DNA from: Ignavibacteriales bacterium
GTDB lineage: Bacteria > Bacillota > Sulfobacillia > JABLXB01
DNA length: 64,000 nucleotides
Reading direction: 5' to 3'
NCBI GenBank assembly: GCA_050260105.1
Contig: JBLNBR010000013.1
Location: 50,129-114,128 of the forward strand
The notes beneath the pieces are model-generated. The model saw only the letters and a list, made by a program, of their open reading frames with translations. It did no database searches and had not been told where the DNA came from. The position numbers and the translations under genes were made by a program. Of this stretch, positions 1 to 64,000 are shown piece after piece (within the stretch, counting starts at the first letter, position 1; every line of letters begins with the position of its first letter).

Positions 1-92
1 ACTGCCGCGATGTCCACCCCATACAGCTCGTTTGCGATTCCGAAGACTACAAGCTGGTGCTCCTCGACGTTCTTCCTCACTTCGTCCGACAT
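1..92 (-). CDS. cheW: CheW-like chemotaxis coupling protein, N-terminal fragment (gene continues past the window start)
   Basis: Minus strand has a GGGGGG RBS then ATG at 92..90, reading MSDEVRKNVEEHQLVVFGIANELYGVDIAA, which resembles the CheW N-terminus (QxLvF..EyGidI). Truncated by the window edge. Confidence 0.45.
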   Translation of the reverse strand, partial: MSDEVRKNVEEHQLVVFGIANELYGVDIAA

Positions 93-253
93 ATTTGATC
101 CCCCCGATTCCAGCGTTTGATGACACACTGTCAAGTCTAAATATCGGTCGACGAGGGCAAAAAGTTAATGGCGAGAGGGATGGCGAGAGAGAAGGTGAGA
201 GGCCCCGGGGATAGAAACCCTGGAATCACCGGGAGAGTCGGAAGTATTCCCTG

Positions 254-1681
254 GTGGGTGGTGAAAGGGTGGACGTAGGCGCCGTTGCACGTGTTCCGGG
301 TTTCGTGTCGTCAATCCTGGACCTGATGGTGGGGGCCGGACACGAGTGCTACATCGTAGGGGGCGCCGCCAGGGCCATGCTGCTCGCGCAACACCCCGGC
401 GACTGGGATGTCGCCACGTCCGCCGTGCCGGCGGAGATCAGGAAGGCTCTCAAGGGGATCAGGCTCATCCGCAAGGGTGAGCGCCACGGGACCATCGGAG
501 TGGAGCACGAAGGCGTGACAGTGGAATTCACCACGTTCAGGGCGGAAACCGAATACAGTGACGGCAGGCGGCCCGATAGCGTCAGGTTTGTGAGCGACAT
601 CCGCGACGACCTGTCCCGGCGCGACTTCACGGTCAACGCGATAGCCCTCCGCTGGCCCGATTTCGCCGTTGTGGACCCATTCGGCGGCGCCCGGGATCTG
701 CGCAGGGGCCTTCTCAAAAGCGTCGGCGACGCCACTGAACGATTCAGCGAGGACGCTCTGAGGATGATGAGGGCCGTCCGTTTCGAGTCGGAACACGGGT
801 GGACCATCGAGAGGCGTACACGCTCAGCGATTGCCGCTAACGCGGGACGGCTGGATGGGATATCCAGGGAGCGGGTGAGGGACGAATTGAGCCGCCTCCT
901 GATTGGGGAGGATGTGGCCGCAGCGCTTCGCGATATGATCGCGCTCGGATTGATGGCCCGCGTCATCCCCGAATTCGAGGAGTCCATCGGCTATCCGGCC
1001 GGATCGCCTGCGGGCACCCTGGACGGACACGCGATCATGGCGACGGCGGCGGTGAGACCATCCCTGCACCTCAGACTCGCCGCGCTGCTGCACGACATCG
1101 CGAAGCCCCGGTGCTTCTCCGTGGACGAGAACGGGGAAGGGCATTTCTACGGGCACGATTCCGCGGGGGCCGAGATGGCCGGGGTCATTCTTCGGCGGCT
1201 CAAGTACCCGGGCGCGGTGAGGAGCAGGGTTCAGGTACTCATCAGGGAGCACATGTTCTTCTACCATCCGGCCGTCTCAGACGCGGGATTGAGGCGACTC
1301 GTCGGGAGGGTAGGGGAGGAGAACGTGTTTGACCTCCTCGAGATGAGGAGGGCTGACGCAGCCGCCTGGGGAGCGCCCCCCGGTCCCTTCCTCAGCCAGG
1401 TTGAATACAGGATCCGGAGCATTCTCGAGAGCCGGGAGGCCGTAAGCGGATCGGGCCTCGCGGTCGACGGCCGCGACGTGATGGAGGTGCTGGGCACCGG
1501 TCCCGGCCCCCTCGTGGGGAAGGTACTCCAACAGCTCCTTGACGCGGTGATGGATGACCCCACGCTCAACGAAAGGACGAAGCTGAGGGCCCTCATCGCC
1601 TCGATGGGGGCCCGGACCGGCGGGGGGAATGAGACTGGACCGGTGACCGGGCCCACGCCGGCGCCTGGAACAAGGGACTGA
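254..1681 (+). CDS. cca: CCA tRNA nucleotidyltransferase / poly(A) polymerase family with HD domain
   Basis: 475-aa ORF with GTG start. N-terminal nucleotidyltransferase motif GGAARAMLL..GDWDVATSA, RDFTVNAIA, and an HD region (LLHDIAK). Confidence 0.8.
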   Translation: MGGERVDVGAVARVPGFVSSILDLMVGAGHECYIVGGAARAMLLAQHPGDWDVATSAVPAEIRKALKGIRLIRKGERHGTIGVEHEGVTVEFTTFRAETEYSDGRRPDSVRFVSDIRDDLSRRDFTVNAIALRWPDFAVVDPFGGARDLRRGLLKSVGDATERFSEDALRMMRAVRFESEHGWTIERRTRSAIAANAGRLDGISRERVRDELSRLLIGEDVAAALRDMIALGLMARVIPEFEESIGYPAGSPAGTLDGHAIMATAAVRPSLHLRLAALLHDIAKPRCFSVDENGEGHFYGHDSAGAEMAGVILRRLKYPGAVRSRVQVLIREHMFFYHPAVSDAGLRRLVGRVGEENVFDLLEMRRADAAAWGAPPGPFLSQVEYRIRSILESREAVSGSGLAVDGRDVMEVLGTGPGPLVGKVLQQLLDAVMDDPTLNERTKLRALIASMGARTGGGNETGPVTGPTPAPGTRD

Positions 1682-4109
<2,428 letters not shown>

Positions 4110-4195
4110 ATATCCTGAGATAGGATGGGAATGTAGCACAATAGTCATGTAGTAGATGGAACGAGAGCGTCAAGCGCACATTACCGGTAGAGATA

Positions 4196-4236
4196 CGGGG
4201 GACATCGCAGAGCAATGCGGTGTCCCCTTGTTTTAT
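4196..4236 (+). terminator. Intrinsic terminator downstream of guaB
   Basis: GGGGACATCGCA..TGCGGTGTCCCC, a stem of about 12 bp, followed by TTGTTTTAT. Confidence 0.6.
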
Positions 4237-4333
4237 GGTAAAATTTTGTCGAATCGTCACGATATACAGAAATAGATGTCGAATCTTGCGGTTGGCACAT
4301 TGGGGGCTCCATTGGGAGAACAAGATTGGGGGG

Positions 4334-6199
4334 GTGTTTGCGTTGAAGAGGAAGGGTCGTTCCATTTCGCTTGGAGTCAAGCTTGTCGGATTAATGGTTG
4401 CCTTCACTGTGATTCCCACCGTGGCTGTGGCCTTACTCTCCATCCGTTCTGTCAACAGTGAGCTATTGAAGATGATCGAGAAGGACCTCACTTCGCAGAT
4501 AGAGATGGCCGTAGCCCTGGTGGAAACACAGCAGGCGCAGGTTGAGGCGGGAGTGGTTTCCCTCGCGGAAGCCCAGGCCAGGGTCAAGGAAGCCCTTAAG
4601 CCCCTCAAAGTGGGGGAAACCGGGTACTTCTACGCACTGGACGACGACGGTCGCCTCACCTGCCATCCTGCCCAAGAGGGTAAGGATCTATCGGCGGAAG
4701 GGTTCATCCAGCAGATGTTGAAGCAGCGGAACGGGTACATCCGCTACGCCTGGATCAACAAGGAACTCGGCGAAACGAAGGCCCGCGACAAGGTGGTCGC
4801 ATTCAGGGAGTTCAAGAGGTGGGGTTGGCTCCTGGCTGCAGGCAGCTACCTGGACGAATTCCAGGGTCTCGCCAAGGCCGTCCAGAACACGACCCTGGTG
4901 ACCGGCGTCGTGGCGAGCGTGGTGGCCATACTGGTGGGCGTTTTCGCCGTGCAGGCAATCACGAAGCCCATCTCCAGGCTGTCGGCCATCGCGGCCCAGG
5001 TGGCTTCCGGTGATCTTACTGCAGAGGTCCCGCAGGTGAAAACGCGGGACGAGGTGGAGACGCTCAGGAATTCGTTTGCCGAGATGGTTGGGTCGTTGCG
5101 GGGTGTCATTGGCGACATCTCCAGGGTTTCGGAAGAGGTGTCGTCCAGCAGCGAAGAGATGTCCGCGACGGCTGAAGAATCATCGAACGCCATTCAGCAG
5201 GTGGCGAAGGCCGCCCAGGACGCTGCGCGCACCGCTGAGGCGCAGGCAAGAGAGGTTGGCGGCGCTACCGAGGCCATGAAAGGGCTGAAAGAGGCGCTCA
5301 CGCAGATTGCCAAGGGCAGCCAGGATCAGGCGCGTGTGACTCACGAGACATCCGGCGCGGTTAAGGAGATCGTCCAGGCGATCCAGGGTATATCGGGTTC
5401 GGCGGGATCGCTCGCGAGCGCCTCGGAGGAAACGAGGAAGAGCGCGGACAGTGGGCGGGACGCCGTGAGCCAGACGGTCGATGGCATCAAGCAGATCGGG
5501 GAAGTCGCGTCGAAGATCAACGACTCCATCGCCGTGCTCGCGGCCAGGTCGGACAAGATAGGCGAGATCGTCGGGGTAATCGACGAGATAGCCAATCAGA
5601 CGAATCTCCTGGCGCTGAATGCTGCGATCGAGGCTGCGCGGGCCGGCGACCATGGCAAGGGATTCGCGGTCGTGGCTGATGAGGTGCGAAAACTTGCCGA
5701 GAGGTCTGCCAAGTCCACGAAGGAGATATCGGAGCTCATCAGCGAGATACAGCGGGGGACGACCGCGAGCGTCAACGCCATAGATGAAGGGACGAAGGCG
5801 GTCCAGAAAGGCGTCGAATTGGGGGCGTTCGCGACCAGGGCGATCCAGGTGATACTCGACCTTGCGGAATCCACCGACGAAAACGTGAGGTCCATCGTTA
5901 CGGCAATCAACCAGGTATCGGCTTCGAGCGATCAGGTAGAGAAGGCCGTCGAGCAGATCGCATCCACGGCCGAGGAGAGTACGGCTGCCACCGAAGAGGT
6001 GACGGCGTCCGCCAAACAGGTGGAGGAACTCCTGCAATCCGTGGGCGCGGCGGCCGGAACCGCTTCGGCGGGGGCCGAGGAAATCTCGGCGTCCAGCGAG
6101 GAACTGGGGGCCTCTTCGGAGGAGATGGCGAGTTCCGCCCAATCGCTGGCCAAGATGGCTCAGGGGTTGAAGGCGCTGGTCGACCGCTTCAAGGTCTAG
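4334..6199 (+). CDS. Methyl-accepting chemotaxis protein with periplasmic single-Cache (sCache_2-like) sensor and HAMP domain
   Basis: GTG start after a GGGGGGG RBS. TM helix, a sensor region with the [15 protein letters not shown] motif, a second TM, HAMP, and the MCP signalling domain ([34 protein letters not shown]). Confidence 0.85.
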
Positions 6200-6221
6200 C
6201 CTGGATAGGCACAGGGGTTAT

Positions 6222-6250
6222 GGGGAGCGTGCAGGGATGCGCGCTCCCTC
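6222..6250. terminator. GC-rich hairpin between convergent chemoreceptor genes (weak or absent U-tract)
   Basis: GGGAGCG..CGCTCCC stem in the 90-bp gap between convergent ORFs ending at 6199 and 6289. There is no clear T-run, so this is tentative. Confidence 0.3.
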
Positions 6251-6288
6251 CTCGTTCCCCGTCACTACGGCCTGCTGATCGATATTGC

Positions 6289-7161
6289 CTATGATACGCC
6301 CTCGTCGCCCTCATCGCTGCCCAACAGCGGTTTGAGGGTCCTCTCTATCTCGCCGATGTGTCCCACGAGTCTCTCTATCGCCGCCGATTGTGCGGCGACT
6401 GTCGTTGAAGTCTGATTGACGCCGGAGACGATTTCCTTTATCCCCTGTTGGAACTGCTGCAACATGGAGTCGATTCTATCCACCGAGGACTTGCTGTTCT
6501 CTGCTAGTTTGCGTATCTCGGAAGCCACGACGGCGAAACCCGCGCCGGCGGCCCCGGCATGGGCCGCTTCGATGGAAGCGTTGAGCCCGAGGAGGTTGAT
6601 GCGCGCCGTGATCTGAGCGATGAATTCCAGGATGCCGGCGGTGTTCTTGACGTCGTCAGCAATAGACTCAGATCTCCGGACCAGGGACGCCAGCGTCGAG
6701 GACAACTCCCTTGCGGCCTCAAGCCCCTCGGATGCGGCCTCCATCGCGCTTCTTACCGCCCTGGCGACTTCGTCGCAGACGTATTGCCGCTGAGCGTGCG
6801 TCGCCAGCTCAGCCTCCACGAATCTGGCGGCGATGCGCGCCAGCGGCTTCATCATCACCGGATCACCGGTAATCCCGATTGACCCCAGGCGTCTACCATC
6901 GTAATCGATTGGGCAGTTGTAACCCGCCTTGATGAGTGGATTCTTCGCGGCGTCCTCCAGGGTGACCTCGGCTTCATCGATCTCGCGCCTGACTATCCTG
7001 GTCGCGAATGCATGAGGGTTCCCGATCCTTTCTCGAACAGTGGCCCCGATTATGACGCCCGTATGATCGCACACAATCACCGGATACCCCGTCGCGTTGG
7101 TGACCATGTCCACGATGGTGGCGGCCAACGCTGAGTCCAGCGTCACTGCCGTCTCTCCCAT
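6289..7161 (-). CDS. Soluble chemoreceptor: CdaR-type sugar-diacid recognition (Diacid_rec) domain fused to an MCP signalling domain
   Basis: Start refined to the ATG at 7161 (MGETAVTLD...), preceded by a GGGGGGGG RBS. The N-terminal YPVIVCDHTGVIIGATVRERIGNPHAFA and GYNCPIDYDGRRLGSIGITGDP align with the E. coli CdaR Diacid_rec motifs (INVMDARGRIIGSGDRERIG / GINLPLRLEGEIVGVIGLTGEP). The C-terminal LLGLNASIEAAHAGAAGAGFAVVASEIRKLAENS is the MCP signal domain. No TM segments. Confidence 0.7.
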   Translation of the reverse strand: MGETAVTLDSALAATIVDMVTNATGYPVIVCDHTGVIIGATVRERIGNPHAFATRIVRREIDEAEVTLEDAAKNPLIKAGYNCPIDYDGRRLGSIGITGDPVMMKPLARIAARFVEAELATHAQRQYVCDEVARAVRSAMEAASEGLEAARELSSTLASLVRRSESIADDVKNTAGILEFIAQITARINLLGLNASIEAAHAGAAGAGFAVVASEIRKLAENSKSSVDRIDSMLQQFQQGIKEIVSGVNQTSTTVAAQSAAIERLVGHIGEIERTLKPLLGSDEGDEGVS

Positions 7162-7299
7162 ACCCGCGTAACCCCCCCCACTGCAAGCCGTAGTTGTGTG
7201 AGAGCCGGTGCTGAGCGGTCTCGCGTCGACCTTCGACAATATTCGGAATAGTCCTGCACGCCATCGAGTTGGACCGCGGGACAGCGTACCCAACAGAGA

Positions 7300-8643
7300 T
7301 TACAGCGTAGCGTTTATCTCCGCTATGCATTCCTGCATCACATCGAGCGCCTCGGTCAGCTGATCGTTGGTAATAACGAGGGGAGCGAGCATGCGAATCA
7401 CGTTCCCGTTGACGCCTGATTTGAGCGCGAGTACCCCGTTCTTGAACATGGCCTCCTTTATCATTGCGGTTTCCCTGGTCGCCGGTTCCTTCGTCTTCCT
7501 GTCGCGCACGAACTCGATTCCGCACATTGCGCCCAGGCCGCGGACGTCGCCGACGATCTCGAAGTCCTTCTTCCACTGGGTGAACCTCTCCATGATGATC
7601 TTGCCCTGCGCCTCTGCCTTTGCGCACAGTTCCTGCTGCTGGACCACGTCGATGACCTTCAGCGCCGCGACGCAGCCGATCGGGTTACCGACGAATGTGC
7701 CGCCGATTGCGCTGTCGTGCGGCGCGTCCATCACCTCTGCCCGGCCGATCACGCCGCTGATCGGGATGCCTCCCGCCATCGACTTCGCCACGGTGACGAG
7801 GTCGGCCGTTATCCCGTAGTGTTCGTGTGCGAAGAACTTGCCGGTCCTGCCTATGCCGGTCTGCACCTCGTCAATTATCAGCAGGATCCCGTGCTTGTCG
7901 CAGATTTCGCGGACCCGCTGGTAGAATTCTTTCGGCGGGACAACGAACCCGCCCTCACCGAGTACGGGTTCGCCAACGACGGCGGCGGTGTTCGTCGGCT
8001 CCACCATGGTTACGAACGCCCGCTCGAGCCATTTCGCGCAGGCGATGTCGCAGGACGGGTATTCCAGGTTGACCGGGCACCGGTAGCAGTAAGCGAACGG
8101 CACGCGGTAGACCTCGGGCGCGAACGGCCCCATGTTGTGTTTATATGGCATTATCTTGCTGGTGAGGGACATTGCCATGAGGGTCCTGCCGTGAAAGGCG
8201 CCCTCGAACGCGATGAACGCCCTTCTACCTGTGTAGCATTTGGCGATTTTGCAGGCATTCTCCACGGCCTCGGCGCCCGAGTTGAAGAACGTCGCCTTCT
8301 TGGGGTAGTCGCCCGGCAAGAGACTCGACAGGCGCTCCGCGAGCTCGATGAACGACGGGTAGGGCACGACTGTGAAGTCGGTATGGAAGAAACGCTCGAC
8401 CTGTTCCTTCACAGCGTTGACGACTTCGGGCTGGCAGTGGCCCACGTTCAGGCAACCGATGCCGCCGGCCAGGTCGATGAACTCGTTTCCGTCCACGTCC
8501 GTCAGTATGGCGCCCTGAGCCTTCTGGATCATAATGGGGACATTGAGCGAATAGGCGCGGCACACCGCTTTCTCCTTCCTCTCCACCCAAGAACGCGACC
8601 CGGGTCCCGGGACCTCCGTCTTCAAGCTGACCCACTTCCTCAT
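7300..8643 (-). CDS. gabT: Class III (PLP-dependent) aminotransferase, 4-aminobutyrate aminotransferase-like
   Basis: ATG at 8643 (MRKWVSLK) with a GAGGAGGA RBS. FNSGAEAVENACKIA, DEVQTGIGRTGKFFA and TVAKSMAGG (PLP-binding lysine) motifs. Substrate specificity is not certain. Confidence 0.7.
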   Translation of the reverse strand: MRKWVSLKTEVPGPGSRSWVERKEKAVCRAYSLNVPIMIQKAQGAILTDVDGNEFIDLAGGIGCLNVGHCQPEVVNAVKEQVERFFHTDFTVVPYPSFIELAERLSSLLPGDYPKKATFFNSGAEAVENACKIAKCYTGRRAFIAFEGAFHGRTLMAMSLTSKIMPYKHNMGPFAPEVYRVPFAYCYRCPVNLEYPSCDIACAKWLERAFVTMVEPTNTAAVVGEPVLGEGGFVVPPKEFYQRVREICDKHGILLIIDEVQTGIGRTGKFFAHEHYGITADLVTVAKSMAGGIPISGVIGRAEVMDAPHDSAIGGTFVGNPIGCVAALKVIDVVQQQELCAKAEAQGKIIMERFTQWKKDFEIVGDVRGLGAMCGIEFVRDRKTKEPATRETAMIKEAMFKNGVLALKSGVNGNVIRMLAPLVITNDQLTEALDVMQECIAEINATL

Positions 8644-8829
8644 AGGCTGCTCCTCCTCTCTGAATCCGTTGCCTGAGTCACCCATCTCATATATTCACTG
8701 TCTGTGCCAGAGATTCGTTCAGTTGGCTGCGTGTCCTGCAGGGAACTGGGCCGCGGAAGGCGTAGTAACGCAGCGTCCCGGTCCACGATCGGTCACATCG
8801 CCAAGGCTTGGAGAAAAAGGGGGAGTACG

Positions 8830-9684
8830 ATGGAGGTCCAAACCATTCTCGTTATCGGATCCGGCCAGATGGGTTCGGGGATCGCCCAGGTTGCCGCGCA
8901 GTCGGGTTTCAGCGTTCTCCTGAACGATGTCTCCCGGCAGTTCGTGGATAGGGGACTCAAGGGGATCGAGAAGAACCTTTCCCGGAGTGTGGAAAAGGGC
9001 AAGATCGCTCCGGAAGTCAAGGATGCGACGCTCGGGCGGATCAAGCCTGACCTCGACCTGGAATCCGCCGGCGGGGCCGATCTGGTGATCGAGGCCATCG
9101 TCGAGAACCTGGATGCCAAGAAGGAACTATTCGGACGCCTGGACCGGATATGTGGTCCATCCACGGTGCTCGCGAGCAACACCTCTTCGATATCCATCAC
9201 GGAACTGGGAGCGGTGACAAGCAGGCCCGGCAAGCTCATTGGAATGCATTTCTTCAATCCCGTTCCCGTGATGAAGCTGGTGGAGTTGATCAGGGGGATC
9301 GCTACCTCGGATGAGACCTTCGAGACTGCCAGGTCGGTCGCCCTCAAGATGGAGAAGACCCCCGTCGCGGTGCAGGATTCTCCAGGGTTCGCCGGCAACA
9401 GGATGTTGCTGCCCATGATCAACGAGGCGTTCTATTGCCTCATGGAGGGCGTCGCGTCGGCGGAGGATCTCGATACGGTAATGAAGCTGGGCATGAACCA
9501 CCCGATTGGCCCGCTCGCCCTAGCGGACCTCATAGGCCTGGACACGTGTCTCTCTATTATGGAGGTTCTGTACGACGGGTTTGGGGATCCGAAGTACCGC
9601 CCGTGCCCCCTGCTGAGAAAGATGGTCAAGGCGGGCTACCTCGGCAGGAAGACCGGCCGTGGCGTATTCACGTATCAGCAGTGA
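8830..9684 (+). CDS. hbd: 3-hydroxyacyl-CoA (3-hydroxybutyryl-CoA) dehydrogenase
   Basis: ATG at MEVQTILVIGSGQMGSGIAQV (Rossmann motif) after an AAAGGGGGAG RBS. Full-length Hbd-like similarity. Confidence 0.8.
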   Translation: MEVQTILVIGSGQMGSGIAQVAAQSGFSVLLNDVSRQFVDRGLKGIEKNLSRSVEKGKIAPEVKDATLGRIKPDLDLESAGGADLVIEAIVENLDAKKELFGRLDRICGPSTVLASNTSSISITELGAVTSRPGKLIGMHFFNPVPVMKLVELIRGIATSDETFETARSVALKMEKTPVAVQDSPGFAGNRMLLPMINEAFYCLMEGVASAEDLDTVMKLGMNHPIGPLALADLIGLDTCLSIMEVLYDGFGDPKYRPCPLLRKMVKAGYLGRKTGRGVFTYQQ

Positions 9685-9714
9685 CTCCTACGCATTGGTC
9701 CTGGAGGGAGCGCA

Positions 9715-10491
9715 ATGCAGTACATAAGGATTGAGAAGGAAAACGGCGTCGGGGTGCTCACGATAGACCGCCAGCAGGCCTTGAACGCATTGAACGCACA
9801 GGTGCTGGAGGAACTGTCGGCCGTACTCGACTCGGTTGCGACCGATCCGGACATCAAGGTACTGGTGATCACCGGCGCCGGTGAGAAAGCGTTCGTGGCG
9901 GGCGCGGATATCGCGGTGATGCAGCCCATGTCCGTGCTCGAAGGGCGCGAATGGGCGCTCTTAGGCCAGCGCGTTTTCAGTAAGATAGAGAACCTGCCCC
10001 AACCGGTCATCGCGGCCGTTAACGGATACGCCCTGGGTGGCGGGTGCGAACTGGCCCTTGCCTGCGACATCCGCATAGCCTCGGATAGGGCCAAGATGGG
10101 ACAGCCCGAGGTGACCCTCGGGATCACGACCGGGTACGCCGGTTCCCAGAGACTACCGAGGCTGGTTGGGCCTGCCTGGGCGAAGCAACTGATACTGACC
10201 GGGGATGTCATAGACGCGGGGACCGCGGAGAGAATCGGCCTCGTGAACATGGTCGTCCCCGCCGCGGAACTCATGTCGAGGGCAAAGGAGACCGCGTCCC
10301 GGATCGCCTCGCGCGGTCAGATAGCGGTCCGTCTCGCCAAGTCCGCGGTTAACAGGGCGATGGACAGCGACATGGTCACGGGATCGCTGTACGAGGCGGA
10401 GGTTTTCGGCGAATGCTTCGCCACGTCCGATCAAAAGGAGGGCATGAAGGCCTTCCTCGAGAAAAGGAAGCCGTCATTCACCGGGAAATAG
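9715..10491 (+). CDS. crt: Enoyl-CoA hydratase (crotonase family)
   Basis: 258 aa. VLVITGAGEKAFVAGADI and GYALGGGCELALACD crotonase motifs. Confidence 0.8.
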   Translation: MQYIRIEKENGVGVLTIDRQQALNALNAQVLEELSAVLDSVATDPDIKVLVITGAGEKAFVAGADIAVMQPMSVLEGREWALLGQRVFSKIENLPQPVIAAVNGYALGGGCELALACDIRIASDRAKMGQPEVTLGITTGYAGSQRLPRLVGPAWAKQLILTGDVIDAGTAERIGLVNMVVPAAELMSRAKETASRIASRGQIAVRLAKSAVNRAMDSDMVTGSLYEAEVFGECFATSDQKEGMKAFLEKRKPSFTGK

Positions 10492-10565
10492 ACACTCCGC
10501 TTGCGGACCCCCGCCGGCCGGTCAAGCCTACGCGAGGGGGCCTTTGTCGTGCCGGCCATGCCGCC

Positions 10566-11084
10566 TCAATACCGGCTCATCAGCATCGCGCCGATCTGCT
10601 CGAGTATCCGCTGGTAGTAACGTATCAGGGAAGAGAAGTGCCTGGTGATGAGCTGCACGACGGAGTTGTCCGGGTTTGCCTGGGCCAGTAGCGCGAGCAG
10701 TTCCAGCAGCCTGGTGTTGGCGGTCATTGAGCGGTTGACCAGGAGCCCGAGTTCCCCGGTGACGGGATCGAGCGAGCCGAACGTACCCCAGTTCTCGCGC
10801 AGCAGCCCCGCTCGTGCTCCTATGTCAGTGTACTCGTCCTCCAGCCGCTGGAGTTCCGCGACTGTCGCTTCGTCGAGACCCGGTACGAGCGCTCGCAGGG
10901 CGATGGTCTGCTCGGCCGCGATCTGTGACCAGAACTGGATCTCCTGGAGGGCGCACCCCAGGAATGCGGGGAGCGGCTGCGGCGCCGGCGGGCATACGGG
11001 CGGATACGGTGGGCACACGGGGGGGTATGGCGAGACCGGCGGGCACGCGGACAGCCACACTGGCCCATATTGTGGTTGAGACAT
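10566..11084 (-). CDS. Hypothetical protein with N-terminal Cys/Pro-rich heptad repeats and a DUF2935-like (hemerythrin-like?) C-terminal domain
   Basis: 172-aa ORF. N-terminus CPPVSPYPPVCPPYPPVCPPAPQP is encoded by about 3 imperfect 21-nt DNA repeats. C-terminal QFWSQIAAEQTIALRAL... The family assignment is from memory and tentative. Confidence 0.45.
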   Translation of the reverse strand: MSQPQYGPVWLSACPPVSPYPPVCPPYPPVCPPAPQPLPAFLGCALQEIQFWSQIAAEQTIALRALVPGLDEATVAELQRLEDEYTDIGARAGLLRENWGTFGSLDPVTGELGLLVNRSMTANTRLLELLALLAQANPDNSVVQLITRHFSSLIRYYQRILEQIGAMLMSRY

Positions 11085-11166
11085 AATAATCCCTCCGTAT
11101 TGGCACGCAGTTCATTCGTGCTCCCTCACAGTATATGAGGCACGGAGGGTTGAGGTTAACGGAAAT

Positions 11167-11871
11167 CTAGCGGTTCAGATCTACCCTGCTGCCGGTCACC
11201 GCGTACACTATCCACTCCCCGAGGTTGGTGGCGTGGTCGCCGATCCTCTCCAGGTGCGAGGCCACGAAAAGCAGGTGAGTGGCCTGGCTAATCGTCCTGG
11301 GGTCCTCCATCATGTAGACCAACAGCTCCCGAAACACCTGGTTGTAGAGGTGATCGACCTCGTGATCCTCCTCCGCCAGGTTACGCGCGAGAACGACGTC
11401 CCGCGAAACATAGGCTGTGAGGGCGCTCCTGACCATGGACTTCGTGATTTCCGCCATCCGTGGGATGTCGATGAGGGGTTTCACGAGCGGCTGATCGTGG
11501 ATGCGGATGGTTACCTTGGCGATGTCCACTGCGTGGTCGGCCATGCGTTCCAGATCGGTTACGATCTTCATCGCGGTGCCGATCGTACGCAGGTCCCTCG
11601 CGATTGGCTGCTGCAGGGCGAGCAGGGCGAGGCACTTGTTCTCGATCTCCATCTGAAGGTCATCGGCAACATCGTCTTCACGGACTACCTTCTCGGCCAG
11701 GTCCGGATCCCTATCTGCAAGGGACTTGACGGCGTCATGGATTGCCTGTTCCACCAGGGTCCCCATCTTGAGGATGTCGTTCTGGAGGTTCTCCAGTTCG
11801 GTCTCAAATGTCGTCCGCGGCACCCGGTGATCCCTCCCCTCTTTGATTTGCCCCGCCGGCCCCATTATCAA
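11167..11871 (-). CDS. phoU: Phosphate transport system regulator PhoU
   Basis: Two PhoU repeats (DxxxD motifs: [30 protein letters not shown]). Last gene of the pst operon. The start may be the ATG two codons in (11865). Confidence 0.85.
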
Positions 11872-12641
11872 CCGAAGCGCCCGGTGATATAGTCCTCGGT
11901 ACGCCGGTCCTCCGGATTCGTGAACACCTTGCCGGTGGGCCCGGCTTCAATCATCGCACCGTTCAGGAAGAACGAGGTGTAGTCGGATACTCGTCCTGCC
12001 TGCTGCATGTTGTGTGTAACGATCACTATCGTGTATCTATTTTTCAACTCGGCTATGAGTTCCTCGATCTTTCCCGTTGAAACCGGGTCAAGGGCGGACG
12101 CAGGCTCATCCATGAGTAGTACTTCTGGCTCGACGGCCAGAACCCTTGCGATGATCAGCCGTTGTTGTTGGCCCCCCGAAAGACCGAGGGCGCTCCGCCT
12201 CAGTCTGTCCTTCACCTCATCCCACAAGGCCGCCGCTTTCAGGCTTTCCTCCACGATCATATCCAACGTCTCGCGTTCATTTATCCCGTGAATTCGCGGA
12301 CCGTATGCGACGTTGTCGTAGACGCTCATCGGGAACGGGTTGGGCTTCTGGAATACCATCCCGACCCGCTTTCTGAGAAGCGTGACGTCGGTCTTTGAAT
12401 CATAGATATCCTGCCCATCCACGGTCACCAGCCCCTCTATGGTCGCGGAGGGGATCAAGTCGTTCAGCCTGTTGAGCGCGCGGAGGAAGGTGGACTTTCC
12501 GCAGCCCGACGGGCCGATGAGCGACGTTACCCTGCGAGCGGGGATGTCCAAGTCTATGCCGTTCAGCGCAGGAACATCACCATATCTCACGACCAGTCCC
12601 CTGGTGCTTACCTTGAATTCCGTGTCGCGAGCAACAGTCAT
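11868..12641 (-). CDS. pstB: Phosphate ABC transporter ATP-binding protein PstB
   Basis: Start refined to ATG ([11 protein letters not shown]) with a GGGGAGGG RBS. Walker [10 protein letters not shown], signature LSGGQQQR, Walker B LLMDEP. Confidence 0.9.
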
Positions 12642-12663
12642 TGCAGATCCCTCCCCGGTGCCC

Positions 12664-13491
12664 TCAACGGACCCTGTATGCCTGCGCCAGCCGGTGGGCA
12701 AGCACATTGATGATGAGGATACACGCGGATAGTACTGCCGCCGTGCCGTACGCCCTCGGGAGGGACAACCCCTCGCTGGCCAGGATGTAGAGGTGCACGG
12801 CCATGGTACGGGCGGGCTGCCAGATGGACGTGGGGGTGTAGTAGGCCGAACCCGCCGTGAGAATGAGGGCCGCCGTCTCCCCGAATGACCTGCCGATGCC
12901 CAGGAGCACGCCGCTCATGATCCCGGGGAGGGCGGCAGGGACCACGACCCCGAAGACCGCCCTCCACTTGGGAGCGCCGAGAGCGAGACTCCCCTCCAGG
13001 TACTCAGGCGGCACGGATCTGATTGCCTCTTCAGCGGTGCGAATCAGCCCTGGCAGTATCATCAGCGCCATCGTAAGGCCGCCGGACATCACGGACCAGC
13101 CCATCCCCAGTTGTATGACGAAGAACGTGAAACCAAATAGCCCGAACACAACTGACGGTATGCCTGCGAGGGAAGACGTTCCAAACCGCACGAGGTCTGC
13201 CACGCGGCCCTGCCGGGCGTACTCCGCAAGGTACACCGCCGCACCCACGCCAAGCGGCACTGATATGGCCACGGCTACGCCGGTCACCCACATGGTACTG
13301 ATGATCCCCGGCAGGATTCCGCCGGCGCGACCGGAATCGGCTGTCGCCTGGAGAAGAAAGGATGGGGTGACTTCAGGTAATCCCCGTGACAGGATGTGCC
13401 ACATGATCGCGAGCAGTCCCACACCTATCAAGAAGGTGACAAAGGCGAGAACAGCTACCATCGTTGATTGGACTATTCGCCGGCTAGTCAT
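12664..13491 (-). CDS. pstA: Phosphate ABC transporter permease PstA
   Basis: Start refined to MTSRRIVQS, with an 8-nt overlap onto the pstC stop. Polytopic membrane protein with a permease EAA-like loop. Confidence 0.8.
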
Positions 13492-14344
13492 GGCTTCTGC
13501 CCACCCCTGCGACGACCTCGGCCAGGCGATTGAGACCCATGATAAGAACCAGTAGGACGAGGCCGGTGGCGAACAGTGCCCTCTGATGGTCTCCGGCGGC
13601 GTACCCCAATTCCAGCGCGATGTTACCCGTGAGGGTTCGGACCATGCGCGTGACACCCCCCGGGAACACGGGCGCATTGCCTGTGACCATTATCAAGGCC
13701 ATGGTTTCCCCTATGGCCCTACCCATCCCCAATACCACCGATGCGTTGATGCCTGAACGTGCAGTGGGGAGTACAACGCGCGTGACCGTCTCCCATTTGG
13801 TCGCGCCGAGAGCCATCGATCCTTCGCGGATGTCGTGGGGCACCGCCCTGAGGGAGTCCTCCGAGATCGCCGATATGGTCGGCAACACCATTATCCCGAG
13901 TACGAGCGACCCTGCCAGCAGGCTCAGACCCGATCCGCCGAAGTGATCGCGGATGAACGGTACTATGACGACGAGCCCGTAAAACCCGTAGACTACCGAT
14001 GGAATACCGGCAAGCACGCCGATCGCCAGGCGCGCGGAGCGTGCGACGGCTTCCGGAGCGAATTCGGCCAGGTAAACCGCACAGGCGAGGCCGGACGGGA
14101 CAGCGATGAGCAACGCCCCGGCCGTCACCGCAATGGTTCCGGCTATCATGGGAAGTATGCCGAACATGCCGTCGCCGGGACTCCAGACGGTCCCCCCGAG
14201 AAAGGAGAAGAGGCCTACCTTCATGATGAGCGGTAGGCCCGGAATAGCCACGAATGCTGCGATGAGGACTACGGCCGCGATTGAGACCACTGCGCACGCC
14301 GCCAAAGTAAGGCCTGCTAGTTGCTCCATTCTGCCCGCGGACAT
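13484..14344 (-). CDS. pstC: Phosphate ABC transporter permease PstC
   Basis: 286-aa polytopic membrane protein (MSAGRMEQLAGLTLAAC...) directly downstream of pstS. Confidence 0.85.
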   Translation of the reverse strand: MSAGRMEQLAGLTLAACAVVSIAAVVLIAAFVAIPGLPLIMKVGLFSFLGGTVWSPGDGMFGILPMIAGTIAVTAGALLIAVPSGLACAVYLAEFAPEAVARSARLAIGVLAGIPSVVYGFYGLVVIVPFIRDHFGGSGLSLLAGSLVLGIMVLPTISAISEDSLRAVPHDIREGSMALGATKWETVTRVVLPTARSGINASVVLGMGRAIGETMALIMVTGNAPVFPGGVTRMVRTLTGNIALELGYAAGDHQRALFATGLVLLVLIMGLNRLAEVVAGVGRSHD

Positions 14345-14371
14345 TGTGTCTCCTCCAGGTTGTGTATTGTG

Positions 14372-15217
14372 CTACCTGACCCTGACAAGGTTCTCTCCCG
14401 CGACGATGTCCTGCCCTTCGGGGCTCAGAACGAAGTCGATGTACTCCTTGACGAGGCCGGTAGGGGCTTCCCGGGTGAGGTATAGGAACGGCCTGTTGAC
14501 CCTGTATGTGCCGTTCAGGATGTTGGCCGCGGTGGGTTCGACGCCCTCGACTCTCACCGCCTTCACGGTTGAGTCGAGTCCGGCCAGAGACACGTATCCG
14601 ATGGCGTTGGGGTTCGTGGCCACTGTCGCGCGCACAGCCCCGGTGGAGTTCTGGATGGCCGAGTTCGCTGTGCATTTTGTGCCCTTCATGACGAGTTCTT
14701 CGAACGCCGCCCGCGTCCCGGAGCCGTCCTCCCTGACGACCACCGTGATGGGGGAGGCGGGCTGGCCGAGACCCTTCCAATCGGTGACGTCGCCGGCGAA
14801 TATACTCTTTATCTGCTCCAGCGTCAGGTTCTCGAGTGGACTCCCGGGGTTGACGATTATTGCTATCCCGTCACCCGCGATTGGGATTTCGTTGAGCCCC
14901 CTTTCCTCGGAGGTGAGGTCCCGCGATGATGAACCGATGTCCGCGACGCCCGATCGCGCCGCCTTAATCCCCGCCGACGAACCGCCGCCCTGGACGTTGA
15001 TTCTCACGCCGCGGTTCTTCGCCATGAACGCCTCCGAGAGCCTTTCGGAAACGGGCTGGACTGAAGTAGACCCCGCGATGGTGATGGTGGTCTGCGGTCC
15101 GGGTTGGCCCGGCGGTCCAGAGGGCCCGGCGGGTTCCGCGTGCTTCGTGCAGGCTGCGAGCCCTCCGAGGGCCAGCACGAGGACGGCCGTCAACATTGCC
15201 TTGCCCAGGCTTCTCAT
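14372..15217 (-). CDS. pstS: Phosphate-binding lipoprotein PstS
   Basis: ATG at MRSLGKAMLTAVLVLALGGLAAC (lipoprotein signal with lipobox LAAC), GGGAGGAG RBS. ITIAGSTSVQP and GSSAGIKAARSGVADIG PstS motifs. Confidence 0.85.
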   Translation of the reverse strand: MRSLGKAMLTAVLVLALGGLAACTKHAEPAGPSGPPGQPGPQTTITIAGSTSVQPVSERLSEAFMAKNRGVRINVQGGGSSAGIKAARSGVADIGSSSRDLTSEERGLNEIPIAGDGIAIIVNPGSPLENLTLEQIKSIFAGDVTDWKGLGQPASPITVVVREDGSGTRAAFEELVMKGTKCTANSAIQNSTGAVRATVATNPNAIGYVSLAGLDSTVKAVRVEGVEPTAANILNGTYRVNRPFLYLTREAPTGLVKEYIDFVLSPEGQDIVAGENLVRVR

Positions 15218-15269
15218 GACAACTCCTCCCAACGTGGACTTCGTGGACTACCACGGACATTGTCGTCCG

Positions 15270-15295
15270 GTATGATTGTAGTCAACCCGTGTGAA
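15270..15295 (-). promoter_or_regulatory. Pho-box-like direct repeats (candidate PhoP operator) upstream of pstS
   Basis: On the minus strand: TTCACAcgggTTGACTacaaTCATAC, three TTnACA-like hexamers at 10-bp periodicity, about 50-75 bp upstream of the pstS ATG and just downstream of phoR. Confidence 0.4.
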
Positions 15296-15313
15296 TGCCA
15301 CGTTGGGCGAGTG

Positions 15314-16744
15314 TTAAGATTCCGTTAAGAGGGGAATGGTGAAGTGGAAGGCTGAGCCTTTGCCGTATTCGCTCTCGGCCCACGCCTTGCCGCCGTGGAG
15401 GTCGACGAGGTGCTTGACGATGGAGAGACCCAGACCAGTGCCGCCGAGTTTTCTGCTGCGTGCCTTGTCAACGGTATAGAACCTCTCGAATATGCGGGGA
15501 AGGTCTTGCGGGGGGATGCCGGTCCCAGTGTCCCTGACAGTCACGCGCGCGAAGCCGTCCGCGGGCGCCATCGACACGTCGATGCTCCCGCCGCGGGATG
15601 TGAACTTGATCGCGTTCTCTAGCAGGTTATCCATCACCTGTTCAATCCGGGTCGAATCGAACCGGCACAGCACCGGGGTATCCGGCAGCATGGAGCGGAG
15701 GACGATTCCAGCGGACGCCGCCCTGTGAGACGCCTTCCTCACCGATTCCTCGACAGGCGCCCTCAAGTCCCCCGGCTCGGCGGTCACCGGCGACGGCGCA
15801 GACTCGATCTCGGACAGGTCCGCCAGGTCTCGCGCCAGCCTGTCGAGCCGGGACGCCTCGCGGTATATCGTCTCTACGAACTCCCTCGCGGCGGCCGGAT
15901 CGTCGAGAGCGCCGTCCAGCAGGGTTTCAGCGAATCCCCTTACAGATGTGACGGGTGTCCTCAGCTCGTGAGAGACGTTCGCCACGAAGTCCTTTCGCAC
16001 CGTTTCCAGGCGCTTCAGCTCCGTCACGTCATGCAGCGCCACTACGACTCCGTGCCCATCCAGTTCTCCCGAAATCGGATTGAGCAGTACCTCGAGGGAT
16101 TTCTCTTCCGGGTAGATGACTCTCACTTCAGTCCTGGCGGGCTGCCGCGAGGCGATCGCGCGGTCTATTGCGGCGCTCATCTGGTAGTTTCTCAGGGTCT
16201 CCACGTGCGGACGGCCGAGGAACGGGGGGCGAACCCCGAACATCCTGGCGGCCGCCTGGTTCAGCAGCACGATCCTGCCGGCGCCGTCGACGACGACTAC
16301 GCCGCTTCGCATGGTCGACAGAGCTGCCTCCATCTGGCGCCTGTCACGGGAAGCATGGTCCACAACCCGTTTCAACCCTGCGGCGGCGTCACGGATTGCC
16401 AGGCTGAGTAGCGTAATCTCGTCGCTCCCGGGGATTACCTCAGGCAGATCGAGATTCCCCGAGGCCAGGGAGCGTGCAACCCTTGTGAGTCTCGTGACCG
16501 GCCCGACGACCGTGTGCGCGACACCCAGGCCCACCGCGCCTGAGAAGATCCCTGCTACAAGCGCGGAAGCCACGAGGGACCCCACCGTGCTTGGACCACC
16601 CGAGGCGGGCCCGCCGGCCGGCATGTCCGCCGGCCGGGGAGACTTGCTCAGGATGAACGTGCCCGCACAGAGCGCAACGGCGATCCCGAGGAGGAAGAAC
16701 ATAGCGAAGAACCTTGCGTAGATACTGTGCCTTGTCCGTATCAT
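15314..16744 (-). CDS. phoR: Phosphate regulon sensor histidine kinase PhoR-like
   Basis: N-terminal TM helix, HAMP/PAS region, HisKA H-box HELRTPVTSVRGF, and HATPase N/G boxes (GGTGLGLSIVK). Located between the regulator gene and pstS. Confidence 0.8.
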   Translation of the reverse strand: MIRTRHSIYARFFAMFFLLGIAVALCAGTFILSKSPRPADMPAGGPASGGPSTVGSLVASALVAGIFSGAVGLGVAHTVVGPVTRLTRVARSLASGNLDLPEVIPGSDEITLLSLAIRDAAAGLKRVVDHASRDRRQMEAALSTMRSGVVVVDGAGRIVLLNQAAARMFGVRPPFLGRPHVETLRNYQMSAAIDRAIASRQPARTEVRVIYPEEKSLEVLLNPISGELDGHGVVVALHDVTELKRLETVRKDFVANVSHELRTPVTSVRGFAETLLDGALDDPAAAREFVETIYREASRLDRLARDLADLSEIESAPSPVTAEPGDLRAPVEESVRKASHRAASAGIVLRSMLPDTPVLCRFDSTRIEQVMDNLLENAIKFTSRGGSIDVSMAPADGFARVTVRDTGTGIPPQDLPRIFERFYTVDKARSRKLGGTGLGLSIVKHLVDLHGGKAWAESEYGKGSAFHFTIPLLTES

Positions 16745-17427
16745 CGCGGTTTCTCACCGAACCTGTACCCTACTCCGCGCACCGTCGTGATGAAGCAGCG
16801 ATTGCCGGGGCCTTTCTCGATCTTCTCTCTGAGGTGGCTGATGTGGACGTCGACGATACGTGTGTCGCCCACATACTCATACCCCCAGACGCGGTCGAGA
16901 AGATGTTCCCTCGTGAACACCCTGCCGGGGTTCTGCGCCATGAACACGAGGAGGTCGAATTCCCTGGCGGTTAGGGATATCTCCGCGCCGTCCATTTCCA
17001 CCGTGCGGGCCCCCCTGTCGATTGTCAAGCCGTTGTACGAGAGGGTCTCCTGTGGAGGGGCCGAGTTCCTCCGGAGAACGGCCCTCACCCGCGCCATCAG
17101 CTCACGAGGGCTGAACGGCTTCACAACATAATCGTCGGCCCCTAGTTCCAGGCCCACTACCTTGTCCACTTCGGATCCCCTGGCGGTGAGGAAGATGACC
17201 GGTGTGTTCTTGCCCTGGGAGCGGATGGCGCGGAATACATCCAGTCCATTCATTCCTGGAAGCATGACGTCGAGGAGAACCAGGTCGGGATCACCCGATC
17301 CCATCAGAGACAGGGCCTCGTTGCCGTCACTAGCCTCGAGAACCGTGTAACCCTCCTTTTGCAGGTTGAATGACACGAGCCTGACGATCGACGCCTCGTC
17401 GTCCACTATCATGACGCGGCCGGGCAT
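16741..17427 (-). CDS. phoP: OmpR-family response regulator PhoP-like
   Basis: ATG at MPGRVMIVDDEASIVRL with an AGGGGGG RBS. Receiver domain (phospho-acceptor Asp in LLDVMLPGMNG) plus a winged-helix trans_reg_C domain. 4-nt overlap with phoR. Confidence 0.85.
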   Translation of the reverse strand: MPGRVMIVDDEASIVRLVSFNLQKEGYTVLEASDGNEALSLMGSGDPDLVLLDVMLPGMNGLDVFRAIRSQGKNTPVIFLTARGSEVDKVVGLELGADDYVVKPFSPRELMARVRAVLRRNSAPPQETLSYNGLTIDRGARTVEMDGAEISLTAREFDLLVFMAQNPGRVFTREHLLDRVWGYEYVGDTRIVDVHISHLREKIEKGPGNRCFITTVRGVGYRFGEKPR

Positions 17428-17531
17428 GGATTGACCCCCCTGGCGATCCTGGTCGTGTGAGTAGCCTGAGATTCTCATTCGAATTGTACAGGAACAACGA
17501 TAGTGCTGCAATCAGAACCGCCGGCCGGTGT

Positions 17532-17975
17532 CTATGACTGGTTCGCCCCCGGGGAGGCCATTGGGATGGCTCTGTGCGATATGGCCAGGGCCACCTCGTT
17601 GAGGTGGATGAGGCCGACAGCGAAGAAGGCGACGACGATGAGGTGTTCGTTCTTCCGTGCGATCGCCACCTTGCCACCGGCGCTCAGGCCGAATGACTTC
17701 TGCGCGATCTGTGACAACGCGTCGCGCGCGGCGCCGGCGACGGCGCCCTCGTCTGTATGGGTCTCCCTGATGAGTCCCTCCCGCTTCGCAGCCACCAGGG
17801 CTCTTTCGATTCCCGTCTTGACCAGGACGTCGAATTCTCCGCCCAGGTCAATGGCGGCGGCCCGTATCCCCTCGCCGCGGAGCTGCTCTTTCACCTCGGC
17901 CTCCTGGGACCTATCCCTGGTTATGGCCATCCTGATTGCCGCCCTTGATATGTCGAGGGTCTCGAGCTCTTTCAC
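17532..17975 (-). CDS. Hypothetical protein (147 aa)
   Basis: GTG-initiated ORF in a gap between phoP and a divergent LysM gene. No family recognised by eye. Confidence 0.35.
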   Translation of the reverse strand: MKELETLDISRAAIRMAITRDRSQEAEVKEQLRGEGIRAAAIDLGGEFDVLVKTGIERALVAAKREGLIRETHTDEGAVAGAARDALSQIAQKSFGLSAGGKVAIARKNEHLIVVAFFAVGLIHLNEVALAISHRAIPMASPGANQS

Positions 17976-18124
17976 TGCCCATCACCGCTTTCCCGACGAC
18001 TACGGATCCGTGTCTCGAGTGTTTCGCTGTCGCGGGACGCATCCCTCTTCACAGCATGGCACACGGCCTGCGCAGCCATACTTTACAGGGTAACCAGGCT
18101 GTCAGGGGAAGGGATTGCCAGTAA

Positions 18125-18868
18125 TTGGTAGAATCCACCATAGAGTGGATGGCGGAGGGGATGCCTGTGGCTCGGAACGGACAGCCTCTTGCAGTCGATT
18201 TCCGGGTGCTGGTCATGGCTTTCGTCGTGTTGGGCGTACTCTTGGCGCCCGGCAGGTGCCTTGCGGCGCACTTCGGGTACAGGACGCTGAGGCAGGGCGC
18301 CACCGGCGAGGACGTGTGGTACCTGCAATCCCTGCTCGGCAGGATGGGGTTGTTTCACGGGGAGCCCACCGGGTACTTCGGTCCCAGGACCGCGACATCG
18401 TTGCGCGCGTTCCAGTCAACCCGCGGATTCGCGAGGACCGGTGTAGCGGCGGGCGAGACCCTGGCTACGTTGAGGTTGCTGGTTGCCATGCTGGAATGGA
18501 ACGAGTTCGGTTACGAGGTCAGGGAGGGTGATACTCTCGACACGATCGCGCAGGCGTACGAGATTCCCGCCAGAGTGATAGCAGCACTGAATGGTCTGGA
18601 TGAAGCCGTGACCCTCAAGCCCGGAGACCACGTGATTATTCCGGTGCCGGAATTCACGATGCATGAGGTCTGCAAGGGTGAAACCCTCACGGCCATCGCC
18701 GGGGATTACGGCGTGAGCTGGAAGGCCCTGGCGGCATGGAACGGGATCAAACACCCCTACGTGATATACCCCGGCGAGATGCTGGTCATACCAGTGCCCG
18801 GCACGGACGGGGCGGGGCCGGAGGACGGCGAAGTACTGGTGACGTGGGGGCCCGGCAGCCGGTGGTAG
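18125..18868 (+). CDS. Secreted peptidoglycan-binding protein (PG_binding_1 domain plus two LysM domains)
   Basis: Signal-like hydrophobic N-terminus (the start may be the internal MPVARNG...). YLQSLLGRMGLFHGEPTGYFGPRTATSLRAFQ is a PG-binding-1 motif. Two LysM repeats (EVREGDTLDTIAQAYEI..., HEVCKGETLTAIAGDYGVSW...). Confidence 0.75.
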   Translation: MVESTIEWMAEGMPVARNGQPLAVDFRVLVMAFVVLGVLLAPGRCLAAHFGYRTLRQGATGEDVWYLQSLLGRMGLFHGEPTGYFGPRTATSLRAFQSTRGFARTGVAAGETLATLRLLVAMLEWNEFGYEVREGDTLDTIAQAYEIPARVIAALNGLDEAVTLKPGDHVIIPVPEFTMHEVCKGETLTAIAGDYGVSWKALAAWNGIKHPYVIYPGEMLVIPVPGTDGAGPEDGEVLVTWGPGSRW

Positions 18869-18879
18869 TTGACAAGCGG

Positions 18880-19055
18880 TCCCGCCTGTACGAACATTAG
18901 AGCTGCAGACACTAACTGAAGAGCCTTCACTACTCCGAGCCAGCAGCCCGTATGGGTGGGTCCACCAGCCGCGGGAACTGGCCGAGGCGGAGCCGGGTGG
19001 CTTCGCCGAGGGCGAGCGGGAAACCGCTCTGCCTCCCGTGTTCGGAAAGGAGCCT
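18880..19055 (+). promoter_or_regulatory. Structured 5' leader of the molybdopterin operon: candidate Moco-riboswitch-like element with SD sequestration
   Basis: About 170-nt GC-rich leader after a TTGACA at 18869. Perfect GNRA hairpin GAGCGG-GAAA-CCGCTC, repeated CCGAG elements, and a CCUCCC anti-SD 10 nt upstream of the GGAAAGGAG SD of the first operon gene. The class assignment is not verified. Confidence 0.35.
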
Positions 19056-19322
19056 GTGGAATCATGGGCGCTCTCTGACGCGCAGGGGGCGCCCTCAGTA
19101 TTCGCTGCGACTATCGCTAAGACATGTGAGGTGGGCCGGTTGTCAACGATCGAGGACAGGATCATTGAAGCGGTCAAGTCGGCGGCCAGGGATGGGAGGC
19201 TGCCCTGCAAGGAGGCCTTTGGATTGGCTGCCGCCCTGGGGGTTGCGCCGGCTCTGGTGGGCCGCGCCGCCGATGTTCTCGGCGTGAAGATCAGCGGCTG
19301 CCAGCTCGGTTGTTTCAAGTGA
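19038..19322 (+). CDS. Small Cys-containing hypothetical protein, first gene of the molybdopterin cluster
   Basis: 94-aa ORF whose likely true start is the in-frame GTG at 19056 behind the GGAAAGGAG SD. Ends LPCKEAFGLAAALGVAPALVGRAADVLGVKISGCQLGCFK, 14 nt before moeA. Family not recognised. Confidence 0.5.
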   Translation: MFGKEPVESWALSDAQGAPSVFAATIAKTCEVGRLSTIEDRIIEAVKSAARDGRLPCKEAFGLAAALGVAPALVGRAADVLGVKISGCQLGCFK

Positions 19323-19335
19323 GAGGGGTGTCCGT

Positions 19336-20577
19336 TTGCTTCAGATTGTCCCTGTCCGGGAGGCAGTGCAGCATGTTTGCGGAATAATTCCTCGCGGCGC
19401 ATGTTCGCGGCGCAGCGCGCCGGTTCGCTCCGCCTTGGGTCTGGTGCTCAGCAGAGATGTTGTTGCGGCCGGGGATCTGCCACCGTACCCGAGGTCGACT
19501 GTGGATGGGTTTGCGGTCAGAGCGACGGACACGTACGGGGCCAGCGAGAGCATGCCCGCATTCCTCGACCTTTCGGGGGAAGTCGCGATGGGATCGCTGC
19601 CGGAGGCGCCCCTGGCGGCGGGGTGCGCGGTCCGGATATCGACGGGCGGGGCGCTGCCCGCCGGCGCCGACGCGGTGGCGATGCTGGAGTACTGTGAGGA
19701 ACCCGGCGACGGTACTGTCGCGGTGGGTTACGCGGTCGGCCCAGGCGAGAACGTCGTTCGCAGGGGCGAGGATGTTGCGGCGGGGACCACACTGCTCACT
19801 GACGGTCACAGGCTCCGGCCCCAGGACCTGGGCGCCCTCGAGGGTCTGGGCTTCACCGGGGTGGAGGTGTACGGGAAACCGCGTGTGGGAGTGATTTCGA
19901 CCGGGGACGAAGTGGTCGAGGCCTCCGTCCAGCCGGCGCCGGGACAGATCAGGGACGTGAACGGGGCTGCCATCTGCGCGTCTCTCGAACGTGACGGCCT
20001 GGCGCCGGAGTTTCTCGGTGTGGTTCCCGACGACCGCGCCCGGCTGGAGGATTCCATCAGGAGGGCATTGCGGTTTGACGCCGTGGTGGTTTCCGGGGGG
20101 AGTTCCGCGGGGACGAGGGATATGGTCGCGTCGGTGTTCGATTCGCTGGGCAGGCCGGGGGTCGTGGTTCACGGCCTGGCGCTGCGCCCGGGCAAGCCGA
20201 CGATCATGGCGGTACTGGATGGTAAGTTCGCCGCCGGCCTCCCCGGGCACCCATCGTCGGCGCTCGTCGCCTACGAGGCCGCGATCAGGCCGGTACTCCG
20301 GAGGGTCGCAGGGGAGGTCCCCCAGGAAGGCGCGGGGGTCATGGCGGGAATACCAATCAAGGCGCGGTGTTCCAGGAGCATATCGTCCAGGCCGGGCAGG
20401 GAGGAGTTCATTCGCTGTTCGCTGAGATGGGACGGCGACGAGGTCTGGGCTGACCCGGTACTGGGGAAATCCGGACTCATTTCGACCATGGTCAGGGCGC
20501 AGGCATTCATCCATGTTCCCCTTGACAGCGACGGGGCCGGCGCGGGTTCCCCGGTGGACGTCTACCTGTTCGGCTGA
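19336..20577 (+). CDS. moeA: Molybdopterin molybdenum/tungsten transferase MoeA
   Basis: TTG start after a GAGAGGGG RBS. MoeA N-terminal, MPT-binding (VVVSGGSSAGTRD) and C-terminal domains. Confidence 0.85.
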   Translation: MLQIVPVREAVQHVCGIIPRGACSRRSAPVRSALGLVLSRDVVAAGDLPPYPRSTVDGFAVRATDTYGASESMPAFLDLSGEVAMGSLPEAPLAAGCAVRISTGGALPAGADAVAMLEYCEEPGDGTVAVGYAVGPGENVVRRGEDVAAGTTLLTDGHRLRPQDLGALEGLGFTGVEVYGKPRVGVISTGDEVVEASVQPAPGQIRDVNGAAICASLERDGLAPEFLGVVPDDRARLEDSIRRALRFDAVVVSGGSSAGTRDMVASVFDSLGRPGVVVHGLALRPGKPTIMAVLDGKFAAGLPGHPSSALVAYEAAIRPVLRRVAGEVPQEGAGVMAGIPIKARCSRSISSRPGREEFIRCSLRWDGDEVWADPVLGKSGLISTMVRAQAFIHVPLDSDGAGAGSPVDVYLFG

Positions 20578-20591
20578 ATACTGGAGGTCTG

Positions 20592-22604
20592 GTGTTGAGC
20601 GGAAGTCCGGGAGTGAGAGAGGTATACCTGAGCACTATCCCGTGGAATGAGGCGCTCGAGCGATGGCTGGAGACGGTCGAGGCCGGCAGGGCCGGCGTTC
20701 CGGCAGAGGACGTGCCCGCTGTCGAGGCCCTGGGGAGGATCCTGTCCGGCCCCGTCCATGCGCGGCGTTCGTCTCCCCATTTCAACGCGGCGGCCATGGA
20801 CGGGATCGCTACGAGGGCGGCGCTTACGTCGGGCGCCTCGGAGACCTCGCCTGCGCGGCTGAGGTTGGGGCCGGGCGGCCCCGGCGGCGTCGACCCGGTT
20901 GGTGGCGTTGACCTGGTTGGCGGCGTTGACCTGGTTGGTGGCGTCGACGCGGTCGAGGTCGACACGGGCGACCCACTCCCGCGTGGCTGTGACTGCGTGA
21001 TAATGGCCGAGGATCTGAACTACGTCGACGGGGCTTCCGCCGTCGAGGTGATTGAACCGGCCGTACCCTGGCAACACGTCAGGCAGATTGGGGAGGACAT
21101 AGTCGCGACGGAGATGCTGTTCCCATCGGGGCGGGTGCTGAGACCCGAGGACCTCGGGGCCTTGCTTGCCTCGGGGAACACCGTGGTGAGGGTGAGGAAG
21201 AGGCCGGTGGTAGCGATAATCCCCACCGGCACTGAGATCGTCCCCGCTGAGGGGGAGTTGGCCCCCGGCGAAATCCCCGAATTCAACTCGGCCGTGCTCT
21301 CGGGGCTGATCAGGCAGTGGGGCGGGGAAGCCAGTGTGTTTCCCGTATGCCCCGACGACAGGGGCGTGATTGCCGCCGCCGTGCGGAGGGCGTCGGCGTC
21401 AGCGGATGTTGTGGTGTTGATAGCGGGATCATCTGCAGGACGAGAAGACTTCACCGCCCAGGTCCTGTCCGGCGCGGGCAGGGTCGTGGCGCACGGGGTT
21501 GCGATCAAGCCCGGCAAGCCCGTGTTGCTTGGGATCGCTCACGACAAACCCGCGATCGGGTTGCCCGGGTATCCCGTGTCTTGCTACCTCACGGCGAATA
21601 TGTTCCTGAAGCCGCTCTTGCACAGGCTGCAGGGGCTTCCGGTTCCCTCGGCCGCGAGGGTCAAGGCGTTGCTCTCCCGCAGGGCGGTTTCCCAGGCGGG
21701 GGTTGACGAGTACGTACGGGTGAAGCTGGGGAGCGTTGGTGAGCGGCTCGTCGCCACCCCGATTGCGAGGGGCGCGGGACTCATAACCTCTCTGGTCCGC
21801 GCCGACGGGATCATGTTGATACCGCGATTCTCAGAAGGGTTCGAGGAGGGCTCGGAGGTCGAAGTCGACCTGCTCAGATCGATCGAGGAAGTACGTAATT
21901 CCGTCGTCATCATCGGAAGTCACGACGTGGCCCTGGACCTGCTCGGAGGGATGTTGTCCGCCCGCCGTCCCGGCTACTCCGTGTCGTCCGCCCACACCGG
22001 CAGCATGGGGGGCTTAATGGCGCTCAAGAAGGGCGAGGCGCACGCGGCGGGCACCCACCTGCTCGACCCCGAAAATGGCGATTATAACGTCTCCTATGTG
22101 AGGCGGGTCATGCCCGGCAGGGCGGTGAGCCTGGTGACGCTCGCCCACCGCCGGCAGGGGTTCATCGTGCGCACGGGGAACCCCAAGGGCATCCGCGGCT
22201 TCGCTGATCTCGCACGGGCGGACGTATCGTTCGTGAACAGGCAACGGGGGGCCGGGACAAGACTGCTGCTCGACTACCATCTCAAGATGGAGGGGATCGA
22301 CCCGCACCGGGTGCACGGATACGCCAGGGAGGAGTTCACCCACATGGCGGTCGCCGCGGCGGTCGCCGGGGGTACGGCGGACGCGGGGCTGGGGATACTG
22401 GCCGCCGCCAGAGCCCTGGGACTCGACTTCATTCCCGTGGGCGAAGAAAGATACGAACTTGCCATTCCGGCGGAGCACCTGGATTCTCCCCCGGTGCGCA
22501 AGATGCTCGAAGTGGTAAATGACCCCGAGTTTAAGAAGGCCGTGGAGTCTCTTGGAGGTTACGATACCCGGGAAACCGGTCGCGAAAGGGAAGTGTCGTC
22601 GTGA
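20592..22604 (+). CDS. MoeA paralog fused to a C-terminal periplasmic-binding-protein-like (PBP-like) domain
   Basis: GTG start with a TGGAGGT RBS. N-terminal 400 aa is MoeA-like (GSSAGREDF, GVAIKPGKPVLLG). C-terminal about 250 aa (IIGSHDVALDLLGGML...GAGTRLLLDYHL...) resembles the PBP-like domain seen in MoeA-PBP fusion proteins. Contains an in-frame 3 x 15-nt tandem repeat (VGGVDL) at about 20896-20945. Confidence 0.75.
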   Translation: MLSGSPGVREVYLSTIPWNEALERWLETVEAGRAGVPAEDVPAVEALGRILSGPVHARRSSPHFNAAAMDGIATRAALTSGASETSPARLRLGPGGPGGVDPVGGVDLVGGVDLVGGVDAVEVDTGDPLPRGCDCVIMAEDLNYVDGASAVEVIEPAVPWQHVRQIGEDIVATEMLFPSGRVLRPEDLGALLASGNTVVRVRKRPVVAIIPTGTEIVPAEGELAPGEIPEFNSAVLSGLIRQWGGEASVFPVCPDDRGVIAAAVRRASASADVVVLIAGSSAGREDFTAQVLSGAGRVVAHGVAIKPGKPVLLGIAHDKPAIGLPGYPVSCYLTANMFLKPLLHRLQGLPVPSAARVKALLSRRAVSQAGVDEYVRVKLGSVGERLVATPIARGAGLITSLVRADGIMLIPRFSEGFEEGSEVEVDLLRSIEEVRNSVVIIGSHDVALDLLGGMLSARRPGYSVSSAHTGSMGGLMALKKGEAHAAGTHLLDPENGDYNVSYVRRVMPGRAVSLVTLAHRRQGFIVRTGNPKGIRGFADLARADVSFVNRQRGAGTRLLLDYHLKMEGIDPHRVHGYAREEFTHMAVAAAVAGGTADAGLGILAAARALGLDFIPVGEERYELAIPAEHLDSPPVRKMLEVVNDPEFKKAVESLGGYDTRETGREREVSS

Positions 22605-23593
22605 AGGACAGGTTCGGTAGGAGCCTGACATATCTGAGGGTATCGGTTACGGACCGCTGCAACATGCGATGCGTCTACTGCATGCCTGGGGGCGGCGTGC
22701 CCCTGGTTTCCCACGACGATCTACTGTCGTTCGAGGAGATCGAGAGGGTCGTCCGCGCCGGCGTCGGGCTCGGGATCCGGGCTGTCAGGCTCACAGGCGG
22801 AGAGCCGCTCATGCGGAGGGGCATCGTCGATCTGGTGAAGCGGCTCGCGTCGATAGAGGACTTGGAGGACCTGTCCATGACGACGAACGCCACCCGGCTC
22901 AGTATCCTTGCCCCCGCGCTGAAGGCGGCCGGGTTGCGGCGGGTGAACGTCAGCCTGGACAGCCTGGATCCGGGGACGTTCGCCGCCATCACCCGCGGCG
23001 GCGAGATCGGCTCGGTGATGAGGGGCATAGATGCGGCCCTCGCTAGTGGTCTCACCCCGGTCAAGATAAACTGTGTCCCACTGCGGGGTCTTAATGACTG
23101 CGAGATCCCCGCCCTGCTGGAGTTCATACGCAACCGCCCCGTGCACCTGCGGTTCATCGAGCTCATGCCGGTGGGGTGGAACGACGCGTGGTTCCAGCAG
23201 AGGTTCATTCCGGCCGACGAAGTCAGGGCGATGGTCGAAAGGGTTGTCTCCGCCGGGGGCGCACGCACGATTCCGTCCACCGTCGTGGACGGGCGCGGAC
23301 CGGCGACCTACCTCGCGATGGAGGGGTATCTCGGGACTGTCGGGTTCATCTCGGCCATAACCGGTCATTTCTGCGCGAGGTGCACCAGGATGAGGCTGAC
23401 GTCCACGGGGACACTGAGCCCGTGCCTCGCGTCGAGCGTGGAGGTGGACCTCCGGGCGCCCCTGCGCGCGGGCTGCGACGATGCGGAGCTCGAGCGCCTT
23501 TTCGCGGAGGCCGTGAGCCTGAAGCCGCTGGGGCACGAAATGGAGTGCGCGGCGGGCCTCGACGGCCGGCTGATGTCGAAAATAGGCGGCTAG
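22601..23593 (+). CDS. moaA: GTP 3',8-cyclase (radical SAM) MoaA
   Basis: GTGA overlap with the upstream gene. CNMRCVYC radical-SAM cluster motif and full-length MoaA similarity including the C-terminal cluster Cys residues. Confidence 0.9.
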
Positions 23594-23594
23594 G

Positions 23595-24119
23595 ATGCTC
23601 GGGGAAGGGGGTGGCTACTTGTCAGAAGGCGAATGTGACGGGTTCTCTCACCTGGATCCCCACGGGAAGGCTATCATGGTGAACGTGGGCGGAAAGGACG
23701 AGACGGTGCGCAAGGCCGTAGCGAGGGGCGAGGTGTTGATGTCGCCCGAGACATTGCGCCGGTTGAAGGAGGGCGCGGCGCCGAAGGGGGACGTGCTGGC
23801 CGTGGCTCGCGTGGCGGGCATAATGGCGGCCAAGAATACACCACACCTGATCCCGCTCTGCCACCCGATCCAGATTAGCGCAGTCTCCGTGGAGTTCACG
23901 TTTCCGGAGGACCGCCCCGCCGTGGAGATTGAGGTTGCCGTCGAGTGCACAGGCAGGACGGGAGTGGAAATGGAGGCCCTGACCGGGGTCTCGGTCGCCG
24001 CTCTCACCATATACGACATGTGCAAGTCGCTGGATAGGAGCATGATCATTGGTGACATCCGGTTGATGTTCAAGTCCGGCGGCAGGAGCGGGACATTTGT
24101 GAGACAGGATCAACCTTGA
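23595..24119 (+). CDS. moaC: Cyclic pyranopterin monophosphate synthase MoaC
   Basis: MoaC motifs ([21 protein letters not shown]). The true start may be the TTG at 23619 behind a GGGAAGGGGGTGG RBS. Confidence 0.85.
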
Positions 24120-24179
24120 CAGGCGGGTTTATGGGGGTATGGATCGGTCGTGGAGCACGAGGGTAGCGGGATAAGCAGG

Positions 24180-24707
24180 ATGGTGAAGCACAGGATAAGG
24201 TATGGGATATTGACGGCCAGCGACTCGGGGGCCGCCGGAGAACGCCGCGACCTCTCGGGCGAAGCCATCCAGGAAGTGATCCGGGCGTCGGGGGGCGAGG
24301 TGGCGCGTTACACGATCGTCGCCGACGAGGAGGAAGTGATCGCGCGCGAACTCCGCGATATGGCCGATAACCTGGGCATCGACGTGATTCTGACCACGGG
24401 GGGCACCGGTCTCAGCCCGCGGGATCATACCCCGGACGCCACCTATGCTGTGATCGACAGAGAGGTGCCCGGCATTGCGGAAGCCATGCGGCAGGAGGGA
24501 CTGAAGCACATACCCCATGCGATGCTTTCGCGACAGGCGGCGGGCGTACGCGGGGGGAGCCTCATAATCAACATGCCTGGAAGCCCGAGGGCCGTGCGCG
24601 AGTGCCTGGCCGTCGTGATGCCGGCGATCCCTCACGCCGTCGAGGTTCTGCGCGGCGAAGCCCGCGATTGCGCGCGCCTCCGCGACAGTCAGGAGAAGGG
24701 GCCTTAG
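24180..24707 (+). CDS. mog: Molybdopterin adenylyltransferase MoaB/Mog family
   Basis: ATG at MVKHRIRYGILTASD. ILTTGGTGLSPRD motif of the MoaB/Mog fold. Confidence 0.8.
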   Translation: MVKHRIRYGILTASDSGAAGERRDLSGEAIQEVIRASGGEVARYTIVADEEEVIARELRDMADNLGIDVILTTGGTGLSPRDHTPDATYAVIDREVPGIAEAMRQEGLKHIPHAMLSRQAAGVRGGSLIINMPGSPRAVRECLAVVMPAIPHAVEVLRGEARDCARLRDSQEKGP

Positions 24708-24712
24708 GCTGA

Positions 24713-26758
24713 CTAGAGGATCAGGAAGGCGGCACTGATCACGGCGACCAGGCGCACCAGTGACCACGCGGCGCGGAGCCTCACGTATCGCGCTGATAGC
24801 CCGGCCAGAGCGGATATCCCCAGCACCTGTGGCAGCGCCCCGCATACCCAGATAACCAGCCCCGTGCCCGCTCCTCCGGCCAGCCTCAAGAGGGGAGGGA
24901 CGGGGGGAAGGAGCAGGAACAAGAACCCCAGCGCAGCCATGGCGCCTATCCCCTTGAAGAACGCCGACACCGAGCGCCGCCATGGATTGCGCCGGGTGTC
25001 GAGCCAGCTCGGGGGCGCCCATGCCCCGAAGCAGCGGTTCTGGGCCAGCCGGAACAGACCGTCCACTATCAGCAGTGTACCGAGGCAGGCGCCGAACGCG
25101 GCAAGGATTCTCCACGCGATTCTGGTCAGGTAGGAGAGTGCGACGGGTTCCAGGGAAATGTCACTGTCCCCAATGGGTCCTCTCGCCTTCATCGCCCTGT
25201 CCATCCCGGCTTTCATCGAATGAATCTCGTTGAGGACCTCGGGGGTGATGCCACGGACCTGCGCGAGATCGCGGATCGTGGAGAAACCGCCGGCCGATGC
25301 CCTGGCAGCCAGGATTTCCGCGGCCATCGCCGGCGTGATGCCCTTGACCGTCATCAGGTCCGCCACCGTGGCGGTGTTGAGGTCGAACGTGTACGGCATA
25401 CTCGCGGCGCCGAATCTATCATAAATGCACAGCGCACGGGTGTGTTCGTCACTCATGAGCCATATCTGGGGGCCGCCGTCGTCCAGGCGCCTCTCTCCAT
25501 CCAACAGACTGCGGCGCAGTGTTTCCATGAACCTTGCTCGTTGCTCCAACTCATACGGCGCCGCCGTGGGGACAGCCGCGCAGAACCTTCCGGCGGCCGC
25601 CGGTTCCAGGGGCGCCCCTCCCGTCGCCCACAGGAAGGCGTCGTACGCCGCCTCCTCTTCACCGGGGAACGCCTTTGCGTACTGCGAGATCAGGGTGAGC
25701 ACGGGAGAGGGCCTCGACAGGATTGGGTCGGGCCTGACGGATTCGGCGAGCACGTGAAACACCTTCATGTACGCGTTCTCCAGGGGTGTGAACACCTGCG
25801 CTGGAGAGCCGTCGAAGACGGGGACCGTGCCGCCCGGCGCATCACCAACCTTCCCGGCGCCGGTTCTCACGGAGGGATGCGCGAACATCGCGTAGAACGA
25901 GGGCTCCCTGTACGTTGACTGGATTCTGGGGTCACTGACCAGCGCATAGATGATCGAGGAAACGACTCCGGGGATCGCGAGCATTCCCGCCGGGTTTCCG
26001 GAAGCAGCGGCGGCAAACCTGCTCGACTTGATCCCCTCGACGGCGCCGGCCCACTTGTATCTGTTGTGCCAGATGGGGAACAACAGGGAGGCGGCGCCTG
26101 GCCGCGAGCCCTCCGCCGCCATCCGCGCGATCCAGTATCGCAGGGCTGCCAGGCCGTGCTCCAGGTCCTTCCGGGCTTCCCTTGGGAACCCCGATTCATC
26201 GAATGCGACGGCCTGGAAGTGGGCCGCCCAGCCCTCGCTGAACGCCGTCCAGAAGTCCGTCTTCTCGTCGAGCTCGGAGATGGTCGTGGATGGCGTCAGG
26301 CGGGGCCGGCCGCACAGTTCATCGAGGATGAGGCTTCCCACCTGCTTCGAAAACGTTGACTCGAGGGTGTGACCATCATAGCCGGCGGTCGCCACGCCGG
26401 TCGCGTCACCATTCACCACGGGGGCCTGCAGGATTCCGGAACCGGCGACGACCAGCGGGGATAGAAGGCGCTGCAGTCCGGGGTCGCCGGCGTCCTTGAA
26501 TCTGCCATCTTGCAGACCCTGGTTTGCCAGGTAGTTGCACGCTAGGCGGCGCAATACGACCGCCTCGTACGCGAATCCCCTGTCGAAACCGGCTGGGGTC
26601 CGGGATGGCGCGGCCAACTCGTACAGAGGCTTTCCCCCTGAGATCATGGCAGGCGCCGCTCGAACGCCGGACGGAGCGACGGCCGTACAGATATGGTGAA
26701 TGACGAGCACGAGGGTGCACGCGACGGCCGCGCCCCACCTGGCGTTCGTGTAGTCCAT
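24713..26758 (-). CDS. Large hypothetical membrane protein with a ComEA-like helix-hairpin-helix domain
   Basis: 681-aa ORF with GGAGGTG RBS. N-terminal signal/TM, a large central region of unknown type, an HhH motif (LNTATVADLMTVKGITPAMAAEILAARASAGGFSTIRDLAQVRGITPEV), then about 4 C-terminal TM helices. Confidence 0.6.
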   Translation of the reverse strand: MDYTNARWGAAVACTLVLVIHHICTAVAPSGVRAAPAMISGGKPLYELAAPSRTPAGFDRGFAYEAVVLRRLACNYLANQGLQDGRFKDAGDPGLQRLLSPLVVAGSGILQAPVVNGDATGVATAGYDGHTLESTFSKQVGSLILDELCGRPRLTPSTTISELDEKTDFWTAFSEGWAAHFQAVAFDESGFPREARKDLEHGLAALRYWIARMAAEGSRPGAASLLFPIWHNRYKWAGAVEGIKSSRFAAAASGNPAGMLAIPGVVSSIIYALVSDPRIQSTYREPSFYAMFAHPSVRTGAGKVGDAPGGTVPVFDGSPAQVFTPLENAYMKVFHVLAESVRPDPILSRPSPVLTLISQYAKAFPGEEEAAYDAFLWATGGAPLEPAAAGRFCAAVPTAAPYELEQRARFMETLRRSLLDGERRLDDGGPQIWLMSDEHTRALCIYDRFGAASMPYTFDLNTATVADLMTVKGITPAMAAEILAARASAGGFSTIRDLAQVRGITPEVLNEIHSMKAGMDRAMKARGPIGDSDISLEPVALSYLTRIAWRILAAFGACLGTLLIVDGLFRLAQNRCFGAWAPPSWLDTRRNPWRRSVSAFFKGIGAMAALGFLFLLLPPVPPLLRLAGGAGTGLVIWVCGALPQVLGISALAGLSARYVRLRAAWSLVRLVAVISAAFLIL

Positions 26759-26858
26759 TCACCACACCTCCGGTCCTGGACAAGCCCACACGCAAATCGT
26801 ATAACGCGGGTCCGGGCGAGACCTAGCCGTTCGTGTCGGCAGAAGGTTGTCGAGTTTC

Positions 26859-26887
26859 TTGACACTACCCAAAAAGATGCGATACTT
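26859..26887 (+). promoter_or_regulatory. Sigma-A type promoter upstream of hpt
   Basis: TTGACA, 17-nt spacer, TGcGATACT extended -10, about 45 nt upstream of the hpt TTG start. Confidence 0.5.
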
Positions 26888-26930
26888 GGGTTGAGACTGA
26901 GTAAACGCTGGAGCGCGGGAGGTAGGGGTC

Positions 26931-27575
26931 TTGGCGGGAACAGTCAAACGTGGCACGAGATGCAAGAGCGGCGGAGATGCGGTCCGCCCGGGCGGGGTCT
27001 TCTCCAGGGACATCCAGGAAATACTGCTCGACGCCGGGGCCATTCAGAAGAGGGTCAAGGAACTGGGCGCCGCGATAACTGCCGACTATGCAGGGAAGGA
27101 AGTCGTGGCTGTCGGGATCCTCAAGGGAGCGGTGGTCTTCCTATCCGACCTCGTGAGAAACCTTGACTGTAAGGCCAAGTTCGACTTCATGGCCGTGTCC
27201 AGCTACGGCGCTTCCACCCACACGTCCGGGGTCGTGAGGATAACCAAAGACCTCGACGACAGCATCGAAGGGAAGCATGTCCTGGTCATCGAGGACGTGA
27301 TCGACACGGGTCTCACACTGAACTATCTGAGGGAGGTACTCAAGGCGCGGAATCCCGCCAGCCTTCGCATCTGCTCCCTGCTGGACAAGCCGTCCCGGAG
27401 GAAGGTGCCCGTAAAGATAGATTACACCGGGTTCGAGATCCCGGACGCGTTCGTCGTGGGCTACGGCCTGGATTTCAACGGCCTATACCGGCACCTGCCC
27501 TTCATATGTGTATTGAAGCCGGAAGCATACCAGCCGAATGGGGGGAATTCGAGTGGCCACGCGTCCGGCCGCTGA
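26931..27575 (+). CDS. hpt: Hypoxanthine-guanine phosphoribosyltransferase
   Basis: TTG start after GGGAGGTAGGGG. PRTase motif [13 protein letters not shown] and the HPRT C-terminus [21 protein letters not shown], plus an about 18-aa tail that overlaps the guaA 5' end. Confidence 0.8.
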
Positions 27576-29127
27576 AGACATCATCACTGACAACATCATC
27601 GCTGAGAACGTCATCATCCTCGATTTCGGCGCACAGTACAGCCAGTTGATAGCACGCAGGGTACGGGAGGCTCGGGTGTTCTGCGAGATCCTCCCGTATG
27701 ACACCCCCGTCGAGGGGATCACCGCGAGGAAGCCCGCGGGGATAATCCTCACGGGCGGTCCCTCGAGCGTCTACGACGAAAATTCGCCTCAGTGCGACCC
27801 GCGTGTGTTTGAACTCGGCATACCGGTTCTCGGAATCTGTTACGGCATGCAGCTGATGTGCAGGGTCCTGGGCGGAGACGTGCGCAGGAGTGAGCGCAGG
27901 GAATATGGCAAGGCCGAAATGGAGGTCATCGACAGCGAAGACCTGTTCGCGGGGATCGATGGGACTACACAATGCTGGATGAGCCACGGGGATTCTGTTC
28001 TCGAGCCACCGGCCGGGTTTGCGGTTCTCGCGAGAACCGCAAATGCCCCGTTCGGAGCGATCGCGGACAGGCGGAGAAGGCTGTTCGGCGTCCAGTTCCA
28101 CCCCGAGGTCGTTCACACCGTCCGGGGAAGGGAGATACTCAGGAACTTCCTGTTCCGCGTGTGCGGGTGTTCGGGTTCGTGGAACATGGGTTCGTTCGTA
28201 CAGGCCGCTGTCTCGAGAATGGCGTCGGAGATGCCGGCCGGCCGCGCCATCTGCGCGCTCAGCGGCGGCGTGGACTCGTCGGTCTCCGCCGTGCTCGCGC
28301 ACAGGGCCATCGGAGACCGTCTCACGTGCATATTCGTGGATCACGGGCTGCTCAGAAAGGGTGAGCCCGAACAGGTCCAGCACACGTTCCGCGAGCGTTT
28401 CCGCATGAACCTGGTCCACGTGAACGCGAGCGACCGGTTCCTGGAGAGGCTCGCGGGGGTGACAGACCCCGAAGTCAAGAGAAAGACCATAGGGCACGAG
28501 TTCATCCGCGTGTTCGAGGACGAGGCGTCCCGCATCGAGGACGTTCGATACCTCATCCAGGGGACTCTCTACCCTGACGTCATCGAGAGCGGCACAAGGA
28601 CGGCGGCCGTGATCAAGAGCCACCACAACGTCGGGGGATTGCCCCCCGGCATGCGGCTGAGACTCGTCGAACCCGTGAGGGACCTGTTCAAGGACGAGGT
28701 CAGAGAGATCGCGCAGGAGCTCGGCCTGCCGGAAGAGATTGCCTGGAGACAGCCGTTTCCCGGGCCCGGCCTGGGCATCCGGATCATCGGCGAGGTCACG
28801 CGGGAGAAGCTCGATATCCTGCGCGAAGCAGACTCCATCGTCACGGAGGAGATCCGTGCTGCCGGCCTATACCGGCGGATCTGGCAGAGTTTCGCCGTGC
28901 TGTCATCCATGAAGAGCGTCGGGGTTATGGGGGATGGGAGGACGTACGCATACACCGTCATTCTGAGGGCGGTAACCAGCGACGACGGCATGACCGCGGA
29001 TTGGGTGCGGCTGCCGTATGATCTCGTCGAGCGCATATCCAGCCGGATCGTGAACGAAGTGAACGGGGTGAATCGAGTGGTGTACGATGTCACCTCCAAG
29101 CCGCCGGGCACGATTGAATGGGAGTAG
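27538..29127 (+). CDS. guaA: GMP synthase (glutamine-hydrolysing)
   Basis: GATase domain ([27 protein letters not shown]), ATP-PPase SGGVDSSV motif, and C-terminal dimerisation domain. The start may be the in-frame GTG at about 27553. Confidence 0.9.
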
Positions 29128-29153
29128 TGCAGGGATATTGCCGTTGAATGGCT

Positions 29154-29200
29154 GTCGCCGGCCGCCCGTGATGTGTGCGGGCGGCCGGTTGGTTTTCGGG
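29154..29200 (+). terminator. Intrinsic terminator downstream of guaA
   Basis: CGCCGGCCGCCCG..CGGGCGGCCGG stem followed by TTGGTTTTCGG. Confidence 0.6.
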
Positions 29201-29280
29201 GCGGGCGAGGACTATCGCCAGTTGCCGGAGAATTGTAGCATACGGGGGCGATAAACGTAGACGGAGTCATCTTCGACATC

Positions 29281-30159
29281 ATGAAATACGCCATCCACGA
29301 CGGGCCGGGGATCCGCACAATCGTGTTCCTCAAGGGATGCCCCCTCCGGTGCTGGTGGTGCCACAACCCCGAGGGGCAGGACCCCCGCCCCGAGCTCATC
29401 ATGTGGGAGAACAGGTGCATATCCTGTGGCGAGTGCGCCCGGGTATGCACCGGGGGCGCGATCGTGACCGGAGATGGCCTGCTGCGTTTCCGCAAGGAGG
29501 ACTGCAGGCTGTGCTTCAAATGCGTCGAGGCCTGCCACGCTGGGTCCAGGGCGGTTGCCGGCAGGGAAGTATCCGTTGAAGAGGTAATGGAAGAGATTCT
29601 TAAGGATGCCCCGTTTTATGAGGAGTCGGGCGGCGGGGTGACGTTTTCCGGCGGGGAACCGCTGGCGCAGCCCCAGTTCCTGGAGGCCTTGCTGGCGGAA
29701 TGCGGGGCCCGCGAGATACACACGGCCATCGAGACGACCGGCTGGGCGATACGGGAAGACCTGCTCCGGATATCCCCGAAGGCGAATCTGATCCTCTTCG
29801 ACCTGAAGATCATTGACGAAGCCGAGCACAGGAAGCATACAGGGTCATCCAACGGGCCGATTCTCGACAACCTTGCCGCGTTGACGGCAGTCCACGATAA
29901 CGTCGTCGTCAGGATCCCGGTCGTCCCGGGAGTAAACGATAGTGACCAGCGCGTTCATGAGTTTGGCAGGTTCCTTACGGGGCTGCCCGGGATCAGAGAA
30001 ATCCATCTCCTGCCGTATCACAAGGCGGGGGTGGAGAAATACCGGAGACTCGGCAGGCAGTACCGGCTGCCGTCGCTGGAGCCGCCGGACAGGGCCACGA
30101 TGGAGAGGATATCCGCCACACTGCGGGACTACGGCAAGACCGTCAAGATTGGGGGTTAG
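29281..30159 (+). CDS. Glycyl-radical enzyme activating enzyme (radical SAM, with extra ferredoxin-like 4Fe-4S motifs)
   Basis: N-terminal GCPLRCWWCHNPE radical-SAM/AE motif, two CxxCxxCxxxC clusters (CISCGECARVC, CRLCFKCVEAC), and a glycine-rich SAM site GVTFSGGEP. Confidence 0.85.
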   Translation: MKYAIHDGPGIRTIVFLKGCPLRCWWCHNPEGQDPRPELIMWENRCISCGECARVCTGGAIVTGDGLLRFRKEDCRLCFKCVEACHAGSRAVAGREVSVEEVMEEILKDAPFYEESGGGVTFSGGEPLAQPQFLEALLAECGAREIHTAIETTGWAIREDLLRISPKANLILFDLKIIDEAEHRKHTGSSNGPILDNLAALTAVHDNVVVRIPVVPGVNDSDQRVHEFGRFLTGLPGIREIHLLPYHKAGVEKYRRLGRQYRLPSLEPPDRATMERISATLRDYGKTVKIGG

Positions 30160-30165
30160 CGGACC

Positions 30166-32526
30166 ATGAACGAACGGGTTGCGATGTTGAGACAGAGGAG
30201 CCTCGAGACGAAACCATTCATATCGACAGAGCGGGCCGAACTCATGACCCAATTCCACAGGGAATTCTGCGGCGCGGTATCCGTCCCCGTCCGCCGGGCC
30301 CTGGCGTTCAAGCACCTGATGGAGAACAAGACCATCTACATCGGCGAGGGGGAGCTGATCGTCGGGGAGAGAGGGCCGGAGCCGAAGGCGACCCCGACTT
30401 ACCCCGAGCTGTGCTGCCATAGCCTGCAGGACCTCGACATCCTCAACTCCAGGGAGAAGATACCGTTCAAGGTCAGCCCGGAAGCGCGGCGCGTATACGA
30501 GGACGTGATCATACCGTTCTGGAGCGGTAAGTCCATGCGGGACATGATATTCAGGGAGATGTCGCAGGAGTGGAAGGACGCGTACGACGCCGGCGTCTTC
30601 ACGGAGTTCATGGAGCAGAGGGCCCCCGGCCACACCGTGCTTGACAACAAGATCTACCACAGGGGGTTTCTCGAATTCAAGAAGGAGATCCAGGAATGCC
30701 TGGATAGCCTCGACTATCTGAACGACCCCGAGGCCTTTTCGAAGAGGGAAGAGCTCAAGGCGATGCTCATCTGCTGTGACGCGATCATGATCTTCGCCGA
30801 GCGTCACGCCGCAAAGGCCAGTGAGCTGGCGGCCCGCGAACCGGATCCCGCGAGGCGGCAGGAGCTGGAGCGCATGGCCGCAGTGTGCAGTTGGGTGCCT
30901 GCTCACGCCCCCAGGGATTTCCACGAAGCGCTCCAGGCGTACTGGTTCGTTCACCTGGGCGTAATCACTGAGCTTAACACGTGGGACGCCTTCAACCCCG
31001 GCAGGCTCGACCAGCATCTGTACCCCTTCTACAAGAAGGGCCTCGAGAATGGCTCGCTCACCGTCGAGAAGGCACGCGAGCTGCTTCAATGCTTCTGGGT
31101 CAAGTTCAACAACCAGCCTGCGCCTCCGAAGGTCGGGGTCACGGCGGCGGAGAGCGGCACCTACACCGACTTCGCCAACATCAACCTCGGGGGATTGAAG
31201 CCCGACGGCTCTGACGGCGTCAATGACCTGACATACCTTCTTCTCGAGGTCATCGACGAGATGAGGCTCGTGCAGCCGAGCACCAACATACAGCTCAGCA
31301 AGAAGAATCCTGATAGATTCCTCAAGGCCGCATGCAGGGTGATCCGGAAGGGCTGGGGCCAGCCATCGATATTCAACGCGGACGAGATCGTCCAGGAACT
31401 CCTGAGACAGGGCAAGTCGGTCGAGGACGCCCGGAACGGGGGAGCGAGCGGCTGCGTCGAGACGGGCGCCTTCGGCAAGGAGAGCTACATCCTCACCGGA
31501 TACTTCAACATCGTGAAGATGATCGAACTGGCTCTGAATGACGGCGTGGACCCGAGGACGGGGAAGCAGTTGGGTCCGAAGACCGGCAACCCCCGCCAAT
31601 TCGAGACGTTCGACGAGGTGTGCGACGCTTTCAGAAGGCAGATGAAATACTTCATCGACGTCAAGATCAAGGGCAGCAATATCATCGAGCGGGCGTTCGC
31701 CGCCTACATGCCGTCGCCGTTCCTTTCGATCATCATCGACGACTGCATCAAGAATGGCAGGGACTACAACGACGGTGGCGCGAGGTACAACACGGACTAC
31801 ATCCAGGGCGTGGGCCTCGGAAGCGCCACGGACTGCCTGTCGGCGATCAAGTATCACGTCTACGACCAGGGCAATCTCAGCATGGATGACCTCCTGAAAG
31901 CCATCGGAGAGGACTTCGAGGGACAGGAGAGGGTGCGCCAGCTCCTCCTCAACAAAACGCCCAGGTACGGCAATGACGACGACTACGCCGACGACATCAT
32001 GAGGTTCATCTTCAACAGCTTCTACGATGAGGTGAACGGCAGGAAAAACACCAAGGGCGGTGTCTACAGGATCAACATGCTCCCGACCACCTGCCATGTC
32101 TACTTTGGGTCCGTGGTGGGCGCGATGCCGGACGGGAGGAAGGCCTGGCAGCCGTTGTCCGAGGGGATATCGCCGGTGCAGGGCTCGGACAGGCGAGGAC
32201 CGACGGCTGTGATCAAGTCCGCCTCCAAGATGGACCATGTACGGACGGGCGGCACACTCCTCAACCAGAAGTTCACACCCCAGCTCCTTGAGGGTGAGGA
32301 GGGCATCGAGAGACTGGCCAACCTGGTACGGACGTATTTCAGGCTGGACGGCCATCACATCCAGTTCAACGTGGTGGGCGTGGAGACGCTGCGCGCGGCG
32401 CAGAAGGAACCCGAGAAGTACAGGGACCTCATCGTGCGCGTCGCGGGTTACAGCGATTACTTCTGCGACCTGGGCAAATCGCTTCAGGACGAGATCATCG
32501 CCCGGACCGAGCACGCCAGCTTCTGA
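30166..32526 (+). CDS. Glycyl radical enzyme of the PFL2 / 1,2-eliminase (glycerol dehydratase, HypD, CutC-like) family; substrate unknown
   Basis: 786 aa. Catalytic Cys loop GGASGCVETGAFG and C-terminal glycyl-radical motif RVAGYSDYF. Sits immediately downstream of the activase. Confidence 0.85.
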   Translation: MNERVAMLRQRSLETKPFISTERAELMTQFHREFCGAVSVPVRRALAFKHLMENKTIYIGEGELIVGERGPEPKATPTYPELCCHSLQDLDILNSREKIPFKVSPEARRVYEDVIIPFWSGKSMRDMIFREMSQEWKDAYDAGVFTEFMEQRAPGHTVLDNKIYHRGFLEFKKEIQECLDSLDYLNDPEAFSKREELKAMLICCDAIMIFAERHAAKASELAAREPDPARRQELERMAAVCSWVPAHAPRDFHEALQAYWFVHLGVITELNTWDAFNPGRLDQHLYPFYKKGLENGSLTVEKARELLQCFWVKFNNQPAPPKVGVTAAESGTYTDFANINLGGLKPDGSDGVNDLTYLLLEVIDEMRLVQPSTNIQLSKKNPDRFLKAACRVIRKGWGQPSIFNADEIVQELLRQGKSVEDARNGGASGCVETGAFGKESYILTGYFNIVKMIELALNDGVDPRTGKQLGPKTGNPRQFETFDEVCDAFRRQMKYFIDVKIKGSNIIERAFAAYMPSPFLSIIIDDCIKNGRDYNDGGARYNTDYIQGVGLGSATDCLSAIKYHVYDQGNLSMDDLLKAIGEDFEGQERVRQLLLNKTPRYGNDDDYADDIMRFIFNSFYDEVNGRKNTKGGVYRINMLPTTCHVYFGSVVGAMPDGRKAWQPLSEGISPVQGSDRRGPTAVIKSASKMDHVRTGGTLLNQKFTPQLLEGEEGIERLANLVRTYFRLDGHHIQFNVVGVETLRAAQKEPEKYRDLIVRVAGYSDYFCDLGKSLQDEIIARTEHASF

Positions 32527-32580
32527 CAGTGATATGATAGTACCGTAGGGCGCTGGAGTGCCGATTGGGGTCGAGGTTGA

Positions 32581-32847
32581 GTGAACACACAGGGGAAGAA
32601 AACCGAGAACCGCAAACAGAAGCTTGTCCGGCGGCTCGGAGTGAAGAGCCCCTCTGGTTGCAGACGTATCTCCGACAGCAAGGCAGTCTACCAGATCAGA
32701 GTCACTTGTTCCAGAACCGCACCCAAGAGGTGCTACCGGATCTACTCAGAGGAAGATATCAAGGGCTTCATTGATGCTGACGAAATGTCGCCAGAACTAG
32801 ATAGGAAAGTGACCCGCCTTCTTAACCATGGGCGCCGGGACTCCTGA
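32581..32847 (+). CDS. Hypothetical basic 88-aa ORF at the edge of the low-GC island
   Basis: GTG-initiated Lys/Arg-rich ORF in lower-GC DNA. No homolog recognised. It could be a gene remnant. Confidence 0.25.
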   Translation: MNTQGKKTENRKQKLVRRLGVKSPSGCRRISDSKAVYQIRVTCSRTAPKRCYRIYSEEDIKGFIDADEMSPELDRKVTRLLNHGRRDS

Positions 32848-33065
32848 AAGATTCAGGGTCTTTCTCGACGCGACAATATGGGTTGCAGCAGCAGGAAGTC
32901 CGGCGGGGGGATCGGCCAAGATCATCCAGCTGGCGACGGCCGGATACTTCCGATGGCTCTAACGATAGCGGGCCGGTGGCACTTGGTTGGAGAAAGGGAT
33001 TGTTACACCCTGGATTCATATACCGGCGGGGTGGTGAAGATAAACGTTAGCAAGGGGGTTGTCAA

Positions 33066-34214
33066 ATGAGCAGAATTGCCGTTAGCGCAGACGTTATGCG
33101 CTGGGCTTTGGAGCGCTCTAATCTGACCATTGACGACCTGCAGAAACGGCTTCCAGGGATTCGCCATTGGGTGGACGGCATGAAGCAGCCGACATTGAGG
33201 CAACTAGAGGAACTGGCGAAGGTAACTTCAACGCCGCTCGGATACTTCTTCCTTGAGCAGCCACCGCTAGAGCGATTGCCCATTCCGCACTTTAGAACCC
33301 ATGCCGACGGGGATTTGGGCAGGCCGAGCCCTGACCTTCTTGAGACCATTCAAATGATGCAGCGCCGGCAGTTCTGGATGCGTGACTTCCTGATTGAGCA
33401 AGGCCAGGAACGGCTTGCGTTCGTGGGATCTGCGCAACTTGAAGAACAGGCTGCACTGACCGCGCGAAGCCTGCGTCGTACGCTGGGTCTTCCCGAAGGG
33501 TGGGCGGCTCTTCAGAAGACGTGGACGGATGCCCTGCATGTTCTTCGTGAAGCCATGGAAGACGCAGGGATCCTGGTAGTCGTCAATGGTATTGTCGGGA
33601 ACAACACCCATCGCAAGCTCGATCCACAAGAATTCCGAGGTTTTGTTCTGGTGGACGAGTACGCCCCGCTATTATTTGTGAATGGTGCCGACTACAAGGC
33701 TGCGCAGATGTTTACGCTAGCCCACGAGCTGGCGCACGTGTTCTTTGGAAGCAGTGCTGCATTTGATCTGCGTGAAATGCAACCAGCTCGTGACCCAATG
33801 GAGCAGGCATGTAACCGGGTAGCTGCTGAGTTTCTAGTTCCCGAGACTGAGTTGTGCGAACGTTGGCCCTTTGTCCGAGACCGTTCAGAACCCTTTCAGG
33901 AACTTGCCCGCGCATTCAAAGTCAGCGTTCTCGTAGCCGCACGAAGGGCATTGGACCTTGGATTGATCCAGAAAGATGCCTTCTTCGAATTCTACCATGC
34001 ATATGAGGCCGGCGAGCGACGCGCGGCTGCTCAACGACCAGAGGGGGGGGACTTCTTTGCCAACCAGAACCTACGTGTGGGAAAGCGATTCGCCTCCGCT
34101 GTGATCCAGGCTGCTAAGGAAGGGAGTCTCCTGTACTCTGAAGCATATCAGCTAACCGGACTCTATGGGAAGACTTTCGACACCTACGCATTCTCTCTTG
34201 GATTGGGGGACTAG
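33066..34214 (+). CDS. XRE-type HTH domain fused to an ImmA/IrrE-family (COG2856) zinc metallopeptidase
   Basis: AAGGGGG RBS. N-terminal HTH (SNLTIDDLQKRLPGIRHWVDGMKQPTLRQLEELAKVT) and HEXXH motif TLAHELAHVFF within a DUF955-like peptidase region. Located in a lower-GC island. Confidence 0.8.
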   Translation: MSRIAVSADVMRWALERSNLTIDDLQKRLPGIRHWVDGMKQPTLRQLEELAKVTSTPLGYFFLEQPPLERLPIPHFRTHADGDLGRPSPDLLETIQMMQRRQFWMRDFLIEQGQERLAFVGSAQLEEQAALTARSLRRTLGLPEGWAALQKTWTDALHVLREAMEDAGILVVVNGIVGNNTHRKLDPQEFRGFVLVDEYAPLLFVNGADYKAAQMFTLAHELAHVFFGSSAAFDLREMQPARDPMEQACNRVAAEFLVPETELCERWPFVRDRSEPFQELARAFKVSVLVAARRALDLGLIQKDAFFEFYHAYEAGERRAAAQRPEGGDFFANQNLRVGKRFASAVIQAAKEGSLLYSEAYQLTGLYGKTFDTYAFSLGLGD

Positions 34215-34216
34215 AA

Positions 34217-34717
34217 ATGACTAGCCCCATTTTCGTCCTCGACGCCAATGTATTCATTGAGGCCGCCAACCGGTACTATGCGTTTGACCTTGCTCCTGGG
34301 TTCTGGGAGAGCCTCGTTTATCACGCGAAGAACGGATTCATTCTGAGTATTGATCGGGTTCGGGGGGAATTGGAGCGAGTGCATGATCATCTTGCTGCTT
34401 GGGTGGCAGGAGAGTTTGCGTTCGCTTTCGTCTCGACTGATGAAGTGAGTATCACTGAAGCCTACAGAGAGGTAATGACTTGGGTGCAACATCAGAACCA
34501 GTTCTTGGAGGCCGCAAAGGCAGATTTTGCGAGCGGTGCGGACGGTTGGCTGTTGGCCTTTGCGAGAGCAAGGAACTGCATCATTGTTACCCATGAGGTG
34601 CCAAAACCGGATATCAGAAGGAAGGTTCCGATTCCGAATGTCTGCCAACAATTCGGTATAGGCTACGTCAACACATTTGAGATGCTCCGAAGACTCGGGA
34701 TTAGATGGGTAATCTGA
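34217..34717 (+). CDS. DUF4411-family PIN-like domain protein (putative nuclease/toxin)
   Basis: ATG 3 nt after the ImmA stop with a GGGGGAC RBS. N-terminal IFVLDANVFIEAAN is a PIN-like first strand with conserved Asp. Length 166 aa fits DUF4411. The assignment is from memory of the family. Confidence 0.6.
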   Translation: MTSPIFVLDANVFIEAANRYYAFDLAPGFWESLVYHAKNGFILSIDRVRGELERVHDHLAAWVAGEFAFAFVSTDEVSITEAYREVMTWVQHQNQFLEAAKADFASGADGWLLAFARARNCIIVTHEVPKPDIRRKVPIPNVCQQFGIGYVNTFEMLRRLGIRWVI

Positions 34718-34960
34718 AACAAGGAAACTCGGGCCTGTCTAAACAAGTCCGGTTGCGAGTGCACTGACAAGCCTGCGTAATGAGATTTCCCCACCGACTG
34801 GATCAACGATGCCATCCTGCCTCTCAAACTACCCCCCTGACACATACGGGCAAGTCTCTCGGACCAATGTGACTGGGCAGAATTCGAATCGTTGTAGACT
34901 CGTGGGCACAGGAAATGGGCTTGCATGCGACCGCGAACGATCGGCTCCCACCAATCGCAC

Positions 34961-35037
34961 ATCATTCGGATCTGCCGCGTTGACAGGCATTTTGCCGGGT
35001 GTTACGATGGGGTTGGTAGGTGCTAGATCCGAACATT
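34961..35037 (+). promoter_or_regulatory. pur operon promoter bracketed by PurBox-like inverted half-sites
   Basis: TTGACA (about 34980), 17-nt spacer, TACGAT (about 35003). Upstream half-site ATCATTCGGATCT (about 34961-34973) and downstream AGATCCGAACATT (about 35025-37), which matches the Firmicute PurBox AWWWCCGAACWWT at 12/13 positions. Together they form an inverted repeat. Confidence 0.45.
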
Positions 35038-35073
35038 TCCCCCAACCCTCATGAAGCCGCAGGAGGGACAGCC

Positions 35074-35688
35074 GTGGACAAGGCGCAGGATAGACCGCTT
35101 ATCACCATCATCATGGGAAGCGACTCCGACCTCCCCGTCATGAACGAGGCAGCCAAGACGTTGGAGTCATTCGATGTCGGGTTCGACTTGCACATCGCCT
35201 CGGCTCACAGGACCCCCGGGTTGGTCGAGGATATCGTGAAACAGGCCACTGACAGGGGCGCCCGCGTCATCATCGCCGGCGCCGGCCTGAGCGCGCACCT
35301 GCCGGGGGTTATCGCGTCCCACACGACTCTTCCGGTGATCGGCGTGCCGCTCAAGGCGGGCGCTTTGAATGGAGTCGATGCCCTCTACTCCATAGTGCAG
35401 ATGCCCCCCGGGATCCCCGTCGCGACAGTGGGGATAGACGCGGCAAGGAATGCCGCGCTGCTCGCGGTGCAGATACTTGCAGCGGGGGCCTGGGAACGCG
35501 GTGACGACGACGCCGGTGATGACCGGACCCCCGTGTCTGGAACCGGCAGCGTCGAGCTTCCGGCTGCAGGCGGTCTTGCCGCGAGACTGGCCCGGAGGCT
35601 CCGCGAGTACCGTGATGGGCTGGCGGCCTCGGTGGAGGCGAAGGAGCGGCGGCTTCAAACGAAGGGATACGGGGGGTCCGAGGGATGA
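35074..35688 (+). CDS. purE: N5-carboxyaminoimidazole ribonucleotide mutase PurE
   Basis: GTG start with an AGGAGGG RBS (the ORF's longer 5' extension overlaps the promoter). [12 protein letters not shown] motif. Has a C-terminal insertion (GDDDAGDD...) relative to typical PurE. Confidence 0.85.
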
Positions 35689-36983
35689 TACCCAGGTATT
35701 CACGGCCTGAAATGGCCTCGATATGGTCGGATGAGAGTAAGTACGCCGCATGGCTCGAGGTGGAGATCCTTGCCTGCGAGGCGTGGTCGAAACTCGGGGT
35801 CATCCCGCCGGAGGCGGTGGAGCAGATCCGGTCCCGCGCGAAGATAGACACCGCTCGCATCGCCGAAATCGAGGCCGGGGTGAGGCATGACGTCATAGCA
35901 TTCACCACTCAGGTCGCTGAGACAGCGGGCGAGGCGGGCAAGTGGATCCACTACGGGCTGACGTCGTACGACGTCGTCGACACGGCCCTATCTCACTTGA
36001 TGGTGAAGGCAGCCGCACTGATCGTGCGCGACCTGGAGGACCTGCGGGAAGCCGTCGCGGTCCAGGCCCGAAAGCACAAGATGACCCCCACGATCGGCCG
36101 TACTCACGGCGTTCACGCCGAACCCATGACGTTCGGAATGAAGATGGCCCTCTGGTACGCCGAGATCGGCCGGTGCATCGAACGGGTCGCCAGGGCGTCG
36201 GAGGTCTGCGGCTACGGCAAGGTGTCGGGCGCTGTCGGCACGTTCGCTCACGTGGACCCGTTCGTGGAGCGCTATGTGTGTGAGAGCCTCGGCCTTAAGC
36301 CCGCCCCCGTATCCACACAGGTCCTGCAGCGCGACAGGCACGCGGAGTACGTCGTCCAGATGGCGCTCGTTGCCTCGTCGCTCGAGAAGTTTGCCACGGA
36401 AATCAGGCATTTGCAGCGGACCGAGGTGCAGGAGGCAGAGGAGCCGTTCCGGGAGGGGCAGAAGGGCTCATCCGCAATGCCGCACAAGAGGAACCCGGTT
36501 GTCTGCGAGCAGATCTGCGGTCTGGCTCGTGTGGTGAGGGGCTACGCGACAACCGCGATGGAGAATATGAACCTCTGGCACGAGCGGGACATCTCCAACT
36601 CGTCGGTGGAGCGGATCGTCATTCCCGATGCGACCATCCTGCTGGACTACATGGTCTCCCGGTTCACCACGGTGGTGAAGGACCTGCGGGTCTATACCGG
36701 GAGGATGAGATCGAATCTCGAAATGACCGGCGGCCTCATATTCTCCCAGGAGATCATGTTGGCCCTGGTCGAGAAGGGCATGCCCAGAGAAGAAGCGTAC
36801 GGAATCGTTCAGTCGCTTGCCATGAAGGCGCGCGATGAGGGTCTCGAGTTCAAATCCCTCGTCGGGCACGATCAGCGCATCAGGCAGGTTCTGGGTGATC
36901 GGGAGATCGAGACCGTGTTCGACTACGAGCGGCAGCTGGGGCGGATCGACGAGGTGTTCTCGCGGGCCGGCCTTGAGGGTTGA
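35685..36983 (+). CDS. purB: Adenylosuccinate lyase
   Basis: 432 aa. Fumarate-lyase signature [15 protein letters not shown] overlap with purE. Confidence 0.9.
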
Positions 36984-37011
36984 CTGTCGAGGGTTACGCC
37001 ACTCAGAACTG

Positions 37012-37746
37012 ATGAAGGTGGTGCGTGCTGTGGCAGAGGTTTGGAAAGTGGACAAGCTTTATGAAGGAAAAGCCAAGATCGTGTTCGCGACCGGAGACCC
37101 CGACCTCCTGATCGTTCATTACAAGGACTCGGCGACAGCCTTCGACGGAAAGAAGAAAGGGACCATTGAGGGGAAGGGCGTCATAAACGCCGAGATGTCC
37201 GCGGTGTTTTTCACGATCCTCCGGGACGCGGGGGTGCCGAATCACTTCGAGAGGCTGCTCAGCCCCGGAGAGATGCTCGTCAAGCGACTCCAGATCGTGC
37301 CCGTGGAGGTAGTGGTGAGAAACATCATCGCGGGCAGCCTTTCCAAGCGCCTCGGCTTGCCCGAGGGCACGGGCCTCAAGAGACCTGTCCTCGAGTTCTA
37401 CTACAAGAGTGACGAGCTCGGCGACCCCATGATCAACGAATACCACGTGTACGCTCTGGATATGGCGACAGAGGCCGAGATGGAGGAGATCGCAAGGCTG
37501 GCCATGAAGACCAACGAAGCCCTGCGAGGTTTCTTGAATCCGAGGAACATCGATCTGGTCGATTTCAAACTCGAATTCGGCAGGTACCGCGGAGGCATCA
37601 TCCTTGGGGACGAGATTTCCCCGGATACGTGCCGTTTCTGGGATTCCAATAGCAGGGAGAAACTGGACAAGGACAGGTTCAGGAGGGACCTCGGCGGGGT
37701 GGAGGACGCCTACCGTGAGGTACTCAGGAGGGTCATATCCGCATGA
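37012..37746 (+). CDS. purC: SAICAR synthetase
   Basis: Start refined to [31 protein letters not shown] synthetase motifs ([18 protein letters not shown]). Confidence 0.85.
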
Positions 37747-38021
37747 ACTACCTGGCAAGGGTGACGGTGTCGCTCAAGAAATCCGTGTTGGACCCGCAGG
37801 GCGCGGCGGTGAAGTCGGGTCTGGCCTCGATGGGTTTCACGAACGTCGCGGGAGTGAGGATCGGCAAGCACATGGAGATTGATCTCTCGGAGTGCGATTC
37901 CGCCGCGGATGCGGCAGGCGTCGTTGACGAGATGTGCAGGAAACTCCTTGCAAACCCCGTGATCGAGGAGTACGAGTTCGAGGTCGTCGAGGCTTCACCC
38001 GGGGAGGCGGCTGGACGGTGA
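37743..38021 (+). CDS. purS: FGAM synthase PurS subunit
   Basis: 92 aa, [20 protein letters not shown]..., typical PurS. Overlaps the purC stop. Confidence 0.85.
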
Positions 38022-38713
38022 AGTTCGGGGTGGTCGTGTTCCCGGGCTCCAACTGCGACGCCGACGCGTTCTACGCGATCAGGGACGGCCTGTCGCAGCC
38101 TGTAGATTATATCTGGCACCAGAGTCGCAGCGTCTCGTCGTACGACTGTATTGTGCTTCCGGGCGGATTCGCCTTCGGCGACTACCTCCGGGCAGGGGCG
38201 ATAGCCCGGTTTTCCCCCGTCATGGACGCCGTGGAGGAATTCGCGGCCCGTGGCGGCCTGGTGCTGGGTGTCTGCAATGGTTTCCAGGTTCTGCTCGAGT
38301 GCGGGCTGCTCCCCGGCGCCATGCTCAGGAACGACAGCCTGCAATTCAGGTGCATGTATGTCAACCTCAGGGTGGAGAACACCGCGACCCCGTTTACGAA
38401 CAGGCTCGTGCCCGGGCAGGTAGTCCGCATCCCCATAGCCCACGGCGAGGGCAACTACTACGCCGACGAACAGACCCTCCACGATCTCGAAGACAGAGGC
38501 CGCATTCTCTTCCGGTACTGCGATGACGAGGGCAGGACGACGGCGGAGGCCAACCCCAACGGGGCGCTGTGCAACATCGCCGGGATATGCAACGAGAGGG
38601 GCAATGTCGCGGGGATGATGCCCCACCCCGAGAGGGCGTACCAGCGCAGGCTCGGTTCTGACGACGGGCTGGCGGTCTTCCGGTCCATAGTCTCGTTCCT
38701 GGAGGGCAGATGA
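38018..38713 (+). CDS. purQ: FGAM synthase glutamine amidotransferase subunit PurQ
   Basis: GTGA overlap start ([17 protein letters not shown]). Catalytic Cys in GVCNGFQVL and the HPER motif. Confidence 0.85.
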
Positions 38714-38714
38714 C

Positions 38715-41021
38715 ATGCGCACCCCGGAGCCACCGGTTGAGAAGATAATCGAGGACAAGCTGTGGCGGCAGATGGGGCTCAAGGATGCCGAGTTCGAGAT
38801 GATCGAGGCCTCACTGGGGAGAGCCCCCAACTGGACGGAGCTCGGGATGTTCGCCGTGCTCTGGTCCGAACACTGCGCGTACAAGCATTCCCGGAAGATG
38901 CTCGGAACCCTCCCGACCAGGGGGCCGCAGGTCCTCATAGGGCCCGGAGAGAACGCCGGCGTTATCGACATCGGCGACGGGCTCGCCGTCGCTTTCAAGA
39001 TGGAGTCGCACAACCACCCGTCCGCGGTCGAGCCATATCAGGGCGCGGCCACGGGAGCGGGCGGCATAATCAGGGACATCCTCGCGATGGGCGCCAGGCC
39101 TGTGGCGTTGCTGGATCCGCTGAGGTTCGGCGAATTGTCCGATCCCAGGGTGCGGTACCTGTTCAGCGGGGTCGTCGCGGGCATCGCAGGATACGGCAAC
39201 TGTGTGGGAATACCGACTGTGGGTGGGGAAGTGGCCTTCGAGGACTGCTACGCGGACAACCCGCTGTGCAACGTGATGTGCGTCGGCCTCATCCGGCGCG
39301 ACGACATCAAGCGAGGGGTGGCGGCCGGCGCCGGCAACTCGGTGATGCTGGTCGGCCACTCGACGGGGCGTGACGGGATACACGGGGCGACATTCGCCTC
39401 AGAGGAACTCGGTGAGGATTCCGAGGCGAAACGGCCCAACGTCCAGGTGGGGGACCCGTTCGTGGAGAAACTCCTGATCGAAGCCTGTCTCGAGATGATG
39501 GCCACGGGATCGGTGGTCGGGATACAGGACATGGGCGCGGCGGGGATCACCTCCTCGTGCGCGGAGACCGCCGCCCGGGCCGGAACCGGAATTGAGATCG
39601 ATGTGTCGCTCGTGCCGTTGCGCGAGAACGACATGACGCCGTACGAGATCATGCTCTCCGAATCGCAGGAGCGCATGCTGGTGATAGTCGAGAAGGGAAG
39701 GGAAGGAGAAGTATCCGCCATCTGCCGGAAGTGGGGCCTTCCTTCGGCTGTCATAGGACGGGTCACCAACGATGGGATGTTCAGGGTGATCGAGAACGGG
39801 CGAGTCGCGGCGGAGGCACCGGCCGCCCTGCTGGCCGAGAAGGCGCCGGTGTACGACCCCGCCTGGGAGGAACCGGAGTATCTCCGCAGCACGAGGTCGT
39901 TCGATCCTTCAGGGGTACCAATTCCGGCGGACATCGGGCAGGCGTTGACGGCGGTTCTCACCTCGCCGGGCGTGGCGTGCAAGCGCTGGGTGTACAGGCA
40001 GTACGACCACATGGTCCAGACCAACACCGTGCTGCTGCCCGGCGCAGACGCGGCCGTAGTCAGGGTGAGGGCTGACTGGTACCCACCGGGACGCTCGAGC
40101 GAAGCCGTGCCCGGACGAATGACCGGGCCCGAGAAGGGGATCGCCCTGAAGGCGGACGGCAACGGCAGGTACTGCTATCTCGACCCCGTTGAGGGCGGCG
40201 CGATCGCGGTCGCCGAAGCCGCGCGAAACATCGCATGTACGGGCGCGAGGCCGCTGGCCGTCACCAACTGCCTGAACTTCGGCAATCCGGAGAAACCGGA
40301 CGTGTTCTGGCAGTTCAGGGGCGTAATCGAGGGAATGGGGAAGGCCTGCCGGGCCCTCGGTACACCGGTCACGGGGGGCAACGTCAGCTTCTACAACGAA
40401 TCGAAGAATCGCGCGATCTACCCGACACCCGTGATCGGGATGGTCGGCCTGATCCATGACATATCCAGGATTCTGAGGCCCGGGTTCAGATCCGCAGGCG
40501 ACTACGTGGTCCTGCTGGGGGAGACCCGGGATGAGCTGGGCGGCAGCGAGTACTTGAAGGTTGTCCACGGCATCGTGGCGGGGCGCCCGCCTGCGGTCGA
40601 CCTCGAACGCGAGAAAACGCTGATAGATGTGCTGCTCGAGGCGAACGCGCAGGGGTTGCTCGAATCCGCTCACGACGTCTCGGATGGGGGCCTGGCGGTG
40701 GCCCTGGCGGAATGCTGTTTCGGGGCGCAGCCCGGCGCCAGGGGAGCGGACATCCTGCTCCGGTGGGAGGGCAGGGCGGACGCGCTCCTGTTTTCAGAGA
40801 GTCAGTCCCGGGTGATCGTGACGGCGCGATCCGGCGCCGCGGACAGGCTGCTCTCGCTGTGCAAGGGAAAGAATCTGCCGTGTTCGATCATCGGCCGCGT
40901 GGCCCGGACGCAGCTCCGGATCGCCGCGCAGGGCGGCGGCGAAGCGAGGCCCCTGATCGACTGCGACACGGCTTCACTTGAGGAGTCCTGGCAGGAGGCG
41001 ATACCATGTCTGATGGGCTGA
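38715..41021 (+). CDS. purL: FGAM synthase II (small PurL)
   Basis: 768 aa. AIR-synthase-related duplicated domains (GAATGAGGIIRD, HDVSDGGLAVALAE). Confidence 0.9.
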   Translation: MRTPEPPVEKIIEDKLWRQMGLKDAEFEMIEASLGRAPNWTELGMFAVLWSEHCAYKHSRKMLGTLPTRGPQVLIGPGENAGVIDIGDGLAVAFKMESHNHPSAVEPYQGAATGAGGIIRDILAMGARPVALLDPLRFGELSDPRVRYLFSGVVAGIAGYGNCVGIPTVGGEVAFEDCYADNPLCNVMCVGLIRRDDIKRGVAAGAGNSVMLVGHSTGRDGIHGATFASEELGEDSEAKRPNVQVGDPFVEKLLIEACLEMMATGSVVGIQDMGAAGITSSCAETAARAGTGIEIDVSLVPLRENDMTPYEIMLSESQERMLVIVEKGREGEVSAICRKWGLPSAVIGRVTNDGMFRVIENGRVAAEAPAALLAEKAPVYDPAWEEPEYLRSTRSFDPSGVPIPADIGQALTAVLTSPGVACKRWVYRQYDHMVQTNTVLLPGADAAVVRVRADWYPPGRSSEAVPGRMTGPEKGIALKADGNGRYCYLDPVEGGAIAVAEAARNIACTGARPLAVTNCLNFGNPEKPDVFWQFRGVIEGMGKACRALGTPVTGGNVSFYNESKNRAIYPTPVIGMVGLIHDISRILRPGFRSAGDYVVLLGETRDELGGSEYLKVVHGIVAGRPPAVDLEREKTLIDVLLEANAQGLLESAHDVSDGGLAVALAECCFGAQPGARGADILLRWEGRADALLFSESQSRVIVTARSGAADRLLSLCKGKNLPCSIIGRVARTQLRIAAQGGGEARPLIDCDTASLEESWQEAIPCLMG

Positions 41022-42472
41022 ACAGGCTGAGACCCCGTGAAGAATGCGGTGTGTTCGGCATCTTTGGCCATCCGGACGCGGCAACCCTCACGTACTACGG
41101 GCTTCACGCCCTGCAGCACCGTGGGCAGGAGAGCGCGGGGATCGTGGTTGGCGACGGCCTCTGCCTGAAGATACACAAGGGTATGGGGCTCGTTTCGGAG
41201 GTTTTCGATGAAGGCGTGCTGGCGGGGTTGCCCGGGGATAGGGCGATAGGGCACGTGAGGTATTCGACGACGGGGGCGACGTTGCCGGTCAACGCCCAGC
41301 CGATATTGCTCAGGTGCAGGGGCTCATCGGTGGCCCTCTGCCACAACGGGAACCTCGTCAACGCGGCGAGCCTGAGGGGGTCGCTCGAGAAGAGCGGCTC
41401 CATCTTCCAGACGACCCTGGACACGGAGGTAATAGCCCACCTCATGGCAAGATCCAGTGAACAGGCATTCGAGGACGCGCTCATCGAGACGTGCAGGCGC
41501 GTGAAGGGTGGTTACGCTCTGCTTTTTCTGACGAGGGATAGGCTGATCGGGGTCAGGGACCCGAACGGCATCAGGCCCCTGTCCATAGGCCGGATCGAGG
41601 GCCTTCACGGTGAATGCTACGTTCTCGCGTCCGAAACCTGCGCGTTCGACGCGGTGGGCGCGGAGCCGGTGCGTGACGTCGAACCCGGGGAGATGGTCGT
41701 CATCGACTCCGGCGGCCTCAGATCCGTTCAGGCCGTTCGGGGCGAGACGCCCGCCCTGTGCATATTCGAGTACATATACTTCGCCCGTCCGGATTCGGAC
41801 CTTGCCGGCCACAACGTGCATTCCGTCAGGAAAACGATGGGAAGGCTGCTGGCGCGAGCCTACCCGGTCGACGCCGACGTGGTCACGGGCGTTCCGGATT
41901 CCAGCATATCCGCAGCGAGCGGATATGCCGAAGAGTCCGGCGTGCCGTACGAGATAGGCCTGGTCAAGAACAGGTACGTGGGCAGGACCTTTATACAACC
42001 GGCCCAGAGGATCAGGGACCAGGGCGTGAAGTTGAAACTCAACCCGTTGCGGAAGATCGTGAGCGGCAAGAGGGTTGTCCTCGTGGACGATTCTATCGTC
42101 AGGGGCACCACCTCCGGCCACATTGTGGGTCTCCTTCGTGAGGCGGGAGCGAGGGAGGTCCATCTCCGGATAAGCTCCCCGCCGTACAGGTATCCGTGCT
42201 ACTACGGCATCGACACCTCTTCGAGGGCCGAGCTCGTGGCCGCCAACAGGTCGATCTATGAGATCCAGAGGATGGTCGGCGCGGACAGTCTCTGCTACCT
42301 GTCCCTCGACTCGCTCCTGGCGTCGGTCGGCGGCAGGGGGACTGAGGCGCACTCCCACTGCACGGCGTGCTTCACCGGCGACTACCCGGTGGACGTGAAC
42401 GGCGCCACAGGCAAGTCGGCCCTGGAGGAATCGTTCTTCGGGGCTTGCGCCGGGGAGGCGAACGGGCGATGA
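41006..42472 (+). CDS. purF: Amidophosphoribosyltransferase
   Basis: N-terminal nucleophile CGVFGIFG, PRTase domain VVLVDDSIVRGTT, and a C-terminal Cys cluster (4Fe-4S type PurF). Confidence 0.9.
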   Translation: MSDGLNRLRPREECGVFGIFGHPDAATLTYYGLHALQHRGQESAGIVVGDGLCLKIHKGMGLVSEVFDEGVLAGLPGDRAIGHVRYSTTGATLPVNAQPILLRCRGSSVALCHNGNLVNAASLRGSLEKSGSIFQTTLDTEVIAHLMARSSEQAFEDALIETCRRVKGGYALLFLTRDRLIGVRDPNGIRPLSIGRIEGLHGECYVLASETCAFDAVGAEPVRDVEPGEMVVIDSGGLRSVQAVRGETPALCIFEYIYFARPDSDLAGHNVHSVRKTMGRLLARAYPVDADVVTGVPDSSISAASGYAEESGVPYEIGLVKNRYVGRTFIQPAQRIRDQGVKLKLNPLRKIVSGKRVVLVDDSIVRGTTSGHIVGLLREAGAREVHLRISSPPYRYPCYYGIDTSSRAELVAANRSIYEIQRMVGADSLCYLSLDSLLASVGGRGTEAHSHCTACFTGDYPVDVNGATGKSALEESFFGACAGEANGR

Positions 42473-43539
42473 AATCCGGCCCTGGTGACGCAAGCCGAAA
42501 CCACGCGGCGGACCTGTACCGCGAGGCCGGGGTGAACATAGACGCCGGCAACGAGGCGGTCCTCAGGATAGCCCCGCACGCGAAGAGGACCAGGATACCC
42601 GGTGTCCTCAGCGACATCGGTGGGTTCGGGGGGTGTTTCTCCCTCGAACCCTACGGTATCAACGACGCGGTTCTTGTCGCCGGGGCCGACGGAGTGGGAA
42701 CCAAACTCAAGATTGCGTTCGCCATGGGTGTCCACGACACTGTGGGAATAGACTGCGTCGCCATGAACGCGGACGACGTCGTGGTCCAGGGCGCGAGGCC
42801 ACTGTTCTTCCTGGACTACCTGGCGGTGGGAAGGCTCGACCCCCGCGTGGTGGAGGAGATAGTCAAGGGGGTCGCCGAGGGCTGCGTGAGGGCCGGTTGC
42901 GCCCTCCTGGGCGGTGAGACTGCGGAGATGCCCGGCATGTATGCGGATGGCGAATACGACCTCGCGGGGTTCGCCGTGGGCGTGGTAGAGAGGCGCTGGC
43001 TCATCGACGGCGCCCGCATAGGGCCGGGTGACGCGCTGGTCGGGCTGATGTCCTCGGGACTCCACAGCAACGGCTACAGCCTGGCGCGAAAAGCGCTTCT
43101 GGAGAAGGCACGCCTGAGTCTGGACGCGCGGGTTCCCGAGCTCGGGCGGACCCTGGGCGAGGAGCTGCTGGAGCCCACGAGGATATACTCGCGGGCGCTG
43201 GTGGATCTGTTCGCGTCCGGTGTCGCGGACGTGCTCGGCATCGCTCACATAACGGGGGGCGGATTCTACGATAATATCCCGCGCATTCTCCCGCGGGGAA
43301 CGCGCGCCAGGATAGATGGGACATCGTGGGCGCCGCTCCCCGTCTTTGACCTGATCGAGCGTCTCGGCCGGATCGAAAGGCCGGAGATGTTCAGGGTGTT
43401 CAACATGGGGATCGGGATGATCCTGGTCGTCCCGCAGGAGGAGTGCGACGCCTGCGTGAGATTCCTCGAAGGTAGGGGATTCCCCGCTCGCGCAATCGGG
43501 GAGATCGTGCGCGGCGAGCCGGGCGTGGACATTGTCTAG
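42469..43539 (+). CDS. purM: AIR synthetase
   Basis: ATGA overlap with purF. Start MKSGPGDASR. PurM motifs (DAGNEAV, GGETAEMPGMY). Confidence 0.85.
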   Translation: MKSGPGDASRNHAADLYREAGVNIDAGNEAVLRIAPHAKRTRIPGVLSDIGGFGGCFSLEPYGINDAVLVAGADGVGTKLKIAFAMGVHDTVGIDCVAMNADDVVVQGARPLFFLDYLAVGRLDPRVVEEIVKGVAEGCVRAGCALLGGETAEMPGMYADGEYDLAGFAVGVVERRWLIDGARIGPGDALVGLMSSGLHSNGYSLARKALLEKARLSLDARVPELGRTLGEELLEPTRIYSRALVDLFASGVADVLGIAHITGGGFYDNIPRILPRGTRARIDGTSWAPLPVFDLIERLGRIERPEMFRVFNMGIGMILVVPQEECDACVRFLEGRGFPARAIGEIVRGEPGVDIV

Positions 43540-43566
43540 GGGCGGATGTCGCCCTGGGGTGACGCA

Positions 43567-44220
43567 ATGGCGGGCACTTTGAGGTTGGGCATACTGGTCT
43601 CCGGCAGGGGCACCAACATGCAGGCGATCATGGACGGGTGCAGGGATGGCTCTATCCCCGCCGGCGTGGTGGTGGTCATCAGCGATGTGGAGACGGCGCC
43701 GGCGCTGGAGAGGGCGCGCAATGCGGGGGTGGAGGCGCTGTTCGTGGATCCCGGGGCGTATCCCGGCCGCAGGGAATTCGACGACGCGGTCGGAGACCTC
43801 CTGGAGCAGCGCTCCGTCGACCTGGTATTGCTGGCGGGGTTCATGAGGGTGCTTGGGCCCACCCTGATCCGGAGGTTCAAGGGGAGAATCATGAACATAC
43901 ACCCGTCGCTGCTGCCCTCGTTCCCGGGCCTGGATGCCCAGCGGCAGGCGGTGGAATACGGGGTCAGGTACAGCGGGTGCACGGTTCATTTCGTTGACGA
44001 AGGGGTCGACTCGGGCCCCATCATAGTCCAGGCGGTCGTCCCCGTAGAGGACGGCGACACGACCGTGACGCTGGCAGAAAGGATACTCCGCGAGGAGCAC
44101 CGGATATACCCCGAGGCGATCAGGCTGTTCGCACAGGGGAGGCTATTCGTTGACGGGCGTCGCGTGCGCGTGTTGTCGCCACGGGATGCAACGTCCACTG
44201 GGCGGGAGGGGATCCATTGA
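43567..44220 (+). CDS. purN: GAR formyltransferase
   Basis: ATG at MAGTLRLGILVSGRGTNMQAI with a GGGGTG RBS. Formyl-transferase motif NIHPSLLP. Confidence 0.85.
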   Translation: MAGTLRLGILVSGRGTNMQAIMDGCRDGSIPAGVVVVISDVETAPALERARNAGVEALFVDPGAYPGRREFDDAVGDLLEQRSVDLVLLAGFMRVLGPTLIRRFKGRIMNIHPSLLPSFPGLDAQRQAVEYGVRYSGCTVHFVDEGVDSGPIIVQAVVPVEDGDTTVTLAERILREEHRIYPEAIRLFAQGRLFVDGRRVRVLSPRDATSTGREGIH

Positions 44221-45773
44221 TCAGCCGGGCGCTGATAAGCGTATACGACAAGACGGGGCTCGTTGATTTCGCGCGTGGGCTGAAGGGCATCGGAGTGGAG
44301 ATACTGTCCACGGGCGGCACCGCGAAGGCGCTCTCCGAGGCGGGGATAGACGTCAAGCAGGTGTCGGACGAGACGGGCTTCCCGGAGATACTCGACGGAA
44401 GGGTCAAGACGCTGCACCCCGGGATCCACGGCGGCCTGCTTGCCCGCAGGGACCTGCCGGACCATATGCGGCAGATCGAAAGCGCCGGCATACGGCCGAT
44501 CGACATGGTGGTCGTCAACCTGTACCCGTTCAAGCAGGTCGCGTCGAGGGAGGGCGTCTCGCTCGAGGAAGTGATCGAGAACATCGACATAGGCGGCCCT
44601 TCGATGCTGCGCAGCGCGGCCAAGAACCACGGCGGCGTGGTCGTTGTGTGCGATCCCGCAGATTATCGCCTGGTGCTCGACGAGATCTCAAAGACCGGCG
44701 ATGTACCGGGCCGGCTCCGGCTGGAGCTCGCGGTTAAGGCGTTCTCACACACTGCCCACTATGACGCCCTCATATCTTCGTACCTCGGCAGGGTGGCCGG
44801 ACGCGGTCCCCTCGACTTCCCGGGGAATCTTACTCTGGCCTTCGAGAAGGCACAGTCAATGAGATACGGCGAGAATCCGCACCAGAAGGCGGCATTCTAC
44901 AGGGAACCCTTCTTGAAAGAGGCGTCCATCTCGTACGCGAAGCAACTGCACGGAAAGGAACTGTCGTTCAACAATATCAACGATACGAACGCCGCGTTCG
45001 AGCTCGTGAGGGAGTTTAGTGAGCCGGCCGCCGTCGCCGTGAAACACGCCAACCCCTGCGGAGTCGGGACCGGCGCTACGGTGGAAAAGGCGTTTACCAG
45101 GGCTTTCGAAGCGGACCCCGTCTCCATCTACGGTGGGATCGTCGCCTTCAACAGGGTGGTCGACGCCGCCACGGCGAGGCTGCTCTCGCCCATATTCATC
45201 GAGGTTGTGATCGCCCCCGGTTTCGACGAGGAAGCGGCGGCGATACTGTTCCGCAAGAAGGACATACGGGTGCTCGCGACAGGCGACGCCAGTGGTTCGA
45301 CGGGCGTGGCCGCGAGGGCGTACGATCTGAAGAAGGTGAGGGGAGGCCTCCTGATCCAGGAAGCCGACTGCGCCCCGGACAATCCCGAGAAGTGGGTGTG
45401 CGTCACCTCGAGGAATCCGTCCTCTTCCGAAATCGCGGACCTGGCCTTCGCCTGGAAGGTGTGCAAGTACGTCAGGTCCAACGCCATCGTCCTGGCAAGG
45501 GGACTCCAGACCGTCGGGATCGGCGCGGGGCAGATGTCGAGGATCGGCGCGGCTCAGATCGCAATCGAGGCCGCTGGAGAGAAGGGGCGCGGCGCCGTGA
45601 TGGCGTCCGACGCCTTCTTCCCGTTCTCCGACGTCGTGGAGGCTGCGGCTAGGGCGGGCGTGACCGCCATTGTCCAGCCCGGCGGCTCGGTACGTGACGC
45701 CGAATCGACGGCCGCGGCGGACCGCGCGGGCATAACGATGCTGTTCACCGGGGTGCGCCATTTCAGACACTGA
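44217..45773 (+). CDS. purH: Bifunctional AICAR transformylase / IMP cyclohydrolase
   Basis: MGS-like N-domain (ALISVYDKTGLV..STGGTAKAL) and AICARFT domain. 518 aa. Confidence 0.9.
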   Translation: MISRALISVYDKTGLVDFARGLKGIGVEILSTGGTAKALSEAGIDVKQVSDETGFPEILDGRVKTLHPGIHGGLLARRDLPDHMRQIESAGIRPIDMVVVNLYPFKQVASREGVSLEEVIENIDIGGPSMLRSAAKNHGGVVVVCDPADYRLVLDEISKTGDVPGRLRLELAVKAFSHTAHYDALISSYLGRVAGRGPLDFPGNLTLAFEKAQSMRYGENPHQKAAFYREPFLKEASISYAKQLHGKELSFNNINDTNAAFELVREFSEPAAVAVKHANPCGVGTGATVEKAFTRAFEADPVSIYGGIVAFNRVVDAATARLLSPIFIEVVIAPGFDEEAAAILFRKKDIRVLATGDASGSTGVAARAYDLKKVRGGLLIQEADCAPDNPEKWVCVTSRNPSSSEIADLAFAWKVCKYVRSNAIVLARGLQTVGIGAGQMSRIGAAQIAIEAAGEKGRGAVMASDAFFPFSDVVEAAARAGVTAIVQPGGSVRDAESTAAADRAGITMLFTGVRHFRH

Positions 45774-45791
45774 CGGGGGAGGCGGGCCGGC

Positions 45792-47078
45792 GTGAAGGTC
45801 TTGGTGGTAGGAGGGGGCGGCAGGGAACACGCTCTCTGCTGGGCGCTCGGTCGCAGCCCTGCGGTCAGCCGTGTGTACTGCGCCCCCGGGAACGCGGGGA
45901 TATCGCGGGACTACACCTGCGTGAACATTGCGGCCGGGGACATCGACGGCCTGGCGAAATGGGCGGCCGGCGAGGGAATCGACCTCACTGTCCCCGGACC
46001 GGAGGCGCCGCTCGTGGCCGGCCTGGTGGACCGGTTCACCCGCGCGGGCCTGAGAGTGTTCGGCCCGTGTGCGGAGGCGGCCCTGATCGAGGGGAGTAAG
46101 TACTTCGCCAAGGGACTCATGGCCGAGGCCGGCGTGCCCACTGCGCGATTCGAGGTGTTCGACGACCCGGCGCGGGCGAGGGCCTACGTGTCGAATGAGC
46201 GCTTTCCCCTGGTAGTGAAGGCGGACGGCCTCGCGGCTGGCAAAGGCGTCACCGTCTGCATGACGGAGGAAGAGGCCTGGCTGGCTATCGAGGACGCCAT
46301 GGAGAAGAAGGTGTTCGGCGACGCAGGACGCCGCGTCATCGTGGAGGAATTCCTGGAAGGGGAAGAAGCCACCGTCATGGCGTTCTGCGACGGCGACTAC
46401 GCGGCGTTGATGCAGCCTGTCCAGGACCACAAGAGGGCGTGCGACGGCGACAAGGGGCCGAACACGGGGGGCATGGGCGCCTACAGCCCGGTGCCCGCGG
46501 TGACCGCCGGCGTGCTCGACCACGTGAGCGAGCGAGTCATCGCCCCGGTGCTCAGGGCGATGTCAAGAAGGGGAATAAGATACACGGGCGTGCTCTACGC
46601 GGGGCTGATGCTTACCAGGCACGGGCCGTTCGTTCTCGAATTCAACGCGAGGTTCGGCGACCCTGAGACGCAGGCCGTACTGCCCAGGCTGGAAACCAGC
46701 CTGGCGGATATCATGATGGCCGCGGCTGAGGGTAATCTCCCGCGGCAGCGAATCGAATGGTCCGGGCGTGCGTCGGTGTGCGTGGTGGTCGCATCCGGAG
46801 GATATCCCGGAGAGTACGAGAAAGGTAGAGGCATCAGCGGCCTGGACGAGGCGGCCCGCGAACCGGGCGTGGTCGTCTTCCACGCGGGCACTGCAGCCGG
46901 TCCTGGAGGGAGTATCGTCACCTCGGGCGGGCGAGTGCTCGGAGTGACGGCCACGGGAGAGACGATCGCCGGGGCGCGTCACGCCGCATATCGAGCGGTT
47001 TCCAGGATACAATTCGACGGGGCGTACTACCGGCGCGACATTGGGCTTCGAGCCGATCCACCCCCGGGCGGCAGGTGA
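45792..47078 (+). CDS. purD: GAR synthetase
   Basis: MKVLVVGGGGREHALCWAL N-terminus and ATP-grasp domain. Confidence 0.9.
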   Translation: MKVLVVGGGGREHALCWALGRSPAVSRVYCAPGNAGISRDYTCVNIAAGDIDGLAKWAAGEGIDLTVPGPEAPLVAGLVDRFTRAGLRVFGPCAEAALIEGSKYFAKGLMAEAGVPTARFEVFDDPARARAYVSNERFPLVVKADGLAAGKGVTVCMTEEEAWLAIEDAMEKKVFGDAGRRVIVEEFLEGEEATVMAFCDGDYAALMQPVQDHKRACDGDKGPNTGGMGAYSPVPAVTAGVLDHVSERVIAPVLRAMSRRGIRYTGVLYAGLMLTRHGPFVLEFNARFGDPETQAVLPRLETSLADIMMAAAEGNLPRQRIEWSGRASVCVVVASGGYPGEYEKGRGISGLDEAAREPGVVVFHAGTAAGPGGSIVTSGGRVLGVTATGETIAGARHAAYRAVSRIQFDGAYYRRDIGLRADPPPGGR

Positions 47079-47087
47079 TGGGATCCG

Positions 47088-47597
47088 GTGGATCAGCAAC
47101 GCGTGAACGGGCAACGCCGTACTTCCAGGAGACTCGTGAGGATCGCGCTCATCGCGGGGGTATACGCCGTCCTCACTATGATGCCCCCCTTCTCGTCCGT
47201 GAGCTATGGCTCGATCCAGGTCAGGGTCTCTGAAGCCCTGACAGTCCTTCCCTACATCACGGGCGACGCGATATACGGCCTCTGGCTCGGCTGTGTGCTT
47301 GCCAACATGGCGAGCCCCTTCATGGTCTACGACGTAACGCTCGGCGCGGGCGCCACCCTCCTGGCGGCCTGCCTCACGCGGAGGGCGCCCAGCGAAGCGA
47401 TCGCCCCCCTTCCGCCGGTAATCGTCAACGCCCTGGTGGTGTCCATTTACGTGAGCGGGTGGAGCGTCGCCGCCTACCCGGTCGTCGCCCTGTACATCGC
47501 CATTGGTGAGGCCATAGCCTGCTACGGCCTGGGCTATCCGCTCTTGCGGTTCATGTCCCGTAACGCCCGCGCTCGCCGGATCGTCGCCGGAGAATAG
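47088..47597 (+). CDS. queT: QueT-family queuosine-precursor transporter (ECF S-component-like)
   Basis: 169-aa membrane protein with YGSIQVRVSEALTVLPYITGDAIYGLWLGCVLANM, typical of QueT. Only about 10 nt after purD, so there is no room for a preQ1 riboswitch. Confidence 0.65.
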   Translation: MDQQRVNGQRRTSRRLVRIALIAGVYAVLTMMPPFSSVSYGSIQVRVSEALTVLPYITGDAIYGLWLGCVLANMASPFMVYDVTLGAGATLLAACLTRRAPSEAIAPLPPVIVNALVVSIYVSGWSVAAYPVVALYIAIGEAIACYGLGYPLLRFMSRNARARRIVAGE

Positions 47598-47656
47598 CCT
47601 TCCCCGCTCGAACGCACACTGTGAACGCACGGCAGGCTGGTTGGCAAGGAGGGCCT

Positions 47657-48091
47657 ATGGCATTGGTCGCGCTCGCTATCGCGTGCCTCGCGGGGATTCT
47701 AATGGCGGTGCAAGGGGTTCTCAACTCCGGTCTGGGAAGGGTCGCCGGTCTCTTGAAGGCCACCCTCGCCGTTCACGCCGGCGGTCTTGCGGTCATTGCC
47801 CCCGTAGTGTTGCTGTACGCCAGGCGGGCCCCTGGCAAGCTCGCCGGAGCGGCGTGGTTCTACTACCTCGGAGGTCCCCTCGGCGTGGGTATAGTCTACT
47901 TCGTCGCGGCCAGCATAGGAAAGGTGGGCGCGTGCCCGGCCACGACCGCGATCATCACGGGACAGGTATTGACTGCCGCCGCTCTCGACCATTTCGGAGT
48001 CCTCGGTCTCCAGCGGGTCCCTTTTCACCCGGTCAGGCTGCTGGGTGTGGCGTTCCTCTCCCTCGGGGCCTGGATACTCCTGAAGAAGTGA
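47657..48091 (+). CDS. DMT-superfamily (DUF606/YdcZ-like) membrane transporter
   Basis: ATG after an AGGAGGG RBS. 144-aa four-helix membrane protein (MALVALAIACLAGILMAVQGVLNSGLG...). Confidence 0.6.
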   Translation: MALVALAIACLAGILMAVQGVLNSGLGRVAGLLKATLAVHAGGLAVIAPVVLLYARRAPGKLAGAAWFYYLGGPLGVGIVYFVAASIGKVGACPATTAIITGQVLTAAALDHFGVLGLQRVPFHPVRLLGVAFLSLGAWILLKK

Positions 48092-48108
48092 CGGCCGCGC
48101 GTGAGTTG

Positions 48109-48165
48109 TTGACTCGGGGCGACTCTCCAGGTTATTATGAAGCGAGATCAACGATACCTGGGTAT
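48109..48165 (+). promoter_or_regulatory. Promoter plus candidate CsoR-type operator upstream of the csoR-like gene
   Basis: TTGACT, 17 nt, TTATTAT, then the palindrome ATACC-TG-GGTAT (about 48154-48165). It resembles the AT-flanked G/C-core sites bound by CsoR/RcnR repressors and overlaps the RBS region. Confidence 0.4.
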
Positions 48166-48180
48166 GGTAGAATCCGGAAG

Positions 48181-48465
48181 GTGGTCGAGCTGGTGAGCGT
48201 ATACGAAGCAAGAAGGGTAGATCTCTTGCAGAGATTGAGGAAGGTTGAGGGCCAGGTCCGTGGCGTTCAGAAGATGATCGGCGACGGCAGGGCCTGTGTC
48301 GACGTCCTTACGCAGCTTGCGGCCATCAGTGAGGGGATCAAGAAAGTCAGCATGCTGGTGTCCGAGTGCCACGTGAAGGGCCGCGTCAACCAGGCCCTGA
48401 GTGGCGACGGCGCCGACGACGTTGCGGATGAACTGGTCCAGATGTTGTTCAAGTTCACCAGGTAA
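48181..48465 (+). CDS. csoR: CsoR/RcnR/FrmR-family metal-sensing transcriptional repressor
   Basis: GTG start. RLRKVEGQVRGVQKMIGDGRACVDVLTQLAAISEGIKKVSMLVSECHVKGR contains the W-X-Y-Z metal-ligand positions (C..H..C) of the DUF156 family. Confidence 0.8.
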   Translation: MVELVSVYEARRVDLLQRLRKVEGQVRGVQKMIGDGRACVDVLTQLAAISEGIKKVSMLVSECHVKGRVNQALSGDGADDVADELVQMLFKFTR

Positions 48466-48500
48466 GATGGGGTCGCGGCTTTGCGGGGAGGAGTCGCACG

Positions 48501-48926
48501 GTGAGAGAGAAGGGCCGCGTAGTGCGGCTTGAAAATGGTCTCGCGGTGGTCCGGATGACGCGATCCGCCGCGTGCAACTGCTGCGGGATGTGCGACGGCC
48601 TGGTTCCGGGCGCCAACGAACTGTTCATCAAGGCGACCAATGCCGCCGGCGCCGTGCCGGGGGATACCGTCGATGTTGAAGTGGAGACGCGCGGGGCGCT
48701 GCAGGCCGCGTTCCTGATCTACGGGCTGCCCCTCCTGGGCGGGGCAGCTGGATTCGTGCTGGGGTCGTTGACTGCGGGCGGTGTCTACGGGATAGTGGGA
48801 GCTCTTCTCGGGTTTTCCGTAACCTTCCCCATCATCCACCTGCTTGACAGGCGACTGTCCGGCGACACCAGGTTCAGGCCCGAGATCGTAGGGATCGAGG
48901 AACCCGGCGGCATGCCGGACCCGTGA
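48501..48926 (+). CDS. RseC/MucC-family (SoxR-reducing system / sigma-E regulator-like) membrane protein
   Basis: N-terminal Cys cluster (AACNCCGMCDG) followed by two TM helices, matching the RseC/MucC (PF04246) architecture. Confidence 0.65.
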   Translation: MREKGRVVRLENGLAVVRMTRSAACNCCGMCDGLVPGANELFIKATNAAGAVPGDTVDVEVETRGALQAAFLIYGLPLLGGAAGFVLGSLTAGGVYGIVGALLGFSVTFPIIHLLDRRLSGDTRFRPEIVGIEEPGGMPDP

Positions 48927-48927
48927 T

Positions 48928-50520
48928 CTAGAGGGACTGACCGGTTACGTCCCGCCGGATTCCCGGTTTCGGCATGTAGCCTTCACTCTGCAGTGCTTCG
49001 AGCGCCTCCGAGTATTTCGACCGGTCCACTATGAGATGCCTCGGCCCTATCTCGCCAAGAACGAATGGCTGCATCCTCTTCGACGCCTTGATCTGGTTCG
49101 CCAATTCCTCCGTATCGCAATGCAGGACCAGGGCATCTACGAACTCGACCCTCCCGTAACCCTTCGACCATTCCTCTATGGAATAGGACACGTTCTGCGG
49201 TATATCGTTCTTGCTGTGCCGCCTCAGGAACGCCATTATGGACTGGGAGCTCATGCCCGATGAGAGCGCGCGATACGTGGACTGGCGCGTGATCTTGTAG
49301 ATGAGCATCTGATCGGGCTTGACCAGGTCGGCGAGTTGCTCGACCTTCCAGAGTATCGAAGGCTCGATGTTCGCGGGGACCAGCATCTCGAACGTCCCCT
49401 GCAGGAAGAACGAGTCCTCGAGCGGGACATCGTTGAACGCCTCCTCAGGGGAGGAAACCGGCCTGCCCGTGACCAGTGAGGCGAGTACCCGCCCCGGTGC
49501 GGTGAGCCTCAGGGCCGGACCGGCAGCGGTATCGATTCTCGCAAGCACCCCTGCGTAGGAGAGCATCCTGATCGCTTTCCAGAGTCTAGTCTCGAGGCCG
49601 TGCCAGGAATGTTCCAGGCTCAGGTATTCCATCTCCTCCAGGAGCGAGTTGAAGGAGACCCACCGGCCTTCAGGGACGTGGTCCATGATGGCGAGCATCG
49701 TCTGGACGTCCGGATCCGGCTGCACCCACTCTTCGAAGAGGGAGGAGAACACGTCCATCGCCTTCGAGGGCGCGGGCACGACCACCCACTCCTCGACCTT
49801 GGGTGACACCTGTATCTCGCGCTGTTCGGTTTCGGTTACCAGCCCGTGCCTCTTGCAGTAATTGATGATGAACGCGAGGTGCAGCGGGTGCACTGCCTGG
49901 AACGACTCGGCCTCGTCCGGCAGTTCGTCGGGCAGGCCGAGGGACGAGATGATGTCCCTCTGGGATCTCCTGTAGATCGTCCCGCCCTGGGCCATCTTGA
50001 CCTGGTTCTTCTTCAGATACGAAAGGAACAGGTGGATATGCCTCGTCGGCACGATGGGTTCGGGGTCCGTCCCCCTCACGGTGACGTCCTGCGCGACAAT
50101 GTGGTTGAGAATCGAGGGCATGAGCACGCGGACCACCGGGGCGCGCAAATCACCGGGTATGAAGTATATCTGCCTGTAATTCTCCCGCCCGGTGTATACG
50201 AGTCCCGCCCTGACCAGCGTGTCCAGGACCTTTGCGCCGTTTCTCCGCCACTTCCTCGTCAGCTCGTTGAGTTTCTGATGACACTTCTCGACAACGATGC
50301 CCCTGCCCCCACCACAGAGGGCCACCATCTTCAGGGCCGTGAGCTCCTCCTCAGTCAAGGAAGACACGACGTGCGAGAGGTAGGTGACCTCCTTGATGCG
50401 GCCGGGAAGCCACCCCAGCAGATCCTGTGGTACGGACCTGCCCTCGAAACCGAAATCCCTGGCGATCCTCAACACGTGATTCGGAGGCAGGCGCCTCAGG
50501 CATTCAGTCAGATCCATCAT
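48928..50520 (-). CDS. XPB-associated conserved protein (helicase-associated partner of bacterial XPB/ERCC3 homologs)
   Basis: 530-aa ORF immediately downstream of, and overlapping (ATGA), the XPB helicase gene. No catalytic motif recognised by eye. The arrangement parallels the partner genes found beside bacterial and archaeal XPB. Confidence 0.55.
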   Translation of the reverse strand: MMDLTECLRRLPPNHVLRIARDFGFEGRSVPQDLLGWLPGRIKEVTYLSHVVSSLTEEELTALKMVALCGGGRGIVVEKCHQKLNELTRKWRRNGAKVLDTLVRAGLVYTGRENYRQIYFIPGDLRAPVVRVLMPSILNHIVAQDVTVRGTDPEPIVPTRHIHLFLSYLKKNQVKMAQGGTIYRRSQRDIISSLGLPDELPDEAESFQAVHPLHLAFIINYCKRHGLVTETEQREIQVSPKVEEWVVVPAPSKAMDVFSSLFEEWVQPDPDVQTMLAIMDHVPEGRWVSFNSLLEEMEYLSLEHSWHGLETRLWKAIRMLSYAGVLARIDTAAGPALRLTAPGRVLASLVTGRPVSSPEEAFNDVPLEDSFFLQGTFEMLVPANIEPSILWKVEQLADLVKPDQMLIYKITRQSTYRALSSGMSSQSIMAFLRRHSKNDIPQNVSYSIEEWSKGYGRVEFVDALVLHCDTEELANQIKASKRMQPFVLGEIGPRHLIVDRSKYSEALEALQSEGYMPKPGIRRDVTGQSL

Positions 50521-52220
50521 GCCTGCGCCTCCTTCAGTTCCGCGGGCAGCTCGCTCTCGTTCAGGATCGTGTACTGGTAACCCTGTTCGGTGAGGAACAA
50601 CTGCCTGTTCTGGGCGAATTCCTGGTCCTTCGTGTCCCTCGTCACGAGTGAGTACAGTCTGGCCTTTGCCCCGTTCTTCTTGGGCCGCAGGATCCGCCCG
50701 AGCCTCTGGGCCTCCTCCTGCCTGGAACCGAACGTTCCCGAAACCTGTATCGCGACGCTGGCGTCCGGCAGATCGATGGCGAAGTTCGCCACCTTTGATA
50801 CCACGAGCAGCCGGATCCTGCCGCTCTTGAACTCGTCATACAGTCTCCGTCTCTGTGAGTTGGGCACCTGGCCCGTTATCAGCGGCGCTCCTGTCAAACG
50901 CGCGATCTCGTGGAGCTGATCGAGGTACTGCCCGATCACGAGCACCTGGTCCCCCTGGTGGGCCTTGAGCAGATCCATCACAATACCCAGTTTGCGCGGG
51001 TTTTCCGACGCTACGCGACTCTTGTTCTTCTCCTCGGCGATCGCGTACTCCAGTCTCCTGTCCGAATCCATCTCGATGCGTATCTCATAGCAGGAGGCGG
51101 TGGCAATCCAGCCGTCCTTCTCCAGGTCCTTCCAGGGGACGTCGAAGCGCTTGGGCCCGATGAGGCTGAATACCTCATGCTCCCGCCCGTCCTCCCTGAC
51201 TAGCGTCGCCGTCAATCCGAGGCGGCGGCGCGCCTGCAGCTCAGCTGTGATGCGGAACACGGGCGCTGGCAGAAGGTGAACCTCATCATAAATGATGAGG
51301 CCCCAATTGCGCTGAGAGAACAGCGAAAAGTGGGGGTACTCCTGTCCCCTGTTTTTCGAATGGGTAAGTACCTGGTAGGTGCTCACGGTGACCGGCCTTA
51401 TCTCTTTTCTCTCGCCCGTGTATTCCCCTATGTCGTTCTCGTCGAGCGTGGACTTGTCGAGCAGCTCGTCTATCCATTGCCGGACCGCCACGACGTTGGT
51501 GGAAAGAATGAGAGTCTGTTCCCTGAGTTGGGACATCACGCCCATACCGACAATGGTCTTCCCGGCGCCGCAGGGGAGCACGATCACCCCGTTGCCCCCG
51601 TTTTCGGACCCGTTCGCGTAGAACCTGTTCACTGCCGCTTCCTGGTATCGCCTGAGGCGGAAGACGCCGCCCGACCTGCATACAGGCCTGAGCGAGATGT
51701 CGAGGGGCTCTCCGACCACGTACCCGGCCAGATCCTCGACGGGGTAGCCTATCCTTGTGAGCGCTTGTTTGATTCTGCCGCGGCAGTCGGGCCGCACCAT
51801 GATGGTCCGCCGGTCGAGCGGGCTGGAGATGAACGGCTTGATCGATGGATGGTGGAGAGCGTGGGCGATCGCCGTCTCATCGTCGGAAACGAGGCAAAGC
51901 CCGTCGCCCGCGGACAGGAGCTTCAGCCGGCCGTACCTGCTGACGTATTCCTCGATTTCGCGCCGGACGTTCTGAGGGACGGGGTACCTCGATAGAGAAT
52001 CCAGCGTGTCGAGTATCTCTGGCGCGGATGCCCCGCTCGCGGCGGCGTTCCAGAGCGAAATGGGGGTTATCCTGTATGTATGTACGTGTTCCGGACTCTT
52101 CTCAAGGTCCGCGAACCTCAGGAGCAGATCCCTCGCCCTTTCGTACGAGGGATTGGCGACTTCTACGAGGATTGTCATGTCACTTTGGACTATGATTGGC
52201 TGTGTGCTGGGCCGATTCAT
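50517..52220 (-). CDS. XPB/ERCC3 (Rad25) family SF2 DNA repair helicase
   Basis: N-terminal damage-recognition-like domain, Walker A VLPCGAGKT, DEAH box IIYDEVHLL, motif VI QRLGRILR, and a short C-terminal ThM-like end. Confidence 0.85.
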   Translation of the reverse strand: MNRPSTQPIIVQSDMTILVEVANPSYERARDLLLRFADLEKSPEHVHTYRITPISLWNAAASGASAPEILDTLDSLSRYPVPQNVRREIEEYVSRYGRLKLLSAGDGLCLVSDDETAIAHALHHPSIKPFISSPLDRRTIMVRPDCRGRIKQALTRIGYPVEDLAGYVVGEPLDISLRPVCRSGGVFRLRRYQEAAVNRFYANGSENGGNGVIVLPCGAGKTIVGMGVMSQLREQTLILSTNVVAVRQWIDELLDKSTLDENDIGEYTGERKEIRPVTVSTYQVLTHSKNRGQEYPHFSLFSQRNWGLIIYDEVHLLPAPVFRITAELQARRRLGLTATLVREDGREHEVFSLIGPKRFDVPWKDLEKDGWIATASCYEIRIEMDSDRRLEYAIAEEKNKSRVASENPRKLGIVMDLLKAHQGDQVLVIGQYLDQLHEIARLTGAPLITGQVPNSQRRRLYDEFKSGRIRLLVVSKVANFAIDLPDASVAIQVSGTFGSRQEEAQRLGRILRPKKNGAKARLYSLVTRDTKDQEFAQNRQLFLTEQGYQYTILNESELPAELKEAQA

Positions 52221-52428
52221 ACTTGAACGTCGCGTTCTCCTTTCTGTGCCAGGGAGAATACTAAAACGGATTCTGAATTACATTACCTTCTACAGATGCC
52301 CTACTTTCCCTTCCTAAAGTGATCGTTTTGCGATATGGGAGTCTCCTCCCCTCACCGCACTCCCTCCGCGTCAAGCGGGGACGACCTTGTGGTATAATCA
52401 CCCTGTAGGAAGTGGGAAAGGAGTCCAC

Positions 52429-56437
<4,009 letters not shown>

Positions 56438-56462
56438 TTCGCACGCCGGCGGGGGTGGGATC

Positions 56463-56753
56463 TTGGCGATTTCGAGGGAAGAAGTGCTGCACGTTGCGAG
56501 GCTCGCAAGGCTCGAGCTGAGCGAGAAAGAGGTTGAGGGCTACACCAGGCAGCTGTCACGGATCCTGGAGTATATCAACAAGCTCAAGGCACTGCCCACG
56601 GAAGGTGTGCCGGCGACATCCCATGTCCTCGGTCTCGAGAACGTAGTCAGGAAGGACGAGGCGAGGCAGGGGCTTTCCCAGGAGGATGCGCTCTCCAACG
56701 CCCCGGATGCTGCGGGGGGACTGTTCAAGGTCCCGAAGATCAAGGAATCCTGA
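56463..56753 (+). CDS. gatC: Glu-tRNA(Gln) amidotransferase subunit C
   Basis: 96 aa, [38 protein letters not shown], typical GatC. Confidence 0.85.
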
Positions 56754-56784
56754 GGGGGTACCCGCTTTGGACCGTTTTCACGAA

Positions 56785-58251
56785 ATGAGCCTGAACGAAC
56801 TGGCCTCGGCCATACGCCAGGGCAAGGCCTCCGTGCGAGAGGTCACGACTCACTTCCTGGACAGAATAGGCCGGCTCGACGGCAGACTGAGATCGTTCAT
56901 CCGGGTGACAACCGAGGAATCCACCGGAACCGCCGGGAGACTCGACACGGATCTACGTGAGATGGGCCGGAGCGACCCAACCCGGATAGGGCCGCTCTTC
57001 GGGATCCCCTACGCCCTGAAAGACAACATCTGCACCAGGGGAGTGCCCACCACCTGCGCGTCCAGGATACTGGAGCAGTTCGTGCCGCCCTACGACGCGA
57101 CTGTGACGGCGAAGCTTCGTGATGCCGGTCTTGTGCTGCTTGGCAAGACCAATATGGATGAATTCGCGATGGGGTCGTCTTGCGAGAACTCGGCGTTCTT
57201 CCCCACGAGGAACCCGTGGGACCTCGACATGGTCCCGGGCGGGTCGAGTGGTGGTTCCGCCGCGGCCGTGGCCGCGGGGCTGGTTCCCTTCGCGCTCGGG
57301 TCGGACACCGGCGGCTCGGTGAGGCAGCCCGCAGCCCTGTGCGGCGTTGTGGGCCTGAAACCCACGTACGGCGCTGTGTCCCGATATGGCCTGGTCGCGT
57401 TCGCTTCATCCCTCGACCAGATCGGCCCCCTGACCAGGAACGTCGAGGATTGCGCGGCGGTCATGAACATCATCGGCGGGCACGACCCGTTCGATTCCAC
57501 TTCTGCGCCCGTACCGGCAGGGGACTACTCCCGGAAGATCGGCATGGACATCCGGGGACTCCGCGTGGGTGTGCCGAAGGAGTACATGGGGGAAGGGGCC
57601 GAGCCAGGGGTCAAGAAGGCCATCAATGATGGTCTCAAGGTGCTGGAGCGCCTGGGGGCCATTGTTGAGGAATGTTCCCTGCCTCGCACCGAATACGCAC
57701 TGTCCACCTACTACATAATCGCCTCCGCCGAAGCGTCCTCGAACCTCGCCAGGTTCGACGGAGTGAAGTACGGGCTCCGCGTGGGCGCCGCCGAGCTGGT
57801 CGACATGTATGAGAGGACGCGGAGCCGCGGCTTCGGCCCCGAGGTGAAAAGGCGAATCATGTTGGGAACCTACGCCCTGAGCAGCGGGTACTACGACGCG
57901 TATTATCTCAAGGCACAGAGAGCCAGGACGCTGGTGAAGGAGGATTTCGACAGGGCGTTCGAAACGTACGATGTCCTGGTCGGGCCCACGTCGCCCACCG
58001 TGGCGTTCCCCCTCGGCTCGAAAATGGACGACCCCGTACTCATGTACCTTGCGGACGTGTTCTCACTCCCCGTCAATCTTGCGGGGGTGCCGGCCGTATC
58101 GATTCCTTGCGGCCTGAGCAAGGGTCTGCCTGTCGGCATGCAATTGACCGGCAGACCGTTTGACGAGGCCACGCTGTTGATGGTTGCCTACGCGTACGAA
58201 CAGGCGTCCGGGGCCGGCCGCTTCAGGTCGAAGATGCTTGGGGAGGAGTGA
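56785..58251 (+). CDS. gatA: Glu-tRNA(Gln) amidotransferase subunit A
   Basis: Amidase signature [15 protein letters not shown]. The ATG at [13 protein letters not shown] aligns with the canonical GatA N-terminus. The ORF extends upstream (TTG at 56767 is an alternative start). Confidence 0.85.
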
Positions 58252-58258
58252 GAACACG

Positions 58259-59725
58259 ATGCCTGAATCAGCAAGCCCTGCATTCGAGCCGGTAATCGGC
58301 CTGGAGGTCCACGTGGAATTGAACACCAGGAGCAAGATGTTCTGCTCCTGCCCCACGACGTTTGGGGCGGCACCGAATTCACAGGTATGCCCGGTTTGTC
58401 TTGGTATGCCGGGATCGTTGCCCGTTCTCAACGAGGAAGTCGTCGAACTGGCTGTCAAGGCGGCCCTGGCGTTGAATTGCCGGATCGAGCCGTTCAGCCA
58501 GTTCCACCGGAAGAACTACTTCTACCCGGACCTGCCCAAGGCGTACCAGATTTCGCAGTATGACTACCCGCTCGCCACTCACGGGTACGTGGAAATCGAG
58601 GTGGACGGCGGCAAGAAGAGGATCGGGATAAAGCGCCTCCACATGGAGGATGATGCGGGCAAACTCCTGCACGAAGGGGCCATCGACCTCGCCGCGTCGT
58701 CACTGGTGGACTACAACAGGTGCGGGGTTCCCCTGATCGAGATCGTTTCCGAACCCGACATAGCATCACCCGAGGAGGCCAGGGATTACCTGCTCGCGCT
58801 GAAGAGCATCCTGCAGTACACGGGCGTTTCCGACTGCAAGATGGAGGAAGGGTCCCTCCGGGTTGATGCGAACGTCTCCGTCAGGCCGGCCGGCTCGAAG
58901 GCGTTCGGGACGCGCACCGAGCTGAAGAACATCGGCTCATTCAAGGCCGTCGCGCGGGGCCTCCAATACGAAATCGAGCGGCAGATCGAGGTCATTCGCC
59001 AGGGCGGGCAGGTCGTCCAGGAAACCAGGCATTGGGATGAACCGCGGGGAATGACGGTGTCGCTCAGGGGCAAGGAAGAGGCGCAGGACTACAGGTATTT
59101 CCCTGACCCCGACCTCGTGCCGCTCCGGCCGAAGGCCAAGTGGGTGGAGGCGGTACGGCGGACGCTCCCTGAACTGCCGGAAGCGAGGAAACGCAGGTTT
59201 ATTGCGGAGTACGGCATTCCGGAGTACGATGCGGGTGTCTTGACCGCGTCCCCGAAGATGGCGGATTTCTACGAGCAGTGCGTGGCCCTCTACGGCCCCG
59301 GTGAGGGTCGCCCCAAGACGGTATCCAACTGGGTCATGGGCGAACTGGCGCGGTACCTGAACGCGAACGGCCTGGATATCGAGGAGGCGCGTGTTACCCC
59401 CCGCCACATCGTCGAGATCATCAATCTCATAGACGCCGGTTCCATCAGCGGCAAGATCGCGAAGTCCATGTTCGATGAGATGTGCGACAGCGGACAACTG
59501 CCCGGTGAACTCGTGAAGCGGAAGGGCCTTGTCCAGATATCCGACGAGACGGAAATCGTCTCGCTGGTCCGCAAGGCCGTCGAGGAGAACCCCAAGGTAG
59601 TGCAGGATTACCGGGCCGGCAAGACCGCCGCCCTAGGGTTCTTCGTGGGCCAGGTGATGAAGGCCACGAAGGGCAAGGCGAACCCCGCCCTCGTGAACAA
59701 GGTGCTGAAAGACCTACTCGGCTGA
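58259..59725 (+). CDS. gatB: Glu-tRNA(Gln) amidotransferase subunit B
   Basis: ATG at [23 protein letters not shown] with a GGGGAGGAG RBS. Full GatB similarity including the C-terminal YqeY-like domain. Confidence 0.9.
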
Positions 59726-59733
59726 CGTTTCCG

Positions 59734-59762
59734 TTGACTGTAGTGCTGTTGAGTGCTATAGT
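59734..59762 (+). promoter_or_regulatory. Sigma-A type promoter driving the long leader of the ferredoxin-AOR operon
   Basis: TTGACT, 17-nt spacer, TATAGT, beginning 9 nt after the gatB stop. Confidence 0.55.
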
Positions 59763-59769
59763 CGAGTAA

Positions 59770-60111
59770 AACCATGTTGGGCGATGACAGGGAATAGTAC
59801 GTGCGAAGGCGGGGATTCAGCGAGCCGGAATAGTGTGAGCCGGCGCCTGCGCGCATACGGAATGGGCCCTGGAGCCGCGGCACGAAAGGGCGACCCGCCC
59901 CGTAGGCGCCGCCGGGACTCCCGCCGTTAAAGGGGAGACGGTATCAGGATGGGTCCGCGAGCCGGTAGCGACGGCCGGCCTGTCCAGTACCATCAGAGAC
60001 CGGCAAGGGCCGAAAGGCCGTTCCGGAGTAGGGTGGCACCACGAGCGGAGACGCCCGTCCCTTTCAGGGGCGGGTGTTCTTGTCATTTCTGGGCGTCAGG
60101 AGGGAATCGGA
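59770..60111 (+). promoter_or_regulatory. About 340-nt highly structured 5' leader with terminator/anti-terminator potential (candidate riboswitch; Moco/Wco class suspected but unverified)
   Basis: No credible ORF. Multiple GNRA hairpins (GGCC-GAAA-GGCC at about 60007-60020; GCACGAAAGGGC) and long GC-rich helices. Ends in an attenuator hairpin CCCGUCCC-UUUCA-GGGGCGGG plus a U-rich tract (60054-60090) immediately before the AGGAGGG RBS of the downstream gene. Confidence 0.45.
60054..60090 (+). terminator. Leader attenuator (intrinsic terminator) upstream of the ferredoxin-AOR operon
   Basis: 8-bp GC stem with one G-U pair, loop UUUCA, followed by UGUUCUUGUCAUUUCU. Confidence 0.5.
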
Positions 60112-60834
60112 GTGTACGACCTGAGAGTCGTAGTTGATAGTGTCCGGGGTTCTTGCGGAATGCCCATGAAAGTAGGGGACTATTTCGAAGTGAGGGGCGG
60201 CCGCATCTCGATCCCCGAAGGTAAACACGTGTGCCTGTGGGCGCTGCAAAGCCTGATGCCGTTACTTCCCGCAAAGCAGAGAGACCTGGGCGACCCGGGG
60301 GACTGGCTGCCCGCTGTGCGGTACGTTTCCTGTCCAGATCCGCACGGAATGGTCATCTACCGGATAGACAGGATACCTCCGTCCGGCGCGCCGGCCCACG
60401 CTTCCACGCGGCTGAGGGTTGACGCCTCGTCCTGCTCCGGGTGCCGCTCGTGCGAACTCGCGTGCTCGTTCTGGCGCAGCGGTGCTTTTGACCCCTCCGT
60501 CTCCCGGATCCGGGTACAGAAGGACGAACGGCAGGGGTCGGATATCCCGAGGGTATGCAGGCAGTGCAATAAGCCTTCGTGCGCGGGGGCCTGCGCGGAG
60601 GGTGCTCTCAGACAAGACCCCGTCACGCGCGCCATAACGGTATCCCCCGAGAGGTGTACGGGGTGTGGCAAGTGCGCTGACGCGTGCCCGTTCGGGGCCG
60701 TCTTCTTTCATCCCGTCACCCGGAAACCGCTCATCTGCGACCTGTGCGGGGGAGAGCCGCAGTGCATAGAGCGGTGTGCGACAGGGGCGCTCTCGGCATC
60801 GACGCGCACGCTGAGGGGAGGCGATCTCTCGTGA
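60112..60834 (+). CDS. Ferredoxin-domain protein: conserved N-terminal domain of unknown function plus a 2x[4Fe-4S] domain
   Basis: GTG start after AGGAGGG. C-terminal Cys clusters CSGCRSCELAC, CRQCNKPSCAGAC, CTGCGKCADAC and CDLCGG..C. Likely the electron carrier for the downstream AOR. Confidence 0.7.
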   Translation: MYDLRVVVDSVRGSCGMPMKVGDYFEVRGGRISIPEGKHVCLWALQSLMPLLPAKQRDLGDPGDWLPAVRYVSCPDPHGMVIYRIDRIPPSGAPAHASTRLRVDASSCSGCRSCELACSFWRSGAFDPSVSRIRVQKDERQGSDIPRVCRQCNKPSCAGACAEGALRQDPVTRAITVSPERCTGCGKCADACPFGAVFFHPVTRKPLICDLCGGEPQCIERCATGALSASTRTLRGGDLS

Positions 60835-62723
60835 CCGGATACGCGGGCAGTATTCTTCGCATAGACCTGGAACGGAAGTCCTGGAAGGTTGAACGGCTGG
60901 ACCGCGAAATGGCCTTCGGCTACATCGGGGGGCGGGGGTTCAACGCTTGCAGGATGTTTGACGAGATACCCCGGGGAATCGACCCGTTATCGCCGGACAA
61001 CAAGCTGTTTCTGGCCACTGGTCCCCTTGCGGGGACGCTCATCCCCGGCTCCAGGTTCAACGCGAGCGCCAAGTCGCCGCAGACGGGCATCCTCGGGGAC
61101 TCAAACGCCGGAGGGTTTTTCGGGCCGGAGATGAAATTCGCCGGCTATGATCAGATAATCATCGAGGGCAGGTGCAGCGAATTATCCTACCTGGTCATAA
61201 CCCCTGACGGAGCACAGGTGAGGCCGGCCGCGCACCTTGCCGGCCTTGACGTATGGGAGACTCACGATTCCATCAGGCGGGAGCTCGGCGACCCCAGGGT
61301 TCAGGTGGCGTGCGCCGGCCCAGCGGCGGAAGCGGGAGTGAGGTTCTCCGGTATATTCACGAACCTTGCGAGACCGGCTGCCCGCACAGGCATGGGACTC
61401 GTCATGGCGTCGAAGAACCTGAAGGCCGTGGCGGTGAGGGGCACGAGACCCATTCTGGTGTCGGATCGTGAGGCGTTTCTTGACGTCCTGCGCGAAATCG
61501 ACAAGGCCATCTACTCGCACGAGCAGTACGCCCCGAGATGCGCGATGGGCACTACCAGGCTTCTTTCAGGGCTTAACCAGCTCGGGTGCCTCGCTACCAG
61601 GCACTTTAGAACCGGGCGGTTTGAGATGGGCGACGAGGTGAGTGGGGAGCGCCTCGCCGAGACGTGGAGGACGAAGGGCAAGGCGTGCTTCGCCTGCACG
61701 ATCCCGTGCAGCCGGTTCTTTGAAGTCAAGGACGGCCCCTTCGCGGGGCTCCGTAGTGAAGGCCCGGAATTTGAGGGCCTTGCGGGGTTCTCATCGAGGG
61801 TGGGCAACGGAGACCTCGGCGTGACCCTCAAGGCGATCGACCTCTGCAACAAGTACGGGATGGACGTGATATCGGTCTCGGAGTGCATCTCGTTTACGAT
61901 GGAATGTGCTGAAGAGGGGATCATCTCGGAAAAAGAGGCCGACGGCCTCGACCTCCGGTGGGGCAATAGGGACACGATCCTGGGCCTTATCCAGAAGATC
62001 GCCCGGCGCGAGGGTTTTGGAGACACACTCGCGGACGGCGTCCGCCCGGCCGCCGCGAGGATCGGCAGGGGGAGCGAACGGCTTGCCATGCACGTAAAGG
62101 GGCTTGAAGTGTTCCAGGCCGACCCGCGCGGCCTCAAGGCATATGCCCTGGGCTTCGCGGTGTCCAGCAGGGGTGGTGACCATCTCCGGTCCGAGCCTTC
62201 TTTCGAGTTTTCGGAGGACAGGGAGGAGGCTATCCGCAGGTACGGTGTGCCGGAGGCGGCGTTCAGACTCGAGTACAAGGGGAAGGGACGCGTGGTGAAG
62301 CACTATGAGGAATGGAGCGCGCTCGCGGACTGCCTCGAGGTGTGCAAGAACACGGTGGTCAACATGGAGGTCATTCCCTTCGACCTGGCGGCGCGCCTTC
62401 TCAAAGCAGCTACGGGGCTGGAATTCGACGCTGGCGACGTGCAGAGGGCCTGCGAAAGGGTCCTAAACCTCGAGAAATGCTTCAACGTCAGGGAGGGACT
62501 GACCCGGGCCGACGACACACTCCCCGCGAGGTTTCTGACCGAACCCCTTGGCCCGGAGTGCGGGCCGTCGTCGGGCAGTGTCGTGGAACTTGATCCGATG
62601 CTGGATGAGTACTACAAGTCAAGGGGATGGGACGTTCGCACGGGATTGCCGACGCAGAGGAAGCTCACCGGACTGGGGCTGGAACGCGCCGTCGCAGAAC
62701 TCAAGACGCGGCTCCCGGAGTGA
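60831..62723 (+). CDS. aor: Aldehyde:ferredoxin oxidoreductase family (tungsten-bispyranopterin enzyme)
   Basis: GTGA overlap start ([14 protein letters not shown]...). AOR N-terminal domain and cofactor-binding motifs, including the 4Fe-4S ligand Cys in the CFACTIPC loop. Confidence 0.85.
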
Positions 62724-62732
62724 GACGGGAAC

Positions 62733-62766
62733 GGGGGCGGGCCACGATCCCGCCCCGTTTTCATTT
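62733..62766 (+). terminator. Intrinsic terminator of the AOR operon (also the apparent group II intron target site)
   Basis: GGGGGCGGG-ccacgatc-CCGCCCCG followed by TTTTCATTT. The intron's GTGCG starts directly after the T-tract. Confidence 0.65.
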
Positions 62767-64000
62767 GTGCGCCCGGCAGGGCGCGTTCACTAGTGGGTGA
62801 GAGTCCCACACAGGCCCGACAGGGGGAACTGTTAGCCGGACGGCAAGGGTGTCCACTGTGAGGTGGAATCTGGAGGAAGCCGCAGGCAAAGCGCTGGCCT
62901 GACGAACAGGAATCGCATACGAGGCGGCCACGCTGGGTGAGGAGGCAAATATCTTCAAAGCCCGATACCTGTACGGAAAGCGTGGACGTAGATGCGGCGG
63001 GCATAAGCGTGAAGGTGGACGCGCAATACCCGGGGAGGCCTGCCAGCTGGCCAAGGGCTATGGTCGTCGAGAGGCGGCGAGATAGGCTGGCAGGAGTCAG
63101 CAGAGGGCGTAGTAAGTCCATCGACCGGACCGAAGGCCCGAACATGAAGCATGGGATGGGGGACTTGAATTCCGATGGCGACAGGAGACGCAGACAGTAT
63201 GGCTGAGATGCCCGAATCCCGCCCTGAGGGTAGCGGACGGAATCCGCGAGAGCAAGGGATGGGTGCGTCAAGCGCCACGGCAATGGGAGGGACCTCCCAA
63301 CCGGAAGCGGAGCGGATGATGGAAGCGGTGGTCGAACGCGAGAACATGATAGCGGCGTGGAAGCGAGTGAAGGCGAACAAAGGGGCGGCGGGGGTAGACG
63401 GGATGACCGTGGACCAACTGACGCCATACCTTCGCGAGCACTGGCCGCGAATCAGGGAAGAACTGTTGGCGGGGCGGTGCGTACCGTCACCCGTACGGGG
63501 TGTAGAGATACCGAAGCCCGGCGGGAGAGGGATGCGGAAGTTAGGCATACCGACGGTGTTGGACCGGCTGATACAACAGGCGCTGCAGCAGGTTTTGACG
63601 CCCATCTTTGACCCCGGGTTTTCGGAATCGAGTTACGGATTCCGGCCTGGCCGTGGCGCGCACCAAGCGATACTCAAGGCGCGGTCATACGTAGCGGAGG
63701 GTAGGCGCTGGGTGGTCGATCTCGATCTGGCTCAATTCTTTGACCGAGTGAACCACGACATCCTGATGGCGAGGGTGGCGCGGAAGGTCAAGGACAAGCG
63801 GGTGTTACGGCTCATCCGCCGGTATCTTCAGGCGGGGATGATGGAAGGGGGTCTAGAGTCGGCGCGCCGAGAGGGCACACCGCAGGGCGGGCCGTTATCG
63901 CCACTTCTATCGAATATCCTGCTTGACGATCTTGACAAGGAACTGGAGAGGCGAGGGCATGCGTTCTGCCGGTACGCCGATGATGCGAACGTGTACGTAC
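62767..64000 (+). mobile_element. Group II intron (5' part; continues beyond the window end), bacterial terminator-targeting (class C-like) insertion
   Basis: Begins GTGCGCCCGGCAGGGCG, which matches the GUGYG + CCnnnAGGG 5' consensus of group II introns (compare Ll.LtrB GUGCGCCCAGAUAGGGUG). About 430 nt of structured RNA precedes the intron-encoded RT ORF. It sits immediately 3' of an intrinsic terminator. Confidence 0.75.
63199..64000 (+). CDS. Group II intron-encoded reverse transcriptase/maturase (partial; runs off the window)
   Basis: ATG at about 63199. RT domain 0-5 motifs: [75 protein letters not shown], and the YADDANV (YADD) catalytic box. Absent from the ORF track because there is no stop within the window. 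Confidence 0.85.

Follow-up and report, generated by a model that had tools for sequence, protein, structure and literature searches.

A compact Diacid_rec-MCP protein encoded in an Ignavibacteriales genome is a candidate cytoplasmic chemoreceptor

A minus-strand gene in the 64-kb window (i.e., the whole stretch of Ignavibacteriales DNA that was analyzed, 64,000 nucleotides) raises the question of whether a sensor domain of the type found in the transcriptional activator CdaR, when joined to a methyl-accepting chemotaxis protein (MCP) signaling domain, makes a cytoplasmic chemoreceptor and, if so, what such a receptor would sense. Cytoplasmic chemoreceptors are far less understood than membrane ones and most of them are without a known ligand. 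The initial annotation, made from the DNA sequence, had described this gene as encoding a two-domain protein free of transmembrane segments and of a HAMP domain, convergent with a conventional receptor gene. The gene and its immediate surroundings are as follows.

6289..7161, minus strand: complete coding sequence (ATG 7161-7159, stop 6291-6289) of a 290-aa soluble Diacid_rec-MCP protein
7162..7299, minus strand: spacer of 138 nt from the transaminase stop to the receptor start (sequence)
7300..8625, minus strand: 4-aminobutyrate-type class III transaminase, upstream and on the same strand (Pfam, TIGR00700)
4343..6199, plus strand: convergent 618-aa transmembrane sCache_2/dCache_2-HAMP-MCP chemoreceptor (Pfam)
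6223..6248, no strand assigned: inverted repeat, GC-rich (GGGAGCG...CGCTCCC), within the 89 nt that separate the convergent receptor genes (folding)

The minus-strand open reading frame spans 6289..7293 (334 aa) and includes the ATG at 7161, from which a 290-aa product is translated. The same start was chosen by independent gene callers (Logan and NCBI, in two public assemblies), and the NCBI protein identical to this product (P0001) is entered as "MAG: sugar diacid recognition domain-containing protein". Any in-frame extension upstream is closed by the transaminase stop at 7300, which leaves no space for an overlooked membrane segment at the N-terminus. Across the entire 334-aa frame no transmembrane segment was found by hydropathy, the peak 19-residue Kyte-Doolittle mean being 1.31 in a stretch that lies within the coiled coil, and no HAMP domain was matched by Pfam at E <= 1, as compared to a score of 8e-10 for the HAMP domain of the neighboring receptor. 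The start codon, the soluble build and the convergent neighbor, with its sCache_2/dCache_2, HAMP and MCPsignal domains, are thus as had been described.

Within the 138-nt spacer, a G-run at 7172-7179 and a GCGGG at 7163-7167 could represent a ribosome-binding site for the receptor gene. No sigma-70-like promoter or terminator was called at this gene by the promoter/terminator scan, no sigma-28-like motif was found by motif search and no Rfam element was found by an Rfam scan. The inverted repeat at 6223..6248 has a minimum free energy of -34.1 kcal/mol (z -1.6, not significant) and no U-tract, and the terminator scan did not call it; it is a weak candidate for a terminator common to both convergent receptor genes. 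Comparison of the coding sequence with that of an 81%-identical relative gave a dN/dS of 0.135 overall and of 0.11 in each half, at a dS of ~1; both halves of the gene are under purifying selection.

The two halves correspond to the two domains listed here.

6787..7140, minus strand: Diacid_rec sensor, residues 8-125 (Pfam PF05651, CdaR identity, AF2, fold matches)
6340..6738, minus strand: MCP signaling domain, residues 142-274, a short antiparallel hairpin of ~24 heptads (Pfam, PDB, Foldseek)

The Pfam search found both above their gathering scores, with PF05651 (Diacid_rec) matched at residues 8-125 in the 290-aa numbering (90.2 bits, gathering score 23.6, E 1.2e-25) and PF00015 (MCPsignal) at residues 142-274 (87.5 bits, gathering score 34.6, E 1.2e-24). 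In addition, BLASTP aligned E. coli K-12 CdaR with the receptor at 34% identity over 98 residues (E 1e-9), and this alignment pairs the RERIG..H and G.IG.TG.P blocks, on which the proposed kinship with the CdaR sensor had been built, with the receptor motifs R-x-G-x-x-H and G-I-T-G-D-P. That kinship is confirmed. The NCBIfam CdaR equivalog model matched the receptor at E 6.9e-8 and 31.8 bits, far below its cut-off of 612, and the GGDEF_2 and PucR HTH domains of CdaR/PucR-type regulators are absent from the receptor by Pfam. The suggestion that the sensor was taken directly from a transcription factor is plausible; a profile search with the N-terminal domain alone returned just short proteins and fragments and did not reveal the closest transcription factors.

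A pairing of these two domains is not new. In a count that dates from 2012, 1274 Diacid_rec sequences included 30 MCPs and 1192 transcription factors, and the domain was assigned to the Cache clan and described as principally intracellular (Upadhyay et al. 2016, PMC4822843, Table 1). We searched 1.84 billion representatives at 50% identity with a full-length profile and inspected the best 150 matches, among which ~70 were full-length single-match proteins of 256-315 aa, nearly all of them 280-300 aa; for scale, the same profile search returned 226,558 MCP-type representatives at E <= 1e-10. The clusters come mostly from anaerobic Bacillota. Full-length members in GTDB include several Desulfosporosinus species, Clostridium tetani ATCC 19406, C. 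rectalis, C. estertheticum, Petroclostridium, Pelosinus/Sporomusaceae, Peptococcaceae, Dichloromethanomonas and one Holophagaceae MAG. Departures from this layout occur as well. Both Diacid_rec and MCPsignal are matched twice in each of two tandem doublets (541 and 575 aa), and the best 150 matches include several proteins of 409-440 aa whose N-terminus aligns with the sensor part of the profile; in the two of these that were scanned, and in one protein of 580 aa, Diacid_rec is joined to a longer MCP module. The literature searched held no experimental study of any Diacid_rec-MCP protein. The architecture is real and rare, as the words "uncommon" and "uncharacterised" in the initial annotation had implied (~70 clusters among the best 150 matches versus ~226,000 MCP-type representatives), yet it is already catalogued in databases down to this exact protein, and its novelty does not hold.

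The recurrence of this length also bears on whether the gene could be what truncation or decay has left of a longer receptor or regulator gene, which might be suspected from the shortness of the protein and from an MCPsignal match that spans only profile positions 3-142 of 172. A length of 281-300 aa conserved over ~70 clusters at 50% identity argues that it is not a truncation. Moreover, these clusters (among the best 150 matches) are divergent and equal in length, dN/dS is ~0.13, the reading frame is intact and preceded by a plausible ribosome-binding site, and the full-length AF2 model, built with a 53-sequence alignment, is confident end to end (mean pLDDT 88.5). A pseudogene or truncation was rejected given the recurrent family length together with the purifying selection, and decay of a longer gene retains hardly any probability.

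The sensor has an alpha/beta core at residues 10-98 in AF2, and the model of the sensor alone reached a pLDDT of 94.4 and a pTM of 0.87. A fold search with this model retrieved GAF, PAS and Cache ligand-binding folds from the PDB at E ~1e-4 and TM 0.5-0.7, among them the CodY GAF domain, SpoVT, the PtsP GAF domain, DhaR-N, IclR effector domains and DctB/DcuS, such that the sensor models as a GAF/PAS-like small-molecule-sensor fold. No solved Diacid_rec structure was retrieved from the PDB, either by sequence or by fold. Residues R45, G47 and G99 are invariant across the family and H50 is nearly invariant. The R-x-G-x-x-H loop is situated between strand 2 and helix 2 and, by analogy with the usual position of the ligand in such folds, may line the ligand pocket.

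Which ligand this pocket could accept was considered from the gene neighborhood. The upstream transaminase passes the TIGR00700 model (538.8 bits, cut-off 506.65), and divergent genes for 3-hydroxybutyryl-CoA dehydrogenase (hbd) and crotonase are also near the receptor gene. In the 81% relative (L007), the hbd-crt genes and the convergent MCP gene are kept; because the transaminase is missing at the corresponding position of this relative, it was given little weight as a ligand clue. The only recurrent functional neighbor elsewhere (31 loci) is a LarA-type (Lar_N + LarA_C) racemase gene, which lies directly downstream of the receptor in seven Desulfosporosinus-type loci and, in Alkaliphilus crotonatoxidans, 3 kb upstream of it, where genes for a lactate permease and a GntR regulator are also located. 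This gene is absent at the window locus, its association is limited to two independent lineages, and gene context varies across the family. The presence of LarA beside the receptor in two lineages is a weak pointer to 2-hydroxy acids; gene context thus points weakly to 2-hydroxy acids elsewhere, and at the window locus consists of GABA/butyrate genes. Neither the window genes scanned nor the called flanks of relatives included any gene for glucarate, galactarate or glycerate, and no che or flagellar genes were found in the scanned parts of the window or in the surroundings of relatives. The scanned parts of the window also carry the housekeeping genes cca, guaB, guaA, purB/Q/L, pcrA, ligA and gatA, and a PADLOC scan of low-GC3 islands gave a single weak family match.

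The initial annotation had named sugar diacids or glycerate as the ligand, a proposal drawn solely from the Pfam name "Putative sugar diacid recognition". A receptor specific for glucarate, galactarate or glycerate, as assumed of CdaR, would fit that family name, the level of identity with the sensor of CdaR (34%) and the common RxGxxH and GxTGxP motifs. However, this level of identity is too low for ligand transfer, and these motifs, being family-wide, are uninformative on ligand specificity. Furthermore, matching genes were not seen in the scanned window genes or the relatives' called flanks; the neighbors are instead LarA-type racemases and a lactate permease elsewhere and a GABA-type transaminase, hbd and crotonase here. 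The literature searched held no ligand-binding data for a Diacid_rec domain and no report of direct ligand binding even by CdaR. Specificity for sugar diacids or glycerate is, on balance, quite unlikely.

The known inducers of CdaR are hydroxy-carboxylates, as reportedly shown by Monterrubio et al. in 2000. Given the conserved Arg and His, these inducers and the LarA link, we infer that the ligand may be a small carboxylate or hydroxy-acid. A sensor that reads a protein partner (e.g., a flux-reporting enzyme) and no metabolite, as the DhaR N-domain does with DhaK/DhaL, could also be envisaged, given that the DhaR(N)-DhaK complex 4lrx has the top TM-score among the PDB matches listed (TMq 0.70) and that the gene for a LarA-like enzyme lies directly downstream in Desulfosporosinus. 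Most of the fold matches, by contrast, bind small molecules (CodY, IclR, DctB/DcuS), an invariant Arg and Gly with a near-invariant His in one loop are a better fit to a small anion site, and the family shows no conserved partner gene, which leaves a protein partner very unlikely.

The way in which a sensor without a HAMP domain could act on the signaling domain is suggested by the segment between them.

6769..6861, minus strand: connecting helix, residues 101-131 (AF2, conserved spacing)

In the full-length model, one continuous helix (101-276) forms a hairpin with its tip near A204, and the last helix of the sensor runs unbroken into the N-arm of this hairpin, with residues 101-131 finding no partner on the C-arm. 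The N-arm is ~3 heptads longer than the C-arm, and this excess represents the connector. In 43 of 53 relatives the spacing from G99 to N194 amounts to 98 residues, and 8 of 53, including the window protein, have a spacing of 95; such a near-fixed distance between sensor and tip argues for rigid helical coupling with no HAMP-like converter. Sequence matches of the signaling domain in the PDB include 2ch7 and 1qu7, and the latter, Tsr, superposes on the receptor model with an rmsd of 2.0 A over 168 columns (Foldseek). From the tip (~A204) to the C-terminus there are 86 residues, as compared to 70-91 residues after F209 in relatives. With about 12 heptads per arm, the hairpin has the length of 24H, the shortest of the described MCP heptad classes (PMC6943060), an assignment made by length alone. 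The receptor is probably dimeric.

Whether this hairpin could control the CheA kinase was considered from its tip and its methylation region.

6499..6591, minus strand: hairpin tip, residues 191-221, LGLNASIEAAHAGAAGAGFAVVASEIRKLAE (column counts)
6706..6729, minus strand: methylation-column region, residues 145-152 (alignment to relatives)

Among 53 family members, N194, G206, F209 and L219 of the tip never vary, and 42-48 members have E198, E215 and R217; the window protein has all of these tip-core residues. It differs at H201, A204 and A207, where the family has R (30/53), E (25/53) and R (28/53), respectively. In our own alignment these positions correspond to R388, E391 and R394 of Tsr, which are charged in most MCPs. 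The R388H change in Tsr was reported by Mowery et al. in 2008 to lock the receptor kinase-off. A His at this position occurs in 17/53 family members and is therefore a tolerated variant in the scaffold of this family, and the tip is entirely identical in the 81% relative.

The methylation consensus [ASTG][ASTG]xx[EQ][EQ]xx[ASTG][ASTG] was not found in the window protein. By comparison, 24 of 53 relatives carry the strict consensus, 21 of them at the columns of E145 or E152, which are exactly one heptad apart and 52-59 residues from the tip. The corresponding sites in the window protein read S-E and R-E, only the second Glu of each pair having been kept by its clade. The in-register sites of the relatives suggest a role for the family in Che-type adaptation and hence that its members are true chemoreceptors, which represents our strongest indirect evidence for this role. 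The signaling domain, which had been called "canonical", departs from that description through its unusually short hairpin of ~24 heptads, its lack of a methylation consensus and its three atypical tip residues.

The same departures could indicate an MCP-like protein that exerts no control over CheA. It might be a regulator or a sequestering protein, as E. coli Tls is for FlhDC, or a decoy or modulator occupying CheW sites within arrays. Apart from the H/A/A tip, the missing consensus and the very short hairpin, the lack of che genes nearby (in the scanned window parts) would fit such a role, for which non-chemotactic MCP-like proteins provide a precedent (PMC12623472). The remaining CheW/CheA-facing tip is, however, conserved and under purifying selection, methylation-type sites stand in register in nearly half of the relatives and 17/53 members share the His at the R388 position. 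In addition, the closest named structural match, YfmS, has been modeled with CheW from crosslinking data, as stated in the title of entry 9a72. A protein that does not control CheA is unlikely.

Taken together, we lean slightly towards a soluble cytoplasmic receptor in which a rigid helix would transmit metabolite sensing to a minimal hairpin, through which CheW/CheA would be modulated. According to this model, an intracellular small metabolite, most likely a carboxylate or hydroxy-acid, would bind the pocket lined by the R-x-G-x-x-H loop, and binding would cause the rigid connecting helix to pack or rotate differently. This change would pass down the hairpin to its tip, alter the activity of the CheW/CheA complex and shift swimming behavior. 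The receptor would then track the internal metabolic state of the cell (metabolism-dependent taxis) and not an external gradient directly. As judged from its sequence, the receptor in the window clade probably operates without canonical methylation; since the CheR/CheB methylation consensus is lacking, adaptation would be methylation-independent, borrowed from neighbors in mixed arrays, or absent. A methylation-independent mechanism could be of the CheV or CheC/CheD type, as in Bacillota.

As its architecture is already in databases, this receptor represents an incremental find. Nevertheless, a compact soluble protein of ~290 aa with a confidently modeled sensor and rigid coupling should express easily for ligand and structure work. 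Its ligand would be the first direct one for any Diacid_rec domain, would aid the annotation of many CdaR-type regulators, and would reveal the wiring of metabolism-dependent taxis in anaerobic Bacillota, Clostridium tetani among them.

The closest counterparts of the window protein are the catalogued Diacid_rec-MCPs, of which it is one, from Clostridium tetani, Desulfosporosinus, Alkaliphilus crotonatoxidans and Desulfitispora alkaliphila; NCBI names these entries "sugar diacid recognition domain-containing protein" or "methyl-accepting chemotaxis protein". They share the two-domain architecture, the length (~283-296 aa) and the sensor motifs, with a sensor-to-tip spacing that is equal or 3 residues longer. 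The window clade (P0001-P0004) differs from the other Diacid_rec-MCPs in a linker that is 3 residues shorter, in the lack of a methylation consensus and in the H/A/A residues of the tip. E. coli CdaR (SdaR), the activator of glucarate, galactarate and glycerate genes, has a homologous N-terminal Diacid_rec sensor (34% identity), but its output consists of a GGDEF_2 domain and a PucR-type HTH acting on DNA, whereas that of the window protein is an MCP hairpin.

Among proteins of known structure or model, the top whole-protein match in the PDB was the YfmS-CheW model 9a72 (E 2.3e-11, TMq 0.56; Foldseek), and this fold match is indirect, model-based support for a possible CheW/CheA coupling of the receptor. 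B. subtilis YfmS is a 286-aa soluble orphan receptor that is regarded as a real chemoreceptor (PMC7542364, PMC5137498). Like the window protein, it is of similar size and has an N-terminal alpha/beta sensor and a short hairpin, with no transmembrane segment and no HAMP domain; unlike the window protein, it lacks the RxGxxH motif. Pfam found no Diacid_rec in YfmS-like proteins (sequences from other Bacillaceae), and hhalign gave a similarity between the N-domains of YfmS-like proteins and Diacid_rec-MCPs of only 53% probability (E 1.3e-4) over 62 columns.

The receptors of the 24H class, including P. aeruginosa McpA/CttP and the V. cholerae PAS-24H proteins VC1406 and VCA0864, also have the shortest hairpins; soluble forms with PAS-type sensors occur among them, and the pathway to which they belong is often unclear (PMC7534058, PMC6943060). 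Their taxa and sensors differ from those of the window protein, and the likeness is one of hairpin length only. Outside the family, the nearest signaling domains (35-45% identity) are those of PrpR_N-MCP, PocR-MCP and protoglobin-MCP proteins of Bacillota, which have 280-360 aa, no transmembrane segment and a sensor fused directly onto a short hairpin, and which differ from Diacid_rec-MCPs in sensor folds and ligands. Since the short hairpin is also found under PrpR_N, PocR and protoglobin sensors, it looks like a reusable output module. It is possible, if rather doubtful, that the minimal hairpin of ~24 heptads serves anaerobic Bacillota as a plug-in output, fused to the activator sensors Diacid_rec, PrpR_N and PocR to give a set of cytoplasmic "metabolite-taxis" receptors for internal organic-acid pools, of which the window clade, having lost the methylation consensus and the charged tip residues, would be a version that is non-adapting, adapted through CheV/CheD or independent of CheA.

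Within the Diacid_rec-MCP family, the distance between the sensor and the signalling tip, taken from G99 to N194 of the 290-aa window protein, is usually 98 residues; in 8 of the 53 relatives counted, comprising the window clade and a few others, it is 95. The four members of the window clade (P0001, the window protein, to P0004) all have the 95-residue spacing and are without the methylation consensus. The 3-residue deletion, which would alter the helix register, lies in the connecting helix:

6769-6861, minus strand: connecting helix (residues 101-131), site of the 3-residue deletion

Other relatives vary in overall architecture. Two proteins, P0222 (575 aa) and P0230 (541 aa), carry two complete Diacid_rec-MCP units in tandem on a single polypeptide, and in P0290 and P0316 (420-440 aa) and P0355 (580 aa) Diacid_rec is joined to a longer MCP signalling domain.

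The genes beside the Diacid_rec-MCP gene and its convergent sCache-HAMP-MCP neighbor include a metabolic cluster:

7300-10491: GABA-type transaminase, 3-hydroxybutyryl-CoA dehydrogenase and short-chain enoyl-CoA hydratase

The transaminase scores above the TIGR00700 cut-off and, taken together, this enzyme set suggests that aminobutyrate/butyrate-type fermentation chemistry is encoded next to the two receptor genes. At seven Desulfosporosinus-type loci (L014, L015, L025, L026, L027, L030 and L062), the gene directly 3' of the Diacid_rec-MCP gene is of the LarA type (Lar_N + LarA_C), encoding a nickel-pincer 2-hydroxyacid racemase/epimerase; in Alkaliphilus crotonatoxidans (L003/L004), a LarA-type gene is found near the receptor gene, accompanied by lactate permease and GntR regulator genes. 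This neighbor is a possible clue to the ligand of the family. The window carries no LarA-type gene.

RNA elements identified in the window include:

18923-19065, plus strand: Moco (molybdenum/tungsten cofactor) riboswitch (RF01055, 46.6 bits)
62852-63138, plus strand: group II intron 5' domains (Rfam RF02001, 148 bits; RF01998, 52.7 bits)

The riboswitch precedes a series of plus-strand ORFs (19336-24707), which, judging from synteny with L007, the locus of an 81%-identical relative, look like moeA/moaA/moaC-type cofactor genes. The intron domains are located just 3' of an aldehyde:ferredoxin oxidoreductase gene (60684-62723), and the remainder of the intron extends toward or beyond the window end.

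In NCBI assembly GCA_050260855.1, the proteins of this contig are named "Ignavibacteriales bacterium". Since the receptor family is found nearly entirely in Bacillota, "Bacillota bacterium" is the name given to the 89% homologue and GC content is approximately 60% across the window, the taxonomic label of the contig, or its binning, may be wrong.

A helicase-like pair is encoded beside pcrA and ligA:

48928-52220, minus strand: two adjoining helicase-like genes

One encodes an XPB/Rad25-type helicase (ERCC3_RAD25_C, ResIII) and its partner has Helicase_C_3 as its only domain.

The purine-biosynthesis genes are broken up by two stretches (29212-34965 and 41758-48465) with a third-position GC of 0.43-0.69, compared to approximately 0.8 in the rest of the window; these stretches look like acquired islands. 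Their large ORFs of 889, 572, 555 and 355 aa had no Pfam or PADLOC match. One further protein encoded there resembles the defence components capP/RmrA:

33066-34214, within the first stretch: IrrE/M78-peptidase protein

Follow-up and report, generated by a model that had tools for sequence, protein, structure and literature searches.

The locus between the glycyl-radical enzyme (GRE) gene and purE raised the question of what two closely spaced genes of unusual base composition, one for a Zn-peptidase-like protein and one for a PIN-like protein, do between two housekeeping operons, and how they came to be there. The analysis covered a window of 64,000 nt, to which all positions refer. An initial annotation had read the pair as a candidate toxin-antitoxin (TA) or abortive-infection-like module. 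The two genes are referred to as antitoxin gene and toxin gene after their predicted roles, and the coordinates of all features are collected in Table 1.

Table 1. Features of the low-GC block and of its right-hand border
Feature	Position	Strand	Basis or remark
Low-GC inserted block	32527..34964	.	GRE stop codon to purE promoter
5' part of the block, two overlapping small ORFs	32581..32962	+	orf88, 32581-32847; 44-aa ORF, 32828-32962
Antitoxin gene, HTH / IrrE-type Zn-peptidase / helical C-terminal domain; VapB52-like, RmrA-like	33066..34214	+	
N-terminal 5-helix XRE-type HTH domain, residues 1-65	33066..33260	+	AF2, Foldseek, VapB52 alignment
Phe76-Arg77 (FR) motif in LPIPHFRT, linker between N-terminal and middle domain; predicted self-cleavage site	33291..33296	+	
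HELAH zinc-binding / catalytic motif, H220 E221 H224 (residues 220-224)	33723..33737	+	
F233-D234, site of the VapB52/CapP cysteine switch	33762..33767	+	No cysteine present
Third zinc ligand, E246	33801-33803	+	
C-terminal 4-helix domain, residues ~327-382	34044..34211	+	AF2; GGDF(F/Y) boundary motif
Toxin gene, DUF4411 PIN-like nuclease (predicted), VapC52-like	34217..34717	+	PF14367, PDB 9vzy_D, AF2
purE promoter-like site, TTGACA-17-TACGAT with TG	34980..35008	+	Promoter scan; conserved in L109

Composition, limits and origin of the block

The block (2,438 nt) was enclosed by housekeeping operons on both sides and had a GC content of 0.543, compared to a mean of 0.624 (sd 0.024) for sliding windows of 2,438 nt taken over the whole window. 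Only 0.12% of these windows reached the low value of the block, every one of them overlapping it, and at the 2.4-kb scale the block was the GC minimum of the whole window. The dip described in the initial annotation was real, with 54.3% as the lowest value in the window, but its surroundings had been put too high: the flanks ranged from about 60 to 65%, and flanks and mean lay at about 62% and not at 67%. GC3 was 0.577 in the antitoxin gene and 0.569 in the toxin gene, versus 0.76-0.85 in the neighbouring genes.

The closest and only close relative (L109) was used for comparison of the flanks. Nucleotide homology stopped at about 32516-32526, the GRE stop codon being at 32526, and restarted at 34965; the block limits proposed initially (32527-34960) agreed with this break (32526/34965). 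L109 keeps the order guaA-GRE-slot-purEBC, with about 3 kb of DNA unrelated to the block in the slot. Because the flanking genes are kept there while unrelated genes fill the slot, the pair was classified as accessory and acquired. It was also missing from all 36 PurB-anchored genomes, and its closest homologues were only about 68-73% identical and scattered over several phyla. Based on the GC and GC3 anomaly, the absence from relatives and the distant homologues, the block is horizontally acquired foreign DNA, and the pair is not part of a syntenic core; the horizontal acquisition postulated in the initial annotation was borne out.

A search for direct or inverted att-like repeats at the ends of the block yielded short, chance-level matches only. 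Integration targets of the tRNA or tmRNA type were absent from the window (0), and no integrase, other element gene or second HTH gene was found in or beside the block. No Rfam family was detected in the block; the three Rfam matches fell elsewhere in the window. The promoter scan gave no plus-strand promoter-like site upstream of the antitoxin gene, the only hits near this gene being one minus-strand site and the purE promoter. The purE promoter-like site lies outside the block, just right of its boundary, and is a property of the host. A tblastn match of a sigma54-type activator ORF of L109 to positions 34964-35238 was discarded as an artefact, caused by an over-extended antisense ORF overlapping purE.

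The 5' part of the block contains two small ORFs. The product of orf88 (88 aa) had no match in Pfam, PADLOC or NCBIfam, and among 5.8 billion proteins the only match was orf88 itself. The 44-aa ORF weakly resembled the N-terminus of a PIN_3 toxin (E 0.11, below significance). Neither was found again in 80 related loci, and both are possibly debris of an older TA outside the conserved module. A role of orf88 as third component or antitoxin was ruled out, as it has no family and no homologue and is absent from the related loci. Within the window, no second copy of the pair, no R-M or AbiE partner and no defence gene neighbouring the pair was present.

The antitoxin gene

Both ORFs (382 and 166 aa, 2 nt apart) were exact as given in the initial annotation. 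The antitoxin stop codon TAG (34212-34214) is followed by AA and by the toxin start codon ATG at 34217.

The AF2 model of the antitoxin (pLDDT 79.5) begins with a 5-helix HTH, which a disordered linker joins to a middle domain of peptidase and helical parts; four further helices form the C-terminal domain. Residues 166-295 were assigned by Pfam to Peptidase_M78/ImmA-IrrE (PF06114, E 4e-16), the family named initially, and the best Foldseek matches of the middle domain were PprI/IrrE, including an ssDNA complex, and PrpR. The XRE-type HTH was supported by its predicted helices (residues 8-17, 22-26, 32-36, 44-54 and 58-62), by Foldseek matches to the Xre antitoxin 3omt, lambda repressor 1lli and C.Csp231I 4jcx, and by alignment with the HTH N-terminal domain of VapB52, the antitoxin of the VapBC52 system of Mycobacterium tuberculosis; the Pfam HTH_3 match stayed below threshold (E 0.021, 15 bits versus a cutoff of 23). 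By analogy to VapB52 (PMC13273310), this domain would bind the toxin.

The zinc site was intact, including the HELAH motif that had been read from the translation. H220, E221, H224 and E246 were invariant in 51 of 51 relatives and aligned with H216/H220/E245 of VapB52 (PMC13273310). A cysteine switch, i.e. a Cys serving as fourth Zn ligand for auto-inhibition of the peptidase, is not present: F233 is aligned to C229 of VapB52, and both F233 and D234 were invariant in the 51 relatives. The nearby C249 is conserved and occurs in VapB52, too, but is distinct from the switch residue.

The linker (residues 66-88) was modelled with a pLDDT <50. Its Phe76-Arg77 aligns with the FR motif of VapB52, and conservation was 51/51 for R77 and 48/51 for F76. 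By comparison with VapB52 and with the site at which CapP cuts CapH, self-cleavage is predicted at this position. The C-terminal domain comprised helices at residues 330-338, 340-351, 357-364 and 369-377, and its GGDF(F/Y) boundary motif aligned with VapB52, whose equivalent domain suggests that it may cover the toxin active site (PMC13273310). Residues 244-377 were all-helical in the AF2 model, and a GAF-like beta sheet was absent.

PADLOC reported a capP match (E 4e-14) and matches to 15 RmrA models (E 5e-14 to 4e-3), most of which covered residues ~184-315 only; models PDLC03947 and PDLC03953 covered residues ~35-304. Assignment to the spr1629 family repressor/antitoxin (NCBIfam NF052239) was rejected at 46 bits versus a cutoff of 335, with residues 214-313 matched only.

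The toxin gene

The toxin gene is preceded by a GGGGGA Shine-Dalgarno sequence. Its product matched DUF4411 (PF14367) over the full length with an E-value of 9e-53, in agreement with the family assigned initially. The PIN-like fold, which had been proposed as well, was found in the AF2 model (pLDDT 92.6), and all top PDB matches obtained with Foldseek were VapC/FitB toxins. Residues 7-18 read VLDANVFIEAAN and include D9 (34241-34243). In all 78 relatives D9, D24, D109, T125 and E127 were invariant, among them the acidic residues D9, D109 and E127, and E51 was kept in 76 of 78. The profile alignment with VapC52 includes the catalytic Asp. In PADLOC v2 no model, RmrT included, matched the DUF4411 protein at E <= 0.1.

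Linkage, context and mobility of related pairs

An ImmA-like gene was located directly upstream of the DUF4411 relatives in 71 of 71 informative metagenomic loci, and DUF4411 genes of annotated plasmids also stood next to an ImmA-like gene. The commonest junctions were a 4-nt overlap or a 2-nt gap, within a range of -4 to +12 nt in 75 of 77 loci. Judged by gene order and junctions, the pairing is obligate and translationally coupled in many phyla.

In 14 of the 39 loci of at least 4 kb (36%), the pair was placed inside or beside a type I R-M operon, arranged as hsdM-hsdS-pair-hsdR and sometimes accompanied by AbiEi/AbiEii. Relatives were carried by 47 plasmids, 23 of them conjugative, where they adjoined maintenance TAs (PIN/RHH, ParD, GNAT/DUF1778, HipA). 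Related pairs are thereby associated with defence islands and with plasmids. Among 50,697 phage records only two contained a relative, both weak, and a phage-borne origin is therefore unsupported.

Comparison with VapBC52 and with an earlier prediction

Both proteins matched the subunits of VapBC52. The antitoxin (residues 6-351) matched VapB52 (PDB 9vzy_A) with E-values of 1.3e-19 as single sequence and 1.7e-24 as profile at ~32% identity; for the toxin and VapC52 (PDB 9vzy_D) the values were 1.1e-7 and 2.3e-11 at ~31% identity. VapBC52 (Rv2515c/Rv2514c; PDB 9vzy/9vzz) was characterised together with its structure by Singh et al. (NAR 2026; PMC13273310), where earlier work is cited as having shown it to be a functional TA. 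The proteins form a 1:2 complex, in which the N-terminal domain of VapB52 is required for toxin binding and the C-terminal domain occludes the active site of VapC52. ssDNA induces HEXXH-dependent self-cleavage of VapB52 in the linker between N-terminal and middle domain. VapC52 cleaves tRNA, and its overexpression confers resistance to phage D29, which is abolished by co-expression of the antitoxin. The structural neighbours reported for VapB52 are IrrE/PprI, PrpR and Xre HTH proteins, as for the antitoxin of the window (PMC13273310).

The two systems share homologous genes in the same order, antitoxin first and toxin directly after it, the same three antitoxin domains, the HEXXH plus Glu zinc site and the FR motif in the linker, and a DUF4411 PIN toxin with the catalytic Asp on its N-terminal strand and the acidic residues kept. 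They differ in that the switch residue C229 of VapB52 is replaced by an invariant Phe in the subfamily of the window. VapB52 is 415 aa long compared to 382 aa here, and its disordered 23-residue N-terminal extension is missing from the window protein. In the window subfamily the genes are 2 nt apart or overlap by 4 nt, the hosts are environmental and non-actinobacterial, and the pair is often set within type I R-M operons.

The combination of HTH-DUF955 with DUF4411.1 was predicted as a three-component TA by Matelska, Steczkiewicz & Ginalski (NAR 2017; PMC5499597). The neighbourhood in that prediction, with DUF4411.1 following a gene for a fused DUF955 (COG2856/ImmA)-HTH protein in phyla other than actinobacteria, is exactly the one met here. 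The 2017 study was a bioinformatic prediction; the 71/71 linkage, the junction geometry, the motif invariance and the R-M association are added here. By sequence comparison, the window pair belongs to the kind predicted in 2017 and characterised in 2026 as VapBC52. The initial annotation was right in calling the pairing recurrent, but its description as experimentally uncharacterised is outdated by these two papers (PMC5499597, PMC13273310).

Comparison with other known systems

RosmerTA (RmrT/RmrA) are anti-phage TA systems (Millman et al. 2022; Ernits et al. 2023, PMC10440598) with ImmA-type antitoxins and activity under native promoters. In the NetFlax analysis, a RosmerTA-type antitoxin hub was associated with PIN-like domains (PMC10440598). 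The window pair resembles them in its ImmA-type Zn-peptidase antitoxin, which in RosmerTA often has an N-terminal HTH and swappable toxins. The PADLOC matches of the window antitoxin to RmrA were weak (best E 5e-14) and mostly confined to the peptidase domain; the toxin fits no RmrT model, and characterised RmrT toxins act otherwise, e.g. by membrane depolarisation.

With CapP/CapH and IrrE(PprI)/DdrO, the peptidase fold and the zinc site are shared, and ssDNA-bound PprI was the best structural match. CapP cuts CapH between F82 and R83, a site resembling the conserved FR of the window antitoxin. IrrE, like the window antitoxin, lacks the Cys in the switch loop and is nevertheless stimulated by ssDNA; some CapP homologues lack the switch as well. 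There, the peptidase acts on a second protein and transcription is the output, whereas here the substrate (HTH domain and linker) is fused to the peptidase and the predicted output is release of a toxin. Their peptidase-HTH-GAF architecture also contrasts with the window antitoxin, which has no GAF domain. A DdrO/CapH-like gene adjoining the pair was not found. The ImmA/ImmR switch has a separate ImmR repressor gene and an integrase in an ICE or prophage, unlike the window protein with its HTH fused to the peptidase. Canonical VapBC modules share the PIN fold of the toxin, but their VapB is a small DNA-binding protein of 8-13 kDa (AbrB/RHH/Phd) in 2:2 or 4:4 complexes, in contrast to a 382-aa antitoxin with a peptidase core.

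The anticodon nuclease PrrC is reportedly encoded within the type Ic R-M locus EcoprrI, and the R-M enzyme keeps it silent. The hsdS/hsdR slot occupied by relatives of the window pair corresponds to the position of prrC, and the toxin of the pair is probably a tRNA-cleaving suicide nuclease like PrrC. The proteins are unrelated, the pair has a dedicated antitoxin, and R-M genes are absent from the surroundings of the window copy.

Proposed function and alternative explanations

The block is best read as an acquired, self-contained type II TA module of the VapBC52 / RosmerTA-like kind, to which, together with the mechanism outlined here, a probability of about 0.75 was assigned. GC content, fold, linkage and synteny, on which the initial annotation had made its reading depend, were all examined, and none contradicted it. 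The DUF4411 PIN-like protein would act as a metal-dependent RNase, with tRNA anticodon or variable loops as its likeliest targets by homology. The N-terminal HTH and the helical C-terminal domain would grip a toxin dimer and close off its active site, and the IrrE/ImmA-type middle domain would serve as built-in sensor. Upon a stress signal, most likely ssDNA from phage replication or DNA damage, the peptidase would cleave itself in the linker, at the conserved Phe-Arg pair, and thereby detach the toxin-binding domain. The RNase would be freed, leading to translation arrest, with abortive infection or growth arrest as outcome and addiction when the module is plasmid-borne. Toxicity, neutralisation, trigger and RNA target are carried over here from a homologue only ~30% identical, and how the toxin is neutralised, activation by ssDNA, self-cleavage and tRNA as target are inferred from this M. 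tuberculosis homologue and from CapP/IrrE. Since Phe replaces the Cys of the cysteine switch, gating of the peptidase in the window subfamily probably follows IrrE, whose cleavage is stimulated by ssDNA, and does not depend on an unlocked zinc site. For the same reason (F233), the module may have another trigger than VapB52, or another coupling to it.

The invariant Phe-Asp and the frequent hsdS/hsdR insertion in the large environmental clade that includes the window pair are the starting point of a variant reading. There, the clade would respond to a cue other than ssDNA unlocking, e.g. the shutdown of an adjacent type I R-M enzyme by phage anti-restriction proteins, and form a PrrC-like 'guard' backup, or would use an Asp-based or substrate-assisted gating. 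Such a variant is considered rather unlikely.

The mobility of the relatives bears on whether the module is purely selfish, i.e. a plasmid-maintenance cassette that is now chromosomal and whose peptidase serves only for turnover or autoregulation of the antitoxin, with no part in phage defence. The 47 plasmids with relatives adjoining classic maintenance TAs point in this direction, as does the lack of adjacent defence genes in the window; for VapBC52 itself, the case for phage defence under native conditions is not firm, because the evidence is toxin overexpression, the effect of which is lost with the antitoxin. The association with type I R-M in 36% of the longer environmental loci, sometimes with AbiE, is the behaviour of a defence-island gene, however, and RosmerTA with their ImmA-type antitoxins are anti-phage under native promoters. 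A purely selfish module was rated as improbable. Selfish and defence roles do not exclude each other.

The ImmA/IrrE family of the peptidase, the foreign DNA and the apparent gene debris at the 5' end would also suit a leftover immunity or regulatory module of a decayed integrated element, ImmA/ImmR-like, with the peptidase-HTH protein in control of the genes of the element and DUF4411 as accessory nuclease. Such an origin is very unlikely in view of a block without integrase, att-like repeats, tRNA or other element genes, an HTH fused to the peptidase with no separate ImmR, a strict pair that travels through many unrelated contexts, and the near-absence of relatives from phage records (2/50,697). 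A host regulator of the DNA-damage response, built like IrrE/PprI-DdrO or CapP-CapH and controlling transcription of neighbouring genes, e.g. the pur operon or GRE, with the PIN protein in RNA processing or repair, is suggested by the structural matches of the middle domain to PprI/IrrE (ssDNA complex included) and PrpR and by the capP match in PADLOC. It was given hardly any weight: a separate DdrO/CapH-like substrate gene is lacking, the modelled C-terminal part is all-helical without a GAF-like sheet, L109 keeps the flanking operons without the pair, the composition is foreign, and the obligate partner is a PIN toxin and not any regulated operon.

Implications

Two generically named genes can now be annotated as a probable tRNase module that responds to stress or phage. 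The GRE-purE junction emerges as a site of variable content, open to foreign DNA. The environmental relatives supply context that is missing from the single M. tuberculosis study: about one in three of the longer loci is embedded in a type I R-M operon, which supports a defence role independently and from genomic data, and the cysteine switch that was proposed for activation is missing from part of the family. The understanding of the mechanism of these systems is left unchanged, and a recently characterised family is extended.

Gene identification and protein families

Both genes of the pair were confirmed at the coordinates, on the strand and with the 2-nt spacing proposed in the initial annotation, and a G-rich Shine-Dalgarno sequence was present 5' of each. 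No promoter was found upstream of the antitoxin gene. The antitoxin was assigned by Pfam to the Peptidase_M78/ImmA-IrrE family (PF06114, E 4e-16, residues 166-295), with the HEXXH motif intact as annotated (HELAH, residues 220-224), and the assignment of the toxin to DUF4411 held over its full length (PF14367, E 9e-53). Of the proposed fusion of an XRE-type HTH to an ImmA/IrrE peptidase, the peptidase part stood; the HTH remained below the Pfam threshold (HTH_3, E 0.021) but is supported by structure prediction and homology. With PADLOC v2, the antitoxin was matched weakly, as RmrA or capP, and the toxin was not recognised, so automated defence finders of the same vintage would probably miss the pair.

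Features of the island and of the remaining window (window coordinates)
Feature	Position	Strand	Details
Moco (molybdenum/tungsten cofactor) riboswitch aptamer	18923-19065	+	46.6 bits, gathering score 36
Glycyl-radical enzyme (GRE) and activase genes	29281-32526		
Low-GC island	32527-34964		2,438 nt, GRE stop codon to purE promoter
Orphan 88-aa ORF overlapping 44-aa ORF MGAGTPERFRVFLDATIWVAAAGSPAGGSAKIIQLATAGYFRWL	32581-32962		within the 5' 540 nt of the island
Antitoxin ORF	33066-34214	+	382 aa, stop codon TAG
Toxin ORF	34217-34717	+	166 aa, start 2 nt after antitoxin ORF stop
Group II intron domains	62852-63138	+	Rfam D1-D4-3, 148 bits; D1-D4-1, 52.7 bits

Homology to VapBC52 and structure prediction

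Each protein matched a different chain of the same PDB entry, 9vzy. This entry represents VapBC52 (Rv2515c/Rv2514c) from M. tuberculosis, which was reported in June 2026 (PMC13273310). As single sequences, the antitoxin matched chain A ('HTH cro/C1-type domain-containing protein', 393 aa) with an E-value of 1.3e-19 and the toxin matched chain D ('DUF4411 family protein') with 1.1e-7; family profiles gave 1.7e-24 (positions 6-351) and 2.3e-11 (positions 4-151, including the N-terminal catalytic Asp), respectively. Identity was ~32% to VapB52 and ~31% to VapC52. VapC52 is a PIN tRNase whose overexpression protected M. smegmatis against phage D29. VapB52 consists of a five-helix HTH N-terminal domain needed for toxin binding, a middle IrrE-type peptidase domain whose Zn ligands are supplied by HEXXH, by a Glu and by a 'cysteine-switch' Cys, and a four-helix C-terminal domain covering the toxin active site. 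The complex has a 1:2 stoichiometry, and ssDNA induces VapB52 to cleave off its own N-terminal domain, in a HEXXH-dependent manner and close to a conserved FR motif (PMC13273310).

The AlphaFold model of the toxin (pLDDT 92.6) had only VapC/FitB PIN toxins as top PDB matches, and D9, D24, D109, T125 and E127 were invariant in 78 of 78 relatives. The suspected PIN-like fold was thus recovered together with conserved acidic residues (D9, D109, E127). The antitoxin model (pLDDT 79.5) began with five helices (residues 8-62) and a linker of low confidence (66-88), continued with a core that is first mixed alpha/beta and then helical, and ended in four C-terminal helices (330-377); it reproduces the VapB52 layout. 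The best structural matches of the whole model were ssDNA-bound PprI, IrrE and Mtb PrpR, and the N-terminal domain alone matched Xre antitoxins, lambda repressor and C.Csp231I. The same structural neighbours are reported for VapB52 (PMC13273310). H220, E221, H224, E246 and R77 of the antitoxin were invariant in 51/51 relatives, and F76 was found in 48 of these. An FR dipeptide is also where CapP cleaves CapH (F82|R83).

The cysteine switch, a defining element of how VapB52 activation is modelled and the main point of difference, was missing. The switch residue (C229) aligned with Phe233 of the window antitoxin, which is followed by Asp234, and both residues were invariant in all 51 relatives. 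The switch is also missing in IrrE and some CapP homologs, and IrrE is still stimulated by ssDNA. Lack of the switch Cys therefore has precedents in the peptidase family, and by analogy with IrrE, an IrrE-like gating rather than lock-and-release would be expected. The pair belongs to a largely environmental clade without the Cys switch.

The neighbourhood was already described by Matelska et al. (2017) as a predicted three-component toxin-antitoxin system, and with the structures and biochemistry of the homologous VapBC52 (2026; PMC13273310) the earlier statement that the pairing is experimentally uncharacterised is outdated. ImmA-type antitoxins that occur with swappable toxins, PIN-like ones among them, make up the RosmerTA/NetFlax D25 hub.

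Linkage and genomic settings of relatives

Linkage was assessed in 80 metagenomic loci with a gene for a DUF4411 relative. Where the upstream sequence reached 1.2 kb or more, all 50 loci had an ImmA-like gene (55-76% identical) directly upstream on the same strand, and so did all 21 loci with 150-1,199 nt, which bears out the linkage of DUF4411 to ImmA-like genes. The genes overlapped by 4 nt in 32 loci and by 1 nt in 7; a spacer of 2 nt, the length seen in the window, occurred in 31 loci and one of 3-12 nt in 5. To judge from these junctions, translational coupling of the pair appears conserved. The two genes constitute a mobile module with obligate pairing.

The flanks of the pair varied between loci, with one recurring setting: of the 39 loci spanning 4 kb or more, 14 had the pair flanked by type I restriction-modification genes, in the order hsdM-hsdS-pair-hsdR on one strand. 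AbiEi/AbiEii genes were also present beside the pair in three loci (L007, positions 4844-11904; L004; L025), where both pairs were located between hsdS and hsdR in one operon, a putative three-system defence cassette. Unusually for a type I restriction subunit, the HsdR encoded downstream of the pair in locus L014 (6631-10161) was fused at its C-terminus to a Schlafen/AlbA_2 domain (PF04326, E 1e-18). An Aconitase_C-type (LeuD-like) gene was found near the pair in seven loci (L015, L017, L022, L029, L031, L040, L068), which suggests one lineage with the module at a fixed housekeeping site and not in a restriction-modification operon. Within the window, neither restriction-modification genes nor a second copy of the pair were found.

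Of the 47 plasmids on which relatives at 31-43% identity were detected, 23 are conjugative; the hosts include Sinorhizobium, Rhizobium, Enterobacter and Gordonia. Only 2 phage records contained a relative. In three annotated plasmid regions, a ~380-aa XRE/ImmA gene and a DUF4411 gene overlapped by 4 nt, with further toxin-antitoxin modules nearby.

Composition and origin of the island

The GC content of the island was 54.3%, compared to 62.4% (sd 2.4%) on average across every window of the same length; values as low occurred in 0.12% of these 2,438-nt windows, every one overlapping the island. The annotated GC dip is thus real, although the ~67% given for the surroundings was too high. Third-position GC was 0.58 and 0.57 for the pair versus 0.76-0.85 for guaA, the GRE genes and purE/B/C.

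Foreign origin was examined using the universal neighbour PurB as anchor and one genome per species, resulting in 36 anchored genomes. The single close relative was L109, a MAG labelled Bacillota bacterium (PurB 87% identical); PurB of all other anchored relatives was at most 56% identical. The gene order guaA, GRE activase, GRE, slot, purE, purB, purC was kept in L109 at ~77-84% nucleotide identity. Homology ended at the GRE stop codon and restarted at window position 34965, just 5' of the conserved purE promoter, and in L109 the slot was filled by ~3 kb of unrelated sequence with the GC of the host. The pair was present at the GRE-purE locus in 0/36 anchored genomes, which argues against syntenic core genes, and the nearest homologs of either protein were just 68-73% identical (labelled Nitrospirota, Desulfarculus, Planctomycetes, Phycisphaerae and Sedimentisphaerales). 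On these comparisons the pair is judged accessory and acquired, in agreement with the horizontal acquisition first proposed, and the slot a variable region in this lineage. A search for features that would explain the arrival of the island turned up no integrase, no tRNA and no att-like or terminal repeats, and no Rfam family lay within it.

The L109 slot (3800-6800) contained an M24-like peptidase gene and, on the opposite strand, what by inspection of the ORF is a candidate sigma54-type activator, both at host GC. These may be the native regulator and partner of the GRE operon, and neither occurs in the 64-kb window. In L082, a more distant Bacillota relative, guaA directly adjoined purE, so GRE and its activase may be an older insertion at this junction. 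At the 5' end of the island, a homolog search with the 88-aa ORF returned only itself. The 44-aa ORF showed a sub-significant resemblance (Pfam E 0.11) to the N-terminal ~35 residues of PIN_3 toxins and may be a remnant of an older toxin-antitoxin system truncated when the pair arrived.

The source MAG is named 'Ignavibacteriales bacterium' by NCBI, and PurB was 87% identical to the 'Bacillota bacterium' MAG, ~56% to Clostridiales/Thermincola as the second-best matches and only 51% to an Ignavibacteria MAG; the taxonomic label or binning of the contig therefore looks doubtful. The group II intron domains near the right end indicate a further mobile element in the window.

Proposed function

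The interpretation as a toxin-antitoxin or abortive-infection-like module is supported by homology to VapBC52, linkage and the PIN fold. The analysis itself established the homology, the architecture, the integrity of the catalytic and cleavage motifs, the strict coupling, the foreign origin, and the link to defence islands as well as plasmids. Three rival readings are less well supported: a purely selfish addiction module, the remains of an ImmA/ImmR switch from a dead mobile element, and a transcription regulator of IrrE/CapP type acting on the adjoining operons. It is unlikely that the clade uses a different trigger, e.g. as a PrrC-like guard of type I restriction-modification.

By analogy with its homologs, the toxin-antitoxin module would operate with the antitoxin clamping the toxin dimer until a stress cue, most likely ssDNA, drives antitoxin self-cleavage at F76|R77. 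The released PIN RNase would cut tRNAs and halt translation. The outcome would be abortive infection or growth arrest, or post-segregational killing where the module resides on a plasmid.

Follow-up and report, generated by a model that had tools for sequence, protein, structure and literature searches.

The leader of the operon that encodes a ferredoxin fusion protein and an aldehyde:ferredoxin oxidoreductase (AOR), at positions 59770-60095 of the window (the whole stretch of 64,000 nucleotides that was analyzed), is very probably a transcriptional T-box riboswitch specific for tRNA-Trp (probability of about 0.92, as read from the sequence). Thus, the predicted ligand sensed by this RNA is uncharged tRNA-Trp and not a pterin cofactor. 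The initial annotation had proposed an attenuating riboswitch leader for the ferredoxin-AOR operon, with the molybdenum/tungsten cofactor (Moco/Wco) class as the prime suspect and an unrecognized cis-regulatory RNA as the other option. The cis-acting attenuation layout of that proposal is retained, but the proposed class proved to be wrong. All coordinates of the leader and its operon given below refer to the + strand.

Layout of the Leader

The gatB gene ends at 59725 (Pfam, NCBIfam), and a promoter-like site begins 9 bases downstream. This sigma-70-like promoter (59734-59762) is comprised of the -35 hexamer TTGACT (59734-59739), a 17-nt spacer with a TG extension and the -10 hexamer TATAGT (59757-59762); it agrees with the consensus at 10 of 12 positions and carries the TG extension in addition, with an expectation of 0.3 from shuffled sequences. 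Its position is kept in three orthologous leaders, and the TTGAC and TATA hexamers align across the four leaders compared. The stretch from the promoter to the first gene is ~340 nt long and ends with a ribosome-binding site (RBS), AGGAGGG (60098-60104), and a GTG start codon (60112-60114), both read from the sequence. The features described in the initial annotation, namely the near-consensus promoter, a structured leader of ~340 nt without a plausible open reading frame (ORF), GNRA-capped hairpins, a hairpin and U-tract attenuator ending ~20 nt before the AGGAGGG RBS, and a ferredoxin gene coupled to the AOR gene, were all recovered. The two GNRA-type hairpins, GCACGAAAGGGC (59880-59891) and GGCC-GAAA-GGCC (~60008-60019), correspond to the tips of Stem II and Stem III of a T-box, respectively.

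The folding energy of the whole leader (z = -1.23) is not exceptional at its GC content of 66-68%, so that thermodynamics alone would not have singled the leader out. Minimum free energy (MFE) folding of the whole leader did not recover the T-box architecture and was uninformative. It is the family model and the covariation, rather than thermodynamics, that support the structure.

Assignment to the T-box Family

Rfam was scanned at the gathering thresholds over the whole window and in E-value mode over 59650-60200. The former scan gave no match in the leader region. In the latter, the T-box family (RF00230) was the sole significant match; the + strand match runs from 59775 to 60065, takes in the full length of the model (positions 1-219 of 219), and scores 55.5 bits with an E-value of 1.9e-11. 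The search against RF01055 (Moco/Wco) and the other riboswitch models, which had been suggested as a check, therefore did return an Rfam match, of a different family from the one suspected. The score lies below the curated gathering score of 93, which is a score cut-off and not a structural feature, and the composition-bias correction within it amounts to 16.6 bits. The low score probably accompanies this bias together with ~70 nt of inserted GC-rich sequence that have no counterpart in the model. Since the score is below the threshold, the assignment rests on the E-value, the hallmark motifs, and the orthologous leaders; T-boxes with GC-rich insertions are missed at the Rfam gathering score, which leaves a leader of this kind unannotated in a routine scan.

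The hallmark motifs follow one another in the order of the family model. Stem I (59779-59878) is supported by the Rfam alignment, by covariation, and by a Stem I covariance model of our own (R1), which scores 81.8 bits on the window leader, itself part of the training set. At its base lies a K-turn (GA motif) formed by GCGAUGA (59781-59787) and CUGGAGC (59869-59875), which is placed by the Rfam alignment and whose flanking helices covary. The specifier loop is made up of AAUAGUA (59793-59799) on the 5′ side and of 59860-59866 on the 3′ side, the latter comprising the GAA of the S-turn, the tryptophan codon UGG (59863-59865), and the purine G at 59866. The AG bulge (AGCGAG, 59819-59824; Rfam consensus AGAGA) and the distal loop (AAUAGUGUGAG, 59829-59839; Rfam consensus GGUGaaA) are aligned with high posterior probability, and both sequences are inside the range found among relatives. 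The region of Stem II and of the putative Stem IIA/B pseudoknot (59876-59929) is likewise placed by the Rfam alignment, with Stem II within 59876-59912, and is closed by the F-box CCGUUA (59924-59929). The GC-rich insertion (59930-59999) separates the F-box from Stem III and holds a long hairpin with GGUAUC (59940-59945) and AGUACC (59986-59991) at its two ends; GGUAUC...GUACC hairpins of a similar kind are present in four relatives (loci L001, L116, L150, and L161). Stem III (60000-60026; CCGG...GGCC-GAAA-GGCC...CCGG) lies directly upstream of the T-box sequence (AGUAGGGUGGCACCACG, 60027-60043; Rfam alignment), in which 60030-60043 contain the conserved 14-nt T-box sequence AGGGUGGCACCACG, UGGC bulge included.

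Antiterminator and Terminator

The antiterminator helix (60027-60062) has a 7-nt bulge, UGGCACC, with UGGC at 60034-60037, and the 3′ strand CGUCCCU (60056-60062). This canonical antiterminator is the MFE structure of its segment, at -10.3 kcal/mol. The intrinsic terminator (60050-60090) has a GC-rich hairpin of 13 bp (60050-60078) and, after it, a U-tract (CUUGUCAUUUCU) that is interrupted (GUUCUUGUCAUUUCU); its stand-alone energy is -22.8 kcal/mol, and it is the only strong terminator-like site of the leader. Because the 5′ arm of the terminator contains the antiterminator 3′ strand CGUCCCU, the two structures are mutually exclusive. The energies of -22.8 and -10.3 kcal/mol imply that termination would be the default, and that the antiterminator would need stabilization from outside. 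When the leaders of 13 relatives were folded singly, the terminator formed in all 13 with the downstream arm present, and most of the same leaders folded into the canonical bulged antiterminator when this arm was left out.

Orthologous Leaders and Covariation

Searching species-representative genomes with the AOR protein yielded 80 loci, and a further 80 came from metagenomes that were searched with aligned fusion proteins. Three orthologous leaders from the first set score above the RF00230 gathering score of 93, namely those of L001, a metagenome-assembled genome of Bacillota (98.2 bits; AOR identity 78%), L002 (120.4 bits; 76%), and L009 (104.5 bits; 61%), and their T-boxes occupy the same position, before the TIGR04076-ferredoxin gene. 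Among the metagenome leaders, L161 (115.8 bits), L093 (111.1 bits), and L084 (103.2 bits) also exceed the gathering score. The promoter hexamers, GAAUGG, the T-box sequence, and the terminator align in the window leader and in L001, L002, and L009. As the orthologous leaders are members of a known family at its gathering score, the suggestion of an unrecognized cis-regulatory RNA does not hold.

The covariance model of Stem I was built from 12 leaders. In the RNAalifold consensus of a MAFFT alignment of 12 leaders, 17 of the 18 Stem I pairs show compensatory changes. The model identified 26 coding-strand elements upstream of the ferredoxin/AOR module, the window's included, with matches outside the training set in L084, L088, L093-L096, L113, L114, L116, and L161. 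Across 25 distinct Stem I sequences, 93.2% of the cells are paired and both-side changes occur at 16 of 18 pairs; the covariation score was reached by none of 500 shuffles, and pairing fell to 31-50% in slid controls, in which the partners were shifted by 1-3 columns. This 25-sequence alignment was fitted to the model and thus favors the structure, while the MAFFT/RNAalifold result is independent of the fit. The covarying structure in orthologous leaders that had been anticipated for a riboswitch was accordingly found in Stem I, for a T-box. Variant leaders (GGGUGGCAACACG in L084-L096 and GGGGUGGCAUACC in L116) escaped a search with a strict regular expression for the T-box sequence and were recovered through the Stem I model.

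Among the alternatives, the one that survives best, although it is quite improbable, is that the leader is a decayed T-box remnant and that the operon is constitutively expressed or constitutively terminated. The gap between 55.5 bits and the gathering score of 93 might suggest such decay, yet the leaders with GC-rich insertions in L150, L148, and L116 are also below the cut-off and keep all motifs, and the closest orthologue, L001, shares the insertion and nevertheless passes. Clearly damaged relatives do exist, since L113 and L114 keep Stem I and have no T-box sequence, and the window leader itself carries the 70-nt insertion and an imperfect U-tract; by contrast with the damaged relatives, the functional elements that can be read from the sequence of the window leader are all intact and in register, and the promoter, terminator, and RBS are all conserved.

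Specifier and Predicted tRNA Specificity

The specifier is UGG in all 26 leaders (25 besides the window's), is preceded by GAA or GAG, and is followed by a base that varies between G, A, and C. A T-box of another specificity, with a specifier shifted by one or two bases to GGG or GGC (Gly) or to GCC (Ala), has only a very slight chance of being correct. GCC does follow UGG in the window, so that other triplets would be readable in another register; however, UGG is invariant among the leaders and the next bases vary (GAAUGGA-CCC, GAAUGGC-CUU, GAAUGGG-UUC), which means that none of GGG, GGC, and GCC is conserved. Furthermore, the covarying helix fixes the register, with GAA-NNN-R located directly before it. 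The tRNA discriminators give the same answer: the discriminator is U73 in tRNA-Gly and A73 in tRNA-Ala, and the UGGC bulge of the window leader mismatches both.

In all of the tryptophan-type leaders, the bulge is UGGC or UGGU. Since both versions are in use, G is the only discriminator base able to pair with both, and the discriminator of bacterial tRNA-Trp is G73. Neither the window nor the 32 loci scanned yielded a tRNA-Trp gene, and the discriminator match consequently rests on general knowledge of tRNA-Trp. L084-L096 also hold neighboring, divergent T-boxes whose specifier is UAC (Tyr); their bulge is UGGU, which would fit A73, the discriminator of tRNA-Tyr.

Proposed Mechanism

A feasible mechanism can be drawn from the anatomy of the leader and from established T-box biology. 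Transcription would start at the promoter at 59734-59762, after which Stem I would fold and UGG at 59863-59865 would pair with the CCA anticodon of tRNA-Trp, while the distal AG bulge and loop dock onto the elbow of the tRNA. An uncharged tRNA would pair through its free 3′ end with UGGC at 60034-60037 in the antiterminator bulge, and the weak antiterminator (60027-60062) would thereby be stabilized, so that RNA polymerase would continue into both genes of the operon, TIGR04076-ferredoxin and AOR. With a charged tRNA, the terminator (60050-60090), which is the stronger structure, would form and end transcription. By T-box logic, a tryptophan specifier implies that the operon would be switched on by tryptophan shortage.

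Predicted Target Genes

The first gene (60112-60834) encodes a fusion of a TIGR04076 domain (amino acids 1-88; 69 bits against an NCBIfam cut-off of 33) with a 4Fe-4S polyferredoxin of the AorA/WOR5 type, and its N-terminus, MYDLRVVVD, is conserved in homologues. In the AlphaFold model of this protein (pLDDT 89.9), the ferredoxin part superposes on 9mqx_G, 8c0z_C, and 6x1o_B with TM-scores of 0.74-0.80 (target-normalized). The second gene (60831-62723) encodes an AOR-family protein (Pfam AFOR_N and AFOR_C), the start of which overlaps the stop codon of the first gene in GTGA (60831-60834); by sequence, its closest solved structures are 9mqx_D, 1aor_A, and 8c0z_A (E-values of 1e-99 to 4e-126). 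At the end of the operon, an intrinsic terminator (~62735-62766; GGGGCGGG-ccacgat-CCCGCCCC, then UUUUCAUUU) can be read from the sequence.

The ferredoxin part resembles the small subunits of AorABC from Aromatoleum aromaticum (8c0z) and of the electron-bifurcating W-AOR (9mqx). Similarly, it has a counterpart in WOR5 of Pyrococcus furiosus (6x1o), whose AOR (1aor) is likewise comparable to the second gene product. By contrast with the 8c0z, 9mqx, 6x1o, and 1aor systems, a TIGR04076 domain is fused here to the N-terminus of the small subunit, and, unlike in those AOR complexes, no FAD/NAD (AorC-like) subunit is encoded beside the operon of the window. Control of such AOR complexes by tRNA-Trp is not described in the literature searched.

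Gene Neighborhoods and Distribution

In relatives, a small MoaD/ThiS-like ORF with a terminal GG often comes after the AOR gene, and next to it lies the gene of an amino-acid-type transporter of changing family (NhaC-like, APC permease, or a binding protein of the Liv or Opp type). Loci that carry a T-box and loci that have none, such as that of Moorella thermoacetica, both show this transporter neighbor. In L148, L150, and ~15 loci without a T-box, TIGR04076 occurs as an unfused, tandem-duplicated protein, usually encoded after the AOR gene, and this pattern of fusion and fission ties TIGR04076 to the AOR module. The TIGR04076 protein gene is followed by trpE in L150 and L136 and overlaps the start of trpS in L148, and an IOR-alpha-like gene lies directly upstream in L150 and L143. 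In addition, second tryptophan T-boxes are located nearby in L001, before a YfcC-like carrier and an amidohydrolase, and in L161, before a Liv-type ABC transporter and a class-III aminotransferase.

The T-box is carried by only 19 of the 54 metagenomic module loci that have at least 450 nt upstream. Neither a T-box nor another Rfam element was found at E≤0.01 in L003-L006 (Desulforamulus and Peptococcaceae; AOR identity 66-67%) or in L007, L010, L016, and L076, and the same operon in M. thermoacetica (L162) has no T-box. Thus, with close orthologues that do not have it, the RNA and its regulatory link are lineage-specific. Twenty further module loci without a T-box gave no Rfam match at the gathering threshold, Moco included; no alternative riboswitch therefore replaces the T-box in these loci.

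Comparison with Cofactor Riboswitches and Other Attenuators

A Moco/Wco riboswitch that matches AOR expression to the cofactor supply would be a natural candidate, because the enzyme encoded downstream depends on a tungsto- or molybdopterin cofactor. RF01055 RNAs share with the leader a 5′ position and transcription attenuation, and the Moco class sometimes precedes AOR or cofactor genes; in the supplement of PMC3766115, fdx-aorA-moaD of Clostridium scindens is placed under a Moco riboswitch. The leader, however, does not resemble this class in sequence or structure, its predicted ligand being a tRNA and not a pterin. Even with the cut-off relaxed to E≤10, RF01055 had no match within 59650-60200, and the same library found a genuine Moco aptamer elsewhere in the window, at 18923-19065 (46.6 bits; gathering score 36), which served as a positive control. 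Moreover, T-box elements account for the whole leader, RF00230 aligning with it end to end, and the twenty module loci without a T-box are also without a Moco match. With RF01055 negative and RF00230 positive, the Moco/Wco identity was rejected at the level of the sequence, and the likelihood left to it is negligible.

The Moco aptamer at 18923-19065 lies before moeA, a moeA-PBP fusion, moaA, moaC, and a moaB-like gene. Its presence there, and its absence from the AOR leader, suggest that the Moco riboswitch serves cofactor synthesis and not AOR.

Two ORFs, of 48 and 62 amino acids, occur in the leader; both are rich in Arg, Gly, and Pro, Trp codons number one in the first of the pair that has any and zero in its counterpart, and tandem Trp codons are absent from both, as expected for chance frames of GC-rich DNA. 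It is hence barely conceivable that the leader is a ribosome-mediated leader-peptide attenuator, for which these small ORFs could speak but in which one single Trp codon in total would have to suffice, or a new class of metabolite-binding riboswitch, as the strong hairpins with no obvious known consensus had allowed on first reading, since a known family fully explains the RNA.

Relation to Known T-boxes

Transcriptional T-boxes are exemplified by those of Bacillus subtilis tyrS and glyQS, and tryptophan-specific ones by those of the Lactococcus lactis trp operon and B. subtilis rtpA-ycbK. To our knowledge, an AOR gene is not a usual target of a T-box. The leader resembles the known T-boxes in Stem I, with its K-turn, specifier loop, AG bulge, and distal loop, in Stem II, the F-box, and Stem III, and in the 14-nt T-box sequence with its UGGN bulge and the competing antiterminator and terminator; with the known tryptophan T-boxes, it shares the specifier UGG. 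On the other hand, it differs from the Rfam T-box model in the ~70-nt GC-rich insertion between the F-box and Stem III and in a score below the gathering threshold. Its targets also differ from the known ones: a TIGR04076-polyferredoxin and a tungsten-type AOR take the place of a synthetase, of tryptophan biosynthesis, or, in the window, of a transporter.

Targets of tryptophan T-boxes are listed in PMC2494555 and in the supplements of PMC3766115. Neither “aor” nor “fdx” appears in the table that PMC3766115 gives for the T-box regulons of 93 genomes (supplementary file 2), and “aldehyde,” “ferredoxin,” and “oxidoreductase” are absent from the main text of PMC2494555. The literature searched contains no relevant paper that ties a T-box or another riboswitch to AOR, tungsten, and tryptophan, although an earlier description may exist. 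The leader thus belongs to a known RNA class with a textbook T-box mechanism, and the operon is apparently an unreported member of the regulon.

Possible Implications for Tryptophan Supply

We infer from the sequence that the AOR module would belong to the tryptophan-supply or tryptophan-shortage regulon of these bacteria. Tryptophan T-boxes before the module at ~25 loci of Bacillota, the predicted co-transcription of transporters, and the trpE, trpS, and IOR-alpha-like neighbors of some loci all point to a role in tryptophan supply. One possible, though rather doubtful, reading is that the TIGR04076/polyferredoxin/AOR module is an unrecognized part of tryptophan supply in anaerobic Bacillota and not a general aldehyde detoxifier. 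Indolepyruvate is the direct precursor of tryptophan. It is tempting to speculate that the module acts on an imported indolic aldehyde or acid, for example in the interconversion of indole-3-acetaldehyde and indole-3-acetate, or, equally speculatively, that it supplies electrons of very low potential to an IOR-like enzyme that uses TPP, by which an indole-acetyl unit would be carboxylated to indolepyruvate.

For genome annotation, the finding means that a riboswitch before the gene of a tungsten enzyme need not be of a cofactor class, and it corrects a tempting mis-assignment. The specifier of a T-box directly reports the amino acid that the gene product helps to supply, and, as far as we know, few bacterial AORs have an established physiological substrate. 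A conserved tryptophan specifier before one AOR subfamily is therefore a testable lead that this subfamily may serve the acquisition of tryptophan, a lead that gains support from the TIGR04076 domain, whether fused or adjacent, from the transporters, and from the trpE, trpS, and IOR-alpha genes that are occasional neighbors. The RNA itself is ordinary; the link between tryptophan and the AOR/TIGR04076 module is a useful lead to the physiological role of this AOR subfamily, and one that would be cheap to test.

Possible read-through into the T-box leader, and Moco control of cofactor synthesis

No terminator is present in the 9-nt gap between the gatB stop codon and the leader promoter (window 59723-59734), so that read-through from gatCAB could also enter the Trp (UGG) T-box leader and be gated there. 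Elsewhere in the window, a true Moco/Wco riboswitch is located on the forward strand at 18923-19065 (RF01055, 46.6 bits versus a gathering threshold of 36), and downstream of it on the same strand lie moeA, a moeA-PBP_like fusion, moaA, moaC and a moaB-like MoCF_biosynth gene (19336-24704). As read from the sequence, cofactor synthesis in the window is under Moco control, whereas the AOR gene is not.

The fusion gene and the TIGR04076 domain

The public call for the identical protein (P0001) is 224 aa long with a query coverage of 93%, as against the 240-aa ORF that begins at GTG 60112; the shorter version probably results from placing the start at an internal Met. Judged from the sequence, GTG 60112 is the better start, because it is accompanied by an AGGAGGG ribosome-binding site and a conserved N-terminus (MYDLRVVVD).

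The TIGR04076 domain (60112-60396, forward strand) was modeled with a pLDDT of 90, and Cys is invariant at three of its positions (C15, C41, and C74). In fold, the model only weakly resembles XdhC/CoxI-type proteins (3on5_A, E 0.1, TM 0.55; also 2we7_A), which are molybdenum-cofactor insertion factors, so that TIGR04076 may be a maturation domain for the AOR cofactor, although the evidence is weak. The domain occurs in two forms. In the window it is joined to the AOR polyferredoxin in one protein; in the other form, as in the related loci L148 (6481-7170) and L150 (5873-6553), it makes up a tandem-duplicated protein of its own of ~226-229 aa, usually encoded after the AOR gene. These arrangements, noted also for L076, L128, and L135-L154, form a fusion/fission pattern. 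The next gene after the separate one is trpE in L150 and L136; in L148, the separate gene overlaps the start of trpS.

An intron behind the AOR operon

The AOR operon ends in a terminator hairpin (~62735-62766, forward strand), and directly 3′ of it a group II intron is identified on the same strand by Rfam matches and a reverse-transcriptase ORF (terminator and intron together at window 62735-64000, limits approximate). The sequence GUGCG is at 62768, domains D1-D4 match in Rfam at 62852-63138, and the ORF runs from 63175 past the window end. Bacterial class C introns are typically inserted just 3′ of a terminator stem.

T-boxes of related loci

Second Trp (UGG) T-boxes lie on the minus strand close to the Fd-AOR operon in two relatives. 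The predicted targets are a YfcC-like carrier and an Xaa-Pro-dipeptidase-like amidohydrolase in L001 (8727-8978), and a Liv-type ABC transporter and a class-III aminotransferase in L161 (4959-5227). In L084, L088, L094, L095, and L096, divergent minus-strand T-boxes upstream of the fusion gene combine a short Stem I with a UAC (Tyr) specifier, and their bulge reads UGGU; their predicted target is an NhaC-family transporter, followed in L084 by a metallo-beta-lactamase-fold protein. They match the Tyr T-boxes whose association with NhaC is already known (PMC2494555).

Upstream of the same fusion gene, L113 (234-400) and L114 (733-900) retain a Stem I with a UGG specifier, almost directly followed by a terminator-like hairpin. 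Both leaders lack Stem II, Stem III and the T-box sequence and apparently represent deleted or decayed T-boxes. The T-box is absent from the operon of L162 (Moorella/Neomoorella thermoacetica, GCA_001875245.1), which encodes the TIGR04076-Fd fusion, AOR, a 93-aa MoaD-like ORF and an APC amino-acid permease. Directly upstream of this operon are a promoter-like site and a gene for tRNA-Asn. This cultivable acetogen, which carries the same operon, is a possible experimental system.
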